This document shows, one piece after another, positions 1 to 64,000 of a DNA stretch of 64,000 bases. The DNA is from an uncultured Planctomycetota bacterium. Lineage in GTDB: Bacteria; Planctomycetota; Planctomycetia; Gemmatales; Gemmataceae. The position numbers and the translations under genes were made by a program. Below the pieces are notes generated by a model, which worked only from the letters and a program-made list of their open reading frames with translations, had not been told where the DNA came from and made no database searches. The first letter of the stretch is position 1. The number at the start of each line of letters is the position of its first letter. The stretch covers positions 200,853-264,852 of the forward strand of contig CAWATZ010000006.1 of NCBI GenBank assembly GCA_963784995.1, written 5' to 3'.

Positions 1-211
1 CCGTCGAAGAAACCGATCACCTCTGCAGCCGGGCGGATTGGCTGGAGTTGGCTCAGGACGTGTCCGACCCATTCATGGTACAGCGTCGCTGCCCGTTCCG
101 GCCCGATGGTCACGGCGAGGCGCGTCTTGACCTTCCCGGGCTCCGGATTCTTCAGGAAGACGAGGACGGTCTCGCGTGCCGTTGTCAATGCGGCCCCTCC
201 TCCCAAGGAGA

Positions 212-1252
212 CTATCCCGTGATGGCCCCCTGGCAACCGGAGCCGCTGCCCGCGGTGCAGCCGTAGCAGTGCGGCCCGGTCACGATGGGCCGGTCCGCCA
301 GGGTCGTGAGATCGCAGTCGCGGACGTGCCGGGGCAGTCCTGGCATCAGCTCCAGGTCGAGCATCTGATTGAAGTCGCAGTCGTACAAGCGCCCATCCCA
401 GCCGACCGAGAGCGTGGTCCGGCACATGAGTCCCTCAACGGCCCGCGGGTTGTAAGCGGCAACGAGCTTGTCCAGGTACACCTCGTACCGGTCGCTGGCA
501 AGCAGGTCCTCCAGGAAACGGCTGATCGGCATGTTGGTGATGGTGAACAACTGCGTGAAGACAATCCCGAAGCGAGCCAGCAGTTCGCGCCGATACGCCG
601 CTTCCAGCACCGGCTGGCTCGGGGGCAGCGTGGGGCCGACGGGGTTGTAGACGAGCGTCAGGTTCAGACCCGTGTCCAGCTGACCGTAGCCGATGGCGTT
701 GAGTCGGCGCAAGGCCTCGATGGATTTGTCGAAGACGCCAGCCCCGCGCTGCCGATCCGTGTTCTCCGGTCCGTAGCACGGCAGCGAGGCGACGATCTCG
801 ACACGATGGCGGGCCAGGAAGTCCGGCAAATCCTCGAAGCGGGGAAGCAGCAGCACCGTGAGATTGCAGCGGTCGATGATGCGCTTGCCCAGCGTGCTCG
901 CCTGTTCGACCAGCCAGCGGAAGTGCGGGTTCAGTTCCGGAGCGCCACCCGTTATGTCCAGGGTCGGGATCGCTCCGCGCTCCAGCACGTCGAGGCAGAC
1001 CTGCATGGTCTCGCGGGACATCACCTCCTGCCGATCCGGCCCGGCATCGACGTGGCAGTGCCGGCACGTCTGGTTGCACAGCTTGCCGACGTTCACTTGC
1101 AGGACCTGGATTCCGCAGGCCCGCAGCGGCCACTGGCCACTTGCGGCAAGAGTTGCCTCGAAGGGAGGAATTCGCCCCTGGGCCAGCACCTGGCGTTGCC
1201 GGGCGGAGTTCGCCAGCGGGCTGTTCTGTCGCAGGAGGGTTAGCTGAGTCAT
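212..1252 (-). CDS. Radical SAM/Cys-rich domain protein (ArsS-like)
   Basis: CNQTCRHC (CxxxCxxC) radical SAM motif near the N-terminus and a Cys-rich C-terminus (CYGCTAGSGSGC). Start ATG at 1252 with GGAG 3 nt upstream; the longer ORF back to 1453 has no family-like N-terminus. Confidence 0.55.
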   Translation of the reverse strand: MTQLTLLRQNSPLANSARQRQVLAQGRIPPFEATLAASGQWPLRACGIQVLQVNVGKLCNQTCRHCHVDAGPDRQEVMSRETMQVCLDVLERGAIPTLDITGGAPELNPHFRWLVEQASTLGKRIIDRCNLTVLLLPRFEDLPDFLARHRVEIVASLPCYGPENTDRQRGAGVFDKSIEALRRLNAIGYGQLDTGLNLTLVYNPVGPTLPPSQPVLEAAYRRELLARFGIVFTQLFTITNMPISRFLEDLLASDRYEVYLDKLVAAYNPRAVEGLMCRTTLSVGWDGRLYDCDFNQMLDLELMPGLPRHVRDCDLTTLADRPIVTGPHCYGCTAGSGSGCQGAITG

Positions 1253-1593
1253 CTCCGGTTCCTTTACAAGCTCAATCCACCCTCTCTCCTGGAATGAAAA
1301 CAAACAGGTCCGCCGCCGGTCCATTCCGCAGCAGCTCCCACGCGGCCAGCGACACCACCGTTCGCCGGTCGCGCTGGGCGAACTTGGCGCAGTCGTCGTG
1401 CTGCCTGGTGGGCGGCATGCCAAACAGCACCTGGTAAAACGCCACCGACGCACGCAGATCGGAGACGTAGAGGGAACAGGTGAAAGCGAACAGTCATGGT
1501 TGCTCTCCGGCCTGTTGATCAGGGCAGTGACATTCTATAAACTGTTTGATTGTTGTGTGCCGGCCGACCGACTGGCGTCGCGGAGGGTGCTTG

Positions 1594-3154
1594 ATGCCTG
1601 GCCTTTCGATCCGTCTGAGTCTGTGTCTGACCTGCCTCGCCGCGTTGCCGGCAGCCCACGCCGCCGACCCGACCGACCCTCGGCAACTGGCCGCCCGCAT
1701 CGACCGCCGCCTCGCCAACCGCTGGGAAGCAGCCGGCGTGAAGCCGGCCGACCGCAGCGACGATGCCGAGTTTCTCCGCCGCCTCTCGCTCGACCTCACC
1801 GGCAAGATCCCTTCCGTCGCCGAGGTTCGCCGCTTCCTGGCCGACCGCGCACCCGACAAGCGAGCCGTCCTCGTCGAGCGAATGCTCGCCGGTCCCGGTT
1901 ACGTCACGCACTCCGCCGGGACCTGGCGTCGGCTGCTCGTTCCCGACAGCCGAAAATCAAGTCGGCCGCGAGGCAGCCGTACTCGCACTGGAGAAATGGC
2001 TCCAGAAGCAATTCGCCGACAACGTCGGCCTCGACCGGCTGGCCCGCGAGCTGCTCACCTTCTCGCTGGACGAAACCCGGCCCGGCCGGGTCGATCCCGC
2101 CGAGCCGTCGCCGCGGATGTTCTACGCCGGCCGGGAGGAGAAGCCCGACGAACTGGCCGCGTCGATGACGCGCCTGTTCCTGGGCGTCCGGCTGGAGTGC
2201 GCCCAGTGCCACGATCACCCCTTCGTTCGCTGGAAACGGCAGGACTTCTGGAGCCAGGCCGCCTTCTTCACCAGCCTCCGCCGTCCCGCGGCAGCGACCC
2301 GCGCATTGACCATCCCCGGCACGGAACGCACCGTCCGGGCCCGGTTCCTCGATGGCCAGGCGCTGCCCGACGGCAAGGGTGATGGCCGGCCCGTCCTTGC
2401 GGATTGGCTAACGAACTCCGAGAACCCGTTCTTCGCCCGGGCCGCCGTCAATCGGCTGTGGGGCCAGTTCTTCGGCGTCGGTCTGGTCGATCCGGTCGAT
2501 GACATGACCGAGGAGAATAAGCCCAGCCATCCCGAACTGCTCGATGAGCTGGCCCGTGCCTTCGTGGTCAATCGCTTTGACCGCAAGGTCGTCATCCGCG
2601 CCATCGTGCTGTCGGACGCTTACCAGCGGAGCAGCGTCCTGAATTTAGCCCCGAAGGGGCGACAGTCAATAGACCAGGGCGTGAGCCCTGGGTTAGGCGC
2701 AGCTCCGCCCGATCCGCGTCTGTTCAGCCGGATGAACGTCAAGAGCCTGACTCCGGAGCAGGTCTACGACAGCCTGATCGAGGCCACCGGCTACCGGGGC
2801 CGGGAGATCGCCCGCCAACGCGCTCAGCTGCTGACGCGCTTCCCAGGCGTCGAACAGGTGCTGGAAGGCCAGACCGGCATCCCGCAGGCCCTGGCCCTGA
2901 TGAACGGCGACCTGCTGACCAGCGCCCTCCGCCTGGACGGCGACAACACCCTCAGCGCCGTCGTCAACAGCCCGTTCCTGGACACGGCCGGACAGGTCGA
3001 GACGCTGTTCCTGGCCGCACTCGGCCGGCCGCCTCGTCCCGGGGAAAAGGCTCGCATGGTTGCCCACGTCGAGAAGAGTTCCGCGAAAGGCATCGCCCTG
3101 AGCGACGTCTTCTGGGCCCTGCTCAACAGCGCCGAGTTCGTCCATAACCACTGA
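1594..3154 (+). CDS. Secreted DUF1549 (PSCyt2) / DUF1553 (PSD1) protein with an apparent +1 frameshift near 1935-1950
   Basis: A signal peptide and the RRLSLDLTGKIPS...DKRAVLVERML motif are in frame 1. The PSD1 part (CAQCHDHPF...) continues in frame 2 from about 1940. Confidence 0.6.
2647..2692. repeat. Solo arm of the family-C palindromic element, inside the PSD1 coding region with the frame kept open
   Basis: 45/46 identity to arm 2 of the palindrome at 37998-38043 (agccccgaaggggcgacagtcaatagaccagggcgtgagccctggg). Read through as ...LNLAPKGRQSIDQGVSPG.... Confidence 0.6.
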
Positions 3155-3162
3155 GGAACGCC

Positions 3163-4443
3163 ATGACCGCCTCCAACCGGCATCCTTCGCGCAGAGACTT
3201 CCTGCGGCTGACCACGGCCGGCCTGGCCGGCGTGTCACTTTCCGCGTGGTTCTCCGCCCTGGCCGCCGACCCCCAACGGAAACGCTCGTGCATCCTGCTG
3301 TGGATGGCGGGCGGTCCTTCCCAGATGGACACGTTCGACCTCAAGCCCGGACACAAGAACGGCGGGCCGATCCAGGAGATCGCGACCAGCGTTCCCGGCA
3401 CCCGCATTAGCGAGAATCTGCCGCAGGTCGCCGCCCAGATGAAGTACCTGGCGATCGTCCGCTCGATGCACACCAAGGAAGGCGACCACGGCCGGGCGAC
3501 GTATCACCTGCGCACCGGCTATCCGCGGCAGGGACCGATCCACTACCCGGCCCTGGGCGCTCTGGTGTCCCACGAAATCGGCACGGCGGGAGCGGAGCTG
3601 CCGAACTTCGTCAGCATTGCCTCCGGGCGCGACAGAAACCCCGCAGCTTCCGGGCCGGGCTTTCTCGGTCCGCAGCATGCCCCGCTCGTCGTCGGAGGCG
3701 GCAGCGACAACCTGCAAGTGCAGGACCTGCGGCGCGGCGCGGGCGTCGGCGAGGCCCAGGCCGAGGCGCGCATCGACCTGCTCCGGGGACTGGAGAACGA
3801 CTTCGTCGAGAAGCATCCCGACCCCGGCCCGCAGGGGCATCAGGCGTCGTATGAGCGAGCCGTCCGCCTGATGAAACCGGACGCCGCCCGCGCCTTTTCC
3901 CTTGAGGAGGAGAAGTCGGCCCTGCGCGACCGCTACGGCCGGAACCGCTTCGGCCAGAGCTGCCTGCTGGCCCGCCGGCTCATTGAGCGCGGCGTGCCCT
4001 TCGTGGAGGTCAGCCTTGGCGGCTGGGACACGCACTTCCAGAACTTCCCTGCCGTCCGTCGGCTGTGCGAGACGCTGGACCCGGCCTGGGCGACGCTGCT
4101 GACCGACCTGGAGCAGCGCGGCCTGCTGGACACGACCCTGGTGGTGTGGATGGGCGAGTTCGGCCGGACGCCGCAGATCAACGGCCAGGTGGGACGCGAT
4201 CACTTCCCGGCCGCGTGGACGACGGTGCTGGGCGGAGGCGGCATTGCGGGCGGCCAGGTCGTCGGCCGGACCAGCGCCGACGGCGTCACGGTGGAGGATC
4301 GGCCGGTCTCGGTCCCCGACTTCATGGCGACCATCTGCCGGGCGATGGGACTCGACCCGGCCAAACAGAACCGCTCCAACGTCGGCCGGCCCATCCGCCT
4401 CGCCGACGCCGGAGCCACGCCGATCAAGGAGGTCCTCCGGTGA
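3163..4443 (+). CDS. DUF1501 family protein with a Tat signal
   Basis: RRDFLRLTTAGLAG twin-arginine motif. Conserved DUF1501 body. It lies immediately downstream of the PSCyt2/PSD1 gene, the usual Planctomycete pairing. Confidence 0.85.
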   Translation: MTASNRHPSRRDFLRLTTAGLAGVSLSAWFSALAADPQRKRSCILLWMAGGPSQMDTFDLKPGHKNGGPIQEIATSVPGTRISENLPQVAAQMKYLAIVRSMHTKEGDHGRATYHLRTGYPRQGPIHYPALGALVSHEIGTAGAELPNFVSIASGRDRNPAASGPGFLGPQHAPLVVGGGSDNLQVQDLRRGAGVGEAQAEARIDLLRGLENDFVEKHPDPGPQGHQASYERAVRLMKPDAARAFSLEEEKSALRDRYGRNRFGQSCLLARRLIERGVPFVEVSLGGWDTHFQNFPAVRRLCETLDPAWATLLTDLEQRGLLDTTLVVWMGEFGRTPQINGQVGRDHFPAAWTTVLGGGGIAGGQVVGRTSADGVTVEDRPVSVPDFMATICRAMGLDPAKQNRSNVGRPIRLADAGATPIKEVLR

Positions 4444-5927
4444 GGCGCCTCCTCGCGATCCTGGCACTGGCTGTTGCGGTTTCTCGGACCCGAGGAGCGG
4501 AGGAGACGCAGCGCGTGCTGCTGCTGGCCGAAACCCGCCCTGTCCTGGTGGGGTTCCAGGTCCGGCTCGACGGCAAGCCGCTGTCTGCCGCGTGGCGGAA
4601 CTATCTCGACCGGCTGTTTGATGATCTCGACCGCGATGGTGATGGAACTCTGAGCCGCGCCGAGGCCGCCCGAGCGCCGAGTGTCGGATTCCTGGCCACG
4701 TTCCTCCAAGGCGGATTGCCGCTGGAGTCGAGAACGAATCGGGCCGGATTCGAGTCGCTGGACGGCAACCGCGATGGCAAGGTCAGCCGGCAGGAGTTCG
4801 CCGCATACTACGGCGGCTGCGGCTTCGACCGCGTTCAGGTCGTCGCCGGGCCGGACCGCGACCAGGCTGCGGCCCTGACCAGCGTCCTGTTCTCGCTGCT
4901 GGACAGCAACCGGGACGGTCAGCTGTCGAAGGAGGAGCTGCTGCGATCCAGGGAAGTCCTGCACCGCATCGATCTCGACGAGGACGAGTGGATCACCCCC
5001 GAGGAGCTGCTGCTGCACCGGCCGCCGAAGTCGGAGAAATCCCGGAGTCGGGCAACACTGGAGAGCATCGGGTTTCTGCCCCTGCTTCGGGAGGACCTGA
5101 CGCCGGAACAAAAGGGACTCGTCCTGGGCCGTTATGGCAAGAACGCTCGGCTTGAGAAGATGCCGGAAGTCGAGCTGATTGCCCGCCTCGGCAAGGTTCC
5201 TGGCGGAGAAGCGCCGAGCGACCTGCTCAAGCCCGATTCAGGGAAGCCGCTGCGGACACGCGACGGAGCCTTGCAGGTTCCAGTCGAGGGTCTGGCCCTG
5301 GAGCTTTCCGTCGAGAAGAGCGGTGGCCGAGTGCGTGGCTTGCACGCCTTCTACCGCCAGCAGTTCGAGGCCTCAGACGCGGACCGGCGTGGCTTCCTCG
5401 AACGCAAGCAGACGGACGATGTCCCTTCGCTGGCGGCGCTGGCATTGCTTGCCGATCGTGATGCGGATGGCCGGCTGACCGCCAAGGAGCTTGACGCCTT
5501 TCTCGATCTGCACGCCCTGGGCACCGACAGCTTCGTCACGCTGACGGTCACCGATCAGAGCTTGAGCCTGTTCGACCTGCTGGACGAGGACAGCGACGGC
5601 CGGCTGTCGCTGCGTGAGCTGCACACCGCCTGGGCCCGGCTGCGTCGCTTCGACCGCGACGGCGACAGTCTCCTGGCACGGTCCGAGTTCCCGCGACGGC
5701 TGCAACTGCGAGCGAGCCGGGGGACGCCGGTCTCGCGTCCGGCCTCCGCAGCGAAGGTCGCCGCTGATCCGCCCCGGCAGCAGGGGCCGGCCTGGTTCCT
5801 CAAGATGGACCGCAACGGCGACGGATTTGTTTCGCGCCGTGAGTTTCTCGGGCCGGAAGCGGTGTTCAACCAACTGGACGCCGACGGCGATGGCCTGATC
5901 AGCCCCGAAGAAGCGTCCGCCAAATGA
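4440..5927 (+). CDS. Secreted multi-EF-hand calcium-binding protein
   Basis: GTG start overlaps the upstream stop (GTGA) and has a perfect AAGGAGG 8 nt upstream. About nine DxDxDG-type loops (DRDGDGTLS, DGNRDGKVS, DSNRDGQLS, DRDADGRLT, DEDSDGRLS, DRNGDGFVS, DADGDGLIS). Confidence 0.75.
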   Translation: MRRLLAILALAVAVSRTRGAEETQRVLLLAETRPVLVGFQVRLDGKPLSAAWRNYLDRLFDDLDRDGDGTLSRAEAARAPSVGFLATFLQGGLPLESRTNRAGFESLDGNRDGKVSRQEFAAYYGGCGFDRVQVVAGPDRDQAAALTSVLFSLLDSNRDGQLSKEELLRSREVLHRIDLDEDEWITPEELLLHRPPKSEKSRSRATLESIGFLPLLREDLTPEQKGLVLGRYGKNARLEKMPEVELIARLGKVPGGEAPSDLLKPDSGKPLRTRDGALQVPVEGLALELSVEKSGGRVRGLHAFYRQQFEASDADRRGFLERKQTDDVPSLAALALLADRDADGRLTAKELDAFLDLHALGTDSFVTLTVTDQSLSLFDLLDEDSDGRLSLRELHTAWARLRRFDRDGDSLLARSEFPRRLQLRASRGTPVSRPASAAKVAADPPRQQGPAWFLKMDRNGDGFVSRREFLGPEAVFNQLDADGDGLISPEEASAK

Positions 5928-5949
5928 CCTCCAACGCGGAGAACCTTCC

Positions 5950-7194
5950 ATGTCCTGCCGCATTGCGTTGCTTGTGCTGTTCCTGACCAGCTCGCTGGCC
6001 TCCGCGGGCGACTGGCCGCAATGGCTTGGCCCCAATCGCGATGGGGCGTCGGCCGAGACCATCAACGCCTGGAAGGAAGCTCCGAAAACCGTCTGGCGTC
6101 AAGTGGTCGGCGAGGGCTACAGCGTTCCGGTCGTGGCCGCCGGGCGGGTCTTTGTGCATGCCCGCGTGGCCGGCAAGGACGAGGAAGAATTGCTGGCCCT
6201 GGACGCGGCCAGCGGCAAGCAGCTCTGGCGCACCTCCTACAAACGCGCTCCCTATTCGAGCATCATCAACAACGGTCCGCAGGCGACACCCTGCGTGGTT
6301 CGCGGCCGGGTCTACACCTTCGGCATCACCGGCGTCCTGGGGTGCTTCGAGGCCGAGAGCGGCAAGGAAATCTGGAGGGTGGACGCGCCGAAGCAACTGA
6401 AGACCCGGGTGCCGCAATTCGGCATGACCTGCTCGCCGCTGGTGGTCGGCAATCGCGTCCTGGTCGCCGTCGGCGGCAAGGGCAGCGCCGTCGTCGCCTT
6501 CGACGCCGACACCGGCGAGGTCGCCTGGAAGGCGCTGGACGGGCCGATCAGCACGGCGTCGCCGATCACCTACCTCAACCGGGCGAAAAAAGACATGGCC
6601 TCGCTGGAGGCGGTCTTCATCAACAACCGCAGCCTGGTGGCGCTGAATCCCTTTGACGGCGAGGTCAGCTGGGAGTACGCCCTGTCGGACCAGGCGGTCG
6701 GCACGGCCCCGTCGCCGGTGGCGGTCGGCGACTTGCTGCTGGCCAGCACGGTGAAGGCCGGCGGCATCGGCGTCAAGCTGACGCACGAGGACGGCAAGAC
6801 GACCGCGGACGGGGCCTGGAAGAACGCGGACCTGACCGGCTATTTCTGCACCCCGCTGGCCGTCGGCAAGGACCACCTGTACGCGGTGACCTCGACGCTG
6901 CTGCCCCAGCCGACCAGCACGCTGCGCTGCATCGACGTCAAGACCGGAAAGGAGGTCTGGAGCGAGCCGAAGATCGGCATCTTCCACGCGGGCCTGGTGC
7001 GGACCGGCGGCAACCGGCTGCTGGTCCTCAACGATAGCGGCCTGCTCCGGCTGGTGGAACACGACCCCAAGGGCTACCGCGAGCTGGCGAAGGCCCAGGT
7101 ATGCGGCTCGACCTTCGTGACGCCGGCCCTGGCCAACGGCCGGCTCTATGCCCGGGACAACAAGGGCGTGGTTTGTGTCCAGTTGGGGGAATGA
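5950..7194 (+). CDS. PQQ-like beta-propeller repeat protein (BamB-like), secreted
   Basis: Signal peptide. GDWPQW...G.VWR...G.VYV.. repeats typical of PQQ enzyme repeats. Confidence 0.75.
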   Translation: MSCRIALLVLFLTSSLASAGDWPQWLGPNRDGASAETINAWKEAPKTVWRQVVGEGYSVPVVAAGRVFVHARVAGKDEEELLALDAASGKQLWRTSYKRAPYSSIINNGPQATPCVVRGRVYTFGITGVLGCFEAESGKEIWRVDAPKQLKTRVPQFGMTCSPLVVGNRVLVAVGGKGSAVVAFDADTGEVAWKALDGPISTASPITYLNRAKKDMASLEAVFINNRSLVALNPFDGEVSWEYALSDQAVGTAPSPVAVGDLLLASTVKAGGIGVKLTHEDGKTTADGAWKNADLTGYFCTPLAVGKDHLYAVTSTLLPQPTSTLRCIDVKTGKEVWSEPKIGIFHAGLVRTGGNRLLVLNDSGLLRLVEHDPKGYRELAKAQVCGSTFVTPALANGRLYARDNKGVVCVQLGE

Positions 7195-7267
7195 GGGATT
7201 GATGACGTGATCGCGGTGTGGGACGATCAGGTGTGACACAGCTGGGCAAACAATGGCGGAGTGAATC

Positions 7268-9050
7268 ATGTCAAAACAACACCGATTCCCGTTCTTGGGC
7301 CTGCTGACACTGATCTGGTTGGGGTGGGGGCTGACCAGCACCGCCGCCGAACCCCTTCCCTCGCTCGACGATCTGTTGCGAGAGTATCAAACGCTTGGCT
7401 TGCCGGTGCCGCCCAGGAAAGCCAAACTGGTGCGGTACGAGGCCGGAGGAGGCGGGATCGTTGACCGCAAAGTCCAGCCCAAGGTCTATGGTCTGGCTTT
7501 CGAGGTCAAACAGGGAACCAAAACAGAGCATCCTTTTCTTCTCCGTGGCACTCTCGAGTGGCAGCCGAGGTGGGACCCTCACACCCGCGAAGTGGACCCG
7601 GAGCCAGCTGCCATCAAGGACCTTGTTGTGGGCCCGTCTGACAGGCTGGTTCTGGCCATCCAGTGTCATGAACGCGGCTGGCACAAGCTAGCCACCCATC
7701 TGCTGGAGAGGAGCCACAAAAAGTGCAAACAGCCACTGCGGAATCCATTGCTTCCGCTAGCGTGGTCCTACTGGGAAGACCATCTGACCACGCCGAAGAT
7801 CGACCGTGCCCCCATTGCCAAAAGGCTGAAAGAGCTTATCCGGCAGGACAAAGAACTGGACACGGAAAGCAACCGGGCGCTGCTCCGGTCGCTGGATCTC
7901 GCTCTCGTGCCCAGTAAGGCCAAACCGGGGAGCATCCAGGCGATGATCGACGACCTTGTCGATTACGACGCCGACACGGGAACCATGGGGTTTTTCAGGC
8001 GGGAGGATCGCTACTGGCGCATTGCCAGGCTGGGTTTTGACGCCGTGCCCGCTCTGATCGAACACCTGGACGACGACCGTCTGACACGAGCCAGGATGAT
8101 TGGTTTCCACAACTTCGGCTCCTGGAACCTTCGTGTTCAGGACGTTGTCAGCGACCTGTTGGAGGATCTGGCGGGGCAGAACGTTGGAAGGAATTGGCTG
8201 CGGCGTCAGCAGGGCTTTGCCGTCCAGAAGGCCGAGGCCCAAAAGTGGTGGGAGCAAGCCCGCAAGGTTGGCGAGGAAACCTACCTGCTGGATCACGTCT
8301 TGCCCGCTAAAGCCAAGGAAGGCGGTCGTGACCAGGTCGAGCGCTCACCTGGTGGAATTGATTCTGTTCAAGTATCCAAAGCACGTACCTTCTCTCTACC
8401 GGAAGGTCCTCGACGTGCGTCCCGAACTGGACAGCTCGATGCTGGCAGACGCCGTCCTCCAGTGCAAACTCCCGGACAAGGATAAACTGGATCAGTTTCT
8501 GTACGCTGCCAACCGCAAAGACCTCAATCACCGCCTGCCAGCTTTCTACGCCATCAAGGACCTGGACAAGAAGCGATTCACCTCGCTCTGGCTTGCCACC
8601 GTCGAAGCTTTCCCGAAGGACGTTCCGGGGCCCTACTGGAAATGTCCCCAAGCTGACATCGCCAGCATGGCGATCGAAGCCGATGACCCCCGCGTCTGGC
8701 AGACCCTGGAGAGAGTCGCCAAACGCTCTGCCCTCGGCTTGCGGATGGAGTTGCTGCGTTCAGTCGGTGCGCCAGGAGACAAGCGGCATCGGCTGGAGCG
8801 GCTCCGTCTCCTGGCATGTTTCCTGGATGATGCGACCTTGCGGGACGAGGATTCCAGCAGCAAGTTTGCCGGGCCAGGCGCCGGGTTCCCCTACCACAAG
8901 ATTGAGGTAAGAGATTTCGTGGCACTGGAGATCGCGCAATTGCTGGGGAACGACGTCGAATGGAACCTGGAACGAACTCCGGAACAATGGGCGAAAATCC
9001 GCAGTCAGGTTCAGGAGGCATTGAAGCGCGAATTCAGCAAGACGAAGTAG
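7268..9050 (+). CDS. Hypothetical secreted protein, probably one gene with an apparent frameshift near 8315-8335
   Basis: Signal peptide at 7268. Protein-like sequence switches from frame 2 (ORF 7268-8485) to frame 3 (ORF 8100-9050) around the codons PAKAKE|VVTRSSAHLVELILFKYPKH. Confidence 0.4.
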
Positions 9051-9143
9051 CGCCAAAGCCTGGAACCAGCCACAGATTCAGTCTCGGCCTCACCTTCTGA
9101 GCGGCCGTGGAACTTCTGAGTGGAGGAGGCCACGGTCGAACAA

Positions 9144-10490
9144 TCACAGGTCCGGCTGGAGCAAGCGAACGTGCCTCCCCTGCCGCTCCAGCAGCGCCTC
9201 GGCGGCCAGGTAGCCGCTGCGCACCGCTCCCTCCATCGTGGCGGGCCAGCCGGTGTTTGTCCAGTCACCGGCCAGCAGCAGGTTCCGGATCGGCGATGCC
9301 TGGCTCGGCCGCCACCGGTCCACGCCAGGGACCACGCTGAACGTCGCGGCATGCTCCGTCACCACCCGTCCGCGCAGCAGCCGAGCCTTGCGGGCCTCGG
9401 GAAACAGGCTCGCCAGCTCCTCCACGATCCGCCGTTGCACCTCCTCGTGCCCCAGGCCACGGAACTCCCGGGCGGCACTGACCACCACCTGGACGTAATG
9501 CTCGCCGGGGGAGGACTGACCTCGGTTGAAGAGCCACTGACCTAGCGTTTGGAGCAGCACCACGTGCGGCAGCCGGGTGATCGGCCGATCGTACCAGAGA
9601 TGGACGCTGGTTATTGGCGAAATCTCCAGCCGACGCAGGTTGGCGAAGGTCGGCTCGCTCTCGACCACGTTCTCCGGCAGCAGGTCGAGCAATCGGTCAA
9701 AGGGCACCGCGGGGATGAACCAATCAGCCTCCACGGTGCTACCGTCACGCATTCGCAATTGCTGGATTCGGCCGTCGGTCAGGGTAAGCTGCTTGCCCCC
9801 CTGTCCCAGCAGCAAGCGGACCCCGTGCTTGTCGAGCCACCCCTGCAGCTCCTGACCATAGAGCCGGCCCAGCGGCACCGTGGGCACCGACACCTCGAAT
9901 CCTCGGCGATGGCGCAGGAAAGCGTCCACGAACACCTTGCGGGCGTATTTCAGCCCGATCCGTTCCGGCGTCTCGTTCAGGGCGCTGACCAGGACCACGC
10001 TCCAGAAGCGTTCGATGACGCCGGGCGTCTGGCGATGTCGTTGCAGCCACTCCAGGAACGGCACATCGGCATCGGCGGGCGTGCGCTTCAGACAGGCCAG
10101 GGCCCAGGCGATCCGCAGTTTCTCCAGCGGCCCGAGGTAATGCGCCCCCAGGAACGCCCGGGCCAGGTGCAGCGGCGCGGGCAGCGGGTCGGCCTGGAAC
10201 TTGCTGATCCGGCGGTCGGGGGTCATGAAGTAGAGACACGGTTGCGGCTGCAGCAGGTGCTGGATGCCGACGGTCCGGCAGAAGTGGGCCAGGTTGGTGC
10301 AGCAGCCCATGCTGACGTGCTGGCAGGCGTCGATCAGCTGGCCCGTGCTGGTGTCGGTGAAGCTGCCGGCCCGGCCGCCCAGGCGGTTGCGCGACTCCAG
10401 CACGGTCACGTCCAGCCCCTGGCCGGCCAGCGCTGTCGCCGCCGCAAGTCCGGCCAGTCCGCCGCCGACTATGATCACCCGCTCCGCCAT
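9144..10490 (-). CDS. FAD-dependent amine-oxidase-family desaturase (HpnE-like squalene-associated desaturase)
   Basis: VIIVGGGLAGLAAA Rossmann N-terminus. ...LESRNRLGGRAGSF...QHV.MGCCTNL matches the HpnE / phytoene-desaturase-like pattern. Confidence 0.5.
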   Translation of the reverse strand: MAERVIIVGGGLAGLAAATALAGQGLDVTVLESRNRLGGRAGSFTDTSTGQLIDACQHVSMGCCTNLAHFCRTVGIQHLLQPQPCLYFMTPDRRISKFQADPLPAPLHLARAFLGAHYLGPLEKLRIAWALACLKRTPADADVPFLEWLQRHRQTPGVIERFWSVVLVSALNETPERIGLKYARKVFVDAFLRHRRGFEVSVPTVPLGRLYGQELQGWLDKHGVRLLLGQGGKQLTLTDGRIQQLRMRDGSTVEADWFIPAVPFDRLLDLLPENVVESEPTFANLRRLEISPITSVHLWYDRPITRLPHVVLLQTLGQWLFNRGQSSPGEHYVQVVVSAAREFRGLGHEEVQRRIVEELASLFPEARKARLLRGRVVTEHAATFSVVPGVDRWRPSQASPIRNLLLAGDWTNTGWPATMEGAVRSGYLAAEALLERQGRHVRLLQPDL

Positions 10491-10871
10491 TGCTTTCTCC
10501 GCATTTCCTTGGCTGCCTGGCCCAGGAACACGGTTGAAGTGTACTGCAGGTCAGTGCGTTTTGCCCAGGGCAGATCGGAGGAGCGCGGAATGGACCTCTG
10601 ACGCAAAGCAACGGCAGTCGTCTCCTGGCAGGCTGGCAGGGAAGCCGAAAACATCCGTTTGCTATCGGCGGGAGTCGCTCAGCGACAGCCAGGGACATCG
10701 CCCGGCACGAGCGGCCTTGCCCCTCTTCTGACACGCTCTGGCAGGTGAGTGCGTCGCCTTCTCTCCGGACGGTGCCACCCTGGCCAACTGCGGCGAGACG
10801 CCCGCGAGGGCCGGCGAGGTGCTGCTCTGGCGGAGCGGCCGGCAGCTGGAGTTGGGCGAGCGGTGCTCAGA

Positions 10872-11050
10872 CAATCGAAGCCGGCCTGCCTGCCCTGCCG
10901 GCCACTTTGCTGGGAATGGCGGAGACGCCGGAAGCAGTCCGGCATTGTCCCACAGATGCCAGGAAGGGGCATTTCGGCGCGTGCCTGCCACGCGCCAGGG
11001 TATTCGGGAGGGGCTGGCGTTCAAGCTGCCTCGCTGTCAATCCGTGCCAG
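10872..11050 (+). repeat. Conserved noncoding element, copy 1 (candidate structured RNA or cis-regulatory leader)
   Basis: About 80% identical to the reverse complement of 44925-45105. Both copies carry a hairpin at the same position with different stem sequences (gccgga/tccggc here, gccagag/ctctggc in copy 2). Confidence 0.45.
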
Positions 11051-11117
11051 CCAGCAGCAAGGGCAGGCACGGTCCATTCGGAGTGGCTGCGATCCCTTGT
11101 TGCTTCCCAATCCCGAT

Positions 11118-11214
11118 GGCCGAACGCCAAGGATTCGATCCGAACTGCCGGCAGACACCGCGACCGTCTGCCAAGCCGGATCGGCAGTTCGGATCGAATC
11201 CTTGGCGTTCGGCC
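11118..11214. repeat. Perfect 33-bp inverted repeat (hairpin) with a 31-nt loop that holds a nested 6-bp hairpin; lies at the 3' end of the CPBP gene
   Basis: Arm 11118-11150 ggccgaacgccaaggattcgatccgaactgccg is the exact reverse complement of arm 11182-11214. The loop contains gcagac...gtctgc. Confidence 0.8.
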
Positions 11215-11221
11215 CGGTTTA

Positions 11222-11911
11222 TCAGGAGTAACCCATCACTGCAACGATATCGAATAATGCGTGCAGACAGATCCCAGGCACCAAGCTCCCTTGCCACAAG
11301 AAAAGGCCAGCAAAGAGCAGCCCGACAACGAAATAGACTGGGAACAGAACCAGCCCAGCGATGCCATGGACAAAGACGAATGCCAGCGTCGCCAAGCCGA
11401 CGGCCCGCCAAGTGCGCATGCCACGCCCCTTCAGGAGACGGATGCTGAACCCGCGGTAAACCAACTCCTCGCAAAACCCCGCAGTGAAACTCATGAAGAT
11501 CCAGAACACTCGTTCGCCCAAAGTATTCGGGGACATCCCCGAGCGCTCCGATAATGGTCCATCGTTGGCGGCCGGGCTTTCGTGCAGGAGAATCAAGGCG
11601 AGACCGGCTACGAGGGGGATTCCAACCATCGCTGCGACGCGGACCGCCGAGAGATCAAGCCCGATGTCGTCCAGTCGCCCGCCTGCCCGCTTGAGAAGCA
11701 CGACGATCAAGGCAACGCTGCCCCAGTGAAGCAGAGCAATCGAGGCCCAGAACGACAGGTAGAATGCGTGGTTGCGCCGGAACCAGAGGCCGACCGACCA
11801 AGGTAAGAAGCTGTTGGCCAGGTAGAGGATCGGTAGCCCGACGAACACGAGCAGCACCTGCCAATGGGGTAAGCTCGTCGCAAACGTCGGAGCGGGTTCC
11901 TTTGTGGCCAT
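11222..11911 (-). CDS. CPBP family intramembrane metalloprotease (CAAX-protease-like)
   Basis: Polytopic membrane protein with the EELVYRG and FxxxH motifs. Confidence 0.8.
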   Translation of the reverse strand: MATKEPAPTFATSLPHWQVLLVFVGLPILYLANSFLPWSVGLWFRRNHAFYLSFWASIALLHWGSVALIVVLLKRAGGRLDDIGLDLSAVRVAAMVGIPLVAGLALILLHESPAANDGPLSERSGMSPNTLGERVFWIFMSFTAGFCEELVYRGFSIRLLKGRGMRTWRAVGLATLAFVFVHGIAGLVLFPVYFVVGLLFAGLFLWQGSLVPGICLHALFDIVAVMGYS

Positions 11912-11960
11912 CTTGAAGCCTCCCAGGGCCGAATAGGGCGTTCAGCCTTTGCCGAGACCG

Positions 11961-12869
11961 TCAGCGCGGCCGCAGCGGCACGTAGACGTCCGTCACCAAG
12001 TCCTCGGGAGGGGTCTCCCGCAGCGAATTGCGAAAGACGACGAACCCCTGGCAATCGGCCGGCTCCCGACCGCTCTGCGGCAGCCAGTCCCCGTACAGGC
12101 GGTCGTACATTTCGTACAGGCCCTCGTAGGGGCCCTTGTGGGTGACGACCGCGTACTCGCCGGCGGGAAGTTCCTGCTTGCCGATCTCCCCCTCCGGCTG
12201 AAAGGGCCGGTCAGTGGAGATGCAGGCATCGTAGCGGAGCTTGTCCCTCGCCGTGACTTCCGGGTTGTCACGGCTAATGCCCACCTTGAGGCTGCGCGGA
12301 CCCAATAGGCCGCGCGCCTTGGCCCAGGTCAGGAGTTTCTCCCAGGCCTTCGCGATTGACTCAGTTTCGTAGGGGCCGATGTGCCGGATGAAAGCGACCG
12401 TCATCGGCGCCATGGTCTGAATGCGGACATCCATCGGGGGACCTCCTCGTTGCACGGGTTTGAAATCTTCCAACCTCCCTTCGGGGAGGTAGCGAACTCG
12501 GGACGGGGCGAGCGAGCGGACCCGCTCGCGCTGCCGCTTGCGGTAGCCTGAGGGCGAGGTGCCGAAGAGCGCCCGGAACGCCCGGGTGAAGGACTCGTGG
12601 GTCTCGTAGCCGGCGTCGAAAGCGATGCCGGTGACCGGCTGGTTGCTGAACAGGAGCCGGTGCGCCGCCCGCTCCAGGCGCAGCCGGCGGACGTGTTCTT
12701 GGACAGACTCGCCGACCATCGCCCCGAAAATGTAGTGAAAGTGATGCGGCGAGAAGCGCGCAACGCGGGCCAGGTCTTCCAACGACAAGGCCTCGTCCAG
12801 GTGCTCTTGAATATGCACCAGGACCCGCAAGACTCGCTCTGTGTACGTCCGCTCGGTCTCGGATCGCAT
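11961..12869 (-). CDS. AraC-family transcriptional regulator with a GyrI-like effector-binding domain
   Basis: N-terminal AraC HTH (FSPHHFHYIFGAMVGESVQEHVRRLRLERAA, HESFTRAFRALFGTSP). C-terminal GyrI-like domain. Confidence 0.8.
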   Translation of the reverse strand: MRSETERTYTERVLRVLVHIQEHLDEALSLEDLARVARFSPHHFHYIFGAMVGESVQEHVRRLRLERAAHRLLFSNQPVTGIAFDAGYETHESFTRAFRALFGTSPSGYRKRQRERVRSLAPSRVRYLPEGRLEDFKPVQRGGPPMDVRIQTMAPMTVAFIRHIGPYETESIAKAWEKLLTWAKARGLLGPRSLKVGISRDNPEVTARDKLRYDACISTDRPFQPEGEIGKQELPAGEYAVVTHKGPYEGLYEMYDRLYGDWLPQSGREPADCQGFVVFRNSLRETPPEDLVTDVYVPLRPR

Positions 12870-12989
12870 CGTCTCCTCCTTGTTCCAGATTATGCCGCCC
12901 GCGTGGTTGGTCTGCTTGACGGTTTTTCCGAAGTTGATCGTTGCTGGCCCGTCGAACCAGGAGGACTGGTGGCCAGGTCGAGAGGAGAA

Positions 12990-13058
12990 AGAGGAGAAAG
13001 GGGACGCATCTCAATAATACATCCTATTCAATTTGTGTTATTGAGATGTGCCCCCCCC
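12990..13058. promoter_or_regulatory. Conserved AT-rich inverted-repeat motif upstream of DUF4058 copy 1
   Basis: gagaaagg..acgcatctcaataa-N20-ttattgagatg. An 11-bp IR in an unusually AT-rich stretch about 100 nt upstream of the start. A near-identical motif sits at 13925-13990. Confidence 0.5.
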
Positions 13059-13157
13059 TTTTGCCTTGCCCCTGCCTGTCCCCCGTTTTCCCTTGTCCCG
13101 AGCTGCTGGGACTGACCGCGCGCGGGATCGTTTAGAATCACTGGGAGGAGAATAGCC

Positions 13158-13887
13158 ATGCCGCTTCGCAACCATTTCCGCGCCTCCGGTGTCTAAACGT
13201 GCCTCATGGGAAGGGTTTCACGTTCAGTGGCCCGCCATGATCGTCCAGCACTTGAGCTTCGTCTTGCCCGACGGCTACGTGGCTGAACCGCGCGTCCATC
13301 TCGGTCCCTACTTCGAGATAGTGACGGCGTTCGAGCGCGCGCAGCCACAGACCGCGACCGCAGCCGCTGGGGATGGCGGCGTTGCCACTGTCGCCTGGAG
13401 CGCGACGCAGCCGCTCCTGGACGTCGAGGCTGATTGGCCGGACCAATACGAGTACGAAGTGCTCGTCTTCGACCAGGAACGCGACCGGCGTCTGGTGGCG
13501 GCGGTGGAGCTGGTCAGTCCAGCGAACAAAGACCGGCCGGAATCGCGGCGGGCCTTGGTGACCAGGTGCGCTGCCCTCCTGCGCCAGGGGGTCGGCGTCG
13601 CCCTCGTGGACCTGGTGACGGTCCGCCGGTTCAACCTCTATGCCGAGCTGCTCGAATGGATCGGGCAAAACGACCCAGCACTGGGGGAGGAGCCCCCGGC
13701 GACTTATGCCGCTGCGCTGCGGTTTCAGAAGCCCGCGCAGCGCACGCATTTGCAAACTTGGGCGTATCCCCTGGTCATCGGCCAGCCGTTGCCGACGCTG
13801 CCGCTCTGGTTGTCGGCTGACCGCAGTATACCCCTGGACTTGGAGGCGAGCTACGAGGACACGTGCCGCCTGCTGCGGATCGCGTGA
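13158..13887 (+). CDS. DUF4058 family protein (PD-(D/E)XK-like fold), copy 1; apparent frameshift at about 13190 right after the start
   Basis: ATG 13158 encodes MPLRNHFRAS, matching the paralog's MPLRDHFRPP, then hits a stop. The body continues in the next frame from GTG 13189. Motif LVSPANKDRPESRR...GVGVALVDLVT. Confidence 0.6.
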
Positions 13888-13924
13888 GACACGAACAGGT
13901 GAACAGCCGGGCCGGTAGAACGGG

Positions 13925-13990
13925 GGGAGAAAGGACGACGCATCTCCAATCACACAATTCGGTCAATTCGTATGATGTGAGATGCGTTTC
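13925..13990. promoter_or_regulatory. Conserved inverted-repeat motif upstream of DUF4058 copy 2
   Basis: gagaaaggacgacgcatctccaat...gtatgatgtgagatgcg. Same architecture and spacing (about 90 nt to the start) as the motif at 12990. Confidence 0.5.
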
Positions 13991-14076
13991 CTTTGTTCTC
14001 GAGGCGACGGCCGCCCCGATGCCACAAGAGAAGAAGTGAGGGCAATCGTGACACAATGGTGGCGAAGGAGGTTCCC

Positions 14077-14808
14077 ATGCCGCTCCGCGATCATTTTCGA
14101 CCCCCGGTGAGTACCCGTGTTTCCTGGGAGGAAATTCATGGCATGTGGCCGGCCCGGATTGTGTTGCAGTTGCACACCGTCCTTCCAAAAGGCTATGTTG
14201 CAGGGCCGAAAATCCACGCCGGTTCGCAAGTCGAAATCGATGTGGCAACATTCGAGCAAGAGGATGCGCCGCGTCTAGAAAGTTCCGAGGAAGATGGCGG
14301 CGCAGCGACCGCTGCCTGGGCGCCGCCCGAGCCGACCGTTGCCGTCGAGACCGAGGTGCCGGATTACGATGAGTACGAGGTCCGCATCTATGACGCGGAA
14401 CGCGGGCGTCGGCTCGTGGCCGCGATCAAGCTGGTCAGTCCGGGGAACAAAGATCGGCCGGAGAAGCGCAACGCCTTCGTCGGCAAATGCGCGGCTCTGC
14501 TCCAAAAGGGGGTTGCCGTCAGCATCATCGACGTGGTTACGCCACGACAATTCAATCTCTATGCCGAGCTGTTGCAGTTTGTGGGACAGAACGACCCGAC
14601 CCTGGGCGAGCCGCTGCCGCATCTCTACGCCACGTCGTGTCGATGGCGGCCACAGGACAAGCGGATGCTGCTGCAAACCTGGTCGTACCCGCTCACGTTG
14701 GGTCATCCGTTGCCCACACTTCCGCTGTGGCTGACGGGGAAGCTGGCGATTCCCCTGGACCTGGAGCAGAGCTACGAACAGGCATGCCGCGATTTGTGGC
14801 TCACCTGA
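14077..14808 (+). CDS. DUF4058 family protein, copy 2 (intact)
   Basis: MPLRDHFRPPVS...LVSPGNKDRPEKRNAFVGKCAALLQKGVAVSIIDVVT. About 55% identical to copy 1. Confidence 0.65.
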   Translation: MPLRDHFRPPVSTRVSWEEIHGMWPARIVLQLHTVLPKGYVAGPKIHAGSQVEIDVATFEQEDAPRLESSEEDGGAATAAWAPPEPTVAVETEVPDYDEYEVRIYDAERGRRLVAAIKLVSPGNKDRPEKRNAFVGKCAALLQKGVAVSIIDVVTPRQFNLYAELLQFVGQNDPTLGEPLPHLYATSCRWRPQDKRMLLQTWSYPLTLGHPLPTLPLWLTGKLAIPLDLEQSYEQACRDLWLT

Positions 14809-14902
14809 GCCCGGCAGAGGCTCGGACATTCCCAGCTCCCTCTTGCGATCCCGCGTCAGGATGCGATAATAAGCTCTACCTGACCCTCCTGGAGTATCCT
14901 GC

Positions 14903-17900
14903 ATGAAACGCATCCTTCCGGCCCTTGCGCTGTGGCTCGCTGCCGCTTCCTGGTTTGTCGCCGCCGATCGTCCCGCACCGACCAAGCCGGATGCGTCCGG
15001 CCCGAAAGTCCAGCAGGTCCAACTCAACGGCCACACCTTTACCCTTCCCGAGGGGTTCGAGATCGAGGTGGCCGCCGGGCCGCCGCTGGTCGATCGGCCA
15101 ATCACGGCCGCCTTCGATGAGCAGGGCCGGCTCTACGTCGCCGACTCGTCCGGCTCCAACGAGAAGACGACCATCCAGCTTCAGAAGAAACCTCACCGCA
15201 TCGTCCGGCTCGAAGACAGCGACGGCGACGGCAAGTTCGACACCCGCGTTGTCTTCGCCGACCAGATGATGTTTCCCGAAGGGACGATGTGGTTTGCCGG
15301 CTCGCTCTACGTCGCGGCCCCGCCGAGCATCTGGAAGCTCACCGACACCGACGGCGACGGCAAGGCGGATCAGTGCCAGGAATGGTTCGAGGGCAAGACG
15401 CTGACTGGCTGCGCCAACGACCTGCACGGCCCCTACCTCGGCCCCGATGGCTGGGTCTACTGGGCCAAGGGGGCCTTTGCTCAACAAACGTATGAGCGGC
15501 CGGGGAAGAAGCCATTCAAGACGCGCGCCTCGCACCTCTTCCGCTGCCGGCCCGACGGCTCCGGGCTGGAGCCGGTCATGACCGGCGGCATGGACAACCC
15601 CATCGACGTGGTCTTCACTCCCGGCGGCGAGCGGATCTTTTCGACCACCTTCTTCCAGCACCCCGCTGACGGCAAGCGTGATGGTCTGATCCATGCCGCT
15701 TACGGTGCCGTTTACGGCAAGGACCATGCCCCCGTCCACGAACACCCCTGGACGTCGCCGGCGCTGATGCCGGTGCTGACGCACTTCGGCCCCGCCGCCC
15801 CGGCTGGCCTGCACCGCTACCAGTCCACCACGTTCGGTCCGGAGTACGCCGACAACCTGTTCGCCGTCCAGTTCAACCTGCGCAAGGTCAGCCGGCACGT
15901 GCTGACCCTGGAGGGAGCCACTTTTCGGAGCCAGGACGTCGATTTCCTCGTCTCAAACAACCACGACTTCCACCCGACGGACGTGATCGAGGACGCCGAT
16001 GGCAGCCTGCTGGTCGTCGATACCGGCGGCTGGTACAAGCTCTGCTGTCCCACGTCGCAGCTGGTCAAACCGGACGTGCTGGGTGCGGTTTATCGCATTC
16101 GCAAGAAGGGATCGCCGAAGGTCGAAGATCCGCGCGGGCTGAAGCTGCGCTGGAAGGACCTCGCGGTCGCCGAACTGGCCCGGCTCCTGGACGATCCCCG
16201 GCCTGCCGTGCGGCAGCGGGCGATTGAGACCCTTGCCGGCAAGGGACGCGAGGCGGCCCCGGCACTGCTGGGCGTCGCGGAAAACAAGACCAGCACGGTC
16301 GAGGCCCGTCGCAACGCTGTCTGGGCCTCGTGCTGGATTGACGAGCCGCTGCTGCGCTCCGTCGCCCGCACCGCCCTGGCCGATCGTGACGAGTCGGTGC
16401 GTCAGGTCGCCCTGCACGTGATCAGCGTCCGACGCGATGGCGAGGCCACTCCGAAGCTGGAGCGAGTCCTGAAGCAGGGCACGGCCCACAACCGCCGGGC
16501 CGCCGCTGAAGCGCTGGGCCGGATCGGGAACGGTTCAGCCGTGCCAGCCATTCTCGAAGCGCTGGCCGACGAGACCAACGATCGCTTTCTCGACCACTCG
16601 CTGACCTACGCGCTGCTGGAGATCGCTGCTCCGGAACGAACGGCAGCTGGCCTCAAGAGCCCGAATCCGCGCGTTCGTCGGGCCGTCCTGACCGCCCTCG
16701 ACCAGATGGAGGGTGGCAAGGTTGACGTGAAAACGGTCGCGGCCGAGATGACCTCACGGAACGAGCCTCTGAAGGAAACGGCGGCGTGGATCGCGGGCCG
16801 GCATCCGGAGTGGGGCGGCGAGCTGGCCGGCCACTTCCGCGATCGGCTGGCCGCCAAGGAGACCGACGCCGGGCGCGAAGACCTGGCCCGGCAGCTTTCG
16901 CGCTTTGCCGGCAACGAGGCGATCCAGACCCTGCTGGCCGATTGCGTGCAGAAAGCGGCCGGCTCGGCGGGAGCCTCGCCCTCCCTGCCGGCCCGGACGG
17001 CCCTCCGCGCCATGGCCGGGGCCCGGATCAAGCAGGCTCCGGAACGCTGGCTGACCGCGCTGACCGCCGCTCTCGCCAGCGCCGACGCGGACCTGGTGCG
17101 CGAGGCCATCCTGACGGTCCGGGCCTTGCCCCTCAAGACCATGCCGCAGTCACTCAGCAACGCCCTGGTCCGGATCGGCAAGGACGAGCGCCGGCCCGAG
17201 ACGACGCGGCTTTCCGCCCTGGCCGCGGTCCCGCCCGGATTGCTGAAGGTCGAGAACGGCCTGCTCGACTTCCTGCTGGCCCGGCTGGATCGCGAGCAGC
17301 CGGTAGCCCCCCGCTCCGCGGCCGTGGAGGTGCTGACGCGATCCGACCTCACGGCGGAGCAGCGGATTCGCCTGGCCGGTGCGCTCAAGACGACCGGACC
17401 GATGGAGGTCGGCCGGCTGCTCGACGCCTTTGCGCGAACGACTGACGAGAAAGTCGGGCTGGCCCTGATCGTCGCCCTGAACGATCCGGCCGTGCGAGCG
17501 GGATTGCGCACCGAGGCGGTCAAACCACGTCTGGAGAAGTACGGCCCCGCCGTGCAGAAGGATGCGGCCAAGCTGTACGCGACCCTGGACAGCGCCCTGG
17601 TCGGCCAGCGGGCGAAGCTGGAGCAGATGCTGGGGTCGATGAAGAACGGTGACATTCGCCGGGGACAGCTGGTCTTCAACAGCACCAAGACGGCGTGTGC
17701 GTCGTGTCACAAGATCGGCTACGTCGGCGGCACAGTCGGCCCCGACCTGACGCGAATCGGGAAGATCCGCAACGAGCGCGACCTGCTGGAGTCGATCGTC
17801 TTTCCGAGCGTCAGTTTTGTCCGCAGTTACGAGCCGGTCAACGTCACCACCAAGGCGGGCAAGCAGCTCAACGGCCTGATCCGCCGGGACAACCCGGACG

Positions 17901-18064
17901 AGATCGTGCTGGCCCTCAGCGGCACCGAGGAGGTCCGCATCAGCCGCAACGACATCGAGGAGATGCACCCCAGCACGCTTTCGATCATGCCCGCCGGGCT
18001 TGACCAGCAACTGACGCTCCAGGAACTCGCCGACCTGGTGGCGTTCTTGAAGGCGTGTCAGTAG
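14903..18064 (+). CDS. PVC-type membrane-bound dehydrogenase-domain / HEAT-repeat / cytochrome c (CxxCH) protein
   Basis: Signal peptide. N-terminal beta-propeller dehydrogenase-like domain (TIGR02604-like). Central HEAT repeats. C-terminal CASCHKIGYVGGTVGPDL heme-binding motif (TIGR02603-like). Confidence 0.8.
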   Translation: MKRILPALALWLAAASWFVAADRPAPTKPDASGPKVQQVQLNGHTFTLPEGFEIEVAAGPPLVDRPITAAFDEQGRLYVADSSGSNEKTTIQLQKKPHRIVRLEDSDGDGKFDTRVVFADQMMFPEGTMWFAGSLYVAAPPSIWKLTDTDGDGKADQCQEWFEGKTLTGCANDLHGPYLGPDGWVYWAKGAFAQQTYERPGKKPFKTRASHLFRCRPDGSGLEPVMTGGMDNPIDVVFTPGGERIFSTTFFQHPADGKRDGLIHAAYGAVYGKDHAPVHEHPWTSPALMPVLTHFGPAAPAGLHRYQSTTFGPEYADNLFAVQFNLRKVSRHVLTLEGATFRSQDVDFLVSNNHDFHPTDVIEDADGSLLVVDTGGWYKLCCPTSQLVKPDVLGAVYRIRKKGSPKVEDPRGLKLRWKDLAVAELARLLDDPRPAVRQRAIETLAGKGREAAPALLGVAENKTSTVEARRNAVWASCWIDEPLLRSVARTALADRDESVRQVALHVISVRRDGEATPKLERVLKQGTAHNRRAAAEALGRIGNGSAVPAILEALADETNDRFLDHSLTYALLEIAAPERTAAGLKSPNPRVRRAVLTALDQMEGGKVDVKTVAAEMTSRNEPLKETAAWIAGRHPEWGGELAGHFRDRLAAKETDAGREDLARQLSRFAGNEAIQTLLADCVQKAAGSAGASPSLPARTALRAMAGARIKQAPERWLTALTAALASADADLVREAILTVRALPLKTMPQSLSNALVRIGKDERRPETTRLSALAAVPPGLLKVENGLLDFLLARLDREQPVAPRSAAVEVLTRSDLTAEQRIRLAGALKTTGPMEVGRLLDAFARTTDEKVGLALIVALNDPAVRAGLRTEAVKPRLEKYGPAVQKDAAKLYATLDSALVGQRAKLEQMLGSMKNGDIRRGQLVFNSTKTACASCHKIGYVGGTVGPDLTRIGKIRNERDLLESIVFPSVSFVRSYEPVNVTTKAGKQLNGLIRRDNPDEIVLALSGTEEVRISRNDIEEMHPSTLSIMPAGLDQQLTLQELADLVAFLKACQ

Positions 18065-18076
18065 AGGTGGGCCGAC

Positions 18077-18115
18077 GCAGCGAGGCCCACCGCGAACCCC
18101 GGTGGGCCTCGCTGC
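18077..18115. terminator. GC-rich hairpin (15-bp stem, 9-nt loop) between two convergent genes
   Basis: gcagcgaggcccacc gcgaacccc ggtgggcctcgctgc starts 13 nt after the TAG at 18064. No U-tract. Confidence 0.5.
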
Positions 18116-18154
18116 GCTCGGCCCACCCTACGGGGCCACTTGGCCATTCGGTAG

Positions 18155-19372
18155 CTATCCGGCGAACGAAAGCGTCTGATACGCCTGGCCGTCCGGAGGT
18201 CCGGGCGCGACCAGCATTTGCGGCTTGTCCGCAAGCACCATGATCGTGGACGCGAAGGTGCAAACCTCCTTCGCGTTCTTGTACGGCCGGCAGACCGGAT
18301 GCTCGGCGACATCCTTCGCCGTGAGCGTTGCCTGGATGAGCTTCACCGTTCCCTCGTCTCCCTCCTTGCTCAGACGCTCACGCACCGACTGGAGCCGGGC
18401 CGCGCTGTTCGCCTGTGCCTTGTCCAGCTCCTTCTGTTTCCGCAGCAGTTCCCGATAGGCCGGCGTGTAATCGTCGCTGCTCAGCGGATGATTGGTGTGC
18501 CAGACCACACCGGGCCGGGCCTTCGGCGTCCACGGAGCGACCTTGCCGGCCGAGCACTCCACGTCCTGGACCTTGTCCCGGTCGCCGATGATATAGTTCT
18601 GCCCCGAGGCGTGCTTGACGTCGTGGAGGAACTTCAGGGCGGCCTGCCACGGTTGGCTGCCGCAAGACTCCCCGCACCACGCACGCCACCGGCAGGCCGT
18701 CCTGGCAGTGGGCCAACTGGCTCAGCGTGTTGCAGCAGATCCCCAGCGAGCGATTGTTCATCCCGTTCAACGCGATCAGTCCCGGATGGGTCAGCACGAG
18801 GCATTCATGTTTGGAATCGGCGTCCTTGATGCGCAAGACCGTCACGAAGCCGGAGCGGAAGCCCTCCAGGTCCATGTTCTGAGCAACGCAGGCCGGCTGA
18901 TCGCCGCGCCGGCCGATCCCCAGGGCGCTGCAATGCTCGCCGGCAACCCCCGGCCCATAGATCCAGTACTCGTCGATCAGCTGAAAGACCAGCATGGTGT
19001 CGAAGTCCAGGTCGGCGCCCGGGCGATGCCCCGAATCTCGTCGATCAGCTCCGGCGTCCACTTCTTCATCGCGGGGAGGTAATCGGTCTGCTGGAGGAAC
19101 TTCTTGACAAAGCTGTCGGCCGGCATCCGATAGCGCTGGGCGAGGTCGGCCTGCCAGACCTTGACGAGCGCCTGGATCGGCTCCTTCAGCTGCTTGCCGT
19201 GGCTCAGGCCGCGCTCGGTCGGAGAGCCTTCCAGCGTCACCACCCGGAGGCGATTCGGCTCCTTCGGCTCGGCGGAGGCGACGCCTGGCCGGCCGGCAAG
19301 CCACATCCCCAGAGCCGCGGAGGCCGATCCCTTGAGGAAGCCGCGCCGATTGGTTTTGCTCATGGTCTGCAA
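18155..19372 (-). pseudogene. C45-family peptidase / acyltransferase-like protein with a Tat signal, broken by two frameshifts (near 19015-19030 and 18650-18670)
   Basis: Three ORFs in three frames (18977-19372, the middle of 18378-19616, and 18155-18562) join into one protein. MQTMSKTNRRGFLKGS Tat motif ... NGMNNRSLGICCNTL ... HASGQNYIIGD. Confidence 0.45.
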
Positions 19373-19467
19373 ACTCCTCGGAAACTGCGAGCGAACCGGG
19401 CCCGCGGATGGTACAGTATACCTCCGGCGCCGGCCTGGCCAGCGATCCGATCCGGAGGTTTCGACTC

Positions 19468-20907
19468 ATGGGCGAACGGGAGCAAGCGGTCCCCCATCTG
19501 CGCCGCGTGATGCGGGCCCGGGAGTATTTCACCCTGGCGTTCGGCTCGATTGTCGGCGTCGGCTGGATGATCCTGATGGGCGACTGGCTGAGCCGGGGAG
19601 GGCCGGTCGGCGCCATGCTGGGTTTTCTCCTGGTCGGCGTCGCGCTGATCCCGGTGGTGGCGATCTACGGCCGGCTCTCGGCCAGCCTGCCCGAGGCGGG
19701 AACGGAGATCGCCTACACGGGAGCCGTGTTTCCGCGCTGGGTCAGTTTCGCCACCGGCTGGTCGATGACCCTGGCGACCGGAATCGTCTGCCCCTTCGAG
19801 GCCGTCGCCCTGGGCCAGGTCGCTGCTTACGTCATCCCCCAGATGAAGGAAGACCGCTTCGAGTTGTACCGGGTTGCGGGTGAGCCCGTCTATCTGCCGC
19901 AACTGCTGCTGGGGCTGGGCGCGGCCGTCGCGATCACCTGGATCAACTACCGCGGCATCCGCTTCAGCGCTCTGCTCCAGAACCTGACGACCTTTGGCCT
20001 GCTGGCGATCTTCGCCGTCTTCACCGTCCTCGGTCTCTCGCGCGGCCGGGTGGAGAACCTCGAACCCTACTTCGCGGGCCGCGTGGGGATCGAGGGCAAC
20101 CTGCTGGCCGTGTTCGCGATGCTTCAGATCACCCCGTATTTCATGATGGGCTTCGAGACGATCCCGAAATGCTCGGAGGAGGCCGCCCCCGGCTTCGAGG
20201 CCAAACGGTTTGGCGGGGTCATGCTCTGGGCCGTGGGCGTGGCCGTCTTCTTTTATGTGGCGGTCATCGGCGTGGTAGCCATGCTCCAGCCCTGGCAGTC
20301 GCTGGTCGAGGCGCATTTCCCAACGGCCGTGGCGTTCGAGAATGCGTTTGGCTGGCCCTGGCTGGTCCAGCTCATCATGGTCGGCGTGTTGTTGTCGCTG
20401 GTGAAGGTCTTCAACGGCAACTTCCTGGCGGCGACCCGGCTGCTCTACGCGATGGGGCAGCGCAATCTGGCCGGTGGCAAGCTCGGCGCCGTCCACCCGC
20501 GCTACCAGACACCGTTTGTCGCGATCACCCTGGTCGGTGGCCTGACGCTCGCGGCCACCTTTCTGGGCAAAGCGGTGCTGGTGCCGATCACCGACGTCGG
20601 CTCGCTCTGTGGTGCCGCCGTCTGGATGGCGACTGCGCTGGCGTACTTCTGTGGAGCGGCAAGTCGCGAGTACAAGCCCGGGGAGCCGACCTGGGGAAGG
20701 CGGGCGCTCGGGGCGGTCGGGACGGTGGTCGCCGGGTTGCTGGTGCTGATCGTTGCCCTGGGTTTCACGAGATACCACTGGATGGCCCTGGCCGCGTGGG
20801 TTCTGCTGGGGCTTGGGGTCTGGTTCGCCCGGCCTGGGTTCAGAGCGGACTCCTGGCCCGCCTCAGCTACTCACCACAAAAACGGATCGGGGTCAGGATC
20901 ATCCTGA
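19468..20907 (+). CDS. APC-family amino acid permease
   Basis: About 12 TM helices. N-terminal REYFTLAFGSIVGVGWM signature. The start could also be 19408. Confidence 0.8.
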   Translation: MGEREQAVPHLRRVMRAREYFTLAFGSIVGVGWMILMGDWLSRGGPVGAMLGFLLVGVALIPVVAIYGRLSASLPEAGTEIAYTGAVFPRWVSFATGWSMTLATGIVCPFEAVALGQVAAYVIPQMKEDRFELYRVAGEPVYLPQLLLGLGAAVAITWINYRGIRFSALLQNLTTFGLLAIFAVFTVLGLSRGRVENLEPYFAGRVGIEGNLLAVFAMLQITPYFMMGFETIPKCSEEAAPGFEAKRFGGVMLWAVGVAVFFYVAVIGVVAMLQPWQSLVEAHFPTAVAFENAFGWPWLVQLIMVGVLLSLVKVFNGNFLAATRLLYAMGQRNLAGGKLGAVHPRYQTPFVAITLVGGLTLAATFLGKAVLVPITDVGSLCGAAVWMATALAYFCGAASREYKPGEPTWGRRALGAVGTVVAGLLVLIVALGFTRYHWMALAAWVLLGLGVWFARPGFRADSWPASATHHKNGSGSGSS

Positions 20908-21347
20908 GCCGGGATGGGAAGACAAACGGGATAGCACGTATAGACTTCGTCTTCCAAGGTGTAGTGCCCACCTCCCCAGCATACGTCGAACGCCAGCGTC
21001 ACTTTGTCTCGATCCAGCGGCAGTCTGACCTTGGCGACGCGGTGATAAAGGTCGGGGGGATCGACCTCAACGAGCGGCAGTTCCTCATCGAGGTTCAGGT
21101 GCAACTGTCCACTTTCCGGGTCCCGAATGATTTCCGGGTTTCCGACCAGGAAACAGCGCACCCGCTCCCACCGCGGTCCGTTGGTGAACATGAGCAGAGT
21201 GGGGCGATCGCGGCGCACAGGCCACGGCTCGACGGCAACCTTAAACCGGAAGCCGTCTCCAAGTTGCCAGTCCCATACTCCCGTGCCATCCATCGGACCT
21301 GCCTCACGAACGATCAGCCCAGCTGCCCGGCCTGCTTGAGCGGTCAC
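20871..21347 (-). CDS. Hypothetical protein
   Basis: ORF only; no recognisable motif. Confidence 0.35.
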   Translation of the reverse strand: MTAQAGRAAGLIVREAGPMDGTGVWDWQLGDGFRFKVAVEPWPVRRDRPTLLMFTNGPRWERVRCFLVGNPEIIRDPESGQLHLNLDEELPLVEVDPPDLYHRVAKVRLPLDRDKVTLAFDVCWGGGHYTLEDEVYTCYPVCLPIPAQDDPDPDPFLW

Positions 21348-21373
21348 TCGATCACAACAAGCGAATCGAGTGG

Positions 21374-21760
21374 CTAGGCCCCATTGTACCCACAGTAAGG
21401 GGCGACCTCATAGCCCTCGCCCAGCAGCGCCTCCAATTCATCCGCGAACTGCTCCGTCACCGAGTGTTCGCGAGCGATGATCACGTCGGGGGCGAGCCCA
21501 TCGTTGCCCTCATCATCCCCGATGAAGTAGCCGGACAGAAACACCGCTACGCCCCATCCTCCCTCCAGGCGGTGCGCCCCACCGAAGCGCAGGTCGAAGT
21601 GGTCGAACGGGCCGATCCGATCCGGGCGGGTGAACTGGAGCGACCGAGCAGCGGATCGAATCCGGCGCTCGTCTTCCGGATTGGTCGGTTGACCGTCGGC
21701 TCGGAAGACGCTTACGTGTGACCCGAAGTCGGTGCTCACGTCACAAGCCTCCATTTCCAT
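21374..21760 (-). CDS. Hypothetical protein
   Basis: ORF only. Runs in the same direction as its two neighbours. Confidence 0.35.
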   Translation of the reverse strand: MEMEACDVSTDFGSHVSVFRADGQPTNPEDERRIRSAARSLQFTRPDRIGPFDHFDLRFGGAHRLEGGWGVAVFLSGYFIGDDEGNDGLAPDVIIAREHSVTEQFADELEALLGEGYEVAPYCGYNGA

Positions 21761-21803
21761 CTTCCGCTGCTGTAAATTGATGCGACCTCATGGTCCCCGG
21801 GAC

Positions 21804-22373
21804 TCACCAGAGGGACCGAAGCGCGAGCATCATTCCCAACAGAATCTGACACAGACCCCAGACAGCCACCGGGAAGCGGGTGAGCGGAAATCCTGGTGCC
21901 AGGTACATTATGTAAATGGACACGGTGCAGGCCAGAACCGGGATCAGGGCAAGCGCCGGCGACAGGAACCAGGCGAGAGACAATGCAAGCGGCGAGATTA
22001 CGGCAATCGTCAATACTGCCGTATCCCAGAGATCAAAGGGGATTGACGCAAGACATCGATTCCAGAGCGACGCCGGGCGAATGTCCTCAATGTCATTGGC
22101 GTCGAACGGGAGCGGGTACGGTTCAACGCCGCGGCGGATGTAAACTCCGACGCATAGGCCAACGCTGTCAATGACAAGGACGCCATCCCATTTGCCCGCG
22201 ACACGAACGTCCACGTAGTGGTTTCCATCCAAGGATGGAGACGGCAGCCGTCGCTGCAATTCCGGCCGAAGGGCGAACGGATATGGAGTCGTCGTTGTCA
22301 TTGAGCCAGTTTTCCGAAGCCGAATGGTGAAGAAGACTGTTCGCCTGGTCAACCTGTTTCGGTTCCCGGTCAC
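21804..22373 (-). CDS. Hypothetical membrane protein
   Basis: ORF with 3-4 predicted TM helices at the C-terminus. Confidence 0.35.
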   Translation of the reverse strand: MTGNRNRLTRRTVFFTIRLRKTGSMTTTTPYPFALRPELQRRLPSPSLDGNHYVDVRVAGKWDGVLVIDSVGLCVGVYIRRGVEPYPLPFDANDIEDIRPASLWNRCLASIPFDLWDTAVLTIAVISPLALSLAWFLSPALALIPVLACTVSIYIMYLAPGFPLTRFPVAVWGLCQILLGMMLALRSLW

Positions 22374-22611
22374 GTGAAGAGACTGGAAAAAGAGAGCGAC
22401 CGGTTGCCCGAGCTACTGACCTCCTGTTGTTCGAGCCGGCCGGTCGAATCAACCTATTGCATTCGACCGGCTGGCGAGTTTTGCCAGGCAGGCACTTCTT
22501 CCTTCCACGGCGTAACGCCGCAGCAGACGCTACCTCCGACGCAGCCGGCCGCTCTCCCGGGTGATCATAGGAGGAACGAAGGAGAAGGACAAGACGCAGC
22601 CCGAGCAGATA

Positions 22612-22645
22612 CCCAGGGCTCACGCCCTGGCTCGACTCGGGATTG
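22612..22645. repeat. Degenerate partial copy of the family-C element (first part of arm 1)
   Basis: cccagggctcacgccctgg is identical to 37945-37963. The following sequence is only partly similar. Confidence 0.4.
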
Positions 22646-22736
22646 TCCCGTGCAAAGGAGATTGCTAGAAAAGCGCTCTCAGGGCGTTCCCCCATTGAGA
22701 GACGCCTCCTCTCTTCCCCGGGGCAGCGGAGGGCCA

Positions 22737-23363
22737 ATGAACCCCAAAGCGATCTTCCTCGACAAGGACGGCACGCTCCTGGAGAACGTGCCTTACAACG
22801 TCGATCCGGAACAGGTCCGTCTGCTGCCCGGGGCCGTGGAAGGCCTGCTTCAGCTCCAGTCGGCCGGGTATCGTCTGGTGGTGGTGTCGAATCAGTCGGG
22901 TGTGGCCCGGGGCATGTTCCCGGAGCAGGCCCTGGTTGCCGTCGAGCAACGGCTGCGGAACCTGCTGAGCGCCGCGGGCGTGAACCTGGACCGCTGTTAC
23001 TTCTGTCCTCATCATCCCACGGGAGCGGTGTTGGATTATGCCATCGAGTGCGACTGCCGCAAACCTCGGCCGGGTTTGCTGATTCGGGCAGCACGGGAGT
23101 TGTCTCTCGACCTGGCTCAATGCTGGATGATCGGCGATTCGCCCAGCGACGTCGAGGCGGGGCAACGGGCCGGCTGCCGGACGCTGTTCATCGCCGATCC
23201 GCGCGAACCGCTGCCGCCGGGCATGCCCCAACCGAATGCCATGGTCGCCAACCTTATCGAGGCCGCTCGGCACGTCCTTCTTCCTGCTGCTCGGCTCACT
23301 TCCGCTGGGCCTTCTGTCCCTGGTCCTTTGTCCGATGGAAGGCACTGTAAATCAAGTGCTTGA
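22737..23363 (+). CDS. HAD-IIIA family hydrolase (D,D-heptose 1,7-bisphosphate phosphatase GmhB-like)
   Basis: FLDKDGTL (DxDGT) motif, VVVSNQSG, MIGDSPSD. Confidence 0.6.
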   Translation: MNPKAIFLDKDGTLLENVPYNVDPEQVRLLPGAVEGLLQLQSAGYRLVVVSNQSGVARGMFPEQALVAVEQRLRNLLSAAGVNLDRCYFCPHHPTGAVLDYAIECDCRKPRPGLLIRAARELSLDLAQCWMIGDSPSDVEAGQRAGCRTLFIADPREPLPPGMPQPNAMVANLIEAARHVLLPAARLTSAGPSVPGPLSDGRHCKSSA

Positions 23364-24726
23364 TCCGCCGCACCGGACTTGGGAACTCGCCAAGACCCAC
23401 TTGCTGACTCAGATGGTTGTTGTGCGGAAAGCGATCGACCGCCGCAATCAGTAAGATCGTCCAGACGCCCAGCACGGTTGTCACATATTTTCCATGACTG
23501 GCAAACAGCCGGCCTGCTTGCATCAAACCATAGGAAAGCAGCAGGGCCACTCCCAGCACGCTCACAATGCACTTGTAAGCCAGAAGGGGCACACAGAGGT
23601 AGGGCCGAAACTTGATGACCAGGTGTGTTGTAAATCCCATTCCGATCATCGCGAGCAAGACAAGTGGGATGATCGATTGCGCGCCCGGACTGTTCCAGAC
23701 CTTGCGCAGCGTGCGAGCGAAAGCCCACAGGAACACGACAAAGAACATGCCCGCGTAAAAGTGCCAGTAGAACAGATGGTGCATCGGCACCAGGTGCATT
23801 CCCTCCGGATGATAACCATGCTGTTCCGCAATGATTTTCTTGTCGCCATGATAGTACAGCGAGTTGGAAGAAACAACGAAGGAAGGAAGAAACGTACTCA
23901 CCGCAATGTATGGGTAGGTGATCAGGTTCGAGAGCACGTCTTCGGCAGCCATGATCGGATAGTGATAGGTGAAGATGGTATCCGATTCATGCCCGGGAGT
24001 GAAGTGCTCGCCACTGGAAGGCAGTTTTCCCGCGACGTAGCCAACGGTCACAAGGACGGTGGACAGGGCAACAAAGCGGACCCGGTGGAGATACTGCTTG
24101 CTCAGTTCAGGATGGCGACGCAGCAGCAGATAGAGGAAGGCGCAGCATGTCAGGAGGAACACGCAATAGTCGAGCCACTGCTCCCAGCACAGGGCAAACA
24201 CAATCAGGCTGACCACGAAACCGATCTTCGGGCCGCGCAGTTGCGTGGTGCGCGTTGCCAGTGCGTACAGGTAGAACAGGTTGATGAGCAAGTAGAGGAC
24301 AAACAGCACCCAGAGGTGGCCGCCGCTGTGGACGTAGGAGTAGTTGAACTGGGAACCAAAGCCCAGGCAAATGGCCAGGGTGCTGCTGAAGACTCGCGAG
24401 CGCAGCAGTACCCAGGAGCCAACGTAGGACACGACCACAAGCAGGCCCAGCAGTCCCACAAAGATCCAGGGCCCCGGCACCACCAGGTTCACCAGACCGA
24501 TCAGGGCAAAGCCCGTGGGCGTCCAGCGATAGCAGTCGCTGCCGAAATCGAACGGCAGCAGCAGCTTCCAGGGCTGGGCGACCAGCTTGGGGTCAAGAGG
24601 ATGGTTCAGCTCCCTGGGTCCGGTGGCCAGCGGCAGCCGGAGCAGCAGCCAGAGAAGCAGGATGGGCAGAAGCGGGAGCAAGCCGTGCAACCAGTCGCGC
24701 CTTGGAAGCGGTTGGGCACTGTCCAT
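23296..24726 (-). CDS. Polytopic integral membrane protein (hypothetical; glycosyltransferase-39 / DUF2079-like topology)
   Basis: More than 10 TM helices. Start taken at MDSAQPL (24726). The upstream part of the long ORF overlaps the family-A palindrome and is not protein-like. Confidence 0.5.
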   Translation of the reverse strand: MDSAQPLPRRDWLHGLLPLLPILLLWLLLRLPLATGPRELNHPLDPKLVAQPWKLLLPFDFGSDCYRWTPTGFALIGLVNLVVPGPWIFVGLLGLLVVVSYVGSWVLLRSRVFSSTLAICLGFGSQFNYSYVHSGGHLWVLFVLYLLINLFYLYALATRTTQLRGPKIGFVVSLIVFALCWEQWLDYCVFLLTCCAFLYLLLRRHPELSKQYLHRVRFVALSTVLVTVGYVAGKLPSSGEHFTPGHESDTIFTYHYPIMAAEDVLSNLITYPYIAVSTFLPSFVVSSNSLYYHGDKKIIAEQHGYHPEGMHLVPMHHLFYWHFYAGMFFVVFLWAFARTLRKVWNSPGAQSIIPLVLLAMIGMGFTTHLVIKFRPYLCVPLLAYKCIVSVLGVALLLSYGLMQAGRLFASHGKYVTTVLGVWTILLIAAVDRFPHNNHLSQQVGLGEFPSPVRRIKHLIYSAFHRTKDQGQKAQRK

Positions 24727-24791
24727 GCGATTCTCCTCCCATCCTGGGTGACGGGCGCCCCTCTGGATTTTGGCGGCGACGGGTCGCAGTG

Positions 24792-24870
24792 GCCGAGCCG
24801 CGCACGCAGCGCAGCGGAGTAAGCGGGCTTTCAGCCCGCTTACTCCGCTGCGCTGCGTGCGCGGCTCGGC
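24792..24870. repeat. Family-A palindromic element, copy 1: perfect 38-bp stem, 3-nt loop
   Basis: gccgagccgcgcacgcagcgcagcggagtaagcgggct ttc agcccgcttactccgctgcgctgcgtgcgcggctcggc. The 32-nt core is identical to copy 2 at 47840-47915. Confidence 0.85.
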
Positions 24871-25069
24871 GAACCTGCCAACATCGAGCAGCAACAGCCT
24901 ACCACGTTCTGGCGAGCCGGAGAAGAGCAGCTCGGCCGGCCCCGGCCGGGGTCGGGCCACGACGGAAGGGCCCGCCGGGACTTCGTCTTGCGTGCCTTGC
25001 CTTGACCGCCTACACTCTAGATCGGGTTAGACCCGCAGGGGTGGATCTGTCCTGCCGAGCTGGAGACGT

Positions 25070-26824
25070 ATGAACTATAATCCCGCCAATCCTCTTATCG
25101 TCGTCGCGGATCGCACGGTCCTGGTCGAGGTGGACAACCCTCTCTACGCGGAGGCCCGCGATGCCCTCGCTCCGTTCGCCGAGCTGGAGAAAAGCCCCGA
25201 GCACATCCACACCTATCGTCTGACCCCTCTGTCGCTGTGGAACGCCGCGGCCGCGGGCATGACCGCCGCGGCCATGATCGAAGTGCTGCAGCGCTATACC
25301 AAGTATCCGCTGCCGACCAACATCGGCACTGACATTGCCGACCTGGTCAGCCGCTATGGCCGGGTCAAACTGGTCCGGCACACCGAAGGTGCCACGGGTG
25401 ACGGCAGCGTGCCGCTCCGCCTGGTCTGTGCCGACGTGCCGCTGCTGGAGGAACTGGCCCGACAGCCCAAGGTCCGCGAGCATCTGGGCCCCCGGCTGGA
25501 CAGCACCAGCTTCCAGATTGACGCGGGCAAGCGCGGCGTCCTCAAACAGGCCCTGATCGGGGTCGGCTATCCTGCCGAGGACCTGGCCGGCTACACCGAG
25601 GGAGCGGCGCTGCCGATCCACCTGCGTGAACTGGGCCGAGTGCAGGGCCTGCCCTTCCACGTCCGCGACTATCAGCGCGAGGCCAGCGAGATCTTCTACG
25701 CCGGCGGCGATGCCCGCGGCGGCAGCGGCGTCATCGTGCTGCCCTGCGGAGCGGGCAAGACCATCGTCGGCATCGCCACCATGGCCCTGATGCAGCGCTC
25801 GACCCTGGTGCTGACCACCGGCATCACGGCTGTCAAGCAGTGGCGCCGCGAGATCCTGGACAAGACGGACCTGAGTGAGGATCAGATCTGCGAGTACACC
25901 GGCGAAAGCAAGGAGATTGGCCCGGTCACCCTGGCGACGTATCAGATCCTCACGTACCGCAATGACAGGAACGAGGAGTTCCCGCACTTCCACCTGTTCG
26001 ACCAGCGCGACTGGGGCCTGATCATCTATGACGAGGTCCACCTGCTGCCGGCCCCGGTCTTTCGGGTGACCGCCCAGATCCAGGCCCGCCGCCGGCTCGG
26101 CTTGACCGCCACCCTGGTGCGCGAGGACGGCCGGGAATCGGACGTGTTCAGCCTGATCGGACCCAAGAAATACGATGTTCCCTGGCGCGAGCTGGAGTCG
26201 CGCGGCTGGATCGCCGAGGCGGCCTGCACCGAGGTCCGCATCGGGCTGCCCGAGTCGATCCGCATGGAGTACGCGGTGGCCGAGCAGCGCAACAAGTACC
26301 GCATCGCCAGCGAGAACCCGGCCAAGGAGGACGTGATTGCCGCCCTGCTGGAGCGGCACAAGGATTGCCGGGTGCTGATCATCGGGCAGTATCTGAAACA
26401 GTTGCGCGACTTGCGCGAACGCTTCCAGATGCCGCTGATCACCGGACAGACCGCGAACTCCGAGCGTGAGGACCTTTACGGCAAGTTCCGCCGGGGCGAG
26501 ATCCGGCAGTTGATCCTGTCCAAGGTGGGCAACTTTGCGATCGACCTGCCGGACGCGAACGTACTGATTCAGGTGTCGGGCACGTTCGGCTCGCGCCAGG
26601 AGGAGGCCCAGCGGCTGGGGCGAATCCTGCGGCCCAAGTCGGGTGGCGAGGTGGCCCACTTTTACACGCTGGTGACGCGCAACACCCGCGAGCAGGAGTT
26701 CGCCCACCATCGCCAGCTGTTCCTGACCGAGCAGGGGTACAGTTACCAGATCGTCGATGGGACCGATTTGCTGGCGGGGGCGTCGGCCAACGGGGAGAGG
26801 GCGAAGTGTGCCCAGGCGGGGTGA
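25070..26824 (+). CDS. XPB/ERCC3-like superfamily-2 DNA helicase
   Basis: N-terminal damage-recognition-like domain. Walker A LPCGAGKT, DEVH box, helicase C motifs. Confidence 0.8.
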   Translation: MNYNPANPLIVVADRTVLVEVDNPLYAEARDALAPFAELEKSPEHIHTYRLTPLSLWNAAAAGMTAAAMIEVLQRYTKYPLPTNIGTDIADLVSRYGRVKLVRHTEGATGDGSVPLRLVCADVPLLEELARQPKVREHLGPRLDSTSFQIDAGKRGVLKQALIGVGYPAEDLAGYTEGAALPIHLRELGRVQGLPFHVRDYQREASEIFYAGGDARGGSGVIVLPCGAGKTIVGIATMALMQRSTLVLTTGITAVKQWRREILDKTDLSEDQICEYTGESKEIGPVTLATYQILTYRNDRNEEFPHFHLFDQRDWGLIIYDEVHLLPAPVFRVTAQIQARRRLGLTATLVREDGRESDVFSLIGPKKYDVPWRELESRGWIAEAACTEVRIGLPESIRMEYAVAEQRNKYRIASENPAKEDVIAALLERHKDCRVLIIGQYLKQLRDLRERFQMPLITGQTANSEREDLYGKFRRGEIRQLILSKVGNFAIDLPDANVLIQVSGTFGSRQEEAQRLGRILRPKSGGEVAHFYTLVTRNTREQEFAHHRQLFLTEQGYSYQIVDGTDLLAGASANGERAKCAQAG

Positions 26825-26835
26825 CGTGCGAGGGC

Positions 26836-26919
26836 CCCCGGGTTGCGCTGCGCTCCACCCGGGGCTTTAGTCCCAACACCCGGAGTAAAGCCCCGGGTGG
26901 AGCGCAGCGCAACCCGGGG
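26836..26919. repeat. Family-B palindromic element: perfect 34-bp stem, 16-nt loop, between the XPB gene and the downstream ORF
   Basis: ccccgggttgcgctgcgctccacccggggcttta ... taaagccccgggtggagcgcagcgcaacccgggg. Shares gcgctgcgc and ggagtaa(a)gc motifs with family A. Confidence 0.8.
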
Positions 26920-26945
26920 TGCCCCCCGGGAACGGAGAGGCGTTG

Positions 26946-27221
26946 ATGTTGAACGATCCGATCCGCCGGACGCCCACGGGCCGGCTGCCCATCAAGCTGC
27001 ACCGCCGCGTGTGCCTGGTGCAGACCGAGGACGCCGTGCTGGCCGAGGAGTTGCTGGCGCGCAAGAAGCTCGCCCAGGACATCGCCGGCCGGCTCACGGA
27101 GCGCGTTTTGCTGATCCGCAGCGGGCGGGTCGAGGCCGTGGTGCAGGAATTGCAGAAGATGGGGCACACGCCCCAGGTCAGCACACGCACGCTCGATGAC
27201 AAGGTGATTCCAGGGAAATGA
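26946..27221 (+). CDS. Small hypothetical protein co-operonic with the XPB-like helicase
   Basis: ORF of 91 aa. Its stop overlaps the next start (ATGA). Confidence 0.35.
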   Translation: MLNDPIRRTPTGRLPIKLHRRVCLVQTEDAVLAEELLARKKLAQDIAGRLTERVLLIRSGRVEAVVQELQKMGHTPQVSTRTLDDKVIPGK

Positions 27222-29455
27222 CTCCCGCTACAGACGCCTACTGGTCCGATCTGCTGCAGCGCACCCTGGCCTGCTACGACGAGCCGCTCTTGCGTCAGGT
27301 CGCGGGCCGACTGGTCAAGCCACGCAATCAGTGGCCAATCGAGGACCTGATCCAGCGCAGCGGGGACACGGCGACCAATCCCGCGGTCATCGATCGCCGG
27401 CTGCAGGAGTTGGAGCCAGCCAGCCGGCAAGTCCTGGCCCTGATCGGCTGCTCCCGGCAGCCACTGTGGCACCTGGGCAACCTGATCGAGATGGTCATGG
27501 CCCTGGGGCACAGCGATGGCCTCAAGCCGATCTTCACCCTGTTCGAGAACGGCCTGCTCTTTCCCCGCCTGCTGACGCTCGACACACCGAACTCTCTGGC
27601 CAGCAAGATCCGCTCGTTCGAGTTCTGGCTGGCCATCCCGGGGAGCAGCCGGCAGGTGTTCACGCACCCGCAGATCGCGGCCCGGGCGGTCAGCGAGCCG
27701 CTGGGCTTGCCCGACCTTTCCGTCCCGCTCTCGCCGGCCCCGCCGGCGAATGGTGAGCCAGTCGAGACTGAGGAGCGTTGCGCTCCGGCCGACAGGTCGG
27801 CCTGCGCTTCGCCGTTGCCCGATCTGACACCGGGGGGCGGCCCCCAGGAAGCGGACGGGCTGGAGTGGCTGCTGCGCCTGGCCGTGCTGTGGCAGCAGGT
27901 GACGACCTCCCCGCTCCGGCGGACACAGCAGGGCGGCTTTTTCAAGCGCGACCAGGAGCGCTTGCAGTCCGATCCGGTGCTGACCGCGGTGCCTCACGAA
28001 AACCTGGTCGAGACCCTCGATCCGGGCTTCCTGCTGGCCGCCCTGGCCGAGCAGCAGGGGCTGCTGGTCGAGGCCGATGGCGAGCTGCGTGCCGGGCCCT
28101 TGCCGGCCGCGTGGGAAGCAGGGCTGTGGCCAACACTGGAATCCTTCTGGTCCGAGCTGTGGCAGCTGGGGACGTGGAACCCAATGGACGGCTGGCGTGC
28201 CGAGCCGATGGCGGGCAATCCCTTCGCCTCTGCCTCCCTGCTGACCTTCCTGCTGCTAGCCCGCGTGGGCGGAGACTCCGCCCCCGGCTGGATGAGCCCC
28301 GCGGTGATCCAGAACTGGCTGCTGCGTCATCATCCCTTCTGGAAGGGCGACGCGCTCCGCCCGTCGTGGCAACAGCCGTGGCTTGAGCGCTTCTTGCTGG
28401 GCGTCGCTTACCACTTCCGCCTGGTACTCGCCGCCCGCTCCGCCGACGGCGGCTGGCTGGTCCGGCTGAGTCCCGTGGCCCGCTGGCTGCTCCATCAGGC
28501 CGAGCCGCCCGAGACGCCGCCGGTCTTTGCCCAGAGCCTGCTGATCCAACCCAACCTGGAGATCATCGCCTATCGCCAGGGGCTGACGCCTGCCCTGATC
28601 CAGAAGCTGACGCGCTTTGCCCGGTGGCGCAGCCTGGGAGCGGCCTGCACCTTGCAACTGGAGCCGGAGAGCGTCTACCGCGCCCTGGAAGGCGGCCAGA
28701 CGTTCGACAGTATCCGGCTGACGCTGGAGCAGCACGGCACCCGGGCGGTGCCGGCCGCGGTCCTCGACGCCCTGCGCACCTGGTCCAACAAGCGCGACCG
28801 GATCACCGTCTATCCCTCGGCCACGCTGCTGGAGTTCACCTGCGCCGAGGACCTCAACGACGCCCTGGCGCGGGGCTTGCCGGGGGTGCGCATCGCCGAC
28901 ACGCTGGCGGTGGTAGCCAGCGAGGACGACATCGACTTCAGTCACTTCCGGCTGACCGGCACGCGCGATTACAGTCTCCAGCCGGAGAAGTGCGTCACGC
29001 TGGAGCCGGACGGAGTGACGCTGACCGTGGACCTGAGCCGATCGGACCTGATGCTGGAGACGGAGCTGCCGCGCTTCGCCGACCCGCTCAGCACCTCGGC
29101 GGCCCAGAATCAACGCCAGTACCGGCTGACCCCGGCCTCGCTGGGTCGGGCGAGGAATGCGGGGATCGCGGCGACCACACTGGAAACGTGGTTCCAGCAG
29201 CGCTGCGGCCAGCCGCTGTCGCCGGCCGCCCGGATGCTGCTGGCCGGGACGCAGTTGCCCGCACCGCAGTTCCAGCGGTTACTGATCTTGCAGGTGCCCA
29301 GCGCCGAACTGGCCGACGGCCTGATGCAATGGCCGACCACGCGCGGGCTGATCGCCTCCCGGCTTGGTCCGACGGCGCTGGTCGTGACTGAGGAGCAGGC
29401 CCCGGTGCTGCGCGAACGGCTGCGCGAGGCCGGTCTGCCGGTGCCGGAGCTTTGA
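27218..29455 (+). CDS. Large conserved hypothetical protein translationally coupled to the XPB operon (possible Bax1-like helicase partner)
   Basis: 745-aa ORF with an ATGA overlap to the upstream gene. I could not recognise a family-level motif. Confidence 0.4.
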   Translation: MTPATDAYWSDLLQRTLACYDEPLLRQVAGRLVKPRNQWPIEDLIQRSGDTATNPAVIDRRLQELEPASRQVLALIGCSRQPLWHLGNLIEMVMALGHSDGLKPIFTLFENGLLFPRLLTLDTPNSLASKIRSFEFWLAIPGSSRQVFTHPQIAARAVSEPLGLPDLSVPLSPAPPANGEPVETEERCAPADRSACASPLPDLTPGGGPQEADGLEWLLRLAVLWQQVTTSPLRRTQQGGFFKRDQERLQSDPVLTAVPHENLVETLDPGFLLAALAEQQGLLVEADGELRAGPLPAAWEAGLWPTLESFWSELWQLGTWNPMDGWRAEPMAGNPFASASLLTFLLLARVGGDSAPGWMSPAVIQNWLLRHHPFWKGDALRPSWQQPWLERFLLGVAYHFRLVLAARSADGGWLVRLSPVARWLLHQAEPPETPPVFAQSLLIQPNLEIIAYRQGLTPALIQKLTRFARWRSLGAACTLQLEPESVYRALEGGQTFDSIRLTLEQHGTRAVPAAVLDALRTWSNKRDRITVYPSATLLEFTCAEDLNDALARGLPGVRIADTLAVVASEDDIDFSHFRLTGTRDYSLQPEKCVTLEPDGVTLTVDLSRSDLMLETELPRFADPLSTSAAQNQRQYRLTPASLGRARNAGIAATTLETWFQQRCGQPLSPAARMLLAGTQLPAPQFQRLLILQVPSAELADGLMQWPTTRGLIASRLGPTALVVTEEQAPVLRERLREAGLPVPEL

Positions 29456-29482
29456 GAAACCCTTCGCTGGAACGGCCCACGC

Positions 29483-30283
29483 ATGACTCCATCCATGGTC
29501 GATCGCCGAGACGTCTTCTGGCTGCGCCTGGCCCTGGCCTTCATCTGGCTGGCGACGGGAGCGAGTGTGGTCTTTCCGGCGTATCAGCAGGTTGGCCGGG
29601 CCTACCTGCTCCATCTTCGGCTGGATACGCTGATGAGCGACCGGGTCATGGGAGCGACCTGCCTGTTCGAGGTGCTGCTGGGCCTGCGTTTGCTGCTGGG
29701 GCCCGCCGGAACGTGGATGGCACTGCTGCAAGCGGCGATGATTGTCGGTTTCACCGTCATCCTGGCGATTGTCGAACCCGCGCTGCTCTGGAGCCCATTC
29801 GGGATGCTGACCAAGAACGTGCCGCTGCTGGCCCTGGTGGGGACGGTCTGGATGGTGGAGGGCAACGGCTGGACGCCGGGAGCGTTGTGGCTGCTGCGCG
29901 GCGGCATGGCGTCCATCTGGCTGCTGGAGGGGCTCCTGCCGGCCCTGCTGTTCCAGTCCGAAACGCTGCGGGAAGTGCTGGAGTCGAACGGCCTTGCCTG
30001 GATCGATCCCGGCGTGGAGCTGCGGATCATCGCCGTGCTGCAAATCCTATCCGCCGTGGCGGTGCTGGTGCTCCGCGGCTGGCCGCTGCGGCTCTTGCTG
30101 GGCTGCCACATTGTTGGCTTGGTCGCCATTTGTGTACTGATCGGCCGCTACGATAACGCGATGCTCGTGCATCCGTTCGGCCCGGTGACCAAGAACGTCT
30201 CGATCCTGATCGGCACCGTGGTGGTCCTGCGGCGGGTGAGCCTGCCAGTAACCCCTGGTGCGAAAGACCCAGCTCACCAGTAA
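29483..30283 (+). CDS. DoxX-like family membrane protein (two DoxX-like halves)
   Basis: Repeated SPFGMLTKNVPLL / HPFGPVTKNVSIL motifs. 6-8 TM helices. Confidence 0.6.
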   Translation: MTPSMVDRRDVFWLRLALAFIWLATGASVVFPAYQQVGRAYLLHLRLDTLMSDRVMGATCLFEVLLGLRLLLGPAGTWMALLQAAMIVGFTVILAIVEPALLWSPFGMLTKNVPLLALVGTVWMVEGNGWTPGALWLLRGGMASIWLLEGLLPALLFQSETLREVLESNGLAWIDPGVELRIIAVLQILSAVAVLVLRGWPLRLLLGCHIVGLVAICVLIGRYDNAMLVHPFGPVTKNVSILIGTVVVLRRVSLPVTPGAKDPAHQ

Positions 30284-30909
30284 ATGACGGTATCGGGCAC
30301 GTCGAAGGCGTCGCGCGCGATCAGGGTGGCGATGGCGTGGGCAATGCGTGCGCCGCCGCTGGACGAGGGTTCGATGGCGTTGGCGAAGTCGCTATCGGCC
30401 CGGCAGGTCTTGCGGAGGTCGAGCAGGGGCAGACCACGCTCGATGGCCTGCCGGAGAATCACGTCGTTAAACACCGACAGGGCAGTGACCGCCAGGCGCT
30501 GCTCCACCGGGTTGGCATAACGCGGTTCCCAGATGGTGCAGAGGGCGATCGGGCAGTCCACGGCGAGGACGGCATCGAGCATGGCGGCGTAATCGGAGGC
30601 GAACTCGGTCTGGATGTCGGCCAGCCGCTGGACCACCGCGGCAGCAGAGCGAGCGGATTCGCCGAGGACGCTCTTGTTGAAGAGAGCGTTGTTGCCCCCG
30701 ACACTGACGACCAGGTGGCTCCTGCTGGCTGGCAGATCGCGCATCTGCATGGGGACGTCGTGAGTGGTGCTGCCATCCTGGGCCCGGAGCGTGGCCCGCC
30801 AGCCGGCTGGCAGCGCCTGCCGCAGCCAGGCAATGAGCGGCGTGCCGCGCGGACCAACGTAGGCCGCGTTGTCGAAGATCGAATCGCCGAGCAGGACCAC
30901 GTGACTCAT
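30274..30909 (-). CDS. SGNH/GDSL hydrolase family protein
   Basis: VVLLGDSIFDN block I, GGNN block, DxxH region. Start taken at MSHVVLLGDS. Confidence 0.7.
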   Translation of the reverse strand: MSHVVLLGDSIFDNAAYVGPRGTPLIAWLRQALPAGWRATLRAQDGSTTHDVPMQMRDLPASRSHLVVSVGGNNALFNKSVLGESARSAAAVVQRLADIQTEFASDYAAMLDAVLAVDCPIALCTIWEPRYANPVEQRLAVTALSVFNDVILRQAIERGLPLLDLRKTCRADSDFANAIEPSSSGGARIAHAIATLIARDAFDVPDTVIYW

Positions 30910-31075
30910 GGCAGCATTCCTTGCAAAGGGCCCGCCACGCGGTCCGGGCAGTTGTGCCGGGTGGAGGCGCATCCAACTTACCGGCGACAGGGGGAGCCGT
31001 CAAAACAAAACTCGGAAGATTTGAAGAAGTCTGAAAAAAGTCGCTGCGCCCCTACCGGAACAGGGAACCCACTCC

Positions 31076-32083
31076 ATGAGCCCGAGGCCACGCATCGTCT
31101 GGTCGCCGCGTTACGATTTCTGGGTTCCGGTGCCCGGCCTGCAGCGGTTGCATCCGTTCGACGCCCGGAAATTCAGCCGGGTCCACCGCGAGCTGCGCCG
31201 CCGCTTCCCGGGTCAGCTGGATGGCTGGGTCACCTCACCGGCAGCGCCGGCTTCACGGGCTTACCTCGAAGAGGTGCATGATCCGGAATATCTGGATCGG
31301 CTGAATTCGTTCGAGGTCGTCTGCCGGGTGCTGGAGCTGCCGGGCCGGCTGCGCTGGTGGTTGACCCTGTTCCAGCGGTTGATGCCGTACTGGCGGCTGG
31401 GCTCGCTGATCCTGAAGCCGATGCTGTGGGGCACGATGGGAACGCTCCGAGCCGCCGAGCTGGCCCTGGAGCATGGCAGCGCGGTGAACCTCTCGGGCGG
31501 CTATCACCACGCCTGGCCCGATCATGGCGAAGGGTTCTGCTTCTTCGCCGACGTGGCCCTCGCCGTGCGGCATCTGTGGCGAACCGGCGAGCTGGGGCCG
31601 AGCGACCGGGTGCTGTACGTCGATCTGGACGCCCACCAGGGCAACGGCGTGGAGCGGGCTTTTTACGATGAGCCGCGGGTCTGCATCTACGACCAGTACA
31701 ACGCGGCGAATTTCCCGGGCGACAGCTACGCCCGCAGCCGGATCAACGAGGACGTGCCGCTGGACTGGGGCACGACAACCGAGCAATACCTGGCGATCCT
31801 GCGGCGCCGGCTGACCGATTACGTCAACGAGCTGGTCGCGACCGACCGGCCCCGGCTGGCGATTTACAACGCCGGGACCGACGTCTATGAAGGGGATGCC
31901 CTCGGAGGATTGGCCGTTTCCCGCCAGGGCGTGCTGGAGCGGGATCGGTTTGTCTTTGACACGCTGACCCAGGCCGGAATACCCTGGGTTATGGTCCTGA
32001 GCGGCGGCTACAGCGCGGAGAGTTACTTGTTGGTGGCCGAGAGTGTCTGTTATCTGATTGAGCAATGGCAGAAAGCGGAATGA
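31076..32083 (+). CDS. Histone deacetylase superfamily protein (HDAC/AcuC-like amidohydrolase)
   Basis: SGGYHHAWPDHGEGFCFFADVA and DLDAHQGNG motifs. Confidence 0.8.
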   Translation: MSPRPRIVWSPRYDFWVPVPGLQRLHPFDARKFSRVHRELRRRFPGQLDGWVTSPAAPASRAYLEEVHDPEYLDRLNSFEVVCRVLELPGRLRWWLTLFQRLMPYWRLGSLILKPMLWGTMGTLRAAELALEHGSAVNLSGGYHHAWPDHGEGFCFFADVALAVRHLWRTGELGPSDRVLYVDLDAHQGNGVERAFYDEPRVCIYDQYNAANFPGDSYARSRINEDVPLDWGTTTEQYLAILRRRLTDYVNELVATDRPRLAIYNAGTDVYEGDALGGLAVSRQGVLERDRFVFDTLTQAGIPWVMVLSGGYSAESYLLVAESVCYLIEQWQKAE

Positions 32084-32209
32084 AGCTTGCCAACAGAGGC
32101 GTTTCTGGGGAAGGATCTGGGACTTTGCAAGAAGACCGCCGGGATAAACCCGGCGGCTCATTGGGGCGTGAGGAGAACAAGACTCACTCTCCTCGGTCTC
32201 CCCGCAAGA

Positions 32210-33073
32210 CTAACGCCCTCGGTTCGCCAGCAGCGCCCGGACGGCCGCGGTCATGCGTGGGTTTGACAGCAGCTCCGCCAGGTCGCGCTCCAGCACGTTC
32301 CGCAGCAGGTCCAGCGGCCCCCGGCCGGCCACCAGCCGGGCCAGGGCGGCGTCGGCGTCCTTCTTCAGCTTCTCCAGGTCGGTCTCGCGGGAGCGCCGGC
32401 CCGCCTCCAGCAGGGCTGTCACCGCTTCTACCGCTCGTTTGTGTTCGGCCTCGCGCACCCCGGCCAGCAGGTCGGCGGCCTCCTCCGCTGCCTCGTCGCG
32501 CAACTCCTTCCACGCCTCGGCTGCCAGCGACCGGCCCTTGACTCCGGCCGTCAGGATCAGCATCCGCAGGTCGGGAACCTCCTCACGCTCGGCCAGGAAG
32601 TGCATCACTTGCCGGGGCGTCAGCAGCCGCAGGAACTCGCCCGCCAGGGGGCGGGCACGGGCGCTGATCTCGATCCCATCATCCAGGTCCGGGTGTTCCT
32701 CCGTTTCCAGCTCGTCCAGCCGATCGTGCATTGCATCGATCTCCTTCTCCGCGCCGAGGATCAGCGCGGCCCGCAGATCGACCAAGGCCTTGCGGTAACG
32801 GCCGGTCACCTTCGTCGGCTGACGCATGTCTTTGCCGGCAGCCAATCCTCCGGTCCGGGCCAGCACCTGAAGCTGTTCCGGGGTTACCTGGAGCCGATGC
32901 AGCATCTTCAGCGCGGCCACCTCCAGACTCAGCTCATTCAGGTCGGTTGGACCGGCCGGGACCGCCTTGCTCGGAGGTTGGGCGGGCGCGGCCCCCGCCA
33001 GGCCCACAAGCCCCGCAAGACCAGCGAACAGGACACCAAGCAGTGCAAGCGTTCGGACTGTGCGATCGTCCAT
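32210..33073 (-). CDS. Hypothetical secreted protein
   Basis: Signal peptide after MDDRTVRT. Charged, alpha-helical. No motif recognised. Confidence 0.4.
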   Translation of the reverse strand: MDDRTVRTLALLGVLFAGLAGLVGLAGAAPAQPPSKAVPAGPTDLNELSLEVAALKMLHRLQVTPEQLQVLARTGGLAAGKDMRQPTKVTGRYRKALVDLRAALILGAEKEIDAMHDRLDELETEEHPDLDDGIEISARARPLAGEFLRLLTPRQVMHFLAEREEVPDLRMLILTAGVKGRSLAAEAWKELRDEAAEEAADLLAGVREAEHKRAVEAVTALLEAGRRSRETDLEKLKKDADAALARLVAGRGPLDLLRNVLERDLAELLSNPRMTAAVRALLANRGR

Positions 33074-33130
33074 TTCGGCTCCCTTCACGTGGATCAAACG
33101 GATCGGATGACGGAATCGAGGATCGGTTGG

Positions 33131-33472
33131 TTAGCGCCGCAGCAGGGATTGCAAATCCTGCTCGGCCTGCTGGAGGTCCTTCTGCGCATTTCTCAGGACC
33201 TGGTTGCGGTTCGTGTTCTGGCGATTCTTGCCGTTCTTGCCGTTCTTGCCGCGCTTGCCGCGCTTGTGGTGTTTGCGGTGCTTGCGCTGCGTTTGTTGCT
33301 TCCGCAGCGTTTGTTGCTTCCGCTGCTTCGTCGCCTGACCCTTCTGTTTCTTGACCGGCGTGGTTCGCGCCTTGCCGGCCGCCGGGGCCGCACTCGCCTC
33401 CTGGGTCGTGGACGCTCCGACGAAGAGCATCAGACCCAGAAGCACCACTGCCAGGATCTTCTTGTACGACAT
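33131..33472 (-). CDS. Small secreted highly basic (Lys/Arg/Gln-rich) protein encoded by tandem DNA repeats
   Basis: Signal peptide. KRGKRGKNGKNGKNRQN. The DNA holds ggcaagaac x3 and an 18-bp repeat x2. Confidence 0.4.
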   Translation of the reverse strand: MSYKKILAVVLLGLMLFVGASTTQEASAAPAAGKARTTPVKKQKGQATKQRKQQTLRKQQTQRKHRKHHKRGKRGKNGKNGKNRQNTNRNQVLRNAQKDLQQAEQDLQSLLRR

Positions 33473-33608
33473 GGTCGTTCCTCCCATGGGATCGGAGAGG
33501 ACCGGTCCCGACCTTGCGGGGCCTTCTGGTCCTCCCCTTGATCCTCAGCGACAACGGCGTGCGGAGAGTGCGCGCGGAAAGAGAGATTTGTCCAAACGGT
33601 TCGCGAGA

Positions 33609-36600
33609 TCAGTCGGGAGAAGAGAACTGGTGCGGGAACTCGCGGCGCAGCTGGGGCCAGAGGTCCTTGAAATACCCCGGCTCCGTGAGTTCCAGGCCGC
33701 CGCTGCGCGGCAGGAGCCGTTGTCCCGCCAGGGCGCGGGCCATCCAGACCAGGTCGTCGGCGGAGTGATTGTCCGACGTCAGCGGCCAGCGCGTCACGGT
33801 GCCGTCCCTGGTGCGCGTCAGGATAGCGTCCCCGGACCGGGTGAACACTGTCTCGGCCACCGGGCCGGCGTGGGGGAGGGGCGGGGTCACCGGCAAGCCG
33901 CTGTCCACGTCCCAGACAATCACGACGCCGTCGGTCTGGGCGGTGGCCAGCAAGTGCAGCGGCGCCGGGCCGAACACGGCCCGCTCGACCGGGTGGGGAT
34001 GGTGCAGCGACAGCTGGACCGGTTCGCCCGTCTCCGTCTGCCACAGTCCCACCTTGCCGTCCTTGAACCCGGCCAGGAACAGCTGGCCATCGTCGCGGAA
34101 AGCCAGGCAGGATGCCTCGGTCAGGCCCCGCTGCGCCGGGCCCAACTGCCGGCCCGTGGTCGCTTCGCGCATCTCGACCTGCCGGCGCTCCCGGATCAGG
34201 GCCAGGACAACGAACCGGCCGTCGGGACTCAGCTGCCGCAGGCCCGCCCGGCCTGCCGGGCCCCCCCCACCAGGGGCGGGGACCTTCGCGCTATGGACCA
34301 CCTTCCCCTCTGTGGTCCACTGCCGCAGTTCGTTGCCCTCATCGAGCACAAGCAGCCGGGGACGTTCCGGGTCGAAGGTCATTTGCCAGGGGACCGCGTT
34401 CAGCTTCAGGTCCGGGGAAGTCGGTTTGGCGGTCAGGGTGTCCCAGATGCGAACGGTCCTGTCTCCGGACGTGGCCAGCCAGCGGCCATCCCGGCTGAAG
34501 ACCGCCTGGGTCCAGATCAGCTGGCTGTTTGGTCCCGGCAGTGGGCGACCCTTGTGGCCGTCCCACAAGGACACCGTGCCGTCCGGGTGCTTCACCACCT
34601 GACAGTGGCCGTCGGGACTGAGAGCCAGCACCGAGCCGGGGGGCGCGGACGGGCCGGCCAGGACCTGGCGATTGCGAGGAGTCAGATTGTACACCTTCAC
34701 GGCCGAATCCATCGTGAGGACCACCAGACGCAGACCGTTCATGCTCAGACGGACCTCCTTGACCGGTGCGCCGACCTGGAGAGACGGAGTCAACGGCTCT
34801 CCCGTGAGGGCATTCCAGACCCGAGGGGCCGTGGCCGCCACAGTCACGATCCGGCGTCCGTCGCTGCTGAAGGCGGCGCGGCGCACCACGCCGGCGTGCG
34901 CCAGCACCGGCTCCTCCCGCAGGTGGCCTTTCAGGTCGCGCTGAAGCAGCTGAGGGCCGTGGGCCGTCAGGATCGTTCCCGTCTGGGGTCCCAGCAACTC
35001 GCCGGCCGGTTCCACGAGGTTGGTCAGGGTCCCGAATTCGAGTTTCCCGGTGGCGGCATCCCAGAGGCGAGACGGCCCCTTGTTGGGCACGGTCAGAAGG
35101 GACTTGCCATCCCCGCTGAAGGCCAGGGAGCGGATGCCCTGCTGCCCTTCGGGGCCCCCCGGGCGTAACTTCAGGACGGTGGAAGTCGGCAGCGGACCCG
35201 GGAACCCGGTCCAGATGCGCACCTCCTGCACGTGCTCGGCCGACGGGCCCGTCACCGCTGCCAGCGACCGGCCGTCCGGACTGAAGACGAGATGGAAGAT
35301 GCGGGCGCTGTGCTTCATAACGGCCGCGATGACCCTGCCGTTTCTGGGGTCGCGCACGGAGACGGTGTTGTCGCTGTCGGCCAGGGCCAGGCGCTTGCCG
35401 TCCGGGCTGAGGGCCAGCTGCTGCACCGGGTTGCTTGTCGGCTGCCAGGCCGTGGGCTGGCCGCTGGTCAGGTCCAGCAGTCTGGCATTGTCCTTCTCGT
35501 CCAGGTAGGCCAGCAGGGGCCAGCGGGCCGCCGTGACGGCGTGTCGGGCTTTGTCCGGCAGCGTCATCAGCTCACCGCTGCCGACCTTGCCGATCTGGAC
35601 CGTTCGGTCCTTGCCGAGCAGCACGACTTTCCGGGCTTCCGGGCTGAGCAGCACCGACTCGATCGGCCGCTCGGGGAACCAGGCCTGGATCAGCCGGGGA
35701 CAGCGCCGCAGGGCCTCGGCGATCCGCACCCGCTCCACCGCCGCGGCCCGGGGCTGGCGGCTTTCCAGCTGTAATGCCTCGGTCAACCACACCAGCGCCA
35801 CGGTCGGGTTGCCCGCCTCCAGTTCCTCCATCCCCTGGCCGACGTAGAGCCGGGCCAGCAAGGTGTTGTTGTCCTCGCGCAGCTGGTGCTCGCGCTCCAG
35901 GCCCGCCCGCAGGGTGAGCATGGCGTCCTCGTTCAAGGCACGCAAGTCCCGCTCTTCCTGGGCTTGCTTCTCCACCTGCTCGCGCAAGGCTTTCTCGGTG
36001 TCGGCCCGCCGGGCCTCCCGGTCGCGGTCGGCGACAACGTTGACCACGCCCAGGCTCAAGGCGATGGCCAGCAGCACCAGGCCCAGACAGGAGGCCAGCA
36101 GAATCCCGGCCGCCACCGGCCGGCGGCGAAACCAGTGCCGCAGCCGGCCGGCGCGGGTGGGCGGACTGATTGTCACCGGATCGCCGCGCCGCCAGTTTTC
36201 CAGGTCCTGAGCCAGCGCTGCCGCCGAGCGATAGCGCTGGGCCGGCTCCTTGTTCAGACAGCGCAGCACGATCTTTTCCAGGACGGGATCAACCCGGGCA
36301 TCGATCTGCCGGAGCGGCGTCGGTGGTTCCTCAACCGCCTTGAGGAGCGTGTCGAAAGGCGTTTCGCCAACAAACGGAGGCCGGCCCGCCAGCAGGAAGT
36401 ACAGGATCGCCCCCAGGCTGTAAACGTCGGCGGCCACCGTGAGCGGGAAGCGGGACGGAAAGGCCTGCTCCGGAGCCATGTAACAGGCGGTGCCGACAAT
36501 GCTCATCGACTGGGTGATCTGACTGGCCCGACGGAACACCTTGGCCAGCCCGAAGTCAGTGACCACCGGTTCGGGCGGATGGTCCCCGGCCTCCGCCGGC

Positions 36601-37292
36601 TCGGCCATCAGCAGGATGTTGGCCGGTTTCAGGTCGCGGTGCAGGACGCCCTGGTCGTGGGCATGCTGCACCGCCCGGGCCACCGTGGCCAGCAGCGCGG
36701 CGGCCAGTTGCTGCCGTTGCCGGAAGAGGCGGCTCGGCTGCTGCTGGCTGCCGGTCCAGCCCTGCCGTTCCGCCCACTGGGCGAGGTTGCCGCCGGCGAG
36801 GTACTGCATGCTGAAGTAGAGCTGCTGGTCGATCTCGCCGAACTCGTAAACGGTGACGATGTGCGGGCTGTCGAGCCGGCCAATGACCTCGGCCTCGGTC
36901 AGGAATCGCTGCCGGCCCTCGGCGTCGGTCAGCTCGGGGCGGATGGTCTTGATGGCGACGATGCGGTTGAGCGAGCGCTGCCGGGCCCGGTAGACAATGC
37001 CCATGCCGCCGCGAGCGATCTCTTGAAGCAGGTCGTAATCGCCCAGGCGCAGCAGCATCGGCCCATTCAGGTCGGGAGCCGTTGGAGGAGGGGCCGCGGG
37101 ATTGTTGGCCAGGGGCTGCAAGCACTGGCGATTGTCGAGGAAGCTTTCTAGCTCTTCGGCCAGGTCGGGGTGAGCGCGCAGCAGCGCGGCCCGATCAGGG
37201 GCCCGGCCGTTTTCGACCGCCTCCAGGTACTCGGCCAGCACTTCGTTGAGACGCTGCTCGCGCTGGGACGTCCGCGAACGGGTCACTCCCAT
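33609..37292 (-). CDS. Serine/threonine protein kinase with a C-terminal WD40 beta-propeller
   Basis: Kinase subdomains (GGMGIVYRA, HRDLKPANILL, DFGLAK), a TM segment, then multiple WD40-like repeats. Confidence 0.85.
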   Translation of the reverse strand: MGVTRSRTSQREQRLNEVLAEYLEAVENGRAPDRAALLRAHPDLAEELESFLDNRQCLQPLANNPAAPPPTAPDLNGPMLLRLGDYDLLQEIARGGMGIVYRARQRSLNRIVAIKTIRPELTDAEGRQRFLTEAEVIGRLDSPHIVTVYEFGEIDQQLYFSMQYLAGGNLAQWAERQGWTGSQQQPSRLFRQRQQLAAALLATVARAVQHAHDQGVLHRDLKPANILLMAEPAEAGDHPPEPVVTDFGLAKVFRRASQITQSMSIVGTACYMAPEQAFPSRFPLTVAADVYSLGAILYFLLAGRPPFVGETPFDTLLKAVEEPPTPLRQIDARVDPVLEKIVLRCLNKEPAQRYRSAAALAQDLENWRRGDPVTISPPTRAGRLRHWFRRRPVAAGILLASCLGLVLLAIALSLGVVNVVADRDREARRADTEKALREQVEKQAQEERDLRALNEDAMLTLRAGLEREHQLREDNNTLLARLYVGQGMEELEAGNPTVALVWLTEALQLESRQPRAAAVERVRIAEALRRCPRLIQAWFPERPIESVLLSPEARKVVLLGKDRTVQIGKVGSGELMTLPDKARHAVTAARWPLLAYLDEKDNARLLDLTSGQPTAWQPTSNPVQQLALSPDGKRLALADSDNTVSVRDPRNGRVIAAVMKHSARIFHLVFSPDGRSLAAVTGPSAEHVQEVRIWTGFPGPLPTSTVLKLRPGGPEGQQGIRSLAFSGDGKSLLTVPNKGPSRLWDAATGKLEFGTLTNLVEPAGELLGPQTGTILTAHGPQLLQRDLKGHLREEPVLAHAGVVRRAAFSSDGRRIVTVAATAPRVWNALTGEPLTPSLQVGAPVKEVRLSMNGLRLVVLTMDSAVKVYNLTPRNRQVLAGPSAPPGSVLALSPDGHCQVVKHPDGTVSLWDGHKGRPLPGPNSQLIWTQAVFSRDGRWLATSGDRTVRIWDTLTAKPTSPDLKLNAVPWQMTFDPERPRLLVLDEGNELRQWTTEGKVVHSAKVPAPGGGGPAGRAGLRQLSPDGRFVVLALIRERRQVEMREATTGRQLGPAQRGLTEASCLAFRDDGQLFLAGFKDGKVGLWQTETGEPVQLSLHHPHPVERAVFGPAPLHLLATAQTDGVVIVWDVDSGLPVTPPLPHAGPVAETVFTRSGDAILTRTRDGTVTRWPLTSDNHSADDLVWMARALAGQRLLPRSGGLELTEPGYFKDLWPQLRREFPHQFSSPD

Positions 37293-37293
37293 G

Positions 37294-37899
37294 TCAAGGT
37301 TCCTCCGCCCCGGCCAGCAATTCCCGCAACCGATGCAGTCCCCGGTGCAGCAGCCCGGCCACGGCCGGGCGGGTACAGCCGAGGGTCTCCGCCACCTCGA
37401 CCAGCGGCCGGCCCTGGAGATGGTGCAGCTCGACCGCCAGCCGTTGTTTCTCGGGAAGGGCCTGCAAGGCGCGGGTCAGCCGGACGACTTCCTCTTGCCG
37501 GACCATGCGGGCGCTGGGCGAACTCTGGTCGGCGGCCAGGAACGCCTCCAGCCGGGCCGAGGACTGGTCCATCTCGGCCTGCAGCGCCTTCTCCCGGCCC
37601 ACGTCCCGGCGAGCGCGGCCAAGCCGGCGCAGCTCGTCGGTGAGGTTGTTGGACAGGATGCGCCGCAGCAGCGGCAGATACTGGTCCGAGGGCGGGGCCA
37701 GTTCCTGCAACAGCTTGCAGGCCTCGAAGAGTGTCTGCTGGATGACACCGGACAGGTCCACCTTGCCCTGCCAGCGCTGCTCGACGTGCAGCCGGGCCAG
37801 CAAGGCCAGGTAATCACGGTAGGACTCCAGGTGTCGGGCCAACTCGTCGGCGGAGTCGCTCACGGTTCCCTCGCTGATGGCTTCCTGGGAAATGCACAT
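37294..37899 (-). CDS. ECF-type RNA polymerase sigma factor, 1 bp upstream of the kinase gene
   Basis: Sigma-70 region 2 (YRDYLALLARL) and region 4 (LPEKQRLAVELHHLQGRPLVEVAETLG). Confidence 0.8.
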   Translation of the reverse strand: MCISQEAISEGTVSDSADELARHLESYRDYLALLARLHVEQRWQGKVDLSGVIQQTLFEACKLLQELAPPSDQYLPLLRRILSNNLTDELRRLGRARRDVGREKALQAEMDQSSARLEAFLAADQSSPSARMVRQEEVVRLTRALQALPEKQRLAVELHHLQGRPLVEVAETLGCTRPAVAGLLHRGLHRLRELLAGAEEP

Positions 37900-37944
37900 T
37901 CTGATTGTACGAGGTTGGTTGGCGAGACCGCAAGATGCCCCGCA

Positions 37945-38043
37945 CCCAGGGCTCACGCCCTGGTCTATTGACTGCCGCCCCTTCGGGGCTGATTCTTAGC
38001 CCCGAAGGGGCGGCAGTCAATAGACCAGGGCGTGAGCCCTGGG
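37945..38043. repeat. Family-C palindromic element: perfect 46-bp stem, 7-nt loop, in the divergent promoter region upstream of the ECF sigma gene
   Basis: cccagggctcacgccctggtctattgactgccgccccttcggggct gattctt agccccgaaggggcggcagtcaatagaccagggcgtgagccctggg. Partial copies at 2647-2692 and 22612-22645. Confidence 0.85.
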
Positions 38044-38119
38044 GTGGTTTCCGGTTGACTCCATTGGCGAAGCCGCTATCGTCCGCCGGGATTTTGCTCC
38101 GACCCTGGAGGACACGGAC

Positions 38120-38560
38120 ATGAAACGAATCGGTATCCTTTGCAGCGTGGGTGGCTTGCTCATGGTGCTGGGCGTGGTCTGGCTGGGACCAGCCGACGCG
38201 CAGCCGGTGCCTCCTGGCGGTCCGGTATCGCCTCCTACCGCTCCCCTTCCCACGCCTGCTGTTTCAGTTCCGCAGCCCCCGCCTCCACCCGTAGATCAGA
38301 AACAACCCGACAACGTCTACGAGTTGCTCACCAAGCTGGCTTCCATCAAGGCCAAGAAGGCGGAACTGGACAAGGCCGAGAGCGAGACGATGGCCCTGCT
38401 AAAGAAGGAACTCTCGCAGTTGAAGCAACAATCCAAGAAGCTCGGAGTCAGTCTCGAGGAGGAACGCGAGTCCCAACCTGCGGTGGACCTGTCGTGTCCC
38501 AAGGGTCTGCTCCCCAGAATAGTTCCGGGGCTGGCTCCGCCTGCTGGTCCGGCAAGTTAA
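38120..38560 (+). CDS. Small secreted Pro-rich / coiled-coil protein
   Basis: Signal peptide, PPPP stretch, K/E-rich helix. Confidence 0.4.
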   Translation: MKRIGILCSVGGLLMVLGVVWLGPADAQPVPPGGPVSPPTAPLPTPAVSVPQPPPPPVDQKQPDNVYELLTKLASIKAKKAELDKAESETMALLKKELSQLKQQSKKLGVSLEEERESQPAVDLSCPKGLLPRIVPGLAPPAGPAS

Positions 38561-38605
38561 TTCACTGCTACTGTACACCTGCTTGCCCACCAACCACGTT
38601 TGCTC

Positions 38606-38634
38606 TTGACGACCCGGTGCGCGCCCGCTAGAAA
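38606..38634 (+). promoter_or_regulatory. Sigma-70-like promoter candidate (TTGACG-N17-TAGAAA) in the purA upstream region
   Basis: -35 at 38606-38611, 17-nt spacer, -10 at 38629-38634. Confidence 0.35.
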
Positions 38635-38667
38635 AAACCTGCCCACTTTGCGCATAACACCTTGACA

Positions 38668-38701
38668 GCCTGTGGCCTTGGGTCTCAGGCGTTTTTTCTT
38701 T
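38668..38701 (+). terminator. Hairpin plus T-run (gcctg...caggc gttttttcttt) about 35 nt downstream of the candidate promoter; possible attenuator or end of a short RNA
   Basis: 5-bp stem 38668-38690 followed by gttttttcttt. Confidence 0.3.
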
Positions 38702-38759
38702 GCGGTCGGGTCGCCGGCCTGTTCCGAGTCCGGACCGATCGGGAGCCAGGTAATTCTCC

Positions 38760-40052
38760 ATGCCCAGCACCTGTGTGGTTGGACTGCAGTGGGGCGATGA
38801 GGCCAAGGGCAAGATCGTTGACCTGTTGACGGAGCAGCACGACCTGGTGGTCCGCTACAACGGCGGGGCCAACGCCGGCCATACCGTCGTCGCCGGCGAG
38901 CAGACCTTTCGGCTGTCGCTGCTGCCGACGGGAGTGCTTCGTGGGCACATCACCTCGGTGATCGGCAACGGCGTCGTGGTCGATCCGTTCCGCTTCGAGC
39001 AGGAAATCGACGACATGCGCAAGGCCGGCGTGGCCATCAGCCCCGAGCGGCTTTTCGTCAGCAACCATGCCCACGTCATCTTCCCCTACCACAAGAAGGA
39101 AGAGGAGCTGCGCGAGCAGTCGGCCGGCCAGGCGCTGGGCACCACGATGCGCGGCATCGGCCCCTGCTACCAGGACAAGCTCGGCCGGAGCCACGCGGTC
39201 CGCGTCGGCGAATTGCTGGACGAGGGCCATCTGCGCTCGCGCTTGACCGAGATCGTCGCCTTCAAGAACCGGCTGCTGCGCGGCCTGAGCCCCAACCTGG
39301 AGCCGTTCTCCGCCGACCAGCTGCTCGACCAGTATCGGGCCAGCATCCAGACGCTGCGTCCCCACGTCACCGACACGGTGTCGCTGCTGCACAGGGCCCT
39401 CGGCCAGGGCAAGCGGCTGCTGTACGAGGCGGCGCAGGGCAGCCTCCTTGATGTGGACCACGGCACCTATCCCTTCGTGACCAGCTCCAACAGCTCCGTG
39501 GCCGGCGTCTGGAGCGGCTCGGGAGTGCCGGCTCGCCACTTGACCCGGATTGTCGGCGTCATCAAGGCGTACAGCACCCGCGTCGGCGCCGGCCCCTTCC
39601 CCACCGAGCTGAACGACGGCCCGCAGGGGATCGGCCAGCGACTGCGCACCACGGGACGCGAGTATGGCGTGGTGACGGGGCGACCCCGGCGCTGTGGGTG
39701 GTTTGACGCGGTGGCGGTGCGCTACTCGGCAGCCCTGAACGGGGCGGACGAGCTGGCCCTGATGCTGCTGGACGTGCTGAGCGAGGTGGACGAGGTCCTC
39801 ATCGCGACCGCCTACGACCTCGACGGCCAGCGGCTGGAGGAGTTCCCGGCCGATTCGCACTTGCTTCAGCGCTGCCGTCCCGTGTATGAGGCCCTTCCGG
39901 GCTGGCGCACGGACATTTCCGGCGCCCGCCGGCTGGAAGACCTGCCGGCCAACGCCCGGCGTTACCTGGATCGCCTGGCCGAGCTGCTGCGGCTGCCCAT
40001 CTCGATTGTCTCGGTCGGCCGGGATCGCTGTCAGACGCTGTTTACCCGGTAG
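38760..40052 (+). CDS. purA: Adenylosuccinate synthetase
   Basis: QWGDEAKGKIVD P-loop, GGANAGHTVV, full-length conservation. Confidence 0.95.
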   Translation: MPSTCVVGLQWGDEAKGKIVDLLTEQHDLVVRYNGGANAGHTVVAGEQTFRLSLLPTGVLRGHITSVIGNGVVVDPFRFEQEIDDMRKAGVAISPERLFVSNHAHVIFPYHKKEEELREQSAGQALGTTMRGIGPCYQDKLGRSHAVRVGELLDEGHLRSRLTEIVAFKNRLLRGLSPNLEPFSADQLLDQYRASIQTLRPHVTDTVSLLHRALGQGKRLLYEAAQGSLLDVDHGTYPFVTSSNSSVAGVWSGSGVPARHLTRIVGVIKAYSTRVGAGPFPTELNDGPQGIGQRLRTTGREYGVVTGRPRRCGWFDAVAVRYSAALNGADELALMLLDVLSEVDEVLIATAYDLDGQRLEEFPADSHLLQRCRPVYEALPGWRTDISGARRLEDLPANARRYLDRLAELLRLPISIVSVGRDRCQTLFTR

Positions 40053-40131
40053 CCGCAAGCTTTAGCTTGCGTGAGGCTTGCTGTAATGTAGCGCAGGCTA
40101 AAGCCTGCGGCTACTGTCGGAGGAGCCGCGA

Positions 40132-40899
40132 TTGCCTGCGACGTCTCTGCGAACTCCGGAAACCTTGCAACGGCTGGCCGAGGCGGGCCTCGATCCGGCC
40201 CGCTTGCCTGACCACGTGGCTATCATCATGGACGGCAACGGCCGCTGGGCCCAGCAGCGCGGCCTGCCGCGGATCGAGGGCCATGCGCGCGGCGTCCAGA
40301 GTGTGCGCTCCACCGTCGAGGAGTGCTGCCAGCTGGGGATCGGCCAGTTGACACTCTATTGCCTCAGCAGCGAGAACTGGAAACGGCCCCAGACCGAACT
40401 CGATTTCCTGATGGCGCTGCTGGAGCAGTACCTGATCCAGGAACGCGAAGAGATCATCCGCGAGAACATTCGCTTCAGCGTGATCGGCCGGCGTTCGGGG
40501 CTGTCCGACCAGGTGCTGCAGGAGATCGACACCAACGTCCGCCTCAGCCAGGACAACACGGGCACGGGCCTGTGCCTGGCGATCAACTACGGCGGCCGAA
40601 CCGAACTGATTGATGCGGTGCGGGGGCTGTGCGCCCAGGTCAAGGCAGGCCAGCTGGAGCCGGAGCAGATTGACGAGGCGGTGGTCAGCAACGCCCTGTA
40701 CACGTCGGGGATGCCCGATCCGGACCTGCTGATCCGGACCGCGGGTGAGATGCGCGTGAGCAACTTCCTTCTGTGGCAAATCTCCTATGCCGAGTTGTGG
40801 GTGACCGATCGTTGCTGGCCCGATTTCGACCGGACCGCGCTGCACGAGGCGCTGCGCGCCTACGCCGGCAGGGAACGCCGCTATGGCGGTCTGGGCTAA
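40132..40899 (+). CDS. uppS: Isoprenyl transferase (undecaprenyl diphosphate synthase)
   Basis: HVAIIMDGNGRWA and RTAGEMRVSNFLLWQ motifs. Confidence 0.9.
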   Translation: MPATSLRTPETLQRLAEAGLDPARLPDHVAIIMDGNGRWAQQRGLPRIEGHARGVQSVRSTVEECCQLGIGQLTLYCLSSENWKRPQTELDFLMALLEQYLIQEREEIIRENIRFSVIGRRSGLSDQVLQEIDTNVRLSQDNTGTGLCLAINYGGRTELIDAVRGLCAQVKAGQLEPEQIDEAVVSNALYTSGMPDPDLLIRTAGEMRVSNFLLWQISYAELWVTDRCWPDFDRTALHEALRAYAGRERRYGGLG

Positions 40900-40911
40900 A
40901 GGAGCGCCGCA

Positions 40912-41796
40912 TTGCTGCGCACACGGCTCTGGGTGGGTATCGGCCTCATCCTGCTTGCCGGGACCTTACTGGTCCTGGATCAGCCGACAGCGCCGTTTTT
41001 TCCGTTCCTGCTGCTCCTGGCCGGCGCGCTGTCTGTCCTGGCCACCTGGGAATTGACGCACCTCCTGGCCGGGCCCTCGCAACCGCGCGCCTGGTTTTGC
41101 CTGGCGGCGGTGTTACTGGTCTTGCTGGCCAACTGGCCGGCTCACGTCTGGCCTGCTCTGAAAGACTGGTGGAAATGGGAATCGCCCAGCTCCGATCCCT
41201 GGCACTGGATTTTCGGCGTCTTCACCGCGGTGGTGCTGGCCGCGTTCCTGGTCGAGATCGCTTACTTCCGCACACCGGGCGGGATCGTGGAGCGGATCGC
41301 CCTGACCGTCTGGATCGTGGCCTACCTGGGACTGCTGCCCAGCTTTCTGTTTCAGCTGCGCTGGCTGCCGGAGCGCGGCAAAACCAGCGGCTGGCCCCAG
41401 GGGTTGCTGGCCGTGGCCCTGGGGATTTTCATTCCCAAGGTCTGCGACATCGGCGCCTACTTCACCGGCCGGCTGCTGGGCCGGCACAAGATGACGCCGC
41501 TGCTCAGTCCCAACAAGACCTGGGAAGGCCTGGCAGGAGGGCTGGGAGCGGCGGTCCTGGCCGCGGTGGGCATCAACCACTGGATGCCCGTGATTGCCGG
41601 CGGCGACCTGGGAGCGGTCGGCTTTGGCGTGACGGTCGGCCTGGCCGGTGTGCTGGGCGACCTGGCCGAGTCGCTGATCAAGCGCGACTGCCGGCAAAAG
41701 GACGCCTCCCAGGTCGTGCCCGGCTTTGGCGGCGTCCTGGACGTGATCGATGCGATTGTGTTCGCCGCTCCGGTGGTCTGGTGCTGGTTGCGGTGA
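40912..41796 (+). CDS. cdsA: Phosphatidate cytidylyltransferase
   Basis: KTWEG and C-terminal CTP_transf_1 signature. TTG start. Confidence 0.85.
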   Translation: MLRTRLWVGIGLILLAGTLLVLDQPTAPFFPFLLLLAGALSVLATWELTHLLAGPSQPRAWFCLAAVLLVLLANWPAHVWPALKDWWKWESPSSDPWHWIFGVFTAVVLAAFLVEIAYFRTPGGIVERIALTVWIVAYLGLLPSFLFQLRWLPERGKTSGWPQGLLAVALGIFIPKVCDIGAYFTGRLLGRHKMTPLLSPNKTWEGLAGGLGAAVLAAVGINHWMPVIAGGDLGAVGFGVTVGLAGVLGDLAESLIKRDCRQKDASQVVPGFGGVLDVIDAIVFAAPVVWCWLR

Positions 41797-41834
41797 ACGC
41801 GAAAGGCAGGGAGTGTGTCCAGATTGGATAACCC

Positions 41835-41919
41835 CCAGGCGAGCGGCGCGGCGTCAGCCCGCCGGTATCGGTGCCAGCGTCGGATACACCGGCGGGCTGA
41901 CGCCGCGCCGCTCGCCTGG
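41835..41919. repeat. Perfect 32-bp-stem palindrome (21-nt loop) between cdsA and the PhoH-like gene
   Basis: Arm 41835-41866 ccaggcgagcggcgcggcgtcagcccgccggt is the exact reverse complement of arm 41888-41919. Confidence 0.8.
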
Positions 41920-41943
41920 CAGCACCCTCAGTGAGTTCAAGAA

Positions 41944-42912
41944 ATGAGCGATACTACCATTACCCTCGACAGTCGCGAAGAAGCGGTCTTGCTTTTTGGC
42001 AGCCGGGATCAGTATCTGCGGGAAATCCGCAACGTGCTTGGCGTGCAGCTTGTTGGGCGGGGCGATCAGATCCTGGCCAAGGGCAGCGACGAGCAACTGG
42101 CCCTGGTCGAGCGTGTGTTCGGGCAGTTGCGGACCATGCTGCGGCAGCAGGGCCAGCTGTCCCAGGAGGACGTGCGGACCGTGCTGGAGGTCGTCAACCA
42201 GGGCGGCGAACGGCTCGGTCCCAGCGGCGACGTTCAGCCCAGCGAATTCAGCAGCAAGTACGTCCGTCCCCGGACCGACGGCCAGGCCCGCTACGTCCGG
42301 GCCATGCGTGAGCATGACCTGACCCTGTGCGTCGGCCCCGCCGGCAGCGGCAAGAGCTACCTGGCCGTGGGCATGGCCGTCAGCATGCTGCGCCAGAGCC
42401 AGATCAAGAAGATCGTGCTGGTTCGCCCGGCCGTCGAGGCCGGCGAGCGCCTCGGGTATCTGCCCGGCGACCTGGTGGCCAAGATCAACCCGTATCTCCG
42501 GCCGCTGTTCGATGCGCTCAACGAGATGATGGAGCCCGAACAGGTCAAGCGCTACATGGAGAACGACATCATCGAGATTGTCCCCCTGGCGTACATGCGT
42601 GGCCGGACGCTGTCGTCGGCGGTGATCATTCTGGACGAGGGCCAGAACACGACGGTGGCGCAGATGAAGATGTTCCTGACGCGGATGGGCACCGGCTCGA
42701 AGATCATCGTGACAGGCGACGTGACGCAGGTGGACCTGCCCCGGCAGATGCGGAGCGGGTTGATTGATGCGGTCGCGCGTCTGCGCAACGTGGAGCGCAT
42801 TGCCATCGTTCACCTGGACGAGAACGACATCGTTCGTCATCCGTTGGTGCAGCAGATCCTCCGGGCCTACGACGAGCCGAAGAAGTCCAAGGCTCATGGG
42901 CGCGGAGACTGA
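41944..42912 (+). CDS. PhoH-like ATPase
   Basis: GPAGSGKSYLAV Walker A and PhoH family conservation. Confidence 0.85.
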   Translation: MSDTTITLDSREEAVLLFGSRDQYLREIRNVLGVQLVGRGDQILAKGSDEQLALVERVFGQLRTMLRQQGQLSQEDVRTVLEVVNQGGERLGPSGDVQPSEFSSKYVRPRTDGQARYVRAMREHDLTLCVGPAGSGKSYLAVGMAVSMLRQSQIKKIVLVRPAVEAGERLGYLPGDLVAKINPYLRPLFDALNEMMEPEQVKRYMENDIIEIVPLAYMRGRTLSSAVIILDEGQNTTVAQMKMFLTRMGTGSKIIVTGDVTQVDLPRQMRSGLIDAVARLRNVERIAIVHLDENDIVRHPLVQQILRAYDEPKKSKAHGRGD

Positions 42913-43040
42913 TCCGAAACGTAGGGCGGGCTGTCGCAGCGAGGCCCGTCGGCAGAGTTCCGCGCCCGGTGGGCCAAGCGCTCGGCCACCTACCGCCCCG
43001 GAACGTCGGGAGTCGCTGCCGGAAAGCAAAGGAACTGCTA

Positions 43041-44827
43041 TGTTCGGCTGGAAGAAGTCGTCGCGGCTGATTCAGTGGGATGGCCGGCGTCGCTCTTCGC
43101 GCAGTGAGGAGCCGGTGTTGCCGCGGCTGTGGCTGCGCGGCAACCTGGTGCGTCTCGGCGCCGTGCTGCTGACCGTGCTGTCGGCCACCTGCATGGCCTG
43201 CTTCTGCTGGCCGACACCGGGGTTCCGGGTCGGGCAGATGTTCCGGTATGAGTTGCGTTCCCGGGTCTATTTCGAGGTGGTCAACCAGGCCCTGACCCAG
43301 CGGCACCGCGACGAGGCGGTGGAACGGCTGCCGAACGAGCTGCGTTCCGATGCGGTCGCCTGCGAAGCGGCCAAGGCGGCGGAGCCGCCCGTCGTCGATC
43401 GCTACCCGGCCGGCTCCCTGCTGGTGCCGCGCAACCACCCGATCAGCGAATCGCAGCTGGCCCTGCTGCATCAGGAGAACGCCGCTTTCCTGGCCAGCCG
43501 CAGCCTGGCCGATTCCGTGTACCGCACCGCCGCGCTGTTTCTGGTGCTGAGCTTGCTCTCCCTGCTGGTCGTTCTCTACGTCGTTCGCTTCCAGCCCAGC
43601 CTGGCCCAGAGTCTTACCAAGGTGGTCGGCATCTGCTGTCTGACGCTGCTCACCCTGGCCCTGGCGTTCCTGTGCAATCCCTCGCCCTATCACGCCATCC
43701 TGGTGCCGCTGACGGTGACGGCCCTGATCCTGACCATCGCCTACAATCCACAGTTTGCCCTGGTGATGTCGCTGGCCCTGACCCTGGCGGGGGTGGTCGC
43801 CACGTCTGCCCGGATGACCGACCTGCTGGTGGCGCTGGGCGGACAGGCCACCGCCATCCTGGTGCTGCGCAGCGTTCGGACGCGGACCCGGCTGGTCGAG
43901 ATCGGTGCCGTGGCGGGGGTCGCCTACGCCGCCATGACCGTGGCCACCGGTCTGCACTCGGGCCAGCCCTGGCTGCTGATCACGATGGACAGTCTGCGTG
44001 GCCTGGCCTGGGGAGTGCTGTCGGGCTTCCTGGTGAGCGGCATGCTGCCCGCGGTGGAGCGCTGCTTTGGCGTGGTCACCGACGTGAGCCTGATCGAGCT
44101 GGGCGACGGCTCGCATCCGCTCTTGCAGGAGCTGGTCCGCCGGGCCCCGGGCACGTACACGCACAGCATGACCGTGGCCACCCTGGCCGAGCCCGCCGCC
44201 GAGGCGATCGGCGCCAACCCGCTGCTGGCCCGGGTCGGCAGCTATTTCCACGACATCGGCAAGATGCTCAAGCCGCAGTACTTCATCGAGAACCAGACCG
44301 GCCAGAACCGCCACGACAACCTGGAGCCGGCCCTGAGTACGCTGATCATCATCGGCCACGTCAAGGACGGCGTCGCCCTGGCCGAGCAGTATCGTCTGCC
44401 GCGCTCGATCATCGCCTTTATCCAGCAGCACCACGGCACCACGCTGGTGGAGTATTTCTACCGGGAGGCGTTACGGCTCCAGGAAGTGCAAGGCCACGCC
44501 CCCGCCGTGGCCGACGGCCAGCCCAACCCGCTGGAGACGTCGTTCCGCTACCCCGGCCCCAAGCCGCAGACGCGCGAGAGCGGCATCGTCCTGCTGGCCG
44601 ACGCCGTGGAGTCGTCGAGCCGGGCCCTGGCGTCGCCGACGCCGGGCAGCCTGCGCAAGCTGGTGCATGACCTGCTGATGAAGCGGCTGCTGGACGGCCA
44701 GTTCGAGGAGAGCGGCCTGACGCTGACGGAGCTGCACGTCATCGAGGAGTCGCTGGCCAAGGGGCTGATCGCGCTGTACCATTCGCGGATCAAGTACCCC
44801 GAGGCCAGTGCCCGCAAGGCGTCGTGA
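43041..44827 (+). CDS. 7TM-receptor with intracellular HD hydrolase (HDIG domain protein, YqfF-like)
   Basis: N-terminal extracellular region, 7 TM helices, C-terminal HD domain with YFHDIGK. Conserved position after phoH. Confidence 0.8.
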
Positions 44828-44924
44828 GGTCCGGGGTCGTTTGTTCAGCGCCCGTCGAAATGCGATCTGCCGCACAACAGCAGAACGGTGGTTGCCCGGC
44901 GGCTCCTGCACTTCACGTGTATCC

Positions 44925-45105
44925 GCAAATAAAACACTCCTGGCACGCCATGCAGCGAAATGCGGCCAGCCTTGCCCGAATACCCTGGCAGATGGCAGGC
45001 AGACAGAAAAATGACCCTCAAAGACGCCCGTCCGACAGCCAGAGGCACGCTCTGGCCTGTCCGCCACTTCAAAAGAATTGGCAGGCAGGGCAGGCAGAGA
45101 AGTGG
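44925..45105 (-). repeat. Conserved noncoding element, copy 2 (inverted relative to copy 1 at 10872-11050)
   Basis: Reverse complement aligns with 10872-11050, with a 50-nt core at about 80% identity (catttttctgtctgcctgccatctgccagggtattcgggcaaggctggcc). Contains ggcaggcag repeats. Confidence 0.45.
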
Positions 45106-45290
45106 AGACCTGTCGCGCCTCTGCTCCTTCCGGAACGGTGAAAGACACGCGAAATCGGTTCCCCTTTCCCTTCCGGAACGGTAGAATCCTGTCAGCATCG
45201 TCTGGCCCCGGAGTGCTCACGGGCTGGCGTCCGACCAGAGCAGTCGGCCCGGACTCCGTGAAGGAACCGGGCGCGAGGGGGAGCAAGGGC

Positions 45291-46184
45291 ATGCAGTGGC
45301 ACCCGATCCTGGCTCAGCTGTTGCGGCCCCTGGTGCAGGACTACTACGAGGTCCAGACCGATTTGCCGGTTGGCGATCTGCCGCGCCAGGCCGACGTTGT
45401 CCTGCTGCGACGCCGGGCGGCCGATCCTCCCTTTGTGGGCATCTGGCGGCATCTGCGCGTCTGGAACGTGCTGGAGTTCAAGGGGCCCAGCGACGACCCG
45501 GCCTTGCGCGATCTGGATCTGCTGCTGGAGCTGGGGCTGGGCATCGATCGGCGGCTGAACGAGCAGCGGCAGGAGCAGAAAGAGCCGTTGCTGAAACGTG
45601 TCGAGGTCGCCTGGTGGTTTCTCGCCAACCACCTGGGACGGCGGTTTCGGGCCGAGGTGGAAGCGGTGGTGGGATCACCCTTGCAGCAACTGGGCGAGGG
45701 GCTTTGGTCCTGTCCAGCGCTGGGGCGGGTGCTGTACCTGATTAGTCGGGACGCCTTGCCGGTGGAGCGGGAGAGCGTGCCGCTGCATCTGGTGACCGAG
45801 GAACCGTTGGAGCGGGTGGAGGCCCTGGCCCGCGTGCTGGTGCAGCAACCGGGCTTCTGGGATCTGTACGGGGGCTGGCTCGCCCAACTCAACCCCGAAA
45901 TCTGGGAGGAGCTTCAAACCATGATCCGCAAGATGGGTGCCGAGCCCAATCTCGATCTGCGCTGGCTGATCGATCAGGTCGGGCTCAAGCAAGTCATCGA
46001 CCAGGTTGGGCTCAAACAGGTCATTGACCAGGTGGGGTTCAAGCAGATCATCGACTTGGTGGGGTGGCAAGAGGTGTTCCAGACAGTTCCCCTTGGAGAA
46101 GTCATCGCCGCCATGGGAATGGACTGGTTTGTATCTCAGCTAAGCCCGGAACAACTCCAGGAGCTGAAAAGCCGCTTGCCTTGA
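45291..46184 (+). CDS. PD-(D/E)XK nuclease-family protein (Rpn/YhgA-like 'transposase_31') with C-terminal DUF4351-like region and tandem 9-aa repeats
   Basis: D...E.K motif (QADVVLL...NVLEFKGPSDD). C-terminal IDQVGLKQV x4 encoded by 27-bp tandem repeats at about 45955-46062. ...SPEQLQELKSRL tail. Confidence 0.5.
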   Translation: MQWHPILAQLLRPLVQDYYEVQTDLPVGDLPRQADVVLLRRRAADPPFVGIWRHLRVWNVLEFKGPSDDPALRDLDLLLELGLGIDRRLNEQRQEQKEPLLKRVEVAWWFLANHLGRRFRAEVEAVVGSPLQQLGEGLWSCPALGRVLYLISRDALPVERESVPLHLVTEEPLERVEALARVLVQQPGFWDLYGGWLAQLNPEIWEELQTMIRKMGAEPNLDLRWLIDQVGLKQVIDQVGLKQVIDQVGFKQIIDLVGWQEVFQTVPLGEVIAAMGMDWFVSQLSPEQLQELKSRLP

Positions 46185-46596
46185 GGCCGCTCCCAGCCTC
46201 AGTGGACCAAGCCGCCTCCAGCATTCCCGGAAAAAATCCCGCAGCAACCATTGCCCTGCACGCCTCGCCCCTCTATCATATCTTCCTGACAATCTGGTGA
46301 GTATCTTATCCAGAGTGGCTGAGGGTACAGGCCCTGCGATGCCACAGCAACCGGCTTCCCCCAGGAAGTGCTGGTGCTACCTCCTGCCCGGGACTCCCGG
46401 GAGAGATAAGATCGTGTGCCTCACACGCCTCTTCTTCTCGATCAGACCCGCGCGATCGACCCCGATCACCGCGGTCTTCCTTCCTGGATGATACACACCT
46501 CCACAACAATGACCGCCAGGACCAGCGCGAGTGCCTCGGCCTGGCCGTGAATTGCTTAAGGGAGGGTCCTTCGTGTCGTCTTCTTTTGTCCGCGGA

Positions 46597-47826
46597 ATGA
46601 AGTGCCGGCTGTGCGGCAAGCTGTATCCGGTCGGTCCGATCCAGTTCTGCGAGGAGGATTTCGGCCCCCTCGAGGTCGATTACGATTACACCGCCATCGC
46701 CGAGGCCGTCAGCCGGGAAAAGATCGCCCATCGGCCCTGGAACATGTGGCGCTACGAGGAGCTGCTGCCCCTGGACCGGGAGCCGACCGTTGGCACGCAG
46801 GTCGGGGGCACGCCGTTGCTCAAGGCGGATCGGCTGGCCGCCGCCCTGGGCGTCGAGAAGCTCTGGCTCAAGAACGACGCCGTCAACTTCCCCACGCTGT
46901 CGTTCAAGGACCGCGTCGTGGCCGTAGCCCTGAGCAAGGCCAAGGAAATGGGCTTCACCACCGTCGGCTGCGCCTCCACCGGCAACCTGGCCAACAGCGT
47001 CGCCGCCAACGCCGCCGCGGCGGGTCTGAGCAGTTACATCTTCGTGCCGGCCGATCTGGAGCGCTCCAAGATCCTCAATACCAGCGTCTACGGAGCCCAT
47101 CTGATCGGCGTCCGCGGCACCTATGACGAGGTCAACCGGCTCTGCACCCAGGTGGCCTTCAAGTTCGGCTGGGCGTTCGTCAACATCAACCTCCGGCCGT
47201 TCTACGCCGAGGGGTCCAAGTCGATGGGCTTCGAGATCGCCGAGCAGCTGGGCTGGCGCACCCCACAGCACGTCGTCTGCCCGATGGCCGGCGGCAGCCT
47301 GATCGGCAAGATCCACAAGGCGTTTCACGAGCTGCACAAGGTCGGCCTGCTGGAGCAGGAGCCCCGCTGCAAGATGTACGGGGCTCAGGCTAGCGGGTGT
47401 AGTCCGATCAGCACGGCGGTCAAGAACGGCTGGGACTCCCATCGCCCGGTGCGCAAGCCCTGCACCATCGCCAAGTCGCTGGCCATCGGCGACCCGGCCG
47501 ACGGCTACTTCGCTGCCCGGGTCATCCGCGAGACCGGCGGCTGGTCCGAGGACGTCTCCGATCAGGAGATCGCCCAGGCGATGGTCCTGCTCGGCCAAAC
47601 CGAGGGCGTCTTCGCCGAGACGGCCGGCGGCGTCACCGTGGCCGTGGCCCGCAAGCTGATCGAGCAGGGGCGGATTCCGCGCGACGAGGAGATCGTCCTG
47701 TGCATCACCGGCAACGGCCTCAAGACGCAGGACGCCGTGGTGGACTACCTGGAAAAGCCCGCGGTCATCGGGCCGACCCTGGAGGAGTTCGAGCCGCTGG
47801 TGGCCGGGGAAGCGGTGTTGGTGTAA
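46597..47826 (+). CDS. thrC: Threonine synthase (variant with an N-terminal Zn-ribbon)
   Basis: CRLCGK...C zinc ribbon, PLP-lysine motif (PTLSFKDRVVAV) and ThrC conservation. The start could be GTG 46573. Confidence 0.8.
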   Translation: MKCRLCGKLYPVGPIQFCEEDFGPLEVDYDYTAIAEAVSREKIAHRPWNMWRYEELLPLDREPTVGTQVGGTPLLKADRLAAALGVEKLWLKNDAVNFPTLSFKDRVVAVALSKAKEMGFTTVGCASTGNLANSVAANAAAAGLSSYIFVPADLERSKILNTSVYGAHLIGVRGTYDEVNRLCTQVAFKFGWAFVNINLRPFYAEGSKSMGFEIAEQLGWRTPQHVVCPMAGGSLIGKIHKAFHELHKVGLLEQEPRCKMYGAQASGCSPISTAVKNGWDSHRPVRKPCTIAKSLAIGDPADGYFAARVIRETGGWSEDVSDQEIAQAMVLLGQTEGVFAETAGGVTVAVARKLIEQGRIPRDEEIVLCITGNGLKTQDAVVDYLEKPAVIGPTLEEFEPLVAGEAVLV

Positions 47827-47839
47827 ACTGCGTTCGTCC

Positions 47840-47915
47840 GAGCCGCGCACGCAGCGCAGCGGAGTAAGCGGCCCGCAGGAAGACCGCTTACTCCGCTGCG
47901 CTGCGTGCGCGGCTC
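47840..47915. repeat. Family-A palindromic element, copy 2: perfect 32-bp stem, 12-nt loop, between thrC and the MoaD-like gene
   Basis: gagccgcgcacgcagcgcagcggagtaagcgg cccgcaggaaga ccgcttactccgctgcgctgcgtgcgcggctc. Confidence 0.85.
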
Positions 47916-47946
47916 AGAAAGAAAATCGTCCTTCGGAGGATAAGAT

Positions 47947-48219
47947 ATGTCCGTGAAGGTTCAGATTCCCACCCCGATGCGGCAGCACACCGAGGGCAAG
48001 ACCACCGTCGAGGCCCAGGGCAGCACGGTCCAGGCGGTGCTCGCCGACCTGGGAGCGAAGTATCCCGCCCTCACCGGCCGGCTGTTCGACAACGGCCAGC
48101 TGCGCCGGTTCATCAACCTGTTCCTCAACAACGAGGACATCCGTTACCTGTCCAACCTGGAAACGCCCGTCAAGGACGGCGACGAGCTGGCCATCATTCC
48201 CGCGGTCGCTGGAGGTTGA
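47947..48219 (+). CDS. MoaD/ThiS-family sulfur-carrier protein ending in Gly-Gly
   Basis: 90 aa, beta-grasp-like, C-terminal ...IIPAVAGG-stop. Confidence 0.7.
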   Translation: MSVKVQIPTPMRQHTEGKTTVEAQGSTVQAVLADLGAKYPALTGRLFDNGQLRRFINLFLNNEDIRYLSNLETPVKDGDELAIIPAVAGG

Positions 48220-48220
48220 C

Positions 48221-48571
48221 ATGGCGGACGAGGACGACGCCGGCCTGCCGGCGCCGGATGCCCAGGTGCCGGAAGGGGCGGCGGTCTTTCCCGAGATCCC
48301 CGAGGAGCTGGGCGTCGATCCCCTGTTCCTGGCCATGCTGCATGCCACCGTCTTCCTGGCCGGCTCGACCGAGGAGGTCGTCAACGGCGAGGCCGCCGAC
48401 GAGGCGGTGCAGGCGATGGCCGGGTATCTGCGGCGGCTGACGGGGAAGGAGCTGGCCCGGGTGCGCGAGGACCTGGAGTGTCTGGTGGGTTACGCCCGGC
48501 AATGCGAGTGGCCACGGGAGATGGTGCGCTTCCTCAAGAGCTTCCTGGCCGACTACGGCATCAGCCGTTAG
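48221..48571 (+). CDS. Hypothetical acidic protein (not JAMM-like)
   Basis: ORF begins 1 nt after the MoaD-like stop. No HxH or other metalloprotease motif. Confidence 0.4.
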   Translation: MADEDDAGLPAPDAQVPEGAAVFPEIPEELGVDPLFLAMLHATVFLAGSTEEVVNGEAADEAVQAMAGYLRRLTGKELARVREDLECLVGYARQCEWPREMVRFLKSFLADYGISR

Positions 48572-48658
48572 CCCGACGCGCCAGCGAGGGAGAGGACAAA
48601 ACCCTCGCTGGCGCGTCGGGCTAACGGCCGACTACGGCATCAGCACGGGAGAGACGAA

Positions 48659-49699
48659 ATGACGCGGGATGGGTCGCTGGAACGCTACAGCCGGCAGATG
48701 CGCTTTCACGGCATCGGCGAGGAGGGCCAGCGCCGCCTGGAGCGCGCCCGGGTCACCCTCTGTGGCTGTGGGGCCCTCGGCACCGTCCTGGCCAACGCTC
48801 TCGTCCGGGCCGGCGTCGGGCATCTGCGGCTGATCGACCGCGACTTCATTGAGATGAGCAACCTCCAGCGGCAGGTGCTTTTCGACGAGCATGACGTGGC
48901 CGAGAACCTGCCCAAGGCCGAGGCCGCTGCTCGCAAGCTCGCCGCCATCAACTCCAGCGTCCACGTCGAGCCGGTCGTCACCGACATCGATCGGACCAAC
49001 ATCCTGGAGCTGTGCTCCGACGCCGACCTGATCCTCGATGGGACGGACAATTTCGAGATCCGCTATCTGATCAACGACGTGGCGGTCAAGCTGAACAAGC
49101 CCTGGGTCTACGGTGGCTGCATCGGCAGCCACGGTCAGACCATGACCATCCTGCCCGGCCAGACGCCGTGCCTGCGCTGCGTCTTCGAGGCAGCCCCCGC
49201 CCCGGGCGAAACCGGCACCTGCGAGACGGCCGGCGTGCTGGGGCCGATCGTCAACGTGATCGCCAGCTACCAGGCAGCCGAGGCGATGAAGGTCCTGACG
49301 GGGCACCTGGAACAGGTCAACCGGGAGCTGCTGTACTTCGACCTGTGGGAGAACACATTCCGCCGGATCAAGATTGCCCCGCTGCTTGGCAAGGTCGATT
49401 GTCCCTGCTGCGGTCAGCGCCGCTTCGAGTGGCTGGAGGGAGCGTTCGGCTCGCAGACCACCAGCCTGTGCGGCCGCAATGCGGTGCAGGTGTCACAGCG
49501 GTCGGCGAGCAAGCTCAATTTCGAGGGACTGGCCCGAGACCTGGAACAGCTGGGCACGGTCAGCTACAACCGCTTCCTGCTCAAGTTCAACGCAGAAGGG
49601 TTCGAGTTCACCGTCTTCCCGGATGGCCGAGCGATCATCAAAGGCACCTCTGACGAGGACAGGGCCCGGTCGCTCTACGCGCGGTACATCGGACATTAG
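48659..49699 (+). CDS. ThiF/MoeB-family E1-like adenylyltransferase with a C-terminal extension
   Basis: YSRQ...GCGALG nucleotide-binding motif, CxxC...CPCC zinc motif, and about 100 extra C-terminal residues. Confidence 0.75.
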   Translation: MTRDGSLERYSRQMRFHGIGEEGQRRLERARVTLCGCGALGTVLANALVRAGVGHLRLIDRDFIEMSNLQRQVLFDEHDVAENLPKAEAAARKLAAINSSVHVEPVVTDIDRTNILELCSDADLILDGTDNFEIRYLINDVAVKLNKPWVYGGCIGSHGQTMTILPGQTPCLRCVFEAAPAPGETGTCETAGVLGPIVNVIASYQAAEAMKVLTGHLEQVNRELLYFDLWENTFRRIKIAPLLGKVDCPCCGQRRFEWLEGAFGSQTTSLCGRNAVQVSQRSASKLNFEGLARDLEQLGTVSYNRFLLKFNAEGFEFTVFPDGRAIIKGTSDEDRARSLYARYIGH

Positions 49700-50839
49700 T
49701 GCGGTCCCGCCACCGTTTGCCACCAATGTTCCGCCATGCCCAGTGACAGCGTCATGCCGGTCCCGCCCGTGGCCGTCATGATCGTCACTCCTCGGTCGCG
49801 GCTGGGCCGTGAACACCGGCAAGCTCGGGTGCTTGCCATACAGGCCGTGCCAGCGGCCAGCAATCGTCCAGTCGGGCAACTGCACCATCCCACGCAGATA
49901 GTCCAGGATCAGCTGATCGATCTCGGTCTTGTCAAACGGCTCGATCGCCTCGTCGTACTCGTGGGAATCGCCGATGACGACCTCCCCCAGATGATTCTGG
50001 GATGCCATGACGTGGATGCCGTGACGGACGAACTGCGGCAACTCCTCCTCGATGCGTTGCCGCAGCCGGGGCAGCGACGGACAGACGCGGAATGTCGGAT
50101 AGTGGCACAGCGTCAGCCCGCTGGCCAGGTGTGGGCCGAGAGTCCAGCCGGCCGGCTGCGGCACCGTGCGCATCATCTGCAGCTTGCAGCGGCGGATGCC
50201 CGAGCCGGCAAATACTTCGGGAAACAGCGTCTGGAAGTCGATACCGCCGGCCACGATCACCTGTTCCGCCTGCCAGGTGCGACCGTCCGCGGCGTGGACG
50301 TGCGGTGGGTCCACGGCCGTCACCGTCGTGCCGAAATGCACTTCCACCGGGTAGGTCCGGCTCAGGTACTCGGGAATGGTCGCGATCGCCTGGCGTGGAT
50401 CGACGCACAGCTCGGTCGGACTCCAGAGGGCCCCGAGCAATCCGTCGGGACGCACGGCCGGCGACCGGCGGAGCGTTTCCGCGAGGGTCAGCAGCTGGCA
50501 GTCAAAACCCAGGCCGGCGGATTGGCTGACGAACTCCTCCAGCACTGCCAGCTCGTCGTCCCGGTAAGCCAGGTGCAAGGAACCACAAGCGTTGATCCAG
50601 AAGCCCGCCTGCCGGGCCAGTTCCAGCCACAGCTCCCGGCTGCGCAGGGCCCGCTGGTGCATCTCGCCGGGAGTCTGGCCGATGGGCCAGATCATGCCGA
50701 AGTTGCGGATGGACGCCCCCCGCGGCCTGGGGTCGCGGTCAAACAGGCCGACCGAAAGCCCACGCCGGGCGGCCGACAAGGCATGGGCCAAACCCACGAT
50801 GCCGCCGCCGACCACCGCCACGTCCCGTTGTCGCCGCAT
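49696..50839 (-). CDS. FAD-dependent oxidoreductase (DAO family, TIGR03364-like); apparent frameshift near 49790-49805 removes the native C-terminus
   Basis: DVAVVGGGIVGLAHAL...SIRNFGMIWPIGQ. The native tail ...TGGTGMTLSLGMAEHWW is in the adjacent frame (ORF 49696-49893). Confidence 0.6.
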
Positions 50840-51032
50840 CTGTTTTCTCTTCCTGGTCCTCGATCGTTCCTTTGTGACAGCGTAGGGAACCACTGCCAGG
50901 GACGCCAGCGTTCATCGCTGGCATGGTCATTCTTTCGGCGGTCTTGTGCCCACCCCTTGCAAATCGCCTCCCGACCGGAGAAGATAACTCCAGCTTGCCC
51001 TGATTGACCCGACCCGAAGCTGGACTTCTCAA

Positions 51033-52154
51033 ATGAAGACACGCTCACGCGACGCCAAGCCAACGGCCGCCTCAACCGGCGTCACCGCAACCCCTCCCGC
51101 CGCGCACCAGGGCCAGACCCTCCCCGGTCCTGGTCGAGCCGTACCACCGCTGCACCGCGGCCGCTGGTGGCTGGCTGCCTTCGTCTTGCTGCTGGTTACG
51201 GTCGGCGTCGGTGCCTTTGCCCTGCTGAAGGAAGCGTCTCCCGAGGGGATGGTCTGGGTTCCCGGCGGAGACTTCGTGATGGGCGACGAACGCTTTGAGG
51301 ATGCCGGGCCGCTGCACAAGGTCCACGTCGATGGCTTCTGGATGGACAAAACCGAGGTCACCAACGCCCAGTTCGCCCGCTTCGTCGAGGCCACCGGCTA
51401 CAAGACCATCGCCGAACAGCAGCCCACCGAGCAGCAATATCCAGGTGCCAAGAAGGAGAACCTGGTTCCTGGCTCCATCGTCTTCGCGCCGCCCAGGGAC
51501 TGCAATCTCAAGGAGTGCAAGGCGTGCGGCGAGTGTCGCTGGTGGATCTACAAACCCGGCGCCAGCTGGAAGCATCCCGAAGGGCCCGACACCGACCTCA
51601 AGGGCAAGGAGAATCACCCGGTGGTCCACATTGCTTACGTGGACGCCGTGGCTTACGCCAAATGGACCGGCAAGCGGCTGCCGACCGAGGCCGAGTGGGA
51701 GTTCGCGGCCCGCGGCGGTCTGGAGGGCAAACCCTATTACTGGGGCGACAAGCTGAAACCGGACGGCAAGTGGATGGCCAACATCTTCCAGGGCGACTTC
51801 CCCAACAAGAACACCGCCGAGGACGGCTACCGCACCACGGCCCCCGTGGGCTCGTTCCCGGCCAACGCCTATGGCCTGCACGACATGTCCGGCAACGTCT
51901 GGGAGTGGTGCAGCGACTGGTATCGGCCCGATTACTATGCCACCTGCCTCGCAGAGAAAATCCGCGACAATCCGCAAGGGCCGCGTGACAGCGTCGATCC
52001 AAACCGGCGCGGGGAACCCAAGCGCGTGCTGCGCGGCGGCTCGTTCGAGTGCAGCGACCAGTATTGCAACCGCTACCTGGCCGGGGCTCGGCACCACGGC
52101 TCACCGGATACGGGCGCGATGCACAACGGCTTCCGCTGCGTCAAGTCAAAATGA
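51033..52154 (+). CDS. Formylglycine-generating enzyme family protein (SUMF1-like), membrane-anchored
   Basis: N-terminal TM anchor. Motifs GNVWEWCSDWY and RGGSF. Confidence 0.8.
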   Translation: MKTRSRDAKPTAASTGVTATPPAAHQGQTLPGPGRAVPPLHRGRWWLAAFVLLLVTVGVGAFALLKEASPEGMVWVPGGDFVMGDERFEDAGPLHKVHVDGFWMDKTEVTNAQFARFVEATGYKTIAEQQPTEQQYPGAKKENLVPGSIVFAPPRDCNLKECKACGECRWWIYKPGASWKHPEGPDTDLKGKENHPVVHIAYVDAVAYAKWTGKRLPTEAEWEFAARGGLEGKPYYWGDKLKPDGKWMANIFQGDFPNKNTAEDGYRTTAPVGSFPANAYGLHDMSGNVWEWCSDWYRPDYYATCLAEKIRDNPQGPRDSVDPNRRGEPKRVLRGGSFECSDQYCNRYLAGARHHGSPDTGAMHNGFRCVKSK

Positions 52155-52155
52155 A

Positions 52156-52266
52156 CCACAGAGGACACAGAGGACACAGAGAAAACCATCCCATGCGCGA
52201 CTCCAGGCTTCCTTTTTTCCTCTCCCTCGTCTTCCTATCTTCTCTGTGTCCTCTGTGCCTCTGTGG
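52156..52266. promoter_or_regulatory. 27/28-bp inverted repeat bracketing the RBS, start codon and signal-peptide codons of the downstream dehydrogenase gene
   Basis: ccacagaggacacagaggacacagagaa (52156-52183) versus ttctctgtgtcctctgtgcctctgtgg (52240-52266), 1 mismatch. The right arm encodes SLCPLCLCG. Confidence 0.55.
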
Positions 52267-55154
52267 TGAATCCTCTGGCCTGCGGCTGCCGGAGGGGTTC
52301 GAGGTGGTCGAGTGGGCCGACAGCAGCCTGGCCAACGACATTTACTGCCTCACCGTCGGCCCGTCCGGGCAGGTGGTCGTCTCGGGGCGCGGCTACGTCC
52401 GGCAGCTGGTCGATGAGAAAGGGGCCGGCAAGGCGACCCGGGCCCTGGACTTTGCCGAGGCACCGCGTGACGGGGCGATGGGCCTGTGCTGGGACGGCGA
52501 CGACCTGTACTGCATGGGCGACGGTGGTTTGCGGCGGTATCGCCAGGCCGGCGGCGCGGGACGCACCAGACCGTCCGAGCTGCTGTATCCGTTCAAAACC
52601 GGCGGCGAACACAGCGCCCACGCCATCCTCCGCGGCCCGGACGGCTGGTTGTACGTCATCGGCGGCGACGGCACGGGCATCTCACGGAAGGAAGCGAGCC
52701 TGCCGACCTCGCCGATCAAGGAACCCATCGGCGGTGGCGTGGTTCGCTTCACCCCGGACTTTCGCGGCAGCGAGATCGTCGCCGACGGCTTCCGCAACGC
52801 CTACGGCATGGACTTCAACCCCGACGGCGAGCTGTTCACTTTCGACAGTGACAACGAACGCTGTGTCTCGCTGCCGTGGTACGAGCAGTGCCGCTTCTAC
52901 CACGTTGCTGCGGGGAGCCATCATGGCTGGCAGGCCCATCAGCACGCCCAGACCTGGCGGCAGCCGCCGTATTTCCTCGACGTCACTCCGCCCGTGGCCC
53001 ACTTGGAGCGCGGCTCGCCGACCGGTGTGGTCTGCTATCGGCATACACAGTTCCCGCCGCATTACCGGGGCGGCTTGTTCCTGCTCGACTGGACTTTTGG
53101 CCGGGTGTGGTTCCTGAAGCTGGAACGAGCCGGCAGTTCCTACACCGCTCAGCGTGAAGTGTTCCTGCAAGCCACCGGTGAGGACGGCTTCGCCCCCACG
53201 GCGGCTGCCGTCGATCCGCGCAACGGCGATCTGTACCTGAGCATCGGCGGCCGGGGCACTCGCGGTGCCGTGTATCGGATTCGCTATCCGCAAGGGGCAA
53301 AGTCGATCACGGCTGAGGGCGTGGCCCGGCTCCAGCCCGCACGGCGCATCCTGGACTGGAAGCCGGACCTGGCGGCCGTCACGGATCGAGAAGGCGACCG
53401 CCGGCAATCCAGGCGAGCGGCTGGAAGCACTGCAATGGCTGCTGCGCCACCGTGAACGGCTGGAGGCGAGCCAGGCGGAGCAGGCGGTCGAGACCAACCT
53501 GAAGCAAACCGACCGCTTGCTGCGTCAGGCAACCGCGCGGCTGCTGGCGAGCATGCCTCCGGAAAAGCAGCAGCAACTGAGCCTCCGAGCGAAGAAGCCC
53601 GAGGCACGGCTGACGGTGGGCCTGGCCCAGCACGGCGCCGTCCTGCTGGACCTGATCGCGGATTCGCGTCTTGCCCCACGGCTCCGCCTGGACGCCGTGC
53701 GCCTGCTCCAGTTGCATCTGGGCGACATTGGTGACAAGTCATCCAAGGGCACACTCTGGGAGGGCTACAGCCGGCGGCAGCCGAAGCCCGAGAGCAGCCC
53801 GGCGATGTGCCAGGCCCTGCGCGACAGCTTCCCTTCGGGACATGCCGATCTGGACCGCGAATTGCTCCGGACACTGGCTCTGCTCCAGGACGACAACCCG
53901 GACCTGCCGCCACACTTGACCGCCCGCTTGACCGAGGCGTCCCATCCAACTGACGATTTCCACGTCCTGACCGTGCTGGCCCGGCTGCGCGGCGGCTTTT
54001 CCGACGCGGTGGTCCGGCAGACCGCCCATGCTCTGCTGCGGCTCGACGCCAAGGTGATGGCTCGCAAGATGAACCGCGAACGCAACTGGGACGATCGCCT
54101 GCGGGAGCTGGTCGCGGCCCTGGTCCGCAAGGAGCCGAAGCTGCCACTCGCCCTGCTGGACGACAACGAGTTCGGCCGGGCCGACCACGTCTGTTTCGTG
54201 GAATCGCTCCGGACCGGACGCGACCGGGCGGCCGAGAAGTTCCTGGCGACGGCCCAGCGCGAGCCGAACTTTGCCTGGAATGCCGGCCTGATTGGACTGG
54301 TGGGTGAGTTGCCCGAGGAGCGCTCCTTGCCAATCCTGCGGAAGCTCTGGGGCCAGGCCGGGCAGGACGAGGCGATCCTGGAAGTGCTGGCGCGGAAGCC
54401 CCGTCTCGCCGACCGGGACCGGTTTGTCGAGAGCCTGAAGTCGGGCCGGATGCAAACGATCGCCGCCGCCGTGCAATCGCTGGCGTCGCTAAAGGTCAAG
54501 CTGACGCGGGACGAGGTGCTGGCCCTGGTGCTGGCCCTGCGCGGCCTGCCGCCAGGCAAGGAGGGCGAGCCGATCCGCAAGCACGTTCTGCCGCTGCTCA
54601 AGGCGCAGACGGACCAGGGCCTGCCCGACGCCGATGCCTGGAGCAAGTGGGTCGCCCGCACCTGGCCCGACTTTGCCCCACGGGTCCGCAACCTCGACGG
54701 CGTCGATGAAGGGGCCTGGGAGCGGCGGCTGGCGGGCATCGACTGGAGCCAGGGAACCAGCGAGGCCGGTCGGCAGGTGTTCGTCCGGGCGCAGTGCAGC
54801 AGCTGTCACTCGGGGTCTCAGGCCCTCGGCCCGGACCTCAAGGGCGTGTCCGGCCGCTTCTCGCGGGCCGACCTGTTCACCGCCATCCTCCAGCCGAGCA
54901 AGGAGGTGCCGCCGCGCTACCGCACCACGCTGCTGACCACCACCGCGGGCAAGACCTACCAGGGGATGATCGTCTACGAGGCGCTCGACAGCCTGATCCT
55001 GCAAACGGGGCCGCTAACCACGGTGCGCGTGACCGAGACGCAGATCAGCGAACGCCAGCCAAGTACGCGGTCGCTGATGCCGGCAGGCCTGCTCGACCGG
55101 CTCAGCGACCGGGAGATTGCCGATCTGTATGCGTATTTGAAGGGGTTGAAGTGA
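52193..55154 (+). CDS. PVC-type membrane-bound dehydrogenase-domain / HEAT / cytochrome c (CxxCH) protein, paralog 2; apparent frameshift near 53385-53400
   Basis: Same architecture as 14903-18064. C-terminal CSSCHSG heme motif. The frame switches from 2 to 3 between ORF 52049-53455 and ORF 53265-55154. Confidence 0.65.
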
Positions 55155-55189
55155 TCCGCCAGGGGATCGTATCACAACCCCTCCCCCAG

Positions 55190-55212
55190 CCCCTCCCCGA
55201 AGCGGGGAGGGG
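55190..55212 (+). terminator. GC-rich hairpin (cccctcccc gaagc ggggagggg) nested inside an 11-bp inverted repeat (55165-55175 / 55247-55257), after the dehydrogenase gene
   Basis: 9-bp G/C stem 36 nt after the stop. The outer IR is gatcgtatcac/gtgatacgatc. Confidence 0.4.
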
Positions 55213-55297
55213 AGCAAATCGGCCGGCTTGGCAAACCTCTGCCGGAGTGATACGATCATCCTGAACCAACCCTCTCATCCCGGCAAGGAGTGCCGCC

Positions 55298-57800
55298 ATG
55301 CGAATCGTGTCGTGGGTCGTGTCTGCCATTCTTCTCGGTGTTGTGGCGACTGCTGCGCCAGGTCAGCCCGGGATACCTCTGCTCCCAAACCCAAAGTTCG
55401 TGCCGGCGCCTGAGGCCCCTCGCGCCTCTATCTTGGGCGCTCACGCTGCCGTGAACCCTGCCCCGGTCGTCACGGACGAACAGAAGCTGCGGGGTGCTGG
55501 CCTGCGCGTCGATGGCCCGTCCCTGGTGGAGTTCTTTCGGCAACGTGCTTCGCAGGCCACGGACCCCGAAGAGATTAACCCCTGGATCAAGCGCCTGGTG
55601 GATGAGGATGTCGCGGTCCGCTCCCGGGCGGCACGAGTGTTACTGGGCCGCGGCGCTGCCGCGTTGCCTCTGCTGCGGCGGGCGGCCAACGACCTGGGCA
55701 ACCCCGAACTGGCAAGCCAGGCCCAGCGCTGCCTGCGGTTGATCGAAGGAGAAGGCACAACGGTTGTGCCGGCCGCTGCCGTACGCCTGCTGGTCCAGCG
55801 CAAGCCAGCCGGGGCCGTGGAAGCGCTGCTGGACTACCTGCCGGCGGCGGAGACTCCCGCCCTTATCGAGGAAGTGGCCAGCGCCTTGACCGCTCTGGCG
55901 TATCCCAACGACAAGCCGCACTCCGCCTTGCTCGAAGCGCTGACCGACGCCGTGCCGCTGCGTCGTGCGGTGGCCGGCAGCGTCCTGGCCGGCAAGGACC
56001 ACCCCCAGGCACGGCCGTACGTCCGCAAGCTGCTGCGTGATCCCAGGCCGCTGGTGCGGCTGCGTATCGGGCTGGCCCTGGCTGAAGCCAACGACCTGGA
56101 CGGAGTGCCCGTGCTCATCGAGTTGCTGGCCGAGGCGCCTGCCCCGCAGCACAAGCCCATCGAGGAGCTGCTGCGTCGTCTGGCAGGCGAATGGGCGCCG
56201 ACCACGCCACAAGGCGACGATGAGGTTGCCCGCCGCATTCGTCGTGGCGCCTGGGCCAGCTGGTGGCGCGAGAGCGACGGCCCGGCTCTGCTGGCCCAGC
56301 TGCGGCGGCATACGCTCAGCACCAAGGACCAGGCCAGGGTCCAGGCGCTCGATCGAGAAGCTGGGAGACGACGACTTTGAGGTGCGGCAGAACGCCTCGG
56401 GCGAACTGACCGAGTTTGGTGCGCTGGCCGTGCCGCTGCTGCGTGAAGCCAGCCACAGCACGGACGCGGAACGGGCCCGCCGAGCCGAGGAGTGTCTCAA
56501 GGACATTGCCGACAAGGGTGGCAAACCTCTGCCGGAACCTGTCTTGCGGCTGCTGAGCGTGCGCAAGCCAGCCGGGGCCGTGGAGGCGATCCTCGACTAT
56601 CTGCCCTTTGCCGACACTGAGCAGAGGAGAGAAGAGGCACGGACGGCCCTGGCGGTCCTGGCGGTGCGTGAGGGTCGGTTGGAGCCGGCGTTGCTGCGGG
56701 CGCTGGAAGATCCGCTGCCGCTGCGGCGGCTGACCGCCGCGGAGGCCATCCTGGCGGCGAGCCCCCTGGAGCAGCGGGACGCCGTGCGCAAGCTGCTGCG
56801 TGACAGCGACCCGCTGGTGCGGCTGCGTACCGCCGTGGCCCTGGCCGTCAAGCGTGATCGGGAAGCGATCCCGGTGCTGATCGAGTCGCTAGCCGAGGAA
56901 CCCTCCGACGCCAGCGGCGATGCGGAGGAAATCCTGTACCGCCTGGCCGGAGAAAATGGACCGAAGACGTTGCCGGTCAGCGGCACCGCCGACCGCCGCC
57001 AGCGCCGCGATGCCTGGGCGGCTTGGTGGAAGGCGTCCGGTTCGTCGGTCGATCTGGCCGTGCTTGAGAACCACACGCGCTTGCTGGGGTATACACTTCT
57101 GATAAGTTCGGCGGCCGGTCGGGTGCTAGAACTGGGCCGGGACGGCAAGCCGCGCTGGGTCATTGCCGGGCTGGCGAATCCGTTGGATGCCGTCATTCTG
57201 TCCGGTGACCGCGTGCTGATCGCGGAATACACCGGCAAGCGTGTGACCGAACGCGATTTCCAGGGCAAGATCCTCTGGCAAAAGGACGGGCTGGGAGCCG
57301 ATCCGGTCAACGTGCAGCGTCTGGCCAACGGCAACACCTTTATCGCCACGGAGAAGGAGTTGCTTGAGGTCGATCGCGCCGGCAAGACGGTCTGGAGCCA
57401 GTCTTTTCCGAACCTCATGGCAGCGTCCAGATCTCGGGATGGCAGCATCACGTGCCTGGACCAGGCTGGCCAGTGTGTTCGGCTCTCCTCTGACGGCAAG
57501 GAACTGAAGCGGTTTCCTTCCGGAGACAAGGCAGTTTATCACGGCTGCCTCGAAGTGACGGCCAACGGCCGGATCTTGATCGCGCAGCACAATGAGAACA
57601 GGGTAATAGAAATGGACGCCGAAGGCAGAGTTCTCTGGCAAGCCGCGGCACCGAAAATTGCCAGAGCCACGCCTATGCCCAACGGGCACGTACTGGTCGC
57701 CAGCTGCGACAATCAGCTGGTGACCGAACTGGATCGAGCCGGAAAGGTCGTTTGGGAATACAAGACCGGCATGCCGGTCTCGCGAGCCCGGCGGCGCTGA
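55298..57800 (+). CDS. Secreted HEAT-repeat + beta-propeller protein, tandem paralog A; single-base frameshift (extra g at about 56351)
   Basis: Collinear with intact paralog B. The frame breaks at ...QARVQAL|IEKLGDDDFEVRQNASG. Confidence 0.6.
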
Positions 57801-57872
57801 CCTGTCCGCTCCCTATGATGGGGATTCCGACCACCCTTGGGCACTCGCCCCATTCAGGCCAGGAGAGCCTCC

Positions 57873-60359
57873 ATGCGCAACGTAGTGCGGCTGGTGTTCG
57901 CCCTCGTTCTTTTCTGCGTGGCTTCCACGGCGTTTGGCCGGCAGCCGGGCGATCTTCCCAGAGCCCGAGTCGTTCCCGTGGGGCCTTCGTCAGCGGCCCC
58001 GGCTGCTGGGGATTCCGGCTCTCCCGCCCAGGACGAAGAGAGACTCCGGACCGCGGGGCTGCGCGTCGATGGGCCGTCCCTGGTGGAGTTCTTGCGGCAG
58101 CGGGCTCAACTGGAGACCGACCCCGACGGGCTCAACGCCTGGATCAGGCGGCTGAATGACGCTGATCCGGGAGTCCGCTCGCGTGCCGCGCGCACCTTGC
58201 TGGGTCGCGGCAAGGCGGCGCTGCCCCTGCTGCATCGCGCGGCCAACGATCTGGGCGACCCCGAACTGGCTGGCCGGGCGCAGCACTGTATCGAGGTCAT
58301 CGAATGGCAAGGTAGCACCTTGCCGGCCGCGGCCGCACGGCTGCTGGCCCATCACAAACCGGCCGGGGCGGTGGAAGCGCTGCTGGCCTATCTGCCCGCC
58401 GCCGAGACTCCTGCCCTCGTCGAGGAAGTGGCCAGCGCCCTCACGGCCCTGGCTTATCCGGACGACAAACCGCACGCCGCTTTGCTCGCAGCGCTCACCG
58501 ACGCCGTGCCGCTGCGTCGCGCCGTGGCCGGCAGCGCACTGGCCGGCAAGGATCATCCCCAAGCACGACCAGCCGTTCGCAAGCTGCTGCGTGATCCCAG
58601 GCCGCTGGTCCGTCTCCGTGTCGCGCTGGCCCTGGCCGAGGCCAACGACCTCGAAGGCGTGCCCGTTCTGATTGATCTGCTGGCAGAGGTTGTGCCGCCG
58701 CGGGACAAGCCCATCGAGGAACTGCTGCGGCGGCTGGCGGGCGAATGGGCGCCGACGCCGCCGGCCGGAGACGATGCGGTCGCCCGGCGGATTCGCCGGG
58801 ACAGCTGGGCCGTCTGGTGGCGCGACAGCGATGGCCCCGCCCTGCTGGCCGAAGTGCGCAGCCACACCCTGAGCGGCAAGGACCAGGCCCGGGTGCTGGA
58901 CCTGATCGACAAACTGGGCGCCGACGACTTCGAGATGCGGCAGAATGCTTCCGGCGCGTTGACCGAGTTCGGGGCCCGGGCCGTGCCGCTGCTGCGGGAA
59001 GCCACGCACAGTCCCGATGCGGAACGGGCACGGCGGGCCGAAACGTGTCTGCAGGAGATTGCCGACAAGGGCGGCAAACCCTTGCCGGAACCCGTGTTGC
59101 GGCTGCTGAGGGTGCGCAAACCGGCCGGCGCGGTGGAGGCGTTGCTGGCTTATCTGCCCTTTGCCGACAACGAGCAACGAAGTGAGGAGGTGCGCCAGAC
59201 GCTGGCGTCCCTGGCGGTGCGTGAGGGCCAGCTGGAACCAGCCTTGTCGCGGGCGCTGGAAGATCCACTGCCGCTGCGGCGGCTGGCCGCTGCCGAGGCC
59301 ATCCTGGCAGCGGGAGCCCTGGAGCAACGGGACGCCGTGCGCAAACTGCTGCGTGACGGTGATCCGCTGGTGCGGCTGCGGACCGCCCTGGCCCTGGCCG
59401 TCAAGCGTGATCGGGAAGCGATCCCGGTGCTGATCGAGTCGCTGGCCGAGGAACCCTCCGACGCCAGCAGCGAAGCGGAGGAAATCCTGTATCGCCTGGC
59501 CGGCGAGGGCGGGCCGAAGGTCGAGCCGGCCGGCGACACAGCCGGTCGGCATCAGCGCCGTGACGCCTGGGCGGCCTGGTGGAAGGCGTCCGGTTCGTCG
59601 GTCGATCTGGCCGTGCTGGAGAACCACGTGCGCCAACTGGGGTACACGCTCCTGGCAATGGGGGAAAGTGAAAAGGATGGTCAGGTGCTGGAACTGGGCC
59701 GGGACGGCAAGCCGCGCTGGATCATTACCGGGCTGGCGGCTCCAGTAGACGCCTACGTCCTTCCCGGCGATCGCGTGCTGATCGCGGAATACCTCCTCAA
59801 GCGTGTGACCGAACGCGATTTCAAGGGCAACATCCTCTGGCAGCGAAACCTGGGCACCCATCCGGTCAACGCGCAGCGTCTGGCCAATGGCAACACCTTC
59901 ATCGCCACGGACAACGAGTTGCTCGAGGTCGATCGCGCCGGCAAGACCGTCTGGAGTCAGGCTTTCTCGAACCTTCCGGCGGCGTACAAATCCCGGGATG
60001 GCAGCATCACTTGCCTGGACGGCAGTGGCCAGTGTGTTCGCCTCTCCTCGGCCGGCAAGGAACTGAAGCGGTTTCCTTCTGGAACCTCCGAAGTGAGCGT
60101 CGGTGGCATCGACGTGCTGGCCAATGGCCGGATCTTGATCGCGCAGCGCAAGGAGAACCGGGTAGTGGAACTGGACGCCGAAGGCAAAGTCCTCTGGCAA
60201 ACCGCCGCGCCGGGAAGTTTCTCGGCCACACGCCTGCCCAACGGGCATACGCTCGTTGCCAGCACCGACAACAAGATAGTGACCGAACTGGACCGGGCCG
60301 GAAAGGTCGTCTGGGAACACAAGGCGGGGATGGAGGTCTTCCGAGCGCGACGGCGCTGA
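57873..60359 (+). CDS. Secreted HEAT-repeat + beta-propeller protein, tandem paralog B (intact)
   Basis: Signal peptide. Two internally duplicated HEAT modules (PAGAVEALLAYLP..., DPLVRLR.ALALA...). C-terminal 4-6-blade propeller (ANGNTFIAT..., DGSITCLD...). Confidence 0.75.
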   Translation: MRNVVRLVFALVLFCVASTAFGRQPGDLPRARVVPVGPSSAAPAAGDSGSPAQDEERLRTAGLRVDGPSLVEFLRQRAQLETDPDGLNAWIRRLNDADPGVRSRAARTLLGRGKAALPLLHRAANDLGDPELAGRAQHCIEVIEWQGSTLPAAAARLLAHHKPAGAVEALLAYLPAAETPALVEEVASALTALAYPDDKPHAALLAALTDAVPLRRAVAGSALAGKDHPQARPAVRKLLRDPRPLVRLRVALALAEANDLEGVPVLIDLLAEVVPPRDKPIEELLRRLAGEWAPTPPAGDDAVARRIRRDSWAVWWRDSDGPALLAEVRSHTLSGKDQARVLDLIDKLGADDFEMRQNASGALTEFGARAVPLLREATHSPDAERARRAETCLQEIADKGGKPLPEPVLRLLRVRKPAGAVEALLAYLPFADNEQRSEEVRQTLASLAVREGQLEPALSRALEDPLPLRRLAAAEAILAAGALEQRDAVRKLLRDGDPLVRLRTALALAVKRDREAIPVLIESLAEEPSDASSEAEEILYRLAGEGGPKVEPAGDTAGRHQRRDAWAAWWKASGSSVDLAVLENHVRQLGYTLLAMGESEKDGQVLELGRDGKPRWIITGLAAPVDAYVLPGDRVLIAEYLLKRVTERDFKGNILWQRNLGTHPVNAQRLANGNTFIATDNELLEVDRAGKTVWSQAFSNLPAAYKSRDGSITCLDGSGQCVRLSSAGKELKRFPSGTSEVSVGGIDVLANGRILIAQRKENRVVELDAEGKVLWQTAAPGSFSATRLPNGHTLVASTDNKIVTELDRAGKVVWEHKAGMEVFRARRR

Positions 60360-60437
60360 CCGGCCTGTCCGCTCCCCCGGCAGCGGGGATTCCGACCACC
60401 CTTGGGAACTCGCCCCCTTCAGGCCAGGAGAGCCTCC

Positions 60438-62924
60438 ATGCGCAGCGTATCGCGGTTGACGTTCGCCCTCGTTCTTTTCTGCGTGGCTTCCGCGGCGTTT
60501 GGCCGGCAGCCGGGCGATCTTCCCAAAGGCCGAGTCGTTCCCCTGGGGCCTTCGTCAGCGGCCCCGTCTGCCGGGGATTCCGGCTCTCCCGCCCAGGACG
60601 AAGAGAGACTCCGGACCGCGGGGCTGCGCGTCGATGGGCCGTCCCTGGTGGAGTTCTTGCGGCAGCGGGCTCAACTGGAGACCGACCCCGACGGGCTCAA
60701 CGCCTGGATCAGGCGGCTGAATGACGCTGATCCGGGAGTCCGCTCGCGTGCCGCGCGCACCTTGCTGGGTCGCGGCAAGGCGGCGCTGCCCCTGCTGCAT
60801 CGCGCGGCCAACGATCTGGGCGACCCCGAACTGGCTGGCCGGGCGCAGCACTGTATCGAGGTCATCGAATGGCGAGGCAGCGCCGTTGCCGGCCGCGGCC
60901 GCACGGCTGCTGGCCCATCACAAGCCTGCCGGGGCGGTGGAAGCGCTGCTGGCCTACCTGCCCGCCGCCGAGACTCCTGCCCTCGTGGAGGAAGTGGCCC
61001 GCGCCCTCACGGCCCTGGCTTATCCGGACGACAAACCGCACGCCGCCTTGCTCGCCGCGTTGACCGACGCCTTGCCGCTGCGTCGCGCCGTGGCCGGCAG
61101 CGCCCTGGCCGGCAAGGATCATCCCCAGGCACGACCAGCCGTTCGCAAGCTGCTGCGCGATCCCAGGCCGCTGGTGCGTCTGCGTGTCGCCCTGGCCCTG
61201 GCCGAGGCCAATGACCTCGAAGGGGTGCCCGTTCTGATTGATCTGCTGACTGAGGTTGCGCCGCCGCGGGACAAGCCCATCGAGGACCTGCTGCGGCGGC
61301 TGGCGGGCGAATGGACGCCGACGCCGCCGGCCGGAGACGATGCGGTCGCCCGGCGGATTCGCCGCGACAGCTGGGCCGTCTGGTGGCGCGACAGCGATGG
61401 CCCCGCCCTGCTGGCCGAAGTGCGCAGCCACACCCTGAGCGGCAAGGACCAGGCCCGGGTGCTGGACCTGATCGACAAACTGGGCGCCGACGACTTCGAG
61501 ATGCGGCAGAATGCTTCCGGCGCGTTGACCGAGTTCGGGGCCCGGGCCGTGCCGCTGCTGCGTCAAGCCAGGCACAGTCCCGATGCGGAACGGGCAAAGC
61601 GTGCGGAAGAGTGTCTGAAGGATATTGCCGACAGGGGCAGCAAACCCTTGCCGGAACCCGTGTTGCGGCTGCTGAGGGTGCGCAAGCCTGCCGGGGCCGT
61701 GGAGGCGTTGCTGGATTATCTGCCTTTTGCCGACAACGAGCAACGAAAAGATGAGGCTCGCAAGGCGCTGGTGGCTCTGGCGGTGCGTGAAGGCCGGCTG
61801 GACCCCGCCTTGTCGCGGGTGCTGGAAGATCCGCTGCCGCTGCGGCGGCTGGCCGCTGCCGAGGCCATCCTGGCAGCGAGTCCCCTGGAGCAGCGGGATG
61901 CCGTGCGCAAGCTGCTGCGGGACGCTGATCCGCTGGTGCGGCTGCGTACCGCCGTGGCCCTGGCCGTCAAGCGTGATCGGGAAGCGATCCCGGTGCTGAT
62001 CGAGTCGCTGGCCGAGGAACCCTCCGACGCCAGCGGCGAAGCGGAGGAACTCCTGTCCCGTCTGGCCGGCGAGGGCGCGCCGAAGGTCGAGCCGACCGGG
62101 GGCACGGCCGGTCGCCGCCAGCGCCGTGACGCCTGGGCCGGCCTGGTGGAAGGAGTCCGGTTCGTCGGTCGATCTGGCCGTGCTGGAGAACCACACGCGC
62201 CTGCTGGGGTACACCCTCCTGGCAATGGGAGGAAAAGGATGGTCAGGTGCTGGAACTGGGCCGGGACGGCAAGCCGCGCTGGATCATTACCGGGCTGGCG
62301 ATTCCGGTAGACGCCCACGTCCTTCCCGGCAACCGTGTGCTGATTGCCGAGATCCAGGGCAAGCGTGTAACCGAACGCGATTTCCAGGGCAAGATCCTCT
62401 GGCAAAAGGAGAGGCTGGAAGCCAGGCCGGTCAACGCGCAGCGTCTGGCCAATGGCAACACCTTTATTGCCACGGAGGCCGGGTTGCTTGAGGTCGATCG
62501 AACCGGCAAGACCATCTGGAGTCAGGCTTTTCCGAACCTCATGGCAGCGTACAAATCCCGGGATGGCAGCATCACCTGCTTTGACAAAGCTGGCCAGTGT
62601 GTTCGCCTCTCCTCGGCCGGCAAGGAGCTGAAGCGGTTTCCTTCGGGAAGCTCCGACTTGAGAGTTGGTGGCATTGACGTGACGGCCAATGGCCGGATCT
62701 TGATCGCGCAGCGCAAGGAGAACAGGGTGTCGGAACTGAACGCCGAAGGCAAAGTCCTTTGGCAAGCCGCCGCGCCGGGAATTTTCTCGGCCACACGCGT
62801 GCCCAACGGACATACGCTCGTTGCTGGCCGCGATACCAAGCTGGTGACCGAACTGGACCGGGCCGGAAAGGCCGTCTGGGAACACAAGGTGGAGAAGGAG
62901 GTCTTTCGGGCGCGGCGGCGCTGA
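60438..62924 (+). pseudogene. HEAT + beta-propeller tandem paralog C with at least 3 indels relative to B (+1 at about 60883, +1 at about 62137, -5 at about 62230)
   Basis: Spread over three frames (ORFs 60402-61214, 60721-62310, 62247-62924). Nucleotide alignment to B pinpoints the indels. Confidence 0.6.
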
Positions 62925-63002
62925 CCGGCCTGTCCGTTCCCCTTGGCGGGGGTTACGATCATCCTTGAGGAAACCCTTCCATACCTGACCAGGAGTGCTT
63001 CC

Positions 63003-64000
63003 ATGCGCAGCGTATCGTGGCTGGTGTTGGCGATCCTTCTTTTCCTGCGGGGCTGCCGCGGCGCTTGGCCGACAGCCGGGTGATCTTCCCAAAACCCGAG
63101 TCGTCTCTGTGGGATCCTCGCCCGCCCTGCCAGCCGGGGATTCCAGTTCCCCCAGCCAGGACGAAGAGAAACTCCGGACGGCGGGCCTGCGTGTCGATGG
63201 CCCGTCCCTGGTGGAGTTCTTTCGGCAACGGGCCCAACTGCAAGCCGACCCGGAAGAGCTCAACACCTGGATCAGGCGTCTGAATGACGCGGACCCGGAA
63301 GTCCGTTCTCGTGCCGCAGGCAAGTTGCTGGGCCGAGGCACGGCGGCCTTGCCCCTGCTGCGTCGCGCGGCCAACGACCTGGGCGACCCCGAACTGGCTG
63401 ACCGGGCCCGGCACTGCATCGAGCTGATCGACAGGCACGGCACGACGACCGTGACAACGGCCGCGGCCGTTCGCCTGCTGGTCCAGCAGAAACCGGCCGG
63501 GGCCGTGGAAGCGCTGCTGGCCTATCTTGCCGGCTGCCGAGACTCCCGCTCTTGTGGAGGAAGTGGCCCGGGCCCTGACCGCAATGGCTTATCCTGACGA
63601 GAAACCGCATGCCGCCTTGCTCGCAGCGCTCACGGATGCCTTACCGCTGCGCCGTGCCGTGGCCGGTTGGGCCCTGGCCGGCAAGGACCATCCCGAAGCC
63701 CGGCCGTACGTCCGCAAGCTGCTGCGCGATCCCAAACCGCTGGTGCGTCTCCGCGTCGCCCTGGCCCTGGCCGAGGCCAACGACCTCGAAGGAGTGCCCG
63801 TTCTGATTGATCTGCTCGCCGAAGTTCCACCTCCGCGGCACAAGGCCATCGAGGAGCTGCTGGGCCGGCTGGCGGGCGAATGGGCACCGACTGCACCACA
63901 AGGCGACGATGCGGTTGCCCGCCGGATTCGTCGTGGTGCCTGGGCCAGCTGGTGGCGCGAGAGCGACGGCCCGGCTCTGCTGGCCCAGGTACGTCGGCAC
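63003..64000 (+). CDS. HEAT + beta-propeller tandem paralog D (partial, runs off the window end); at least 2 single-base frameshifts (about 63045-63070 and about 63530)
   Basis: Collinear with B from MRSVSWLVLAILLF. Each break is a +1 insertion relative to B. Confidence 0.5.

Follow-up and report, generated by a model that had tools for sequence, protein, structure and literature searches.

The question raised by this locus is what kind of proteins are encoded by the two genes that follow an XPB-type helicase gene in a 64,000-nucleotide stretch of planctomycete DNA (the window, meaning the whole stretch analysed), and whether the three gene products act together. In the eukaryotic transcription/repair factor TFIIH, XPB is held and regulated by p52 and p8, and the XPB-p52-p8 translocase module is regarded as a eukaryotic invention within TFIIH. 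From the analyses below we infer, with a probability of roughly 70%, that the three genes represent a bacterial counterpart of this module, whose assembly and activity would follow by analogy. The features of the locus are:

25070..26824, + strand: XPB helicase gene, 584 aa, identified by NCBIfam and PDB relatives
25094..25498, + strand: XPB N-terminal domain (NTD), aa 9-143, Pfam Helicase_C_3; corresponds to the eukaryotic XPB NTD, the partner of the p52 clutch domain
25658..26761, + strand: XPB SF2 helicase core, aa 197-564, ResIII and ERCC3_RAD25_C
26836-26873 and 26882-26919, no strand assigned: arms of a hairpin, from an inverted-repeat search and RNA folding
26946..27221, + strand: small gene for a p8/Tfb5-like subunit of 91 aa with a conserved core at aa 13-78
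27218..29455, + strand: large gene for a p52/Tfb2-like subunit of 745 aa; the start overlaps the stop of the small gene (ATGA, 4 nt)
27218..28507, + strand: N-terminal region of the large protein, aa 1-430, helical and winged-helix-like domains with a disordered linker (aa ~161-205) between them
28538..28927, + strand: module 1 of the large protein, aa 441-570, clutch-like Helicase_C_3, predicted XPB-NTD binding domain
28994..29452, + strand: module 2 of the large protein, aa 593-745, internal duplicate of module 1
29273-29452, + strand: putative p8-like C-terminal dimerisation domain, aa 686-745, the last 60 residues of module 2

The first open reading frame had been taken for an XPB-type helicase in an earlier reading of the DNA made from its letters (the sequence-only reading), and it passed the NCBIfam model repair_heli_XPB (NF045503) with 870 bits (cutoff 610), residues 8-562 aligning to model positions 1-548. 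Pfam matches comprised PF13625 Helicase_C_3 (125 bits), PF04851 ResIII and PF16203 ERCC3_RAD25_C (158 bits). The best PDB relatives were human and yeast XPB (297 bits, NTD included), as against 145 bits for archaeal XPB, scores by which the protein appears nearer to eukaryotic than to archaeal XPB; the alignment to human XPB chain 8ebt_A begins at query residue 6 and covers the helicase core over residues 198-563. Gene 1 is a bona fide XPB carrying an N-terminal Helicase_C_3 domain. The damage-recognition character previously suggested for this domain was too narrow a description, as it is the XPB NTD, which in TFIIH pairs with the clutch domain of p52 (PMC6422496). Mycobacterium tuberculosis XPB (Rv0861c), a biochemically studied bacterial XPB that was assayed alone (PMC3353954), belongs to the same NCBIfam equivalog family, and actinomycete XPBs share 52-55% identity with the XPB in the window.

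The 745-aa protein, in which no family-level motif had been recognised in the sequence-only reading, matched PF13625 Helicase_C_3 with 66 bits (cutoff 34) and is a helicase-less homologue of p52/Tfb2, made up of winged-helix domains, a clutch-like Helicase_C_3 domain and a small C-terminal domain. Its two Helicase_C_3-like modules aligned to each other in hhalign with a probability of 97% (E 1e-10). Of the curated models, TIGR00625 (tfb2) gave a weak match at the equivalent position (10.9 bits relative to a cutoff of 320.7, E 0.16), and PF03849 (Tfb2) was not listed at E<=1. When the PDB was searched with a profile of the large-protein family (46 sequences), TFB2/p52 alone was retrieved at E<=0.001 (yeast 5e-6, human 4e-5, C. 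thermophilum 5e-4), with no XPB chain at this threshold, and the C. thermophilum match reached approximately 100 positions upstream of the clutch. An AF2 model of the large protein (pLDDT 89.6) was compared with the PDB by Foldseek; p52/Tfb2 chains took all of the first 18 places (E 5.5e-8 to 5e-5), with around 590 aligned columns for several of them, and the only folds matched were those of p52, the XPB NTD and winged-helix proteins.

Like p52/Tfb2 (GTF2H4), the large protein is without a catalytic domain, and searches of Pfam, NCBIfam and predicted folds found no nuclease, protease, NADase or other effector domain. The architecture is co-linear with that of p52: winged-helix domains lie N-terminal to a clutch with the XPB-NTD fold, and a small C-terminal dimerisation domain, modelled as beta-alpha-beta-beta-alpha over aa 686-745, follows as a twin of the small subunit (predicted fold and hhalign). 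It is also encoded beside an NTD-bearing XPB, with which it probably acts jointly. Unlike p52/Tfb2, the large protein is bacterial, is co-transcribed with its partners, is about 300 residues longer and has a second Helicase_C_3-like module (aa 593-745); sequence identity is only 13-23%, the score lies below the curated Tfb2 cut-off, and no vWA, p62-like, p34 or p44 gene was seen in the neighbourhood as a partner for its N-terminus, which in p52 is anchored to p34/p62 within a larger core complex.

The small open reading frame is real, as had been supposed: it runs from an ATG at 26946 to a stop at 27221, is preceded by a GGAGAG Shine-Dalgarno sequence 6 nt 5' of the start, overlaps the large gene at 27218-27221 through the ATGA noted earlier, and has 1,946 database homologues at E<=0.01, mostly of about 80 aa with 70-90% identity and with a nearly invariant core. 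The family aligned at aa 686-745 to the C-terminal domain of the large-protein family (hhalign probability 80%, E 1.4e-5); gene 2 encodes a short, strongly conserved paralogue of this domain. In a PDB search with two small-protein family profiles the best five matches were yeast TFB5, with weak E-values of 0.027-0.05 over Tfb5 residues 4-55, and pairwise hhalign against a Tfb5 alignment gave P 1.8e-4 over 52 columns with 27% identity, at a probability of only 49%. Pfam PF06331 (Tfb5) was not matched by any of the 20 family members searched, even at E<=10. Tfb5/p8 may be the closest solved relatives of the small protein, a weak and statistically marginal relationship. Modelled on its own with AF2, the small protein gave a result too poor to use (pLDDT 66, pTM 0.29), with a long helix in place of the p8 fold, a split alpha/beta fold of some 60 residues; that fold is predicted for it solely by way of its alignment with the large protein's C-terminal domain, for which the model is good.

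Likeness to p8/TTDA/Tfb5 (GTF2H5) extends to a size of 70-90 aa, to paralogy with the C-terminal domain of a p52-type partner, to a hydrophobic pattern aligned over Tfb5 residues 4-56 and to being encoded with, and at times fused to, a p52-like protein. The small protein differs from Tfb5 in having invariant motifs of its own, RIPVKLHRRV on the N-terminal and GHTPQV on the C-terminal side. A natural fusion of the small and large proteins (826 aa, 32 members in its 90% cluster) lies directly after XPB at one locus (L081). Judged by sequence comparison, the pairing of the small protein with the C-terminal domain appears to repeat the relationship of p8 to the p52 C-terminal domain in TFIIH, and the genomic evidence (overlap, adjacency and fusion) suggests that the small protein is an obligate partner of the p52-like C-terminal domain.

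Three observations would be expected as well under a different origin: the curated Tfb2 and Tfb5 models were not passed, Pfam assigns the large-protein domain to Helicase_C_3 and not to Tfb2, and each Helicase_C_3-like module has the p8-like unit as its C-terminal sub-element. The large protein would then be an offshoot of bacterial XPB that lacks the helicase (the XPB NTD, duplicated, plus winged-helix domains) and the small protein a fragment split off from the duplicated domain, and the resemblance to p52 and p8 would reflect common ancestry at the level of the Helicase_C_3 fold, or else parallel evolution, instead of orthology with TFIIH subunits. Such an origin, under which XPB could still be bound, is considered unlikely, because the family profile finds p52/Tfb2 and not XPB, the C. 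thermophilum match continues upstream of the clutch, and Foldseek aligns the near-whole p52 chain, winged-helix array included. The three-part logic of TFIIH (an NTD-bearing XPB, a protein with clutch and C-terminal domain, and a small paralogue of the latter) is also present, and reinventing all three parts would be less parsimonious.

The proposal that both downstream genes serve XPB as dedicated partners was borne out by gene order beside XPB homologues in other bacteria. XPB, small and large genes occurred in this order in 54 of the 67 Gemmatales loci, with identities of 71-83% for XPB and 62-89% for the small protein, and the small and large genes remained neighbours even where XPB sits elsewhere. 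In Deinococcus the trio was found in order on three megaplasmids, with an identical 4-nt overlap on two, and the Deinococcus small proteins matched the Gemmatales HMM at E 1e-10. The linkage of XPB to a p52-like gene extended to three further phyla, Bacillota, Cyanobacteriota and Actinomycetota, the two genes adjoining each other in Paenibacillus, Acaryochloris, Gloeocapsopsis and Actinomyces and lying approximately 3.5 kb apart in Tsukamurella; a separate small gene was found in none of the examples from these three phyla, in which respect the actinomycete p52-like genes (annotated as 'helicase-associated domain-containing') differ from the window. Across phyla the trio stays together, with genes 2 and 3 fused in some cases.

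Conserved adjacency of XPB and the large gene in five phyla lends indirect support to the large protein binding XPB and modulating its ATPase. If TFIIH is taken as a guide (PMC6422496, PMC7708078), aa 441-570 of the large protein, the clutch-like domain, would pair with the XPB N-terminal domain through beta-sheets, and its C-terminal domain would associate with the small protein as a pseudo-symmetric heterodimer. Together the two partners would form a cradle for the second RecA lobe of XPB and determine how fast the enzyme hydrolyses ATP and translocates on double-stranded DNA, and the N-terminal winged-helix array may bind DNA or recruit another factor. The cellular process served by the putative module is probably DNA repair.

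A role in defence against phages or plasmids, with the helicase as motor and the large protein as sensor or effector, had been offered as an alternative and is very doubtful. The XPB core partially matches PbeA (66 bits) and other helicase models in PADLOC-DB 2.0, the Deinococcus and cyanobacterial clusters are carried by large plasmids, with transposases, toxin-antitoxin genes and a RES-domain gene close by, and at one locus (L082) genes with AAA_5 and PDDEXK_7 follow at a distance of 2 kb. Against this, PADLOC-DB returned no match for the small or large protein, searches of phage genomes and of viral structure sets turned up no relatives, effector domains were not found, and the cluster in the window is surrounded by ordinary genes and not by a defence island; its retention at high identity in most Gemmatales loci looks like that of a vertically inherited housekeeping function. 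A reading of the large protein as a Bax1-like or PD-(D/E)XK nuclease that cuts XPB-opened DNA as in archaea, for which its position beside XPB and its size are all that speak, deserves almost no credence and is contradicted by the fold results, since Pfam and NCBIfam gave no DUF790/Bax1 or nuclease family, the high-confidence model has a p52-type fold, and the invariant or near-invariant residues in 46 aligned sequences are scattered along the length with no D...(D/E)XK pattern visible by eye.

Of the earlier wording 'nuclease or scaffold', the second term came close, and the apt parallel is the eukaryotic XPB-p52-p8 module instead of archaeal XPB-Bax1. The archaeal pair (PMC7672443) likewise has a dedicated partner gene beside the helicase gene; unlike the large protein, Bax1 is a nuclease, and it binds XPB in a different mode. 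The large protein has no sequence or fold similarity to any nuclease, and the XPB in the window has a eukaryote-type NTD and scores twice as high with eukaryotic as with archaeal XPB.

Shared ancestry of the eukaryotic module with this free-standing operon of three (at times two) genes, present in several bacterial phyla, can be put forward tentatively, at somewhat less than even odds. The roughly twofold score of the bacterial XPB against eukaryotic over archaeal XPB, together with its NTD, would allow a bacterial source for the entire eukaryotic module in place of the archaeal XPB-Bax1 lineage; transfer could also have run in the opposite direction, from eukaryotes to bacteria. A literature search found no paper describing p52- or p8-like partners of bacterial XPB, the role of which is still called elusive (2026 review, PMC13024598), and p52 homologues were stated to be absent from bacteria in a detailed study of bacterial XPB (PMC3353954). 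If bacterial XPB does come with such partners, past work on the enzyme has probably lacked the regulatory subunits, and the operon would provide a soluble minimal model for the tuning of XPB by p52 and p8, which bears on mutations in xeroderma pigmentosum and trichothiodystrophy, as well as a testable handle on the origin of this part of TFIIH. Names would also follow for the more than 1,000 clusters (at 50% identity) of large-protein relatives, at present called 'helicase-associated domain-containing' or hypothetical, and for about 2,000 as yet unnamed small proteins.

The palindrome reported between XPB and the small gene exists, with arms of 38 nt and not 34 nt (97% complementary, 8-nt loop) and a predicted RNA fold of -105 kcal/mol (z = -12). 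No T-run follows the stem on its 3' side, and a terminator scan gave no terminator-like site there. The inverted repeat was sought in 88 other loci and found in none, and it is present as a single copy within the window. The hairpin is a lineage-specific insertion and no conserved part of the module; where it stands here, the closest relative has a spacer of only 18 nt from XPB to the small gene.

The XPB gene of the window stands in a cluster with a small and a large gene (25070-29455), which we interpret, by analogy with eukaryotic TFIIH, as a probable bacterial XPB-p52-p8-like module (p52/Tfb2 and p8/Tfb5 are the TFIIH subunits that hold and regulate XPB). The features of the cluster and of the region directly upstream were as follows.

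23296-24960 (-) and 23494-24822 (+): overlapping upstream ORFs, no Pfam match in either
25070-26824 (+): XPB gene, 584 aa; Pfam Helicase_C_3 at aa 9-143, then ResIII and ERCC3_RAD25_C
26836-26873 and 26882-26919: arms of an inverted repeat, 38 nt each, 97% complementary, 8-nt loop, 84 nt overall
26946-27221 (+): small ORF, 91 aa, preceded at 6 nt by the ribosome-binding site GGAGAG
27218-29455 (+): large ORF, 745 aa, its ATG overlapping the TGA of the small ORF (ATGA)
Large protein, aa 1-160 and 206-430: helical and winged-helix domains with a disordered linker between them
Large protein, aa 441-570: clutch-like Helicase_C_3 module (the clutch is the p52 domain that shares the fold of the XPB N-terminal domain, NTD)
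Large protein, aa 593-745: second module, whose last 60 residues form a domain with a predicted beta-alpha-beta-beta-alpha order

The stop/start overlap described in the sequence-only reading was present, and its XPB call was borne out by NCBIfam (repair_heli_XPB, 870 bits, cutoff 610), while the N-terminal domain that it had termed damage-recognition-like is better named as the Helicase_C_3 NTD. By score, the XPB of the window resembled the eukaryotic enzyme (297 bits, with the alignment starting at residue 6) far more than the archaeal one (145 bits).

Conservation of the three-gene order beside XPB in other genomes, put forward earlier as a check, was found in 54 of the 67 Gemmatales loci with sufficient upstream sequence and on three Deinococcus megaplasmids. 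The large gene occurred alone in nine of these 67 loci and together with the small gene, without XPB, in three; in about half of the Gemmatales loci the small and large genes overlapped by 4 nt at the closest and lay a few tens of nucleotides apart at the widest. The genome scan, made with a 12-sequence alignment, returned only Gemmatales loci, and other phyla were reached through a plasmid collection. More distant members also carried the trio (loci L082 and L092, and the contig of protein P0321), and one, L091, had the small and large genes alone. At L081 (6001-8481, JGI 3300054971; 90% cluster, n = 32) the small protein forms the N-terminal part of a natural fusion with the large one (826 aa), whose gene follows XPB immediately and overlaps it by 4 nt; its relative L092, where the two are separate (3696-6232), shares downstream genes with it (MFS transporter, UDG-family glycosylase, TrmE). 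The Deinococcus megaplasmids combined XPB with a small hypothetical gene and a gene for a 'helicase-associated domain-containing protein'; for two of them the small proteins measured 109 and 99 aa and the large ones 815 and 811 aa, with a 4-nt overlap in both trios and small proteins that matched the Gemmatales HMM (E 1e-10). XPB also adjoined a large-family gene in Paenibacillus (Bacillota), Acaryochloris (Cyanobacteriota) and Actinomyces (Actinomycetota), and XPB-adjacent family members, where scored, matched the A1 profile of the large protein at E 1e-13 to 1e-16. Two further cases are candidates: a hypothetical gene of similar size beside XPB in Gloeocapsopsis, matched by size and position, and a gene annotated as 'helicase-associated domain-containing' about 3.5 kb from XPB in Tsukamurella. 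A separate small gene was found in none of these five examples, and the XPB of a haloarchaeal plasmid (L089) had no p52-like neighbour. Gemmatales-type XPB clusters were also seen on MAG contigs with other labels (L022, L025, L033, L051, L058 (Alcaligenaceae), L066 (Bacteroidales), L040 and L043 (Kuenenia)); their large proteins were 44-52% identical to that of the window, and these bins are probably mislabelled or contaminated.

The suggestion that the cluster acts in phage defence retains a small residual probability because it lies on plasmids in some phyla, but this role drew no support from the searches: PADLOC matched neither the small nor the large protein, relatives were absent from phage genomes and viral structures, the cluster of the window sits in an ordinary gene neighbourhood, and its conservation is high and vertical-looking.

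The statement that the 745-aa protein has no family-level motif did not hold, since Pfam Helicase_C_3 matches it at 66 bits (cutoff 34). Its family comprised 1211 clusters (50% identity, E<=1e-3). When the single sequence was searched against the PDB, only yeast TFB2 was matched, weakly (E 0.35); with the A1 profile, built from 46 diverse family members, the only matches at E<=0.001 were TFIIH p52/Tfb2 (yeast 5e-6, human GTF2H4 4e-5, C. thermophilum 5e-4), and no XPB chains were reported. The match fell on the clutch region and, for C. thermophilum, extended about 100 positions upstream as well. The AlphaFold2 model was confident (pLDDT 89.6, pTM 0.73), and its best 18 Foldseek matches in the PDB, with E from 5.5e-8 to 5e-5, were without exception p52/Tfb2 chains of TFIIH structures. 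Several of these alignments covered about 590 columns, that is, the complete p52 chain; XPB chains ranked after them and were matched through the XPB NTD. The idea of a Bax1-like or other nuclease partner was thereby contradicted, as neither family nor fold searches gave a Bax1 or nuclease match. Within the large protein, aa 593-745 was an internal duplicate of aa 441-570 (hhalign probability 97%, E 1e-10). The Deinococcus large proteins (L083, 4705-7152; L084, 4885-7320) had about 80 extra C-terminal residues past the p8-like domain and that of Actinomyces (L088, 1568-4111) about 130; such extensions were absent from the Gemmatales proteins. M. tuberculosis Rv0862c, a putative member of this family, is no more than listed in the papers that mention it.

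The small gene is real and strongly conserved. Its product had 1946 homologues (E<=0.01), typically of about 80 aa and 70-90% identical, a higher conservation than that of the large protein (relatives 40-63% identical), and no family for it exists in Pfam or NCBIfam. The best alignment of the small-family profile was with the C-terminal 60 residues of the large protein (hhalign, 80% probability, E 1.4e-5), which makes the small protein paralogous to that domain of its neighbour. When two small-family profiles were run against the whole PDB, the five best matches of each were yeast TFB5, at E 0.05 with the first profile and 0.027 once Deinococcus and other divergent members had been added, and the alignment spanned Tfb5 residues 4-55 of 72. 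In a single targeted profile-profile comparison, a Tfb5 alignment was matched at P 1.8e-4 (probability 49%, 52 columns, 27% identity). A Pfam scan of 20 family members at E<=10 returned scattered chance matches and no Tfb5, and AF2, given the small protein by itself, produced a poor model (pLDDT 66). In TFIIH the p52 C-terminal domain is the dimerisation module that binds p8 (PMC6422496); each of the scores is weak singly, but jointly they mirror this p52-CTD/p8 relationship, and the small protein appears to behave like p8/Tfb5. We regard the large protein as a p52/Tfb2 homologue; 'p52-like' and 'p8-like' are safer names than orthologue, a caveat that bears on membership rather than function, because its clutch domain is equally near the XPB NTD and p52 in fold comparison and because the curated Tfb2 models were not passed by the large protein, nor Tfb5 by the small.

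Both the homology of the products and the genomic coupling of the three genes were demonstrated, and by analogy with TFIIH we infer that XPB, the large and the small protein form a complex. In TFIIH, XPB RecA2 rests in a cradle made up of the clutch and the dimer of p8 with the p52 CTD (PMC6422496), and p52/p8 stimulates the XPB ATPase and caps its rate on DNA (PMC7708078). In the corresponding bacterial arrangement, XPB aa 9-143 would pair with large-protein aa 441-570, and aa 686-745 with the small protein; the N-terminal winged-helix array would be available for binding DNA or a further factor, as no p34 or p62 equivalents were found near the cluster of the window. Compared with the TFIIH module, this variant would be bacterial and operon-encoded, partly duplicated through its second module, and in some relatives fused between small and large proteins. 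DNA repair of some kind is the likeliest cellular process served. A 2026 review described the function of bacterial and archaeal XPB as elusive (PMC13024598). Bacterial homologues of p52 or p8 were nowhere described in the literature searched, which comprised papers readable without subscription, and database names for the large protein were merely 'helicase-associated domain-containing' or 'hypothetical'.

The palindrome noted earlier after XPB was present, with arms of 38 nt rather than 34 bp. It folds as RNA at -105 kcal/mol (z = -12), in a source of about 66% GC, and has a single copy in the window. A regulatory role in the operon was rejected for it: none of the 88 other loci searched contains it, and in the closest relative, whose large protein is 80% identical, the spacer between XPB and the small gene measures only 18 nt. 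In the window the stem is not followed by a T-run, and a terminator scan gave no terminator-like site at the repeat. We infer a lineage-specific palindromic insertion outside the conserved unit, which looks recent and REP- or MITE-like, and which is perhaps an mRNA-stabilising or REP-like element.

The flanking genes were likewise rejected as further components. Across 80 related loci the overlapping upstream ORFs and the HAD hydrolase, DoxX-like and GDSL lipase genes were not conserved beside the cluster, the DoxX-like gene being the only tested neighbour to recur, in the closest relative; the trio is therefore the conserved unit. Of the overlapping pair, the ORF on the minus strand is probably the genuine one, because a 462-aa gene on that strand occupies the position in the closest relative. 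About 2 kb downstream of the trio of L082, and at that locus only, AAA_5 ATPase and DUF2357/PDDEXK_7 genes form a McrBC-like restriction pair (8476-12172). In the window, a histone-deacetylase-family gene (PF00850; 31076-32083, +) sits 1.6 kb past the downstream end of the cluster, beyond the DoxX-like and GDSL-lipase genes, with no evidence linking it to XPB. Further on, 33609-37292 (-) encodes a 1227-aa protein with an N-terminal Ser/Thr protein kinase domain and long WD40 beta-propeller arrays (Pfam).

Follow-up and report, generated by a model that had tools for sequence, protein, structure and literature searches.

In the CysO-CysM-Mec+ system of Mycobacterium tuberculosis and the HcyS-HcyF-HcyD-MetY system of Wolinella succinogenes, an E1-activated carrier thiocarboxylate delivers sulfur to a PLP enzyme that produces a sulfur amino acid. 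A related route, MetM/MetO, was described in Streptomyces albulus (Hasebe, Adachi, Maruyama and Hamano 2024, Appl Environ Microbiol 90:e01247-24), where O-phosphohomoserine and a carrier thiocarboxylate give homocysteine (described in PMC12172450 and 10.1101/2024.10.14.618325). MetM is reported to be homologous to ThrC, to be "often misannotated" as a threonine synthase and to use the MetO thiocarboxylate (10.1101/2024.10.14.618325); its substrate is O-phosphohomoserine, it relieves methionine auxotrophy (PMC12172450; 10.1101/2024.10.14.618325), and its gene has a SAM riboswitch 5' (PMC12172450). For loading, the S. albulus carrier is reported to depend on MoeZ, an E1 that includes a rhodanese domain, and for maturation on the JAMM hydrolase Mec, both encoded outside the metM-metO pair (10.1101/2024.10.14.618325). 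A Microcystis homologue, 51.6% identical to MetM, is reported to act in vitro as a threonine synthase and as a threonine deaminase, and methionine did not increase in vivo (PMC12172450). E1 proteins of the MoeB/ThiF type with a C-terminal TBP domain have also been described, with no function assigned to this domain (Brindefalk et al. 2013, PMC3597702; Makarova and Koonin 2010, PMC2948915).

The locus analyzed here lies on the + strand of a 64-kb stretch of DNA (the window, i.e. all of the DNA that was analyzed) and contains four genes, encoding a ThrC-like PLP enzyme, a carrier ending in Gly-Gly, an acidic protein of 116 aa and a ThiF/MoeB E1 (table 1). The first-pass annotation had listed the genes in this order, with a palindrome after the first, and all of these elements are present; the SAM-I riboswitch, the second palindrome and the TBP-like nature of the extra E1 domain had escaped it. 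As in S. albulus, the gene of a ThrC-homologous PLP enzyme is followed by that of a GG carrier and has a SAM riboswitch 5', and the chemistry predicted for the window operon is the one reported for S. albulus. We consider, with a probability of about 80%, that the four genes form a SAM-riboswitch-controlled operon for methionine biosynthesis of the MetM/MetO type. The locus is a further example of this known route and no new pathway: the non-canonical sulfur amino acid route that had been suggested for it is already described and matches the pathway published in 2024.

Table 1. Features of the metM-like operon and its leader (positions within the window)
Feature	Position	Strand	Remarks
Sigma-70-like promoter candidate	46251..46279	+	TTGCCC, 17 nt, TATCAT; consensus scan, 1 found vs 0.3 expected
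SAM-I (S-box) riboswitch aptamer	46303..46412	+	Rfam RF00162
Riboswitch expression platform / leader	46413..46572	+	Two hairpins and Shine-Dalgarno
metM-like gene, 417 aa, ThrC-homologous, N-terminal zinc ribbon	46573..47826	+	PALP, TIGR00260
Palindromic dispersed element, 35-nt arms	47837..47918	.	Between metM and metO
metO-like gene, CysO/ThiS/MoaD-type carrier, 90 aa	47947..48219	+	ThiS PF02597
Small acidic four-helix protein gene, 116 aa, pI 4.3	48221..48571	+	Lineage-restricted accessory
Second palindrome, 30-nt arms, 97% complementary	48561..48631	.	Covers small-gene stop codon and spacer before E1
E1 adenylation domain (ThiF/MoeB type)	48659..49423	+	ThiF PF00899
E1 C-terminal TBP-like domain, ~90 aa	49424..49699	+	Takes the place of the MoeZ-type rhodanese domain

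The riboswitch scored 81.5 bits against the covariance model (gathering score 44.4, E 1.2e-17), and the match spans model positions 1-108 of 108, which is the full-length P1-P4 architecture. It lies directly 5' of the metM-like gene, on the same strand and with no gene between; the promoter candidate 24 nt 5' of it is weak evidence. In 47 orthologous leaders, 94% of the cells were paired, against ~42% in slid controls, and compensatory changes were found in 20 of the 33 pairs. The comparison of riboswitches between loci used a covariance model made from three sequences and the Rfam structure. The aptamer is followed by a hairpin (46413-46427) and CCTCTTCTTC, then by a GC-rich hairpin (~46444-46477) and TTCCTTCC, and a Shine-Dalgarno sequence, GGGAGG, is present at ~46561. 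Clear terminators with a hairpin and U tract occur at the same leader position in four relatives (L005, L009, L054 and L072); in the window the U tract is poor and the terminator after the aptamer is weak. The operon appears to be controlled by this aptamer, and because the U tract is poor in the window the mode of control is deduced: when SAM is plentiful, the aptamer would bind it and the operon would be switched off.

The GTG that probably starts the metM-like gene is located 7 nt 3' of the Shine-Dalgarno sequence and gives a protein with the same length as database protein P0001, to which it is 100% identical; the start given previously, at 46597, is an internal ATG. The N-terminal ribbon has the form CxxC...CxxD, an Asp replacing the fourth Cys. 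Profile searches matched the protein to PALP (E 7.5e-70) and to the thrC model TIGR00260 (270.6 bits, above the cut-off of 167.1), which does not discriminate here, because the riboswitch-linked proteins of Nonomuraea and Microcystis also pass. The protein had been called a genuine threonine synthase, but its identity to characterised ThrCs is 35-37%, whereas these share 55-60% with each other. It falls in a clade that spans at least eight phyla, with 50-90% identity inside and 32-40% to characterised ThrCs. Eighteen positions that are invariant in ThrC differ, fixed, in this clade, including Thr88 to Leu, Ser155 to Asn, Arg160 to Tyr and KDRG to KDRV (T. thermophilus numbering). The first three correspond to Leu139, Asn206 and Tyr211 of the window protein, invariant across 83 clade members, and replace the substrate/product phosphate-site residues of T. 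thermophilus ThrC. The clade has kept the Schiff-base Lys and the STGN loop.

Canonical threonine synthases (T. thermophilus 1UIM, B. subtilis 6CGQ, Aquifex 2ZSJ) are likewise fold-type II PLP enzymes, have the SFKDR Schiff-base lysine, the STGN loop and 54 other invariant columns in common with the window enzyme, and probably use the same substrate, O-phosphohomoserine. Unlike them, the window enzyme has an additional N-terminal zinc ribbon, the 18 fixed substitutions and an altered GNAGN loop, and its gene is SAM-regulated. Judged by sequence, the PLP enzyme is a member of a distinct paralogous clade and no housekeeping threonine synthase. Haloarchaeal plasmid "thrC" proteins with a zinc ribbon, 38-41% identical, were considered as clade members and rejected; they were assigned to a separate clade because the one inspected has no carrier neighbour. 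The protein shares 52% identity with the homologue of Nonomuraea and 57% with that of Microcystis; through these two intermediates we infer orthology to S. albulus MetM, and the metM-like product is predicted, by analogy with MetM, to be a carrier-thiocarboxylate-dependent homocysteine synthase. The Nonomuraea locus, from an actinomycete, has the identical riboswitch-metM-metO layout.

The window enzyme could also have a dual function, as the threonine synthase (or threonine deaminase) of the cell that acts also, or only weakly, as a homocysteine synthase. The 57% identical Microcystis protein, which adjoins a metO-like gene, is reported to have both threonine activities (PMC12172450), the TIGR00260 score is above the cut-off, and no second ThrC-family gene was found within the 64-kb window. 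However, if a SAM riboswitch governed a housekeeping threonine gene, high SAM would lead to threonine starvation, the phosphate-site residues of ThrC are replaced clade-wide, and one complete Nonomuraea record contains both a canonical ThrC and the MetM-like gene, the two being 33% identical. We therefore regard a dual function as unlikely.

Cysteine, and not homocysteine, would be the product if the enzyme combined O-phosphoserine with the carrier thiocarboxylate, a CysM/CysO-like logic on a ThrC scaffold. Cysteate synthase performs comparable chemistry with sulfite on this scaffold, SAM riboswitches also govern some cysteine-related genes, and the carrier most resembles M. tuberculosis CysO. 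The match to the model of cysteate synthase, a ThrC relative, is weak (TIGR03844, 61.8 bits), far under the cut-off of 324.9, and the cysteine synthase A model gave 38 bits (cut-off 387). The published MetM is reported to use O-phosphohomoserine and to relieve methionine auxotrophy (PMC12172450; 10.1101/2024.10.14.618325), which makes a cysteine product very improbable.

The carrier ORF begins 120 nt 3' of the metM-like gene, and its product ends in GG followed by the stop codon (ThiS, E 9e-19). Among solved structures it comes nearest to 4n6e_B (E 2.4e-23) and to CysO of M. tuberculosis (3dwg_C, E 1e-22), and it is 45% identical to the Nonomuraea MetO-like protein. Because the carrier already ends directly in GG, JAMM maturation is unnecessary, which accounts for the missing JAMM gene. 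The absence of JAMM and rhodanese components noted in the first-pass annotation holds: there is no JAMM motif anywhere in the window and no rhodanese domain in the Pfam-scanned window proteins, and tblastn with an approximate sequence of E. coli GlpE, an insensitive probe, gave no rhodanese match in the window.

The E1 (48659-49699, 346 aa) has a ThiF domain at residues 10-240 (E 4.8e-79) and ~90 additional C-terminal residues. It contains the G36xGxxG motif, a zinc site formed by C171/C174/C248/C251 (C171xxC174 and C248-P-C-C251) and a crossover-loop cysteine, C188. In alignments with E. coli ThiF (1zfn) and MoeB (1jw9), which cover residues 4-253, C188 matches the ThiF loop cysteine. Cysteine conservation was scored in 120 homologues, and the invariant C271 (SLCGRN) precedes the TBP-like domain. 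The protein consists of a ThiF adenylation core with a zinc site and one C-terminal TBP-fold domain, with no rhodanese. Its order of an E1 core and a single TBP-like domain is that of the described E1s with a C-terminal TBP domain (PMC3597702, PMC2948915, NCBIfam PRK12475), and PRK12475 aligns over its full length with a score of 395, below the cut-off of 510. Unlike those proteins, the window E1 has a link to methionine synthesis, through its operon and the riboswitch.

Compared with S. albulus, the window operon differs in encoding its own E1 with a TBP-like domain in place of MoeZ, in lacking JAMM (Mec) and in having the additional 116-aa protein. MoeZ and Mec appear in the GapMind list and are absent from the window; they are accessory and do not define the core. 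The CysO-CysM-Mec+ and HcyS-HcyF-HcyD-MetY systems also use a ThiS/MoaD-like thiocarboxylate carrier, to which the window carrier is related as a close CysO relative, the only CysO/CysM/Mec-like component found. In contrast to these systems, the PLP partner here is ThrC-derived and not CysM/CysK or MetY, phosphate on homoserine is the group expected to leave, and there is no JAMM protease.

The gene neighbourhood is conserved. A GG carrier gene is next after the PLP gene in ~73 of 80 loci, and the pair is present in Planctomycetota, Verrucomicrobiota, Nitrospinota, Nitrospirota, Acidobacteriota, Cyanobacteria, Chloroflexota and Binatia. In 46 of 83 other loci, from many phyla, a SAM riboswitch precedes the orthologous PLP gene or, where the E1 leads the operon, the E1. 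The small protein gene lies between carrier and E1 in all ten contexts that hold it, with the four-gene order intact and different flanks; the co-occurrence proposed earlier as a check on the linkage is thus found next to unrelated genes. The linkage could still be incidental, with an ordinary ThrC beside a carrier and E1 that serve molybdopterin, thiamin, tRNA thiolation or SAMP-like conjugation, since the carrier is above the NCBIfam SAMP1 cut-off (64.6 vs 60) and the E1 resembles MoeB/ThiF. Adjacency is kept across phyla while flanks differ, however, one SAM riboswitch precedes the whole unit even where this begins with the E1 (L025, L040 and L073), and no moa, thi or tRNA-thiolation genes are near the operon. 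Incidental linkage is largely refuted already by the conservation data and is the least probable of the alternatives considered. The first-pass annotation had left the choice between a ThrC using a thiocarboxylate donor and an incidental linkage; adjacency, gene order and riboswitch favour the former, as a thiocarboxylate-using ThrC homologue, and the latter is not sustained.

The arms of the first palindrome (47837-47871 and 47884-47918) are 97% complementary, and its core recurs at 24809-24853 (4 matches vs 0.15 expected). It was classified as a dispersed element because of this second core copy in the window. The closest relative, L002, which is 90% identical, has a metM-metO gap of 71 nt with no inverted repeat, and a functional role of the palindrome in the operon was rejected. 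At the position of the second palindrome, L002 contains an unrelated palindrome with 28-nt arms.

In the proposed MetM/MetO mechanism, the E1 and ATP would adenylate the C-terminal Gly-Gly of the carrier, as in the ThiF/MoeB family. Sulfur, most likely a cysteine-derived persulfide, would then turn the acyl-adenylate into the carrier thiocarboxylate, and Cys188 and/or Cys271 of the E1 may share in this transfer. The persulfide source in most relatives would be a TIGR01977-type cysteine desulfurase just 3' of the E1. A cysteine desulfurase is found in the same operon in L001, L005-L007, L009, L040, L072, L086, L087 and one JGI contig; no Aminotran_5 gene or cysteine desulfurase was detected within the 64-kb window, and the desulfurase of this genome would be encoded elsewhere. 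The PLP enzyme would eliminate phosphate from O-phospho-L-homoserine, as suggested by the S. albulus MetM/MetO work, and the thiocarboxylate sulfur would be added at C-gamma, instead of water at C-beta, to give homocysteine. Such an addition fits the remodelled phosphate site. If a stable carrier-homocysteine adduct formed, no hydrolase is present to free homocysteine from it. The Microcystis activities, the TIGR00260 score above its cut-off, the lack of a sulfur donor in the window and of a hydrolase, and the weak terminator were counted against the MetM/MetO reading.

The start codon of the small protein lies 1 nt after the metO stop codon, and the protein has no Pfam or NCBIfam match. Relatives have Ser, Thr or Gln in place of its single conserved Cys, so the protein does not work as a cysteine-dependent catalyst; it is a lineage-specific accessory and probably a protein-binding adaptor in the sulfur-loading step. 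Across the survey, sulfur-loading modules consist of a short E1 and JAMM, an E1-TBP and desulfurase, or TusA-like proteins; in the Gemmataceae-like lineage JAMM is absent and the four-helix protein is present, together with a desulfurase in most relatives though not in the window. Tentatively, this lineage may have a self-contained loading relay that uses no rhodanese and no JAMM. It would be made up of the TIGR01977 desulfurase, an E1 in which the TBP-like domain and the invariant Cys271 stand in for the rhodanese domain, and the four-helix protein as a new adaptor that is obligatory. Possible tasks of this adaptor would be to bring the desulfurase or the carrier to the E1, or to pass the loaded carrier to MetM.

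The MetM/MetO pair is spread over at least eight phyla, is mostly SAM-riboswitch-controlled and has interchangeable sulfur-loading modules, the 116-aa protein and the TBP-domain E1 being lineage-specific details of a known pathway. NCBIfam and JGI label the window protein and hundreds of its relatives as "threonine synthase". Because of this labelling, a methionine route will be overlooked when the metabolism of Planctomycetes and many uncultured phyla is reconstructed, and a false threonine synthase may be counted. The loading relay, if true, would give a first function to the TBP domain of MoeB-like E1s and to an unannotated family of four-helix proteins.

Four co-directional genes on the plus strand at 46.5-49.7 kb of the window most likely represent another case of the MetM/MetO pathway reported in 2024, one whose sulfur-loading module is lineage-specific. 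The PLP enzyme, GG carrier, small acidic gene and E1 listed by the first-pass annotation are all present, the E1 with C171/C174 and C248/C251 as its CxxC pairs and with a TBP-like extension of about 90 residues at its C-terminus. The PLP gene start proposed there, 46597, is an internal ATG. A GTG preceded by a GGGAGG Shine-Dalgarno sequence is likelier and probably gives a 417-aa product, as for the database protein. The N-terminal zinc ribbon of this protein (residues 11-30) is CxxC...CxxD, as in close relatives; it is CxxC...CxxC in Nonomuraea, cyanobacterial and Nitrospinota homologues. As also noted before, JAMM and rhodanese components are absent: no JAMM motif was found across the window and no rhodanese domain among the scanned window proteins. 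A JAMM hydrolase would be unneeded because the carrier already terminates in GG. No sulfur donor is encoded within the window.

Features of the metM/metO-like locus, other window elements and insertions in relatives (L002 and L086, loci of relatives)
Feature	Position	Strand	Remarks
Upstream ORF	45078-46184	+	no Pfam or NCBIfam family; peptide repeat IDQVGLKQV, 3 short tandem copies near C-terminus
Promoter-like site	46251-46279
SAM-I riboswitch (Rfam)	46303-46412	+	full length; 81.5 bits (gathering 44.4), E 1.2e-17
ThrC-like PLP enzyme (metM-like)	46573-47826	+	PALP E 7.5e-70; TIGR00260 270.6 bits
Zinc ribbon	46603-46662
metM-metO palindrome	47837-47871 / 47884-47918		35-nt arms, 97% complementary
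Palindrome core, second copy	24809-24853		GCGCAGCGGAGTAAGCGG in both orientations
ThiS/MoaD-type carrier (metO-like)	47947-48219	+	90 aa; Gly-Gly, then stop
Small acidic protein	48221-48571	+	116 aa; pI 4.3; no family in Pfam or NCBIfam scans
Unrelated palindrome	48561-48631		30-nt arms
ThiF/MoeB E1	48659-49699	+	346 aa; ThiF domain, residues 10-240
FAD oxidoreductase ORF	49493-50893	-	TIGR03364 (HpnW_proposed)
Acido-Lenti-1 RNA (Rfam)	2647-2692	-
Acido-Lenti-1 RNA (Rfam)	37945-37990	+
Acido-Lenti-1 RNA (Rfam)	37998-38043	-
Unrelated palindrome, L002	9957-10020		28-nt arms
Uma2/small-ORF insertion, L002	12204-12785
Uma2/small-ORF insertion, L086	8551-9165
Uma2/small-ORF insertion, JGI contig MUgbhx18

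The PLP enzyme had looked like a genuine threonine synthase, a view that the comparisons do not support. Identity is 55-60% among the characterised ThrCs of Aquifex, B. subtilis and T. thermophilus together with the canonical Nonomuraea ThrC, 50-90% among members of the carrier-linked clade, and 32-40% between the two groups. Nonomuraea gerenzanensis, the sole complete actinomycete record available (filed among plasmids), has both a canonical ThrC at 2.50 Mb and a riboswitch-linked gene with a GG carrier at 11.81 Mb. The 83 clade members and three solved ThrCs have 54 invariant columns in common, with Lys112, the Schiff-base residue, and the S-T-G-N loop among them; 18 columns are fixed differently. 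These include KDRG to KDRV, a changed GNAGN loop and, in T. thermophilus numbering, Thr88 to Leu, Ser155 to Asn and Arg160 to Tyr, the last accompanied by a new Arg two positions before it. In the T. thermophilus ThrC structures, Thr88, Ser155 and Arg160 hold the substrate or product phosphate that steers water addition; a site remodelled at these positions would fit an altered nucleophile. Zinc-ribbon 'thrC' genes on haloarchaeal plasmids, including L084 (Haladaptatus NZ_CP111042.1), encode proteins that share 38-41% identity with the window protein and roughly 39% with canonical ThrC, and look like a third ThrC-family clade. The single case inspected lies near D-aminoacylase and threonine/serine dehydratase genes, with no carrier gene nearby.

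A full-length SAM-I riboswitch, missing from the first-pass annotation, lies 3' of the upstream ORF and of a promoter-like site, 160 nt from the GTG start. Such a sensor would be expected for a methionine gene and unexpected for a housekeeping threonine gene. The aptamer is followed by a short hairpin whose tail is rich in pyrimidines and then by a GC-rich hairpin; in four relatives (L005, L009, L054 and L072) classic terminators, a hairpin followed by a U tract, occupy the corresponding place. Control may be translational in Nonomuraea, where the aptamer ends 13 nt before the ATG. Across 47 leaders, 94% of cells were paired and compensatory changes occurred in 20 of 33 pairs, with slid controls at about 42%.

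The anatomy of the locus and its conservation are direct observations. The order PALP, ThiS, small protein, ThiF is kept, between unrelated flanks, in a pair of close relatives at 80% and 90% identity. One genome per species was scanned with an alignment of the PLP enzyme, giving 80 loci (54-78% identical) in Planctomycetota, Verrucomicrobiota, Nitrospinota, Nitrospirota, Acidobacteriota, Cyanobacteria, Chloroflexota, Binatia and others. By tblastn, the carrier gene is directly 3' of the PLP gene in about 73 of them. A covariance model built for the riboswitch and searched across 83 loci placed it upstream of the operon, on the plus strand, in 46; where the E1 comes first (L025, L040, L073) it precedes the E1. 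Cyanobacterial loci gave no riboswitch with this model, consistent with PMC12172450. Incidental linkage had been the alternative to a functional link between PLP enzyme, carrier and E1; the position of the carrier and the riboswitch support the link.

Around the MetM/MetO core, one sulfur-supply module seems able to replace another. The long E1 with the extra domain is found in the operon of Gemmatales-like loci and of L009, L040, L072 and L081, and a short E1 adjoins the PLP-carrier pair in Nitrospinota, Nitrospirota and Binatia. A cysteine desulfurase gene (TIGR01977, 412 bits, cut-off 377) lies 3' of the E1 in L001, L005-L007, L009, L040, L072, L086, L087 and one JGI contig, and is absent there from the window and L002. 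Uma2-family (PF05685) genes and small ORFs lie between these two genes in several relatives (table). JAMM genes were found only in L015, L023 and L024 among the surveyed loci. Roughly one half of the carriers, with every Gemmatales-like one among them, end in GG-stop; the remainder have C-terminal extensions. These tails, which belong to other phyla (L015, L023, L024, L013 and some 34 further loci), mostly have 1-15 residues, a few being longer; those of L015 and L024 have at least 80 and appear NIL domain-like by eye. Also by eye, L024 has a CysK/CysM-type PLP enzyme-like ORF between metM and the JAMM gene. In L013 two ORFs separate metM from metO, one of 326 aa and one that is small and, by eye, TusA-like; in L001 and the JGI contig an ORF of 176-192 aa lies between the two genes.

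The small protein, whose start codon is 1 nt past the carrier stop, has a predicted four-helix fold (pLDDT 81), and structure comparison of this model gave no informative match. Only 355 relatives were found in a set of 5.8 billion proteins and 199 representatives in one of 1.84 billion, and in 10 of 10 contexts seen it sits between carrier and E1. Its single conserved Cys is not invariant, so a catalytic thiol role seems unlikely; with low confidence, an adaptor is suggested. Distant members (database proteins P0273, P0354, P0359 and P0375) are fused to ankyrin repeats, a WGR-like N-terminal domain (by eye) or another domain of 220 aa; the helical module is thus also present outside methionine operons.

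The palindrome noted between the first two genes exists. Its core has a second copy in the window and it is absent from L002, the 90%-identical relative, which shows a dispersed REP-like element; it was therefore left out of the system. The unrelated palindrome covers the small-gene stop codon and the spacer up to the E1 gene, and the corresponding position of L002 holds another unrelated palindrome. Long hairpins within the operon might give upstream and downstream genes differing mRNA stability. Acido-Lenti-1 matches score about 50 bits (gathering score 37), two forming an inverted pair 7 nt apart, and may be a further palindromic repeat family, not sRNA genes. The convergent FAD oxidoreductase ORF overlaps the E1 3' end by about 207 nt; its TIGR03364 match reaches only residue 368 of 466, and the overlapping tail is therefore perhaps not genuine coding sequence.

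According to the GapMind 2026 preprint (10.1101/2024.10.14.618325), Hasebe et al. 2024 described a thiocarboxylate route from O-phosphohomoserine to homocysteine in Streptomyces albulus, with carrier MetO, MetO-maturing hydrolase Mec, ligase MoeZ and homocysteine synthase MetM. A SAM riboswitch lies upstream of S. albulus metM (PMC12172450). The window system has the ThrC-homologous enzyme, carrier and upstream SAM riboswitch in common with it and differs in its sulfur-loading module. The carrier is nearest to CysO-type thiocarboxylate carriers (4n6e_B, E 2.4e-23; M. tuberculosis CysO, E 1e-22). Judging from family and literature, the E1 would adenylate the carrier Gly-Gly, and a cysteine-derived persulfide would turn it into a thiocarboxylate, with Cys188 of the E1 crossover loop, which aligns with the ThiF loop cysteine, and the invariant Cys271 as candidate relay residues. 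MetM would then remove phosphate from O-phosphohomoserine and add the thiocarboxylate sulfur at C-gamma, releasing homocysteine, with SAM feedback via the leader. The window PLP protein is 52% identical to the Nonomuraea homologue and 57% to one from Microcystis. In vitro, a Microcystis 'ThrC' that adjoins a metO-like gene and is 51.6% identical to MetM was active as a threonine synthase and as a deaminase (PMC12172450); the window enzyme may accordingly retain some ThrC or deaminase activity. The main practical value of these results is in correcting a widespread 'threonine synthase' annotation.

Follow-up and report, generated by a model that had tools for sequence, protein, structure and literature searches.

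A 64,000-nt stretch of a contig from an uncultured Gemmataceae bacterium (the whole stretch is called the window here) ends in a genuine tandem array of genes for exported paralogous proteins that combine HEAT repeats with a beta-propeller. The explanation that accounts best for the data, and which we hold with moderate confidence, is that the array is real, that its products are exported binding or scaffold proteins and that the frameshifts interrupting some of the copies are caused by errors in the sequence.

A repeat search of the window revealed four in-register head-to-tail copies, A to D, with a period of ~2,560 nt (2553–2575 nt from start to start). Open reading frames and their translations agreed with the repeat search, and both reproduce the four paralogs delimited in a sequence-only reading of this DNA. 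The features of the array and of the region preceding it are as follows:

51033–52154, + strand: FGE-sulfatase family gene (context only)
52049–55154, + strand: gene of a PVC-type haem-binding CxxCH protein, interrupted near 53400 by a +1 frameshift (context only)
55228–55256, + strand: candidate sigma-70-like promoter, TTGGCA-17-TACGAT with TG, 5′ of copy A (consensus match only)
55298–57800, + strand: copy A, two overlapping ORFs (55298–56380 and 55965–57800), one extra base near 56346
57801–57872, + strand: spacer A–B, 72 nt, AGGAG 7 nt 5′ of ATG
57873–60359, + strand: copy B, intact ORF of 828 aa, identical to public protein P0121
60360–60437, + strand: spacer B–C, 78 nt, with RBS, AGGAG 7 nt 5′ of ATG
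60438–62924, + strand: copy C, three ORFs, one surplus base each at 60885 and 62138, plus a net +1 (mod 3) at ~62231
62925–63002, + strand: spacer C–D, 78 nt, with RBS, AGGAG 7 nt 5′ of ATG
63003–64000, + strand: copy D, incomplete at the window edge, one surplus base each at 63044 and 63525

The RBS-bearing spacers of 72–78 nt noticed earlier are thus present between all copies. About 60 nt just 5′ of copy A are homologous to them, and none of the inter-copy spacers contains a terminator-like site. Nucleotide identity is 92% for B/C, 82% for B/D and C/D and 76–79% for A versus the others, a wider range than the 85–90% first proposed. In the public record, the C-terminal ORF of copy A is P0037 and the middle ORF of copy C is P0034. 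The suspicion that the array reaches beyond the window was correct: the rest of copy D runs uninterrupted to its stop codon in public entry P0008 (636 aa), and P0003, P0005 and the truncated P0012 are further copies on the same contig, if not necessarily adjacent to these four. The contig (1,441,126 bp, 1.44 Mb) therefore carries at least seven copies, at least four of them within the window.

Frameshifts in copies A, C and D

Only copy B is intact. The indel count given by the sequence-only reading (one in A, three in C and two in the part of D within the window) was reproduced; its description of the broken copies as decaying was not. Consensus error is, in our judgement, likelier than real decay to have caused these lesions. 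Each of the six has the effect of a +1 insertion. Once a single base is taken out per site, the ORFs are complete and stop-free and the consensus motifs return, so that copy A minus one base encodes an 833-aa protein and copy C minus one base per site an 827-aa protein. Neither nonsense mutations nor larger deletions were found in A, C or D. Indels that arise naturally are of mixed kinds, with a bias towards deletions. Genes unrelated to the array are shifted too: at least four frameshifts affect genes of the window outside the array (~8320, ~18700, ~19000 and ~53400), and nine of ten frameshifts in the window are +1. The gene affected at ~53400 is the PVC-type haem-binding gene, whose halves are in different frames; an intact paralogue at 14903–18064 is the expected single ORF.

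Selective constraint was compared between broken and intact copies. Polarised codon changes since the split of B and C number 32.5 non-synonymous and 27.5 synonymous in B, and 25 and 26, respectively, in C, whose three independent indels are accompanied by no non-synonymous excess over intact B. Singleton changes at otherwise invariant sites number 8 in A, 6 in C and 6 in D, compared with 8 in each of the intact P0003 and P0005, i.e. conserved residues are kept as well in the broken copies as in the intact ones. Thus, of the hallmarks of pseudogenes, A, C and D display a disrupted reading frame, but their constraint is not relaxed, they have no nonsense mutations and they have kept the conserved residues.

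Across the family, frameshifts follow Nanopore-only assemblies. Among 121 family copies scored by counting frames (an earlier count of disrupted copies was confounded by locus edges), multi-frame copies make up 9 of 29 in loci from Nanopore MFD (Microflora Danica) MAGs versus 2 of 92 in non-MFD loci (Fisher p=3e-5). The diadenylate cyclase (DAC) gene and the gene of a 587-aa protein, found beside the family in some genomes, are likewise split in MFD loci L003 and L001 and intact in non-MFD loci L002, L007, L009 and L027. MFD MAGs were produced from Nanopore reads only, by Flye assembly with one round of Medaka (PMC12313526), and indels in Nanopore consensus sequences lead to frameshifts, particularly below ~40x coverage (PMC9262707). 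The frameshifts in A, C and D would then be errors of a long-read consensus, probably built from Nanopore reads only, each inserting a single base. If they are, as seems most likely, all array copies are probably intact genes. Within this one family, the association is a caution against inferring gene decay from Nanopore-only MAGs.

A birth-and-death process, in which A, C, D and truncated P0012 were inactivated very recently while B, P0003 and P0005 stayed functional, is possible though clearly less probable. It derives its main strength from the density of frameshifts, which is ~9-fold higher in the array (six in 8.7 kb versus at least four in the remaining 55.3 kb; Poisson p 5e-5, or 2e-3 if the background was undercounted two-fold). 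None of the six sites is in a long homopolymer, and their association with homopolymers or with CCWGG, GATC, GGCC, CCGG and GCGC motifs is not above chance, so they are not of the classic Nanopore error type. Two of the six (60885 and ~62231) fall in loops whose length varies among paralogues, i.e. in natural indel hot spots. Copy C also has a modest excess of derived amino-acid changes over B (45 versus 27, p=0.04), and dN/dS for B/C is 0.5, compared to 0.24–0.30 for older pairs. Against real pseudogenes stand the uniform +1 character of the lesions, the lack of stops and larger deletions, the retained residues and the family-wide link to Nanopore-only assemblies, and consensus error remains the explanation that we prefer.

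Programmed frameshifting and phase variation were also considered and rejected: the copies do not share the positions of their lesions, and none of these positions is a simple-sequence repeat. A GC3 frame plot was useful outside the array and noisy inside it, as the first two positions of HEAT codons are rich in GC.

Architecture and probable function of the array proteins

The domain structure was analyzed on intact copy B, for which an AF2 model with a pLDDT of 91 was available:

57873–58031, + strand: signal peptide, aa 1–22, MRNVVRLVFALVLFCVASTAFG, then linker as far as aa ~53, hypervariable and disordered (AF2 model)
58032–58826, + strand: HEAT module 1, aa 54–318 (Pfam HEAT_2; all-helical model; alphaRep/HEAT matches in PDB)
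58827–59630, + strand: HEAT module 2, aa 319–586 (internal duplicate of module 1, ~42% aa identity)
59631–60356, + strand: six-bladed beta-propeller, aa 587–828 (24 strands; conserved RARRR tail at the end)

The signal peptide, of the Sec type, and the two internally duplicated HEAT modules, recognized already by the sequence-only reading, are borne out by the model and by profile searches. In the model, residues 2–19 form a helix and residues 19–47 have pLDDT below 50; across seven paralogues only 19% of signal peptide and linker positions are invariant. No lipobox could be read from the sequence of the copy B signal peptide. Residues 51–582 are all helical. Copy B belongs to PF13646 (HEAT_2), which it matches in three stretches at 89.5 bits, above the gathering threshold of 27.7. 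The internal duplication (aa 65–317 versus aa 319–586) is visible also in DNA as a 67-nt core repeat at 762-nt spacing, and each ~265-aa module is closed by a Trp-rich RRDAWAAWW helix. The HEAT repeats resemble those of the alphaRep/PBS-lyase type, with profile matches to alphaRep designs (E 1e-17 to 1e-48), to YibA and, weakly, to bilin lyases; they differ in lacking a lyase context and in being arranged as two modules.

The C-terminal domain had been described as a PQQ-like propeller. It is a propeller, and its repeats match PQQ_2 (PF13360; 49.2 bits, E 7e-13), which is a likeness to BamB-type and quinoprotein eight-bladed propellers at the level of repeat sequence. The eight-bladed PQQ type itself was not supported: the model contains 24 strands, i.e. 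six blades. A structure prediction, proposed earlier as a way to identify the propeller type, thus places the domain, at fold level, among six-bladed propellers of the YWTD/NHL type. A profile search of PDB matched the TRIM2 NHL domain (E 1.8e-13) in addition to alphaRep. The NHL repeat family PF01436 is missing from the Pfam matches of copy B and is carried by one homologue only, P0075.

The best structural matches of the propeller are non-catalytic receptor propellers of the YWTD and NHL classes (LRP4, LRP6, LDLR and nidogen; the NHL domains of TRIM2, TRIM71 and Brat; the sensor domain of M. tuberculosis PknD), with identity of only 10–17%. The array proteins lack the EGF, RING or kinase partners of these proteins; their propeller is instead fused to a pair of HEAT modules, which follow a bacterial signal peptide. 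Other assignments failed. A PQQ-dependent dehydrogenase or quinoprotein would have eight blades with a PQQ-binding site, while the array propeller has six. The BamB profile TIGR03300 gives 29.5 bits against a cut-off of 285.2, and the lipobox is absent. Membrane-coat-like (MC) proteins of PVC bacteria, including Gemmata, likewise combine a beta-propeller and an alpha-solenoid in one polypeptide, strictly with the propeller at the N-terminus and the solenoid at the C-terminus (Santarella-Mellwig et al. 2010, PMC2799638); in the AF2 model of copy B the order is reversed, and a signal peptide is present.

Variation among paralogues is concentrated on one face of the propeller. In the A–B and C–D loops 9 of 52 positions are invariant, versus 26 of 52 in the B–C and D–A loops (p=8e-4). 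Propeller dN/dS is also the higher one, at 0.42–0.52 compared to 0.20–0.28 for the HEAT modules (copy comparisons A–B, A–C, B–D and A–D). A binding or scaffold role, suggested earlier, is plausible given the receptor-type fold and the single variable face, and we infer that the array encodes binding or scaffold proteins located outside the cytoplasm, probably in the periplasm. In such proteins the HEAT solenoids would serve as a conserved docking platform, the propeller face formed by the A–B and C–D loops may carry paralogue-specific ligand or partner specificity, and the copies together would make up a set of related receptors or adaptors that differ in specificity.

It is unlikely that the proteins are instead enzymes, with a catalytic six-bladed propeller (arylsulfate-sulfotransferase-like, lactonase/SGL-like or PAL-like) and HEAT repeats as an accessory. 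An FGE gene adjoins the array in the window and might hint at sulfate-ester metabolism, and the propeller matches Pfam Arylsulfotran_2 (PF14269) at 28.2 bits, just above the cut-off of 27. However, this match to the class of ASST (3elq) and Cpz4 spans 34 residues only, and the ASST family PF05935 stays below its cut-off (20 versus 24.2 bits). At 242 aa the propeller is about half the size of ASST chains (452–563 aa). Its conserved residues recur blade after blade (NG..L[IV]A and E.D..GK.[VL]W) and so look like motifs of structure more than like a single active site, the closest folds are the non-catalytic ones named above, and synteny with FGE is absent in the 26 genome loci compared.

The chance is slimmer still that the array is a true birth-and-death receptor repertoire, in which a conserved double-HEAT scaffold presents a hypervariable propeller face, duplication and gene conversion generate its diversity and some cassettes are real pseudogenes, for capture or uptake of diverse macromolecules or for recognition of foreign cells or phages in Gemmataceae. 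Such a system, if it exists, would be the bacterial counterpart of variable receptor families.

Family distribution and evolution of the array

The array proteins are members of a large family that is as yet uncharacterised and has been named from Gemmataceae only, whose genes normally stand in tandem arrays. At an E-value of 1e-30 or lower, 1,342 clusters (50% identity) are reached; homologues match over 94–100% of the query with 45–76% aa identity and the same domain order. For 866 homologues the record names give no more than "HEAT repeat protein" or "Gemmataceae bacterium", and we found no paper on the family. In JGI metagenomes no orthologue above 50% identity was present, the best match being 49%. 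The Gemmataceae "HEAT repeat domain-containing protein" family (PF13646 with PF13360/PF14269) has the architecture of the array proteins, in forms with one or two HEAT modules, and shares their tandem organisation. With a confident structural model, habitual tandem arrays and one variable propeller face, the family is a defined experimental target, though its delineation resolves no long-standing question.

No conserved neighbour that would inform on function was found. Both members of the gene pair said to precede the array, FGE and the haem protein, are indeed there (the latter scoring 78 against 68.15 for the haem domain TIGR02603, and 96.4 against 122.2, i.e. below the cut-off, for the N-terminal domain TIGR02604), but the haem gene is the split one described above, and a functional link to the array is unsupported. 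In 26 genome loci (L001–L026) synteny with FGE, PVC-type haem protein or ThiF/ThrC genes is absent, save for a weak downstream PVC-type match in L024, and the array proteins have no specific sequence similarity to PVC-type proteins. A SurA/PpiC-like gene or a trio with DAC and the 587-aa protein precedes the family in subsets of genomes only; neither occurs in the window, and the present array differs from that subset in lacking the DAC/587-aa-protein neighbourhood.

Tandem arrays of two to six family copies were found in 32 of 68 related loci. Among 30 arrays compared, none is as homogeneous as the present one, with its mean propeller aa identity of 77% versus means of 40–72% in the others; all its copies are two-module forms, and its 72–78-nt spacers are very short. 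The proposal of a lineage-specific expansion holds in part. The homogeneity of the array and the recent B/C relationship agree with it; on the other hand, tandem arrays are usual across Gemmataceae, and most copies are 70–79% identical in aa sequence to each other, i.e. as diverged as from copies on other contigs.

B and C form a mosaic, being 98–100% identical over the first ~1,150 nt and 81–95% thereafter, and appear to have been recently duplicated or homogenised. The mosaic is a direct trace of gene conversion. The duplicated unit is the gene together with its ~75-nt 5′ leader with the RBS, and the array would evolve via unequal crossing-over and gene conversion. That the array or its copy number is an assembly artefact, caused by the mis-joining of strain variants or of reads from just one or two genes, is highly improbable: metagenome assemblers do struggle with repeats, and stretches of B and C are 99–100% identical, but the copies are clearly distinct (76–92% at the nucleotide level, with copy-specific linkers and loops), their spacing is regular and their junctions are clean, and the same organisation is found in dozens of independent assemblies, short-read ones included.

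Array structure and protein architecture

A repeat search bore out the tandem array at the 3' end of the window: four copies lie in register with start-to-start distances of 2,553-2,575 nt, and an ORF map with translations reproduced the coordinates of the sequence-only reading.

55298-57800, copy A
57873-60359, copy B, single intact ORF of 828 aa
60438-62924, copy C
63003 to the window end, copy D

Between the copies lie spacers of 72, 78 and 78 nt, each with AGGAG 7 nt 5' of the ATG. Since about 60 nt upstream of copy A is homologous to these spacers, the duplicated unit is the gene plus its leader. Terminator-like sites were found in none of the intergenic spacers of the array; one promoter-like match was located upstream of copy A. 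The proposed 85-90% nucleotide identity among copies was overstated: it is 92% for B/C, 82% for B/D and C/D and 76-79% for A versus the others.

Public proteins matching window ORFs exactly all came from one 1,441,126-bp NCBI/ENA contig, which encodes the following family members.

P0121, copy B (828/828)
P0037, C-terminal ORF of copy A
P0034, middle ORF of copy C
P0008 (636 aa), starts with the third-frame sequence of copy D and reaches the family C-terminus
P0003 (824 aa) and P0005 (823 aa), full-length copies
P0012 (560 aa), truncated copy

With copy D continued in P0008 and further copies on the same contig, the array does extend past the window, as had been suspected. Together, the window copies, P0003, P0005 and P0012 bring the genome to at least seven copies, all on one contig but not necessarily adjacent.

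The signal peptide, two internally duplicated HEAT modules and C-terminal propeller described earlier were recovered in the copy B sequence and model. Pfam searches of copy B returned HEAT_2 (89.5 bits, in three stretches), PQQ_2 (49.2 bits) and marginal arylsulfotransferase-repeat matches. Residues 65-317 and 319-586 align at ~42% identity, showing the HEAT part to be internally duplicated. A Trp-rich RRDAWAAWW motif closes both modules, with W312, W315, W316 and W569 invariant in 116 homologues. The signal peptide, MRNVVRLVFALVLFCVASTAFG followed by RQ, is without a lipobox, and from this sequence copy B is predicted to be exported by Sec. An AlphaFold2 model of copy B built from the 116 homologues (mean pLDDT 91.2) contains the following elements.

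Residues 2-19, N-terminal hydrophobic helix
Residues 19-47, disordered segment
Residues 51-582, all-helical region
Residues 592-826, 24 beta-strands forming six four-stranded blades

Having six blades in the model, the propeller is not of the PQQ quinoprotein or BamB-type eight-bladed kind, contrary to the earlier PQQ-like assignment; copy B scored 29.5 bits against BamB TIGR03300 (cut-off 285). The architecture shown by the model is that of an exported protein in which a conserved solenoid of two HEAT modules leads into a six-bladed propeller of the receptor type (YWTD/NHL). The membrane-coat-like architecture of Gemmata (PMC2799638) has the reverse order, whereas here the solenoid precedes the propeller. 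The extreme C-terminus, R-A-R-R-R (60342-60356 in copy B), is near-invariant in the 116 homologues at R824, R826 and R827 and invariant at R828.

Frameshifts in copies A, C and D

A MAFFT alignment of the four copies placed the frame-breaking indels as previously counted: one in A (near 56346), three in C (60885, 62138 and near 62231) and two in D (63044 and 63525). These copies had been taken to be decaying, and the evidence is mostly contrary. With one base removed at each of the six sites, copies A and C read through as full-length ORFs without stops (833 and 827 aa, respectively), and copy D stays open as far as the window reaches. Local family motifs such as RRDAWAAWWK and LLAYLPAAETPALVEEV reappear as well; all six lesions are therefore equivalent to +1 insertions. 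After this correction, neither nonsense mutations nor larger deletions were present in the array copies. The three +1 shifts of copy C add to +3 and return its propeller ORF (62247-62924) to the start-codon frame; one case in three would do so by chance, and this may be coincidental.

Neither dN/dS nor polarised codon changes nor singletons at invariant sites indicated that constraint is relaxed in A, C or D. For A-B, B-D and A-D, pairwise dN/dS was 0.24-0.30; the young pair, B-C, gave 0.5. Codon changes between B and C, polarised with A and D, numbered 32.5 non-synonymous and 27.5 synonymous in intact B versus 25 and 26 in C with its three frameshifts. At sites where all other paralogues agree, A has 8 singleton substitutions, C has 6 and D has 6, and intact P0003 and P0005 have 8 each. 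The time needed for three indels should also bring an excess of non-synonymous and nonsense changes, and its lack in copy C argues against decay.

Frames are also broken in window genes unrelated to the array; these are given here with an intact paralogue of the haem-binding gene upstream of it.

7268-8485 and 8100-9050, (+), ORF pair, by appearance one gene with a +1 switch near 8320; no Pfam match in either
14903-18064, (+), PVC-type haem paralogue (DUF7133, HEAT and cytochrome c), intact single ORF of 1,053 aa
18158-19465, (-), C45/AAT-like peptidase gene with TAT signal, frames 2, 1, 2, i.e. two frameshifts (-1 then +1)
52049-55154, (+), PVC-type haem gene (DUF7133, HEAT and cytochrome c), +1 frameshift near 53400

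Of the ten frameshifts counted across the window, nine are +1 (binomial p=0.02), which points to a single shared process. As a technology control, complete family copies with tblastn matches in more than one frame were counted in loci from Microflora Danica (MFD) MAGs and in all other loci. Such copies made up 9/29 in the former and 2/92 in the latter (odds ratio 20, Fisher p=3e-5); within the HEAT-propeller family, frameshifts thus follow the sequencing platform. A highly conserved diadenylate cyclase (DAC) gene and its neighbour encoding a 587-aa protein are split in MFD loci L003 and L001 and intact in non-MFD loci L002, L007, L009 and the 9.3-Mb contig L027. The MFD MAGs were assembled by Flye from Nanopore reads alone and polished in one round of Medaka (PMC12313526), and Nanopore consensus indels are a known cause of frameshifted gene calls, especially below ~40x coverage (PMC9262707). 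The 1.44-Mb contig and the background frameshifts suggest that the source here is likely a long-read MAG as well. We consider it fairly probable that the frameshifts in A, C and D are consensus errors, and the most striking claim, that of decaying copies, is probably technical.

That A, C and D are instead genuine, very recent pseudogenes is possible but rather doubtful. Frameshift density is ~9-fold higher in the array (6 in 8.7 kb versus at least 4 in the remaining 55.3 kb; Poisson p 5e-5, or 2e-3 if half of the background was missed), none of the six sites lies in a long homopolymer or is associated with CCWGG, GATC or other tested motifs, and copy C has a modest surplus of derived residues (45 versus 27, p=0.04). 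Against this stand the substitution pattern of copy C, the +1 character of all six lesions, the frameshifts in unrelated genes and the family-wide concentration of multi-frame copies in Nanopore-only loci. Under consensus error, the enrichment would be reconciled if reads that place ambiguously and copy numbers that vary between strains make polishing worse within a recently formed tandem repeat.

Family, array evolution and likely function

The array is a member of an existing, annotation-only protein family. A word-indexed search gave 866 homologues at E<=1e-10, and HMMER, run exhaustively against 1.84 billion representatives, gave 1,342 clusters at E<=1e-30. The only names that homologues bear are 'HEAT repeat protein' and 'HEAT repeat domain-containing protein [Gemmataceae bacterium]', and the literature library searched contained no papers on the HEAT-propeller family. 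The model provides a structural definition of a large family without described function, so far from Gemmataceae. Its members fall into length classes of ~800 aa (two HEAT modules) and ~550 aa (one HEAT module).

Tandem arrays of 2-6 copies were present in 32 of 68 related loci (26 GTDB-genome matches, 40 JGI metagenome matches and two further places), so tandem organisation is a property of the family and not peculiar to this genome. The order is often two-module, two-module, one-module, one-module; its recurrence in independent genomes indicates that the arrangement is ancient and conserved and that its members have differentiated. A pair of two-module copies and, after it, one or two one-module copies were seen in L010, L012, L014, L015, L022, L037, L038, L047 and L059. 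In L001, L002, L003, L007, L009, L027 and L028, family genes lie directly 3' of a conserved trio made up of the gene for a DacZ-type diadenylate cyclase, an ORF of ~116 aa (present in part of these loci only) and the gene for a ~587-aa secreted protein without Pfam match. No homologues of the trio were found in the 64-kb window.

The proposal of a lineage-specific expansion held in part. Homogeneity here is exceptional, with a mean propeller identity between copies of 77%, whereas the means of the 29 other arrays compared lie at 40-72%, and B and C are 98-100% identical over the first ~1,150 nt and 81-95% beyond; A/D identity climbs locally to 93%. Gene conversion within tandem arrays of paralogues is well known, and the B/C and A/D mosaic has the pattern expected of gene conversion or unequal crossing-over. 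However, arrays occur family-wide, and the remaining copies, 70-79% identical in protein, are no closer to each other than to copies on other contigs (P0001, P0002, P0004). Judged by these identities, the array is young in part only.

For A-B, A-C, B-D and A-D, dN/dS is 0.42-0.52 in the propeller and 0.20-0.28 in the HEAT modules, the propeller being the faster-evolving part. The B-C and D-A loops have 26/52 positions invariant among the seven paralogues of the genome, the A-B and C-D loops 9/52 (p=8e-4). Established propeller geometry puts the A-B and C-D loops of four-stranded antiparallel blades on the same side, so variability would be concentrated on one propeller face. We suggest that these are binding or scaffold proteins of the periplasm or cell surface, in which this face would set the specificity of each paralogue, with the HEAT modules docking onto a common partner. 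The array could then constitute a repertoire of specificities, its genes being transcribed together or each expressed from its own copy of the leader. An enzymatic, ASST- or lactonase-like role is less likely, since the conserved propeller residues form structural motifs that are repeated in each blade, and the closest structural matches of the propeller are non-catalytic. The adjacent FGE-sulfatase family and haem-protein genes are probably unrelated neighbours.

Other features of the window

A set of features at 46303-49699 resembles a sulfur amino-acid pathway that is under SAM control and depends on a sulfur-carrier protein.

46303-46412, SAM riboswitch RF00162 (81.5 bits)
46531-47826, ThrC-like PLP enzyme, downstream of the riboswitch
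47947-48219, ThiS-family sulfur carrier
48221-48571, 116-aa ORF, between the ThiS-family and ThiF/MoeB-type genes
48659-49699, ThiF/MoeB-type adenylyltransferase

Three matches to the Acido-Lenti-1 RNA motif RF01687 (~50 bits each, gathering score 37) occur in this apparent Gemmataceae genome.

2647-2692, (-), inside the DUF1549/DUF1553 ORF 1763-3154
37945-37990, (+), and 37998-38043, (-), an inverted pair within an intergenic gap

The stretch 21000-25000 has a GC content of 0.59 versus ~0.66 and may be foreign DNA; its ORFs 22168-23094 (-) and 23296-24960 (-) are without Pfam match. It is followed by an apparent gene pair.

25070-29455, (+), XPB/RAD25-like helicase (ERCC3_RAD25_C, ResIII, Helicase_C_3), then a 745-aa Helicase_C_3 protein
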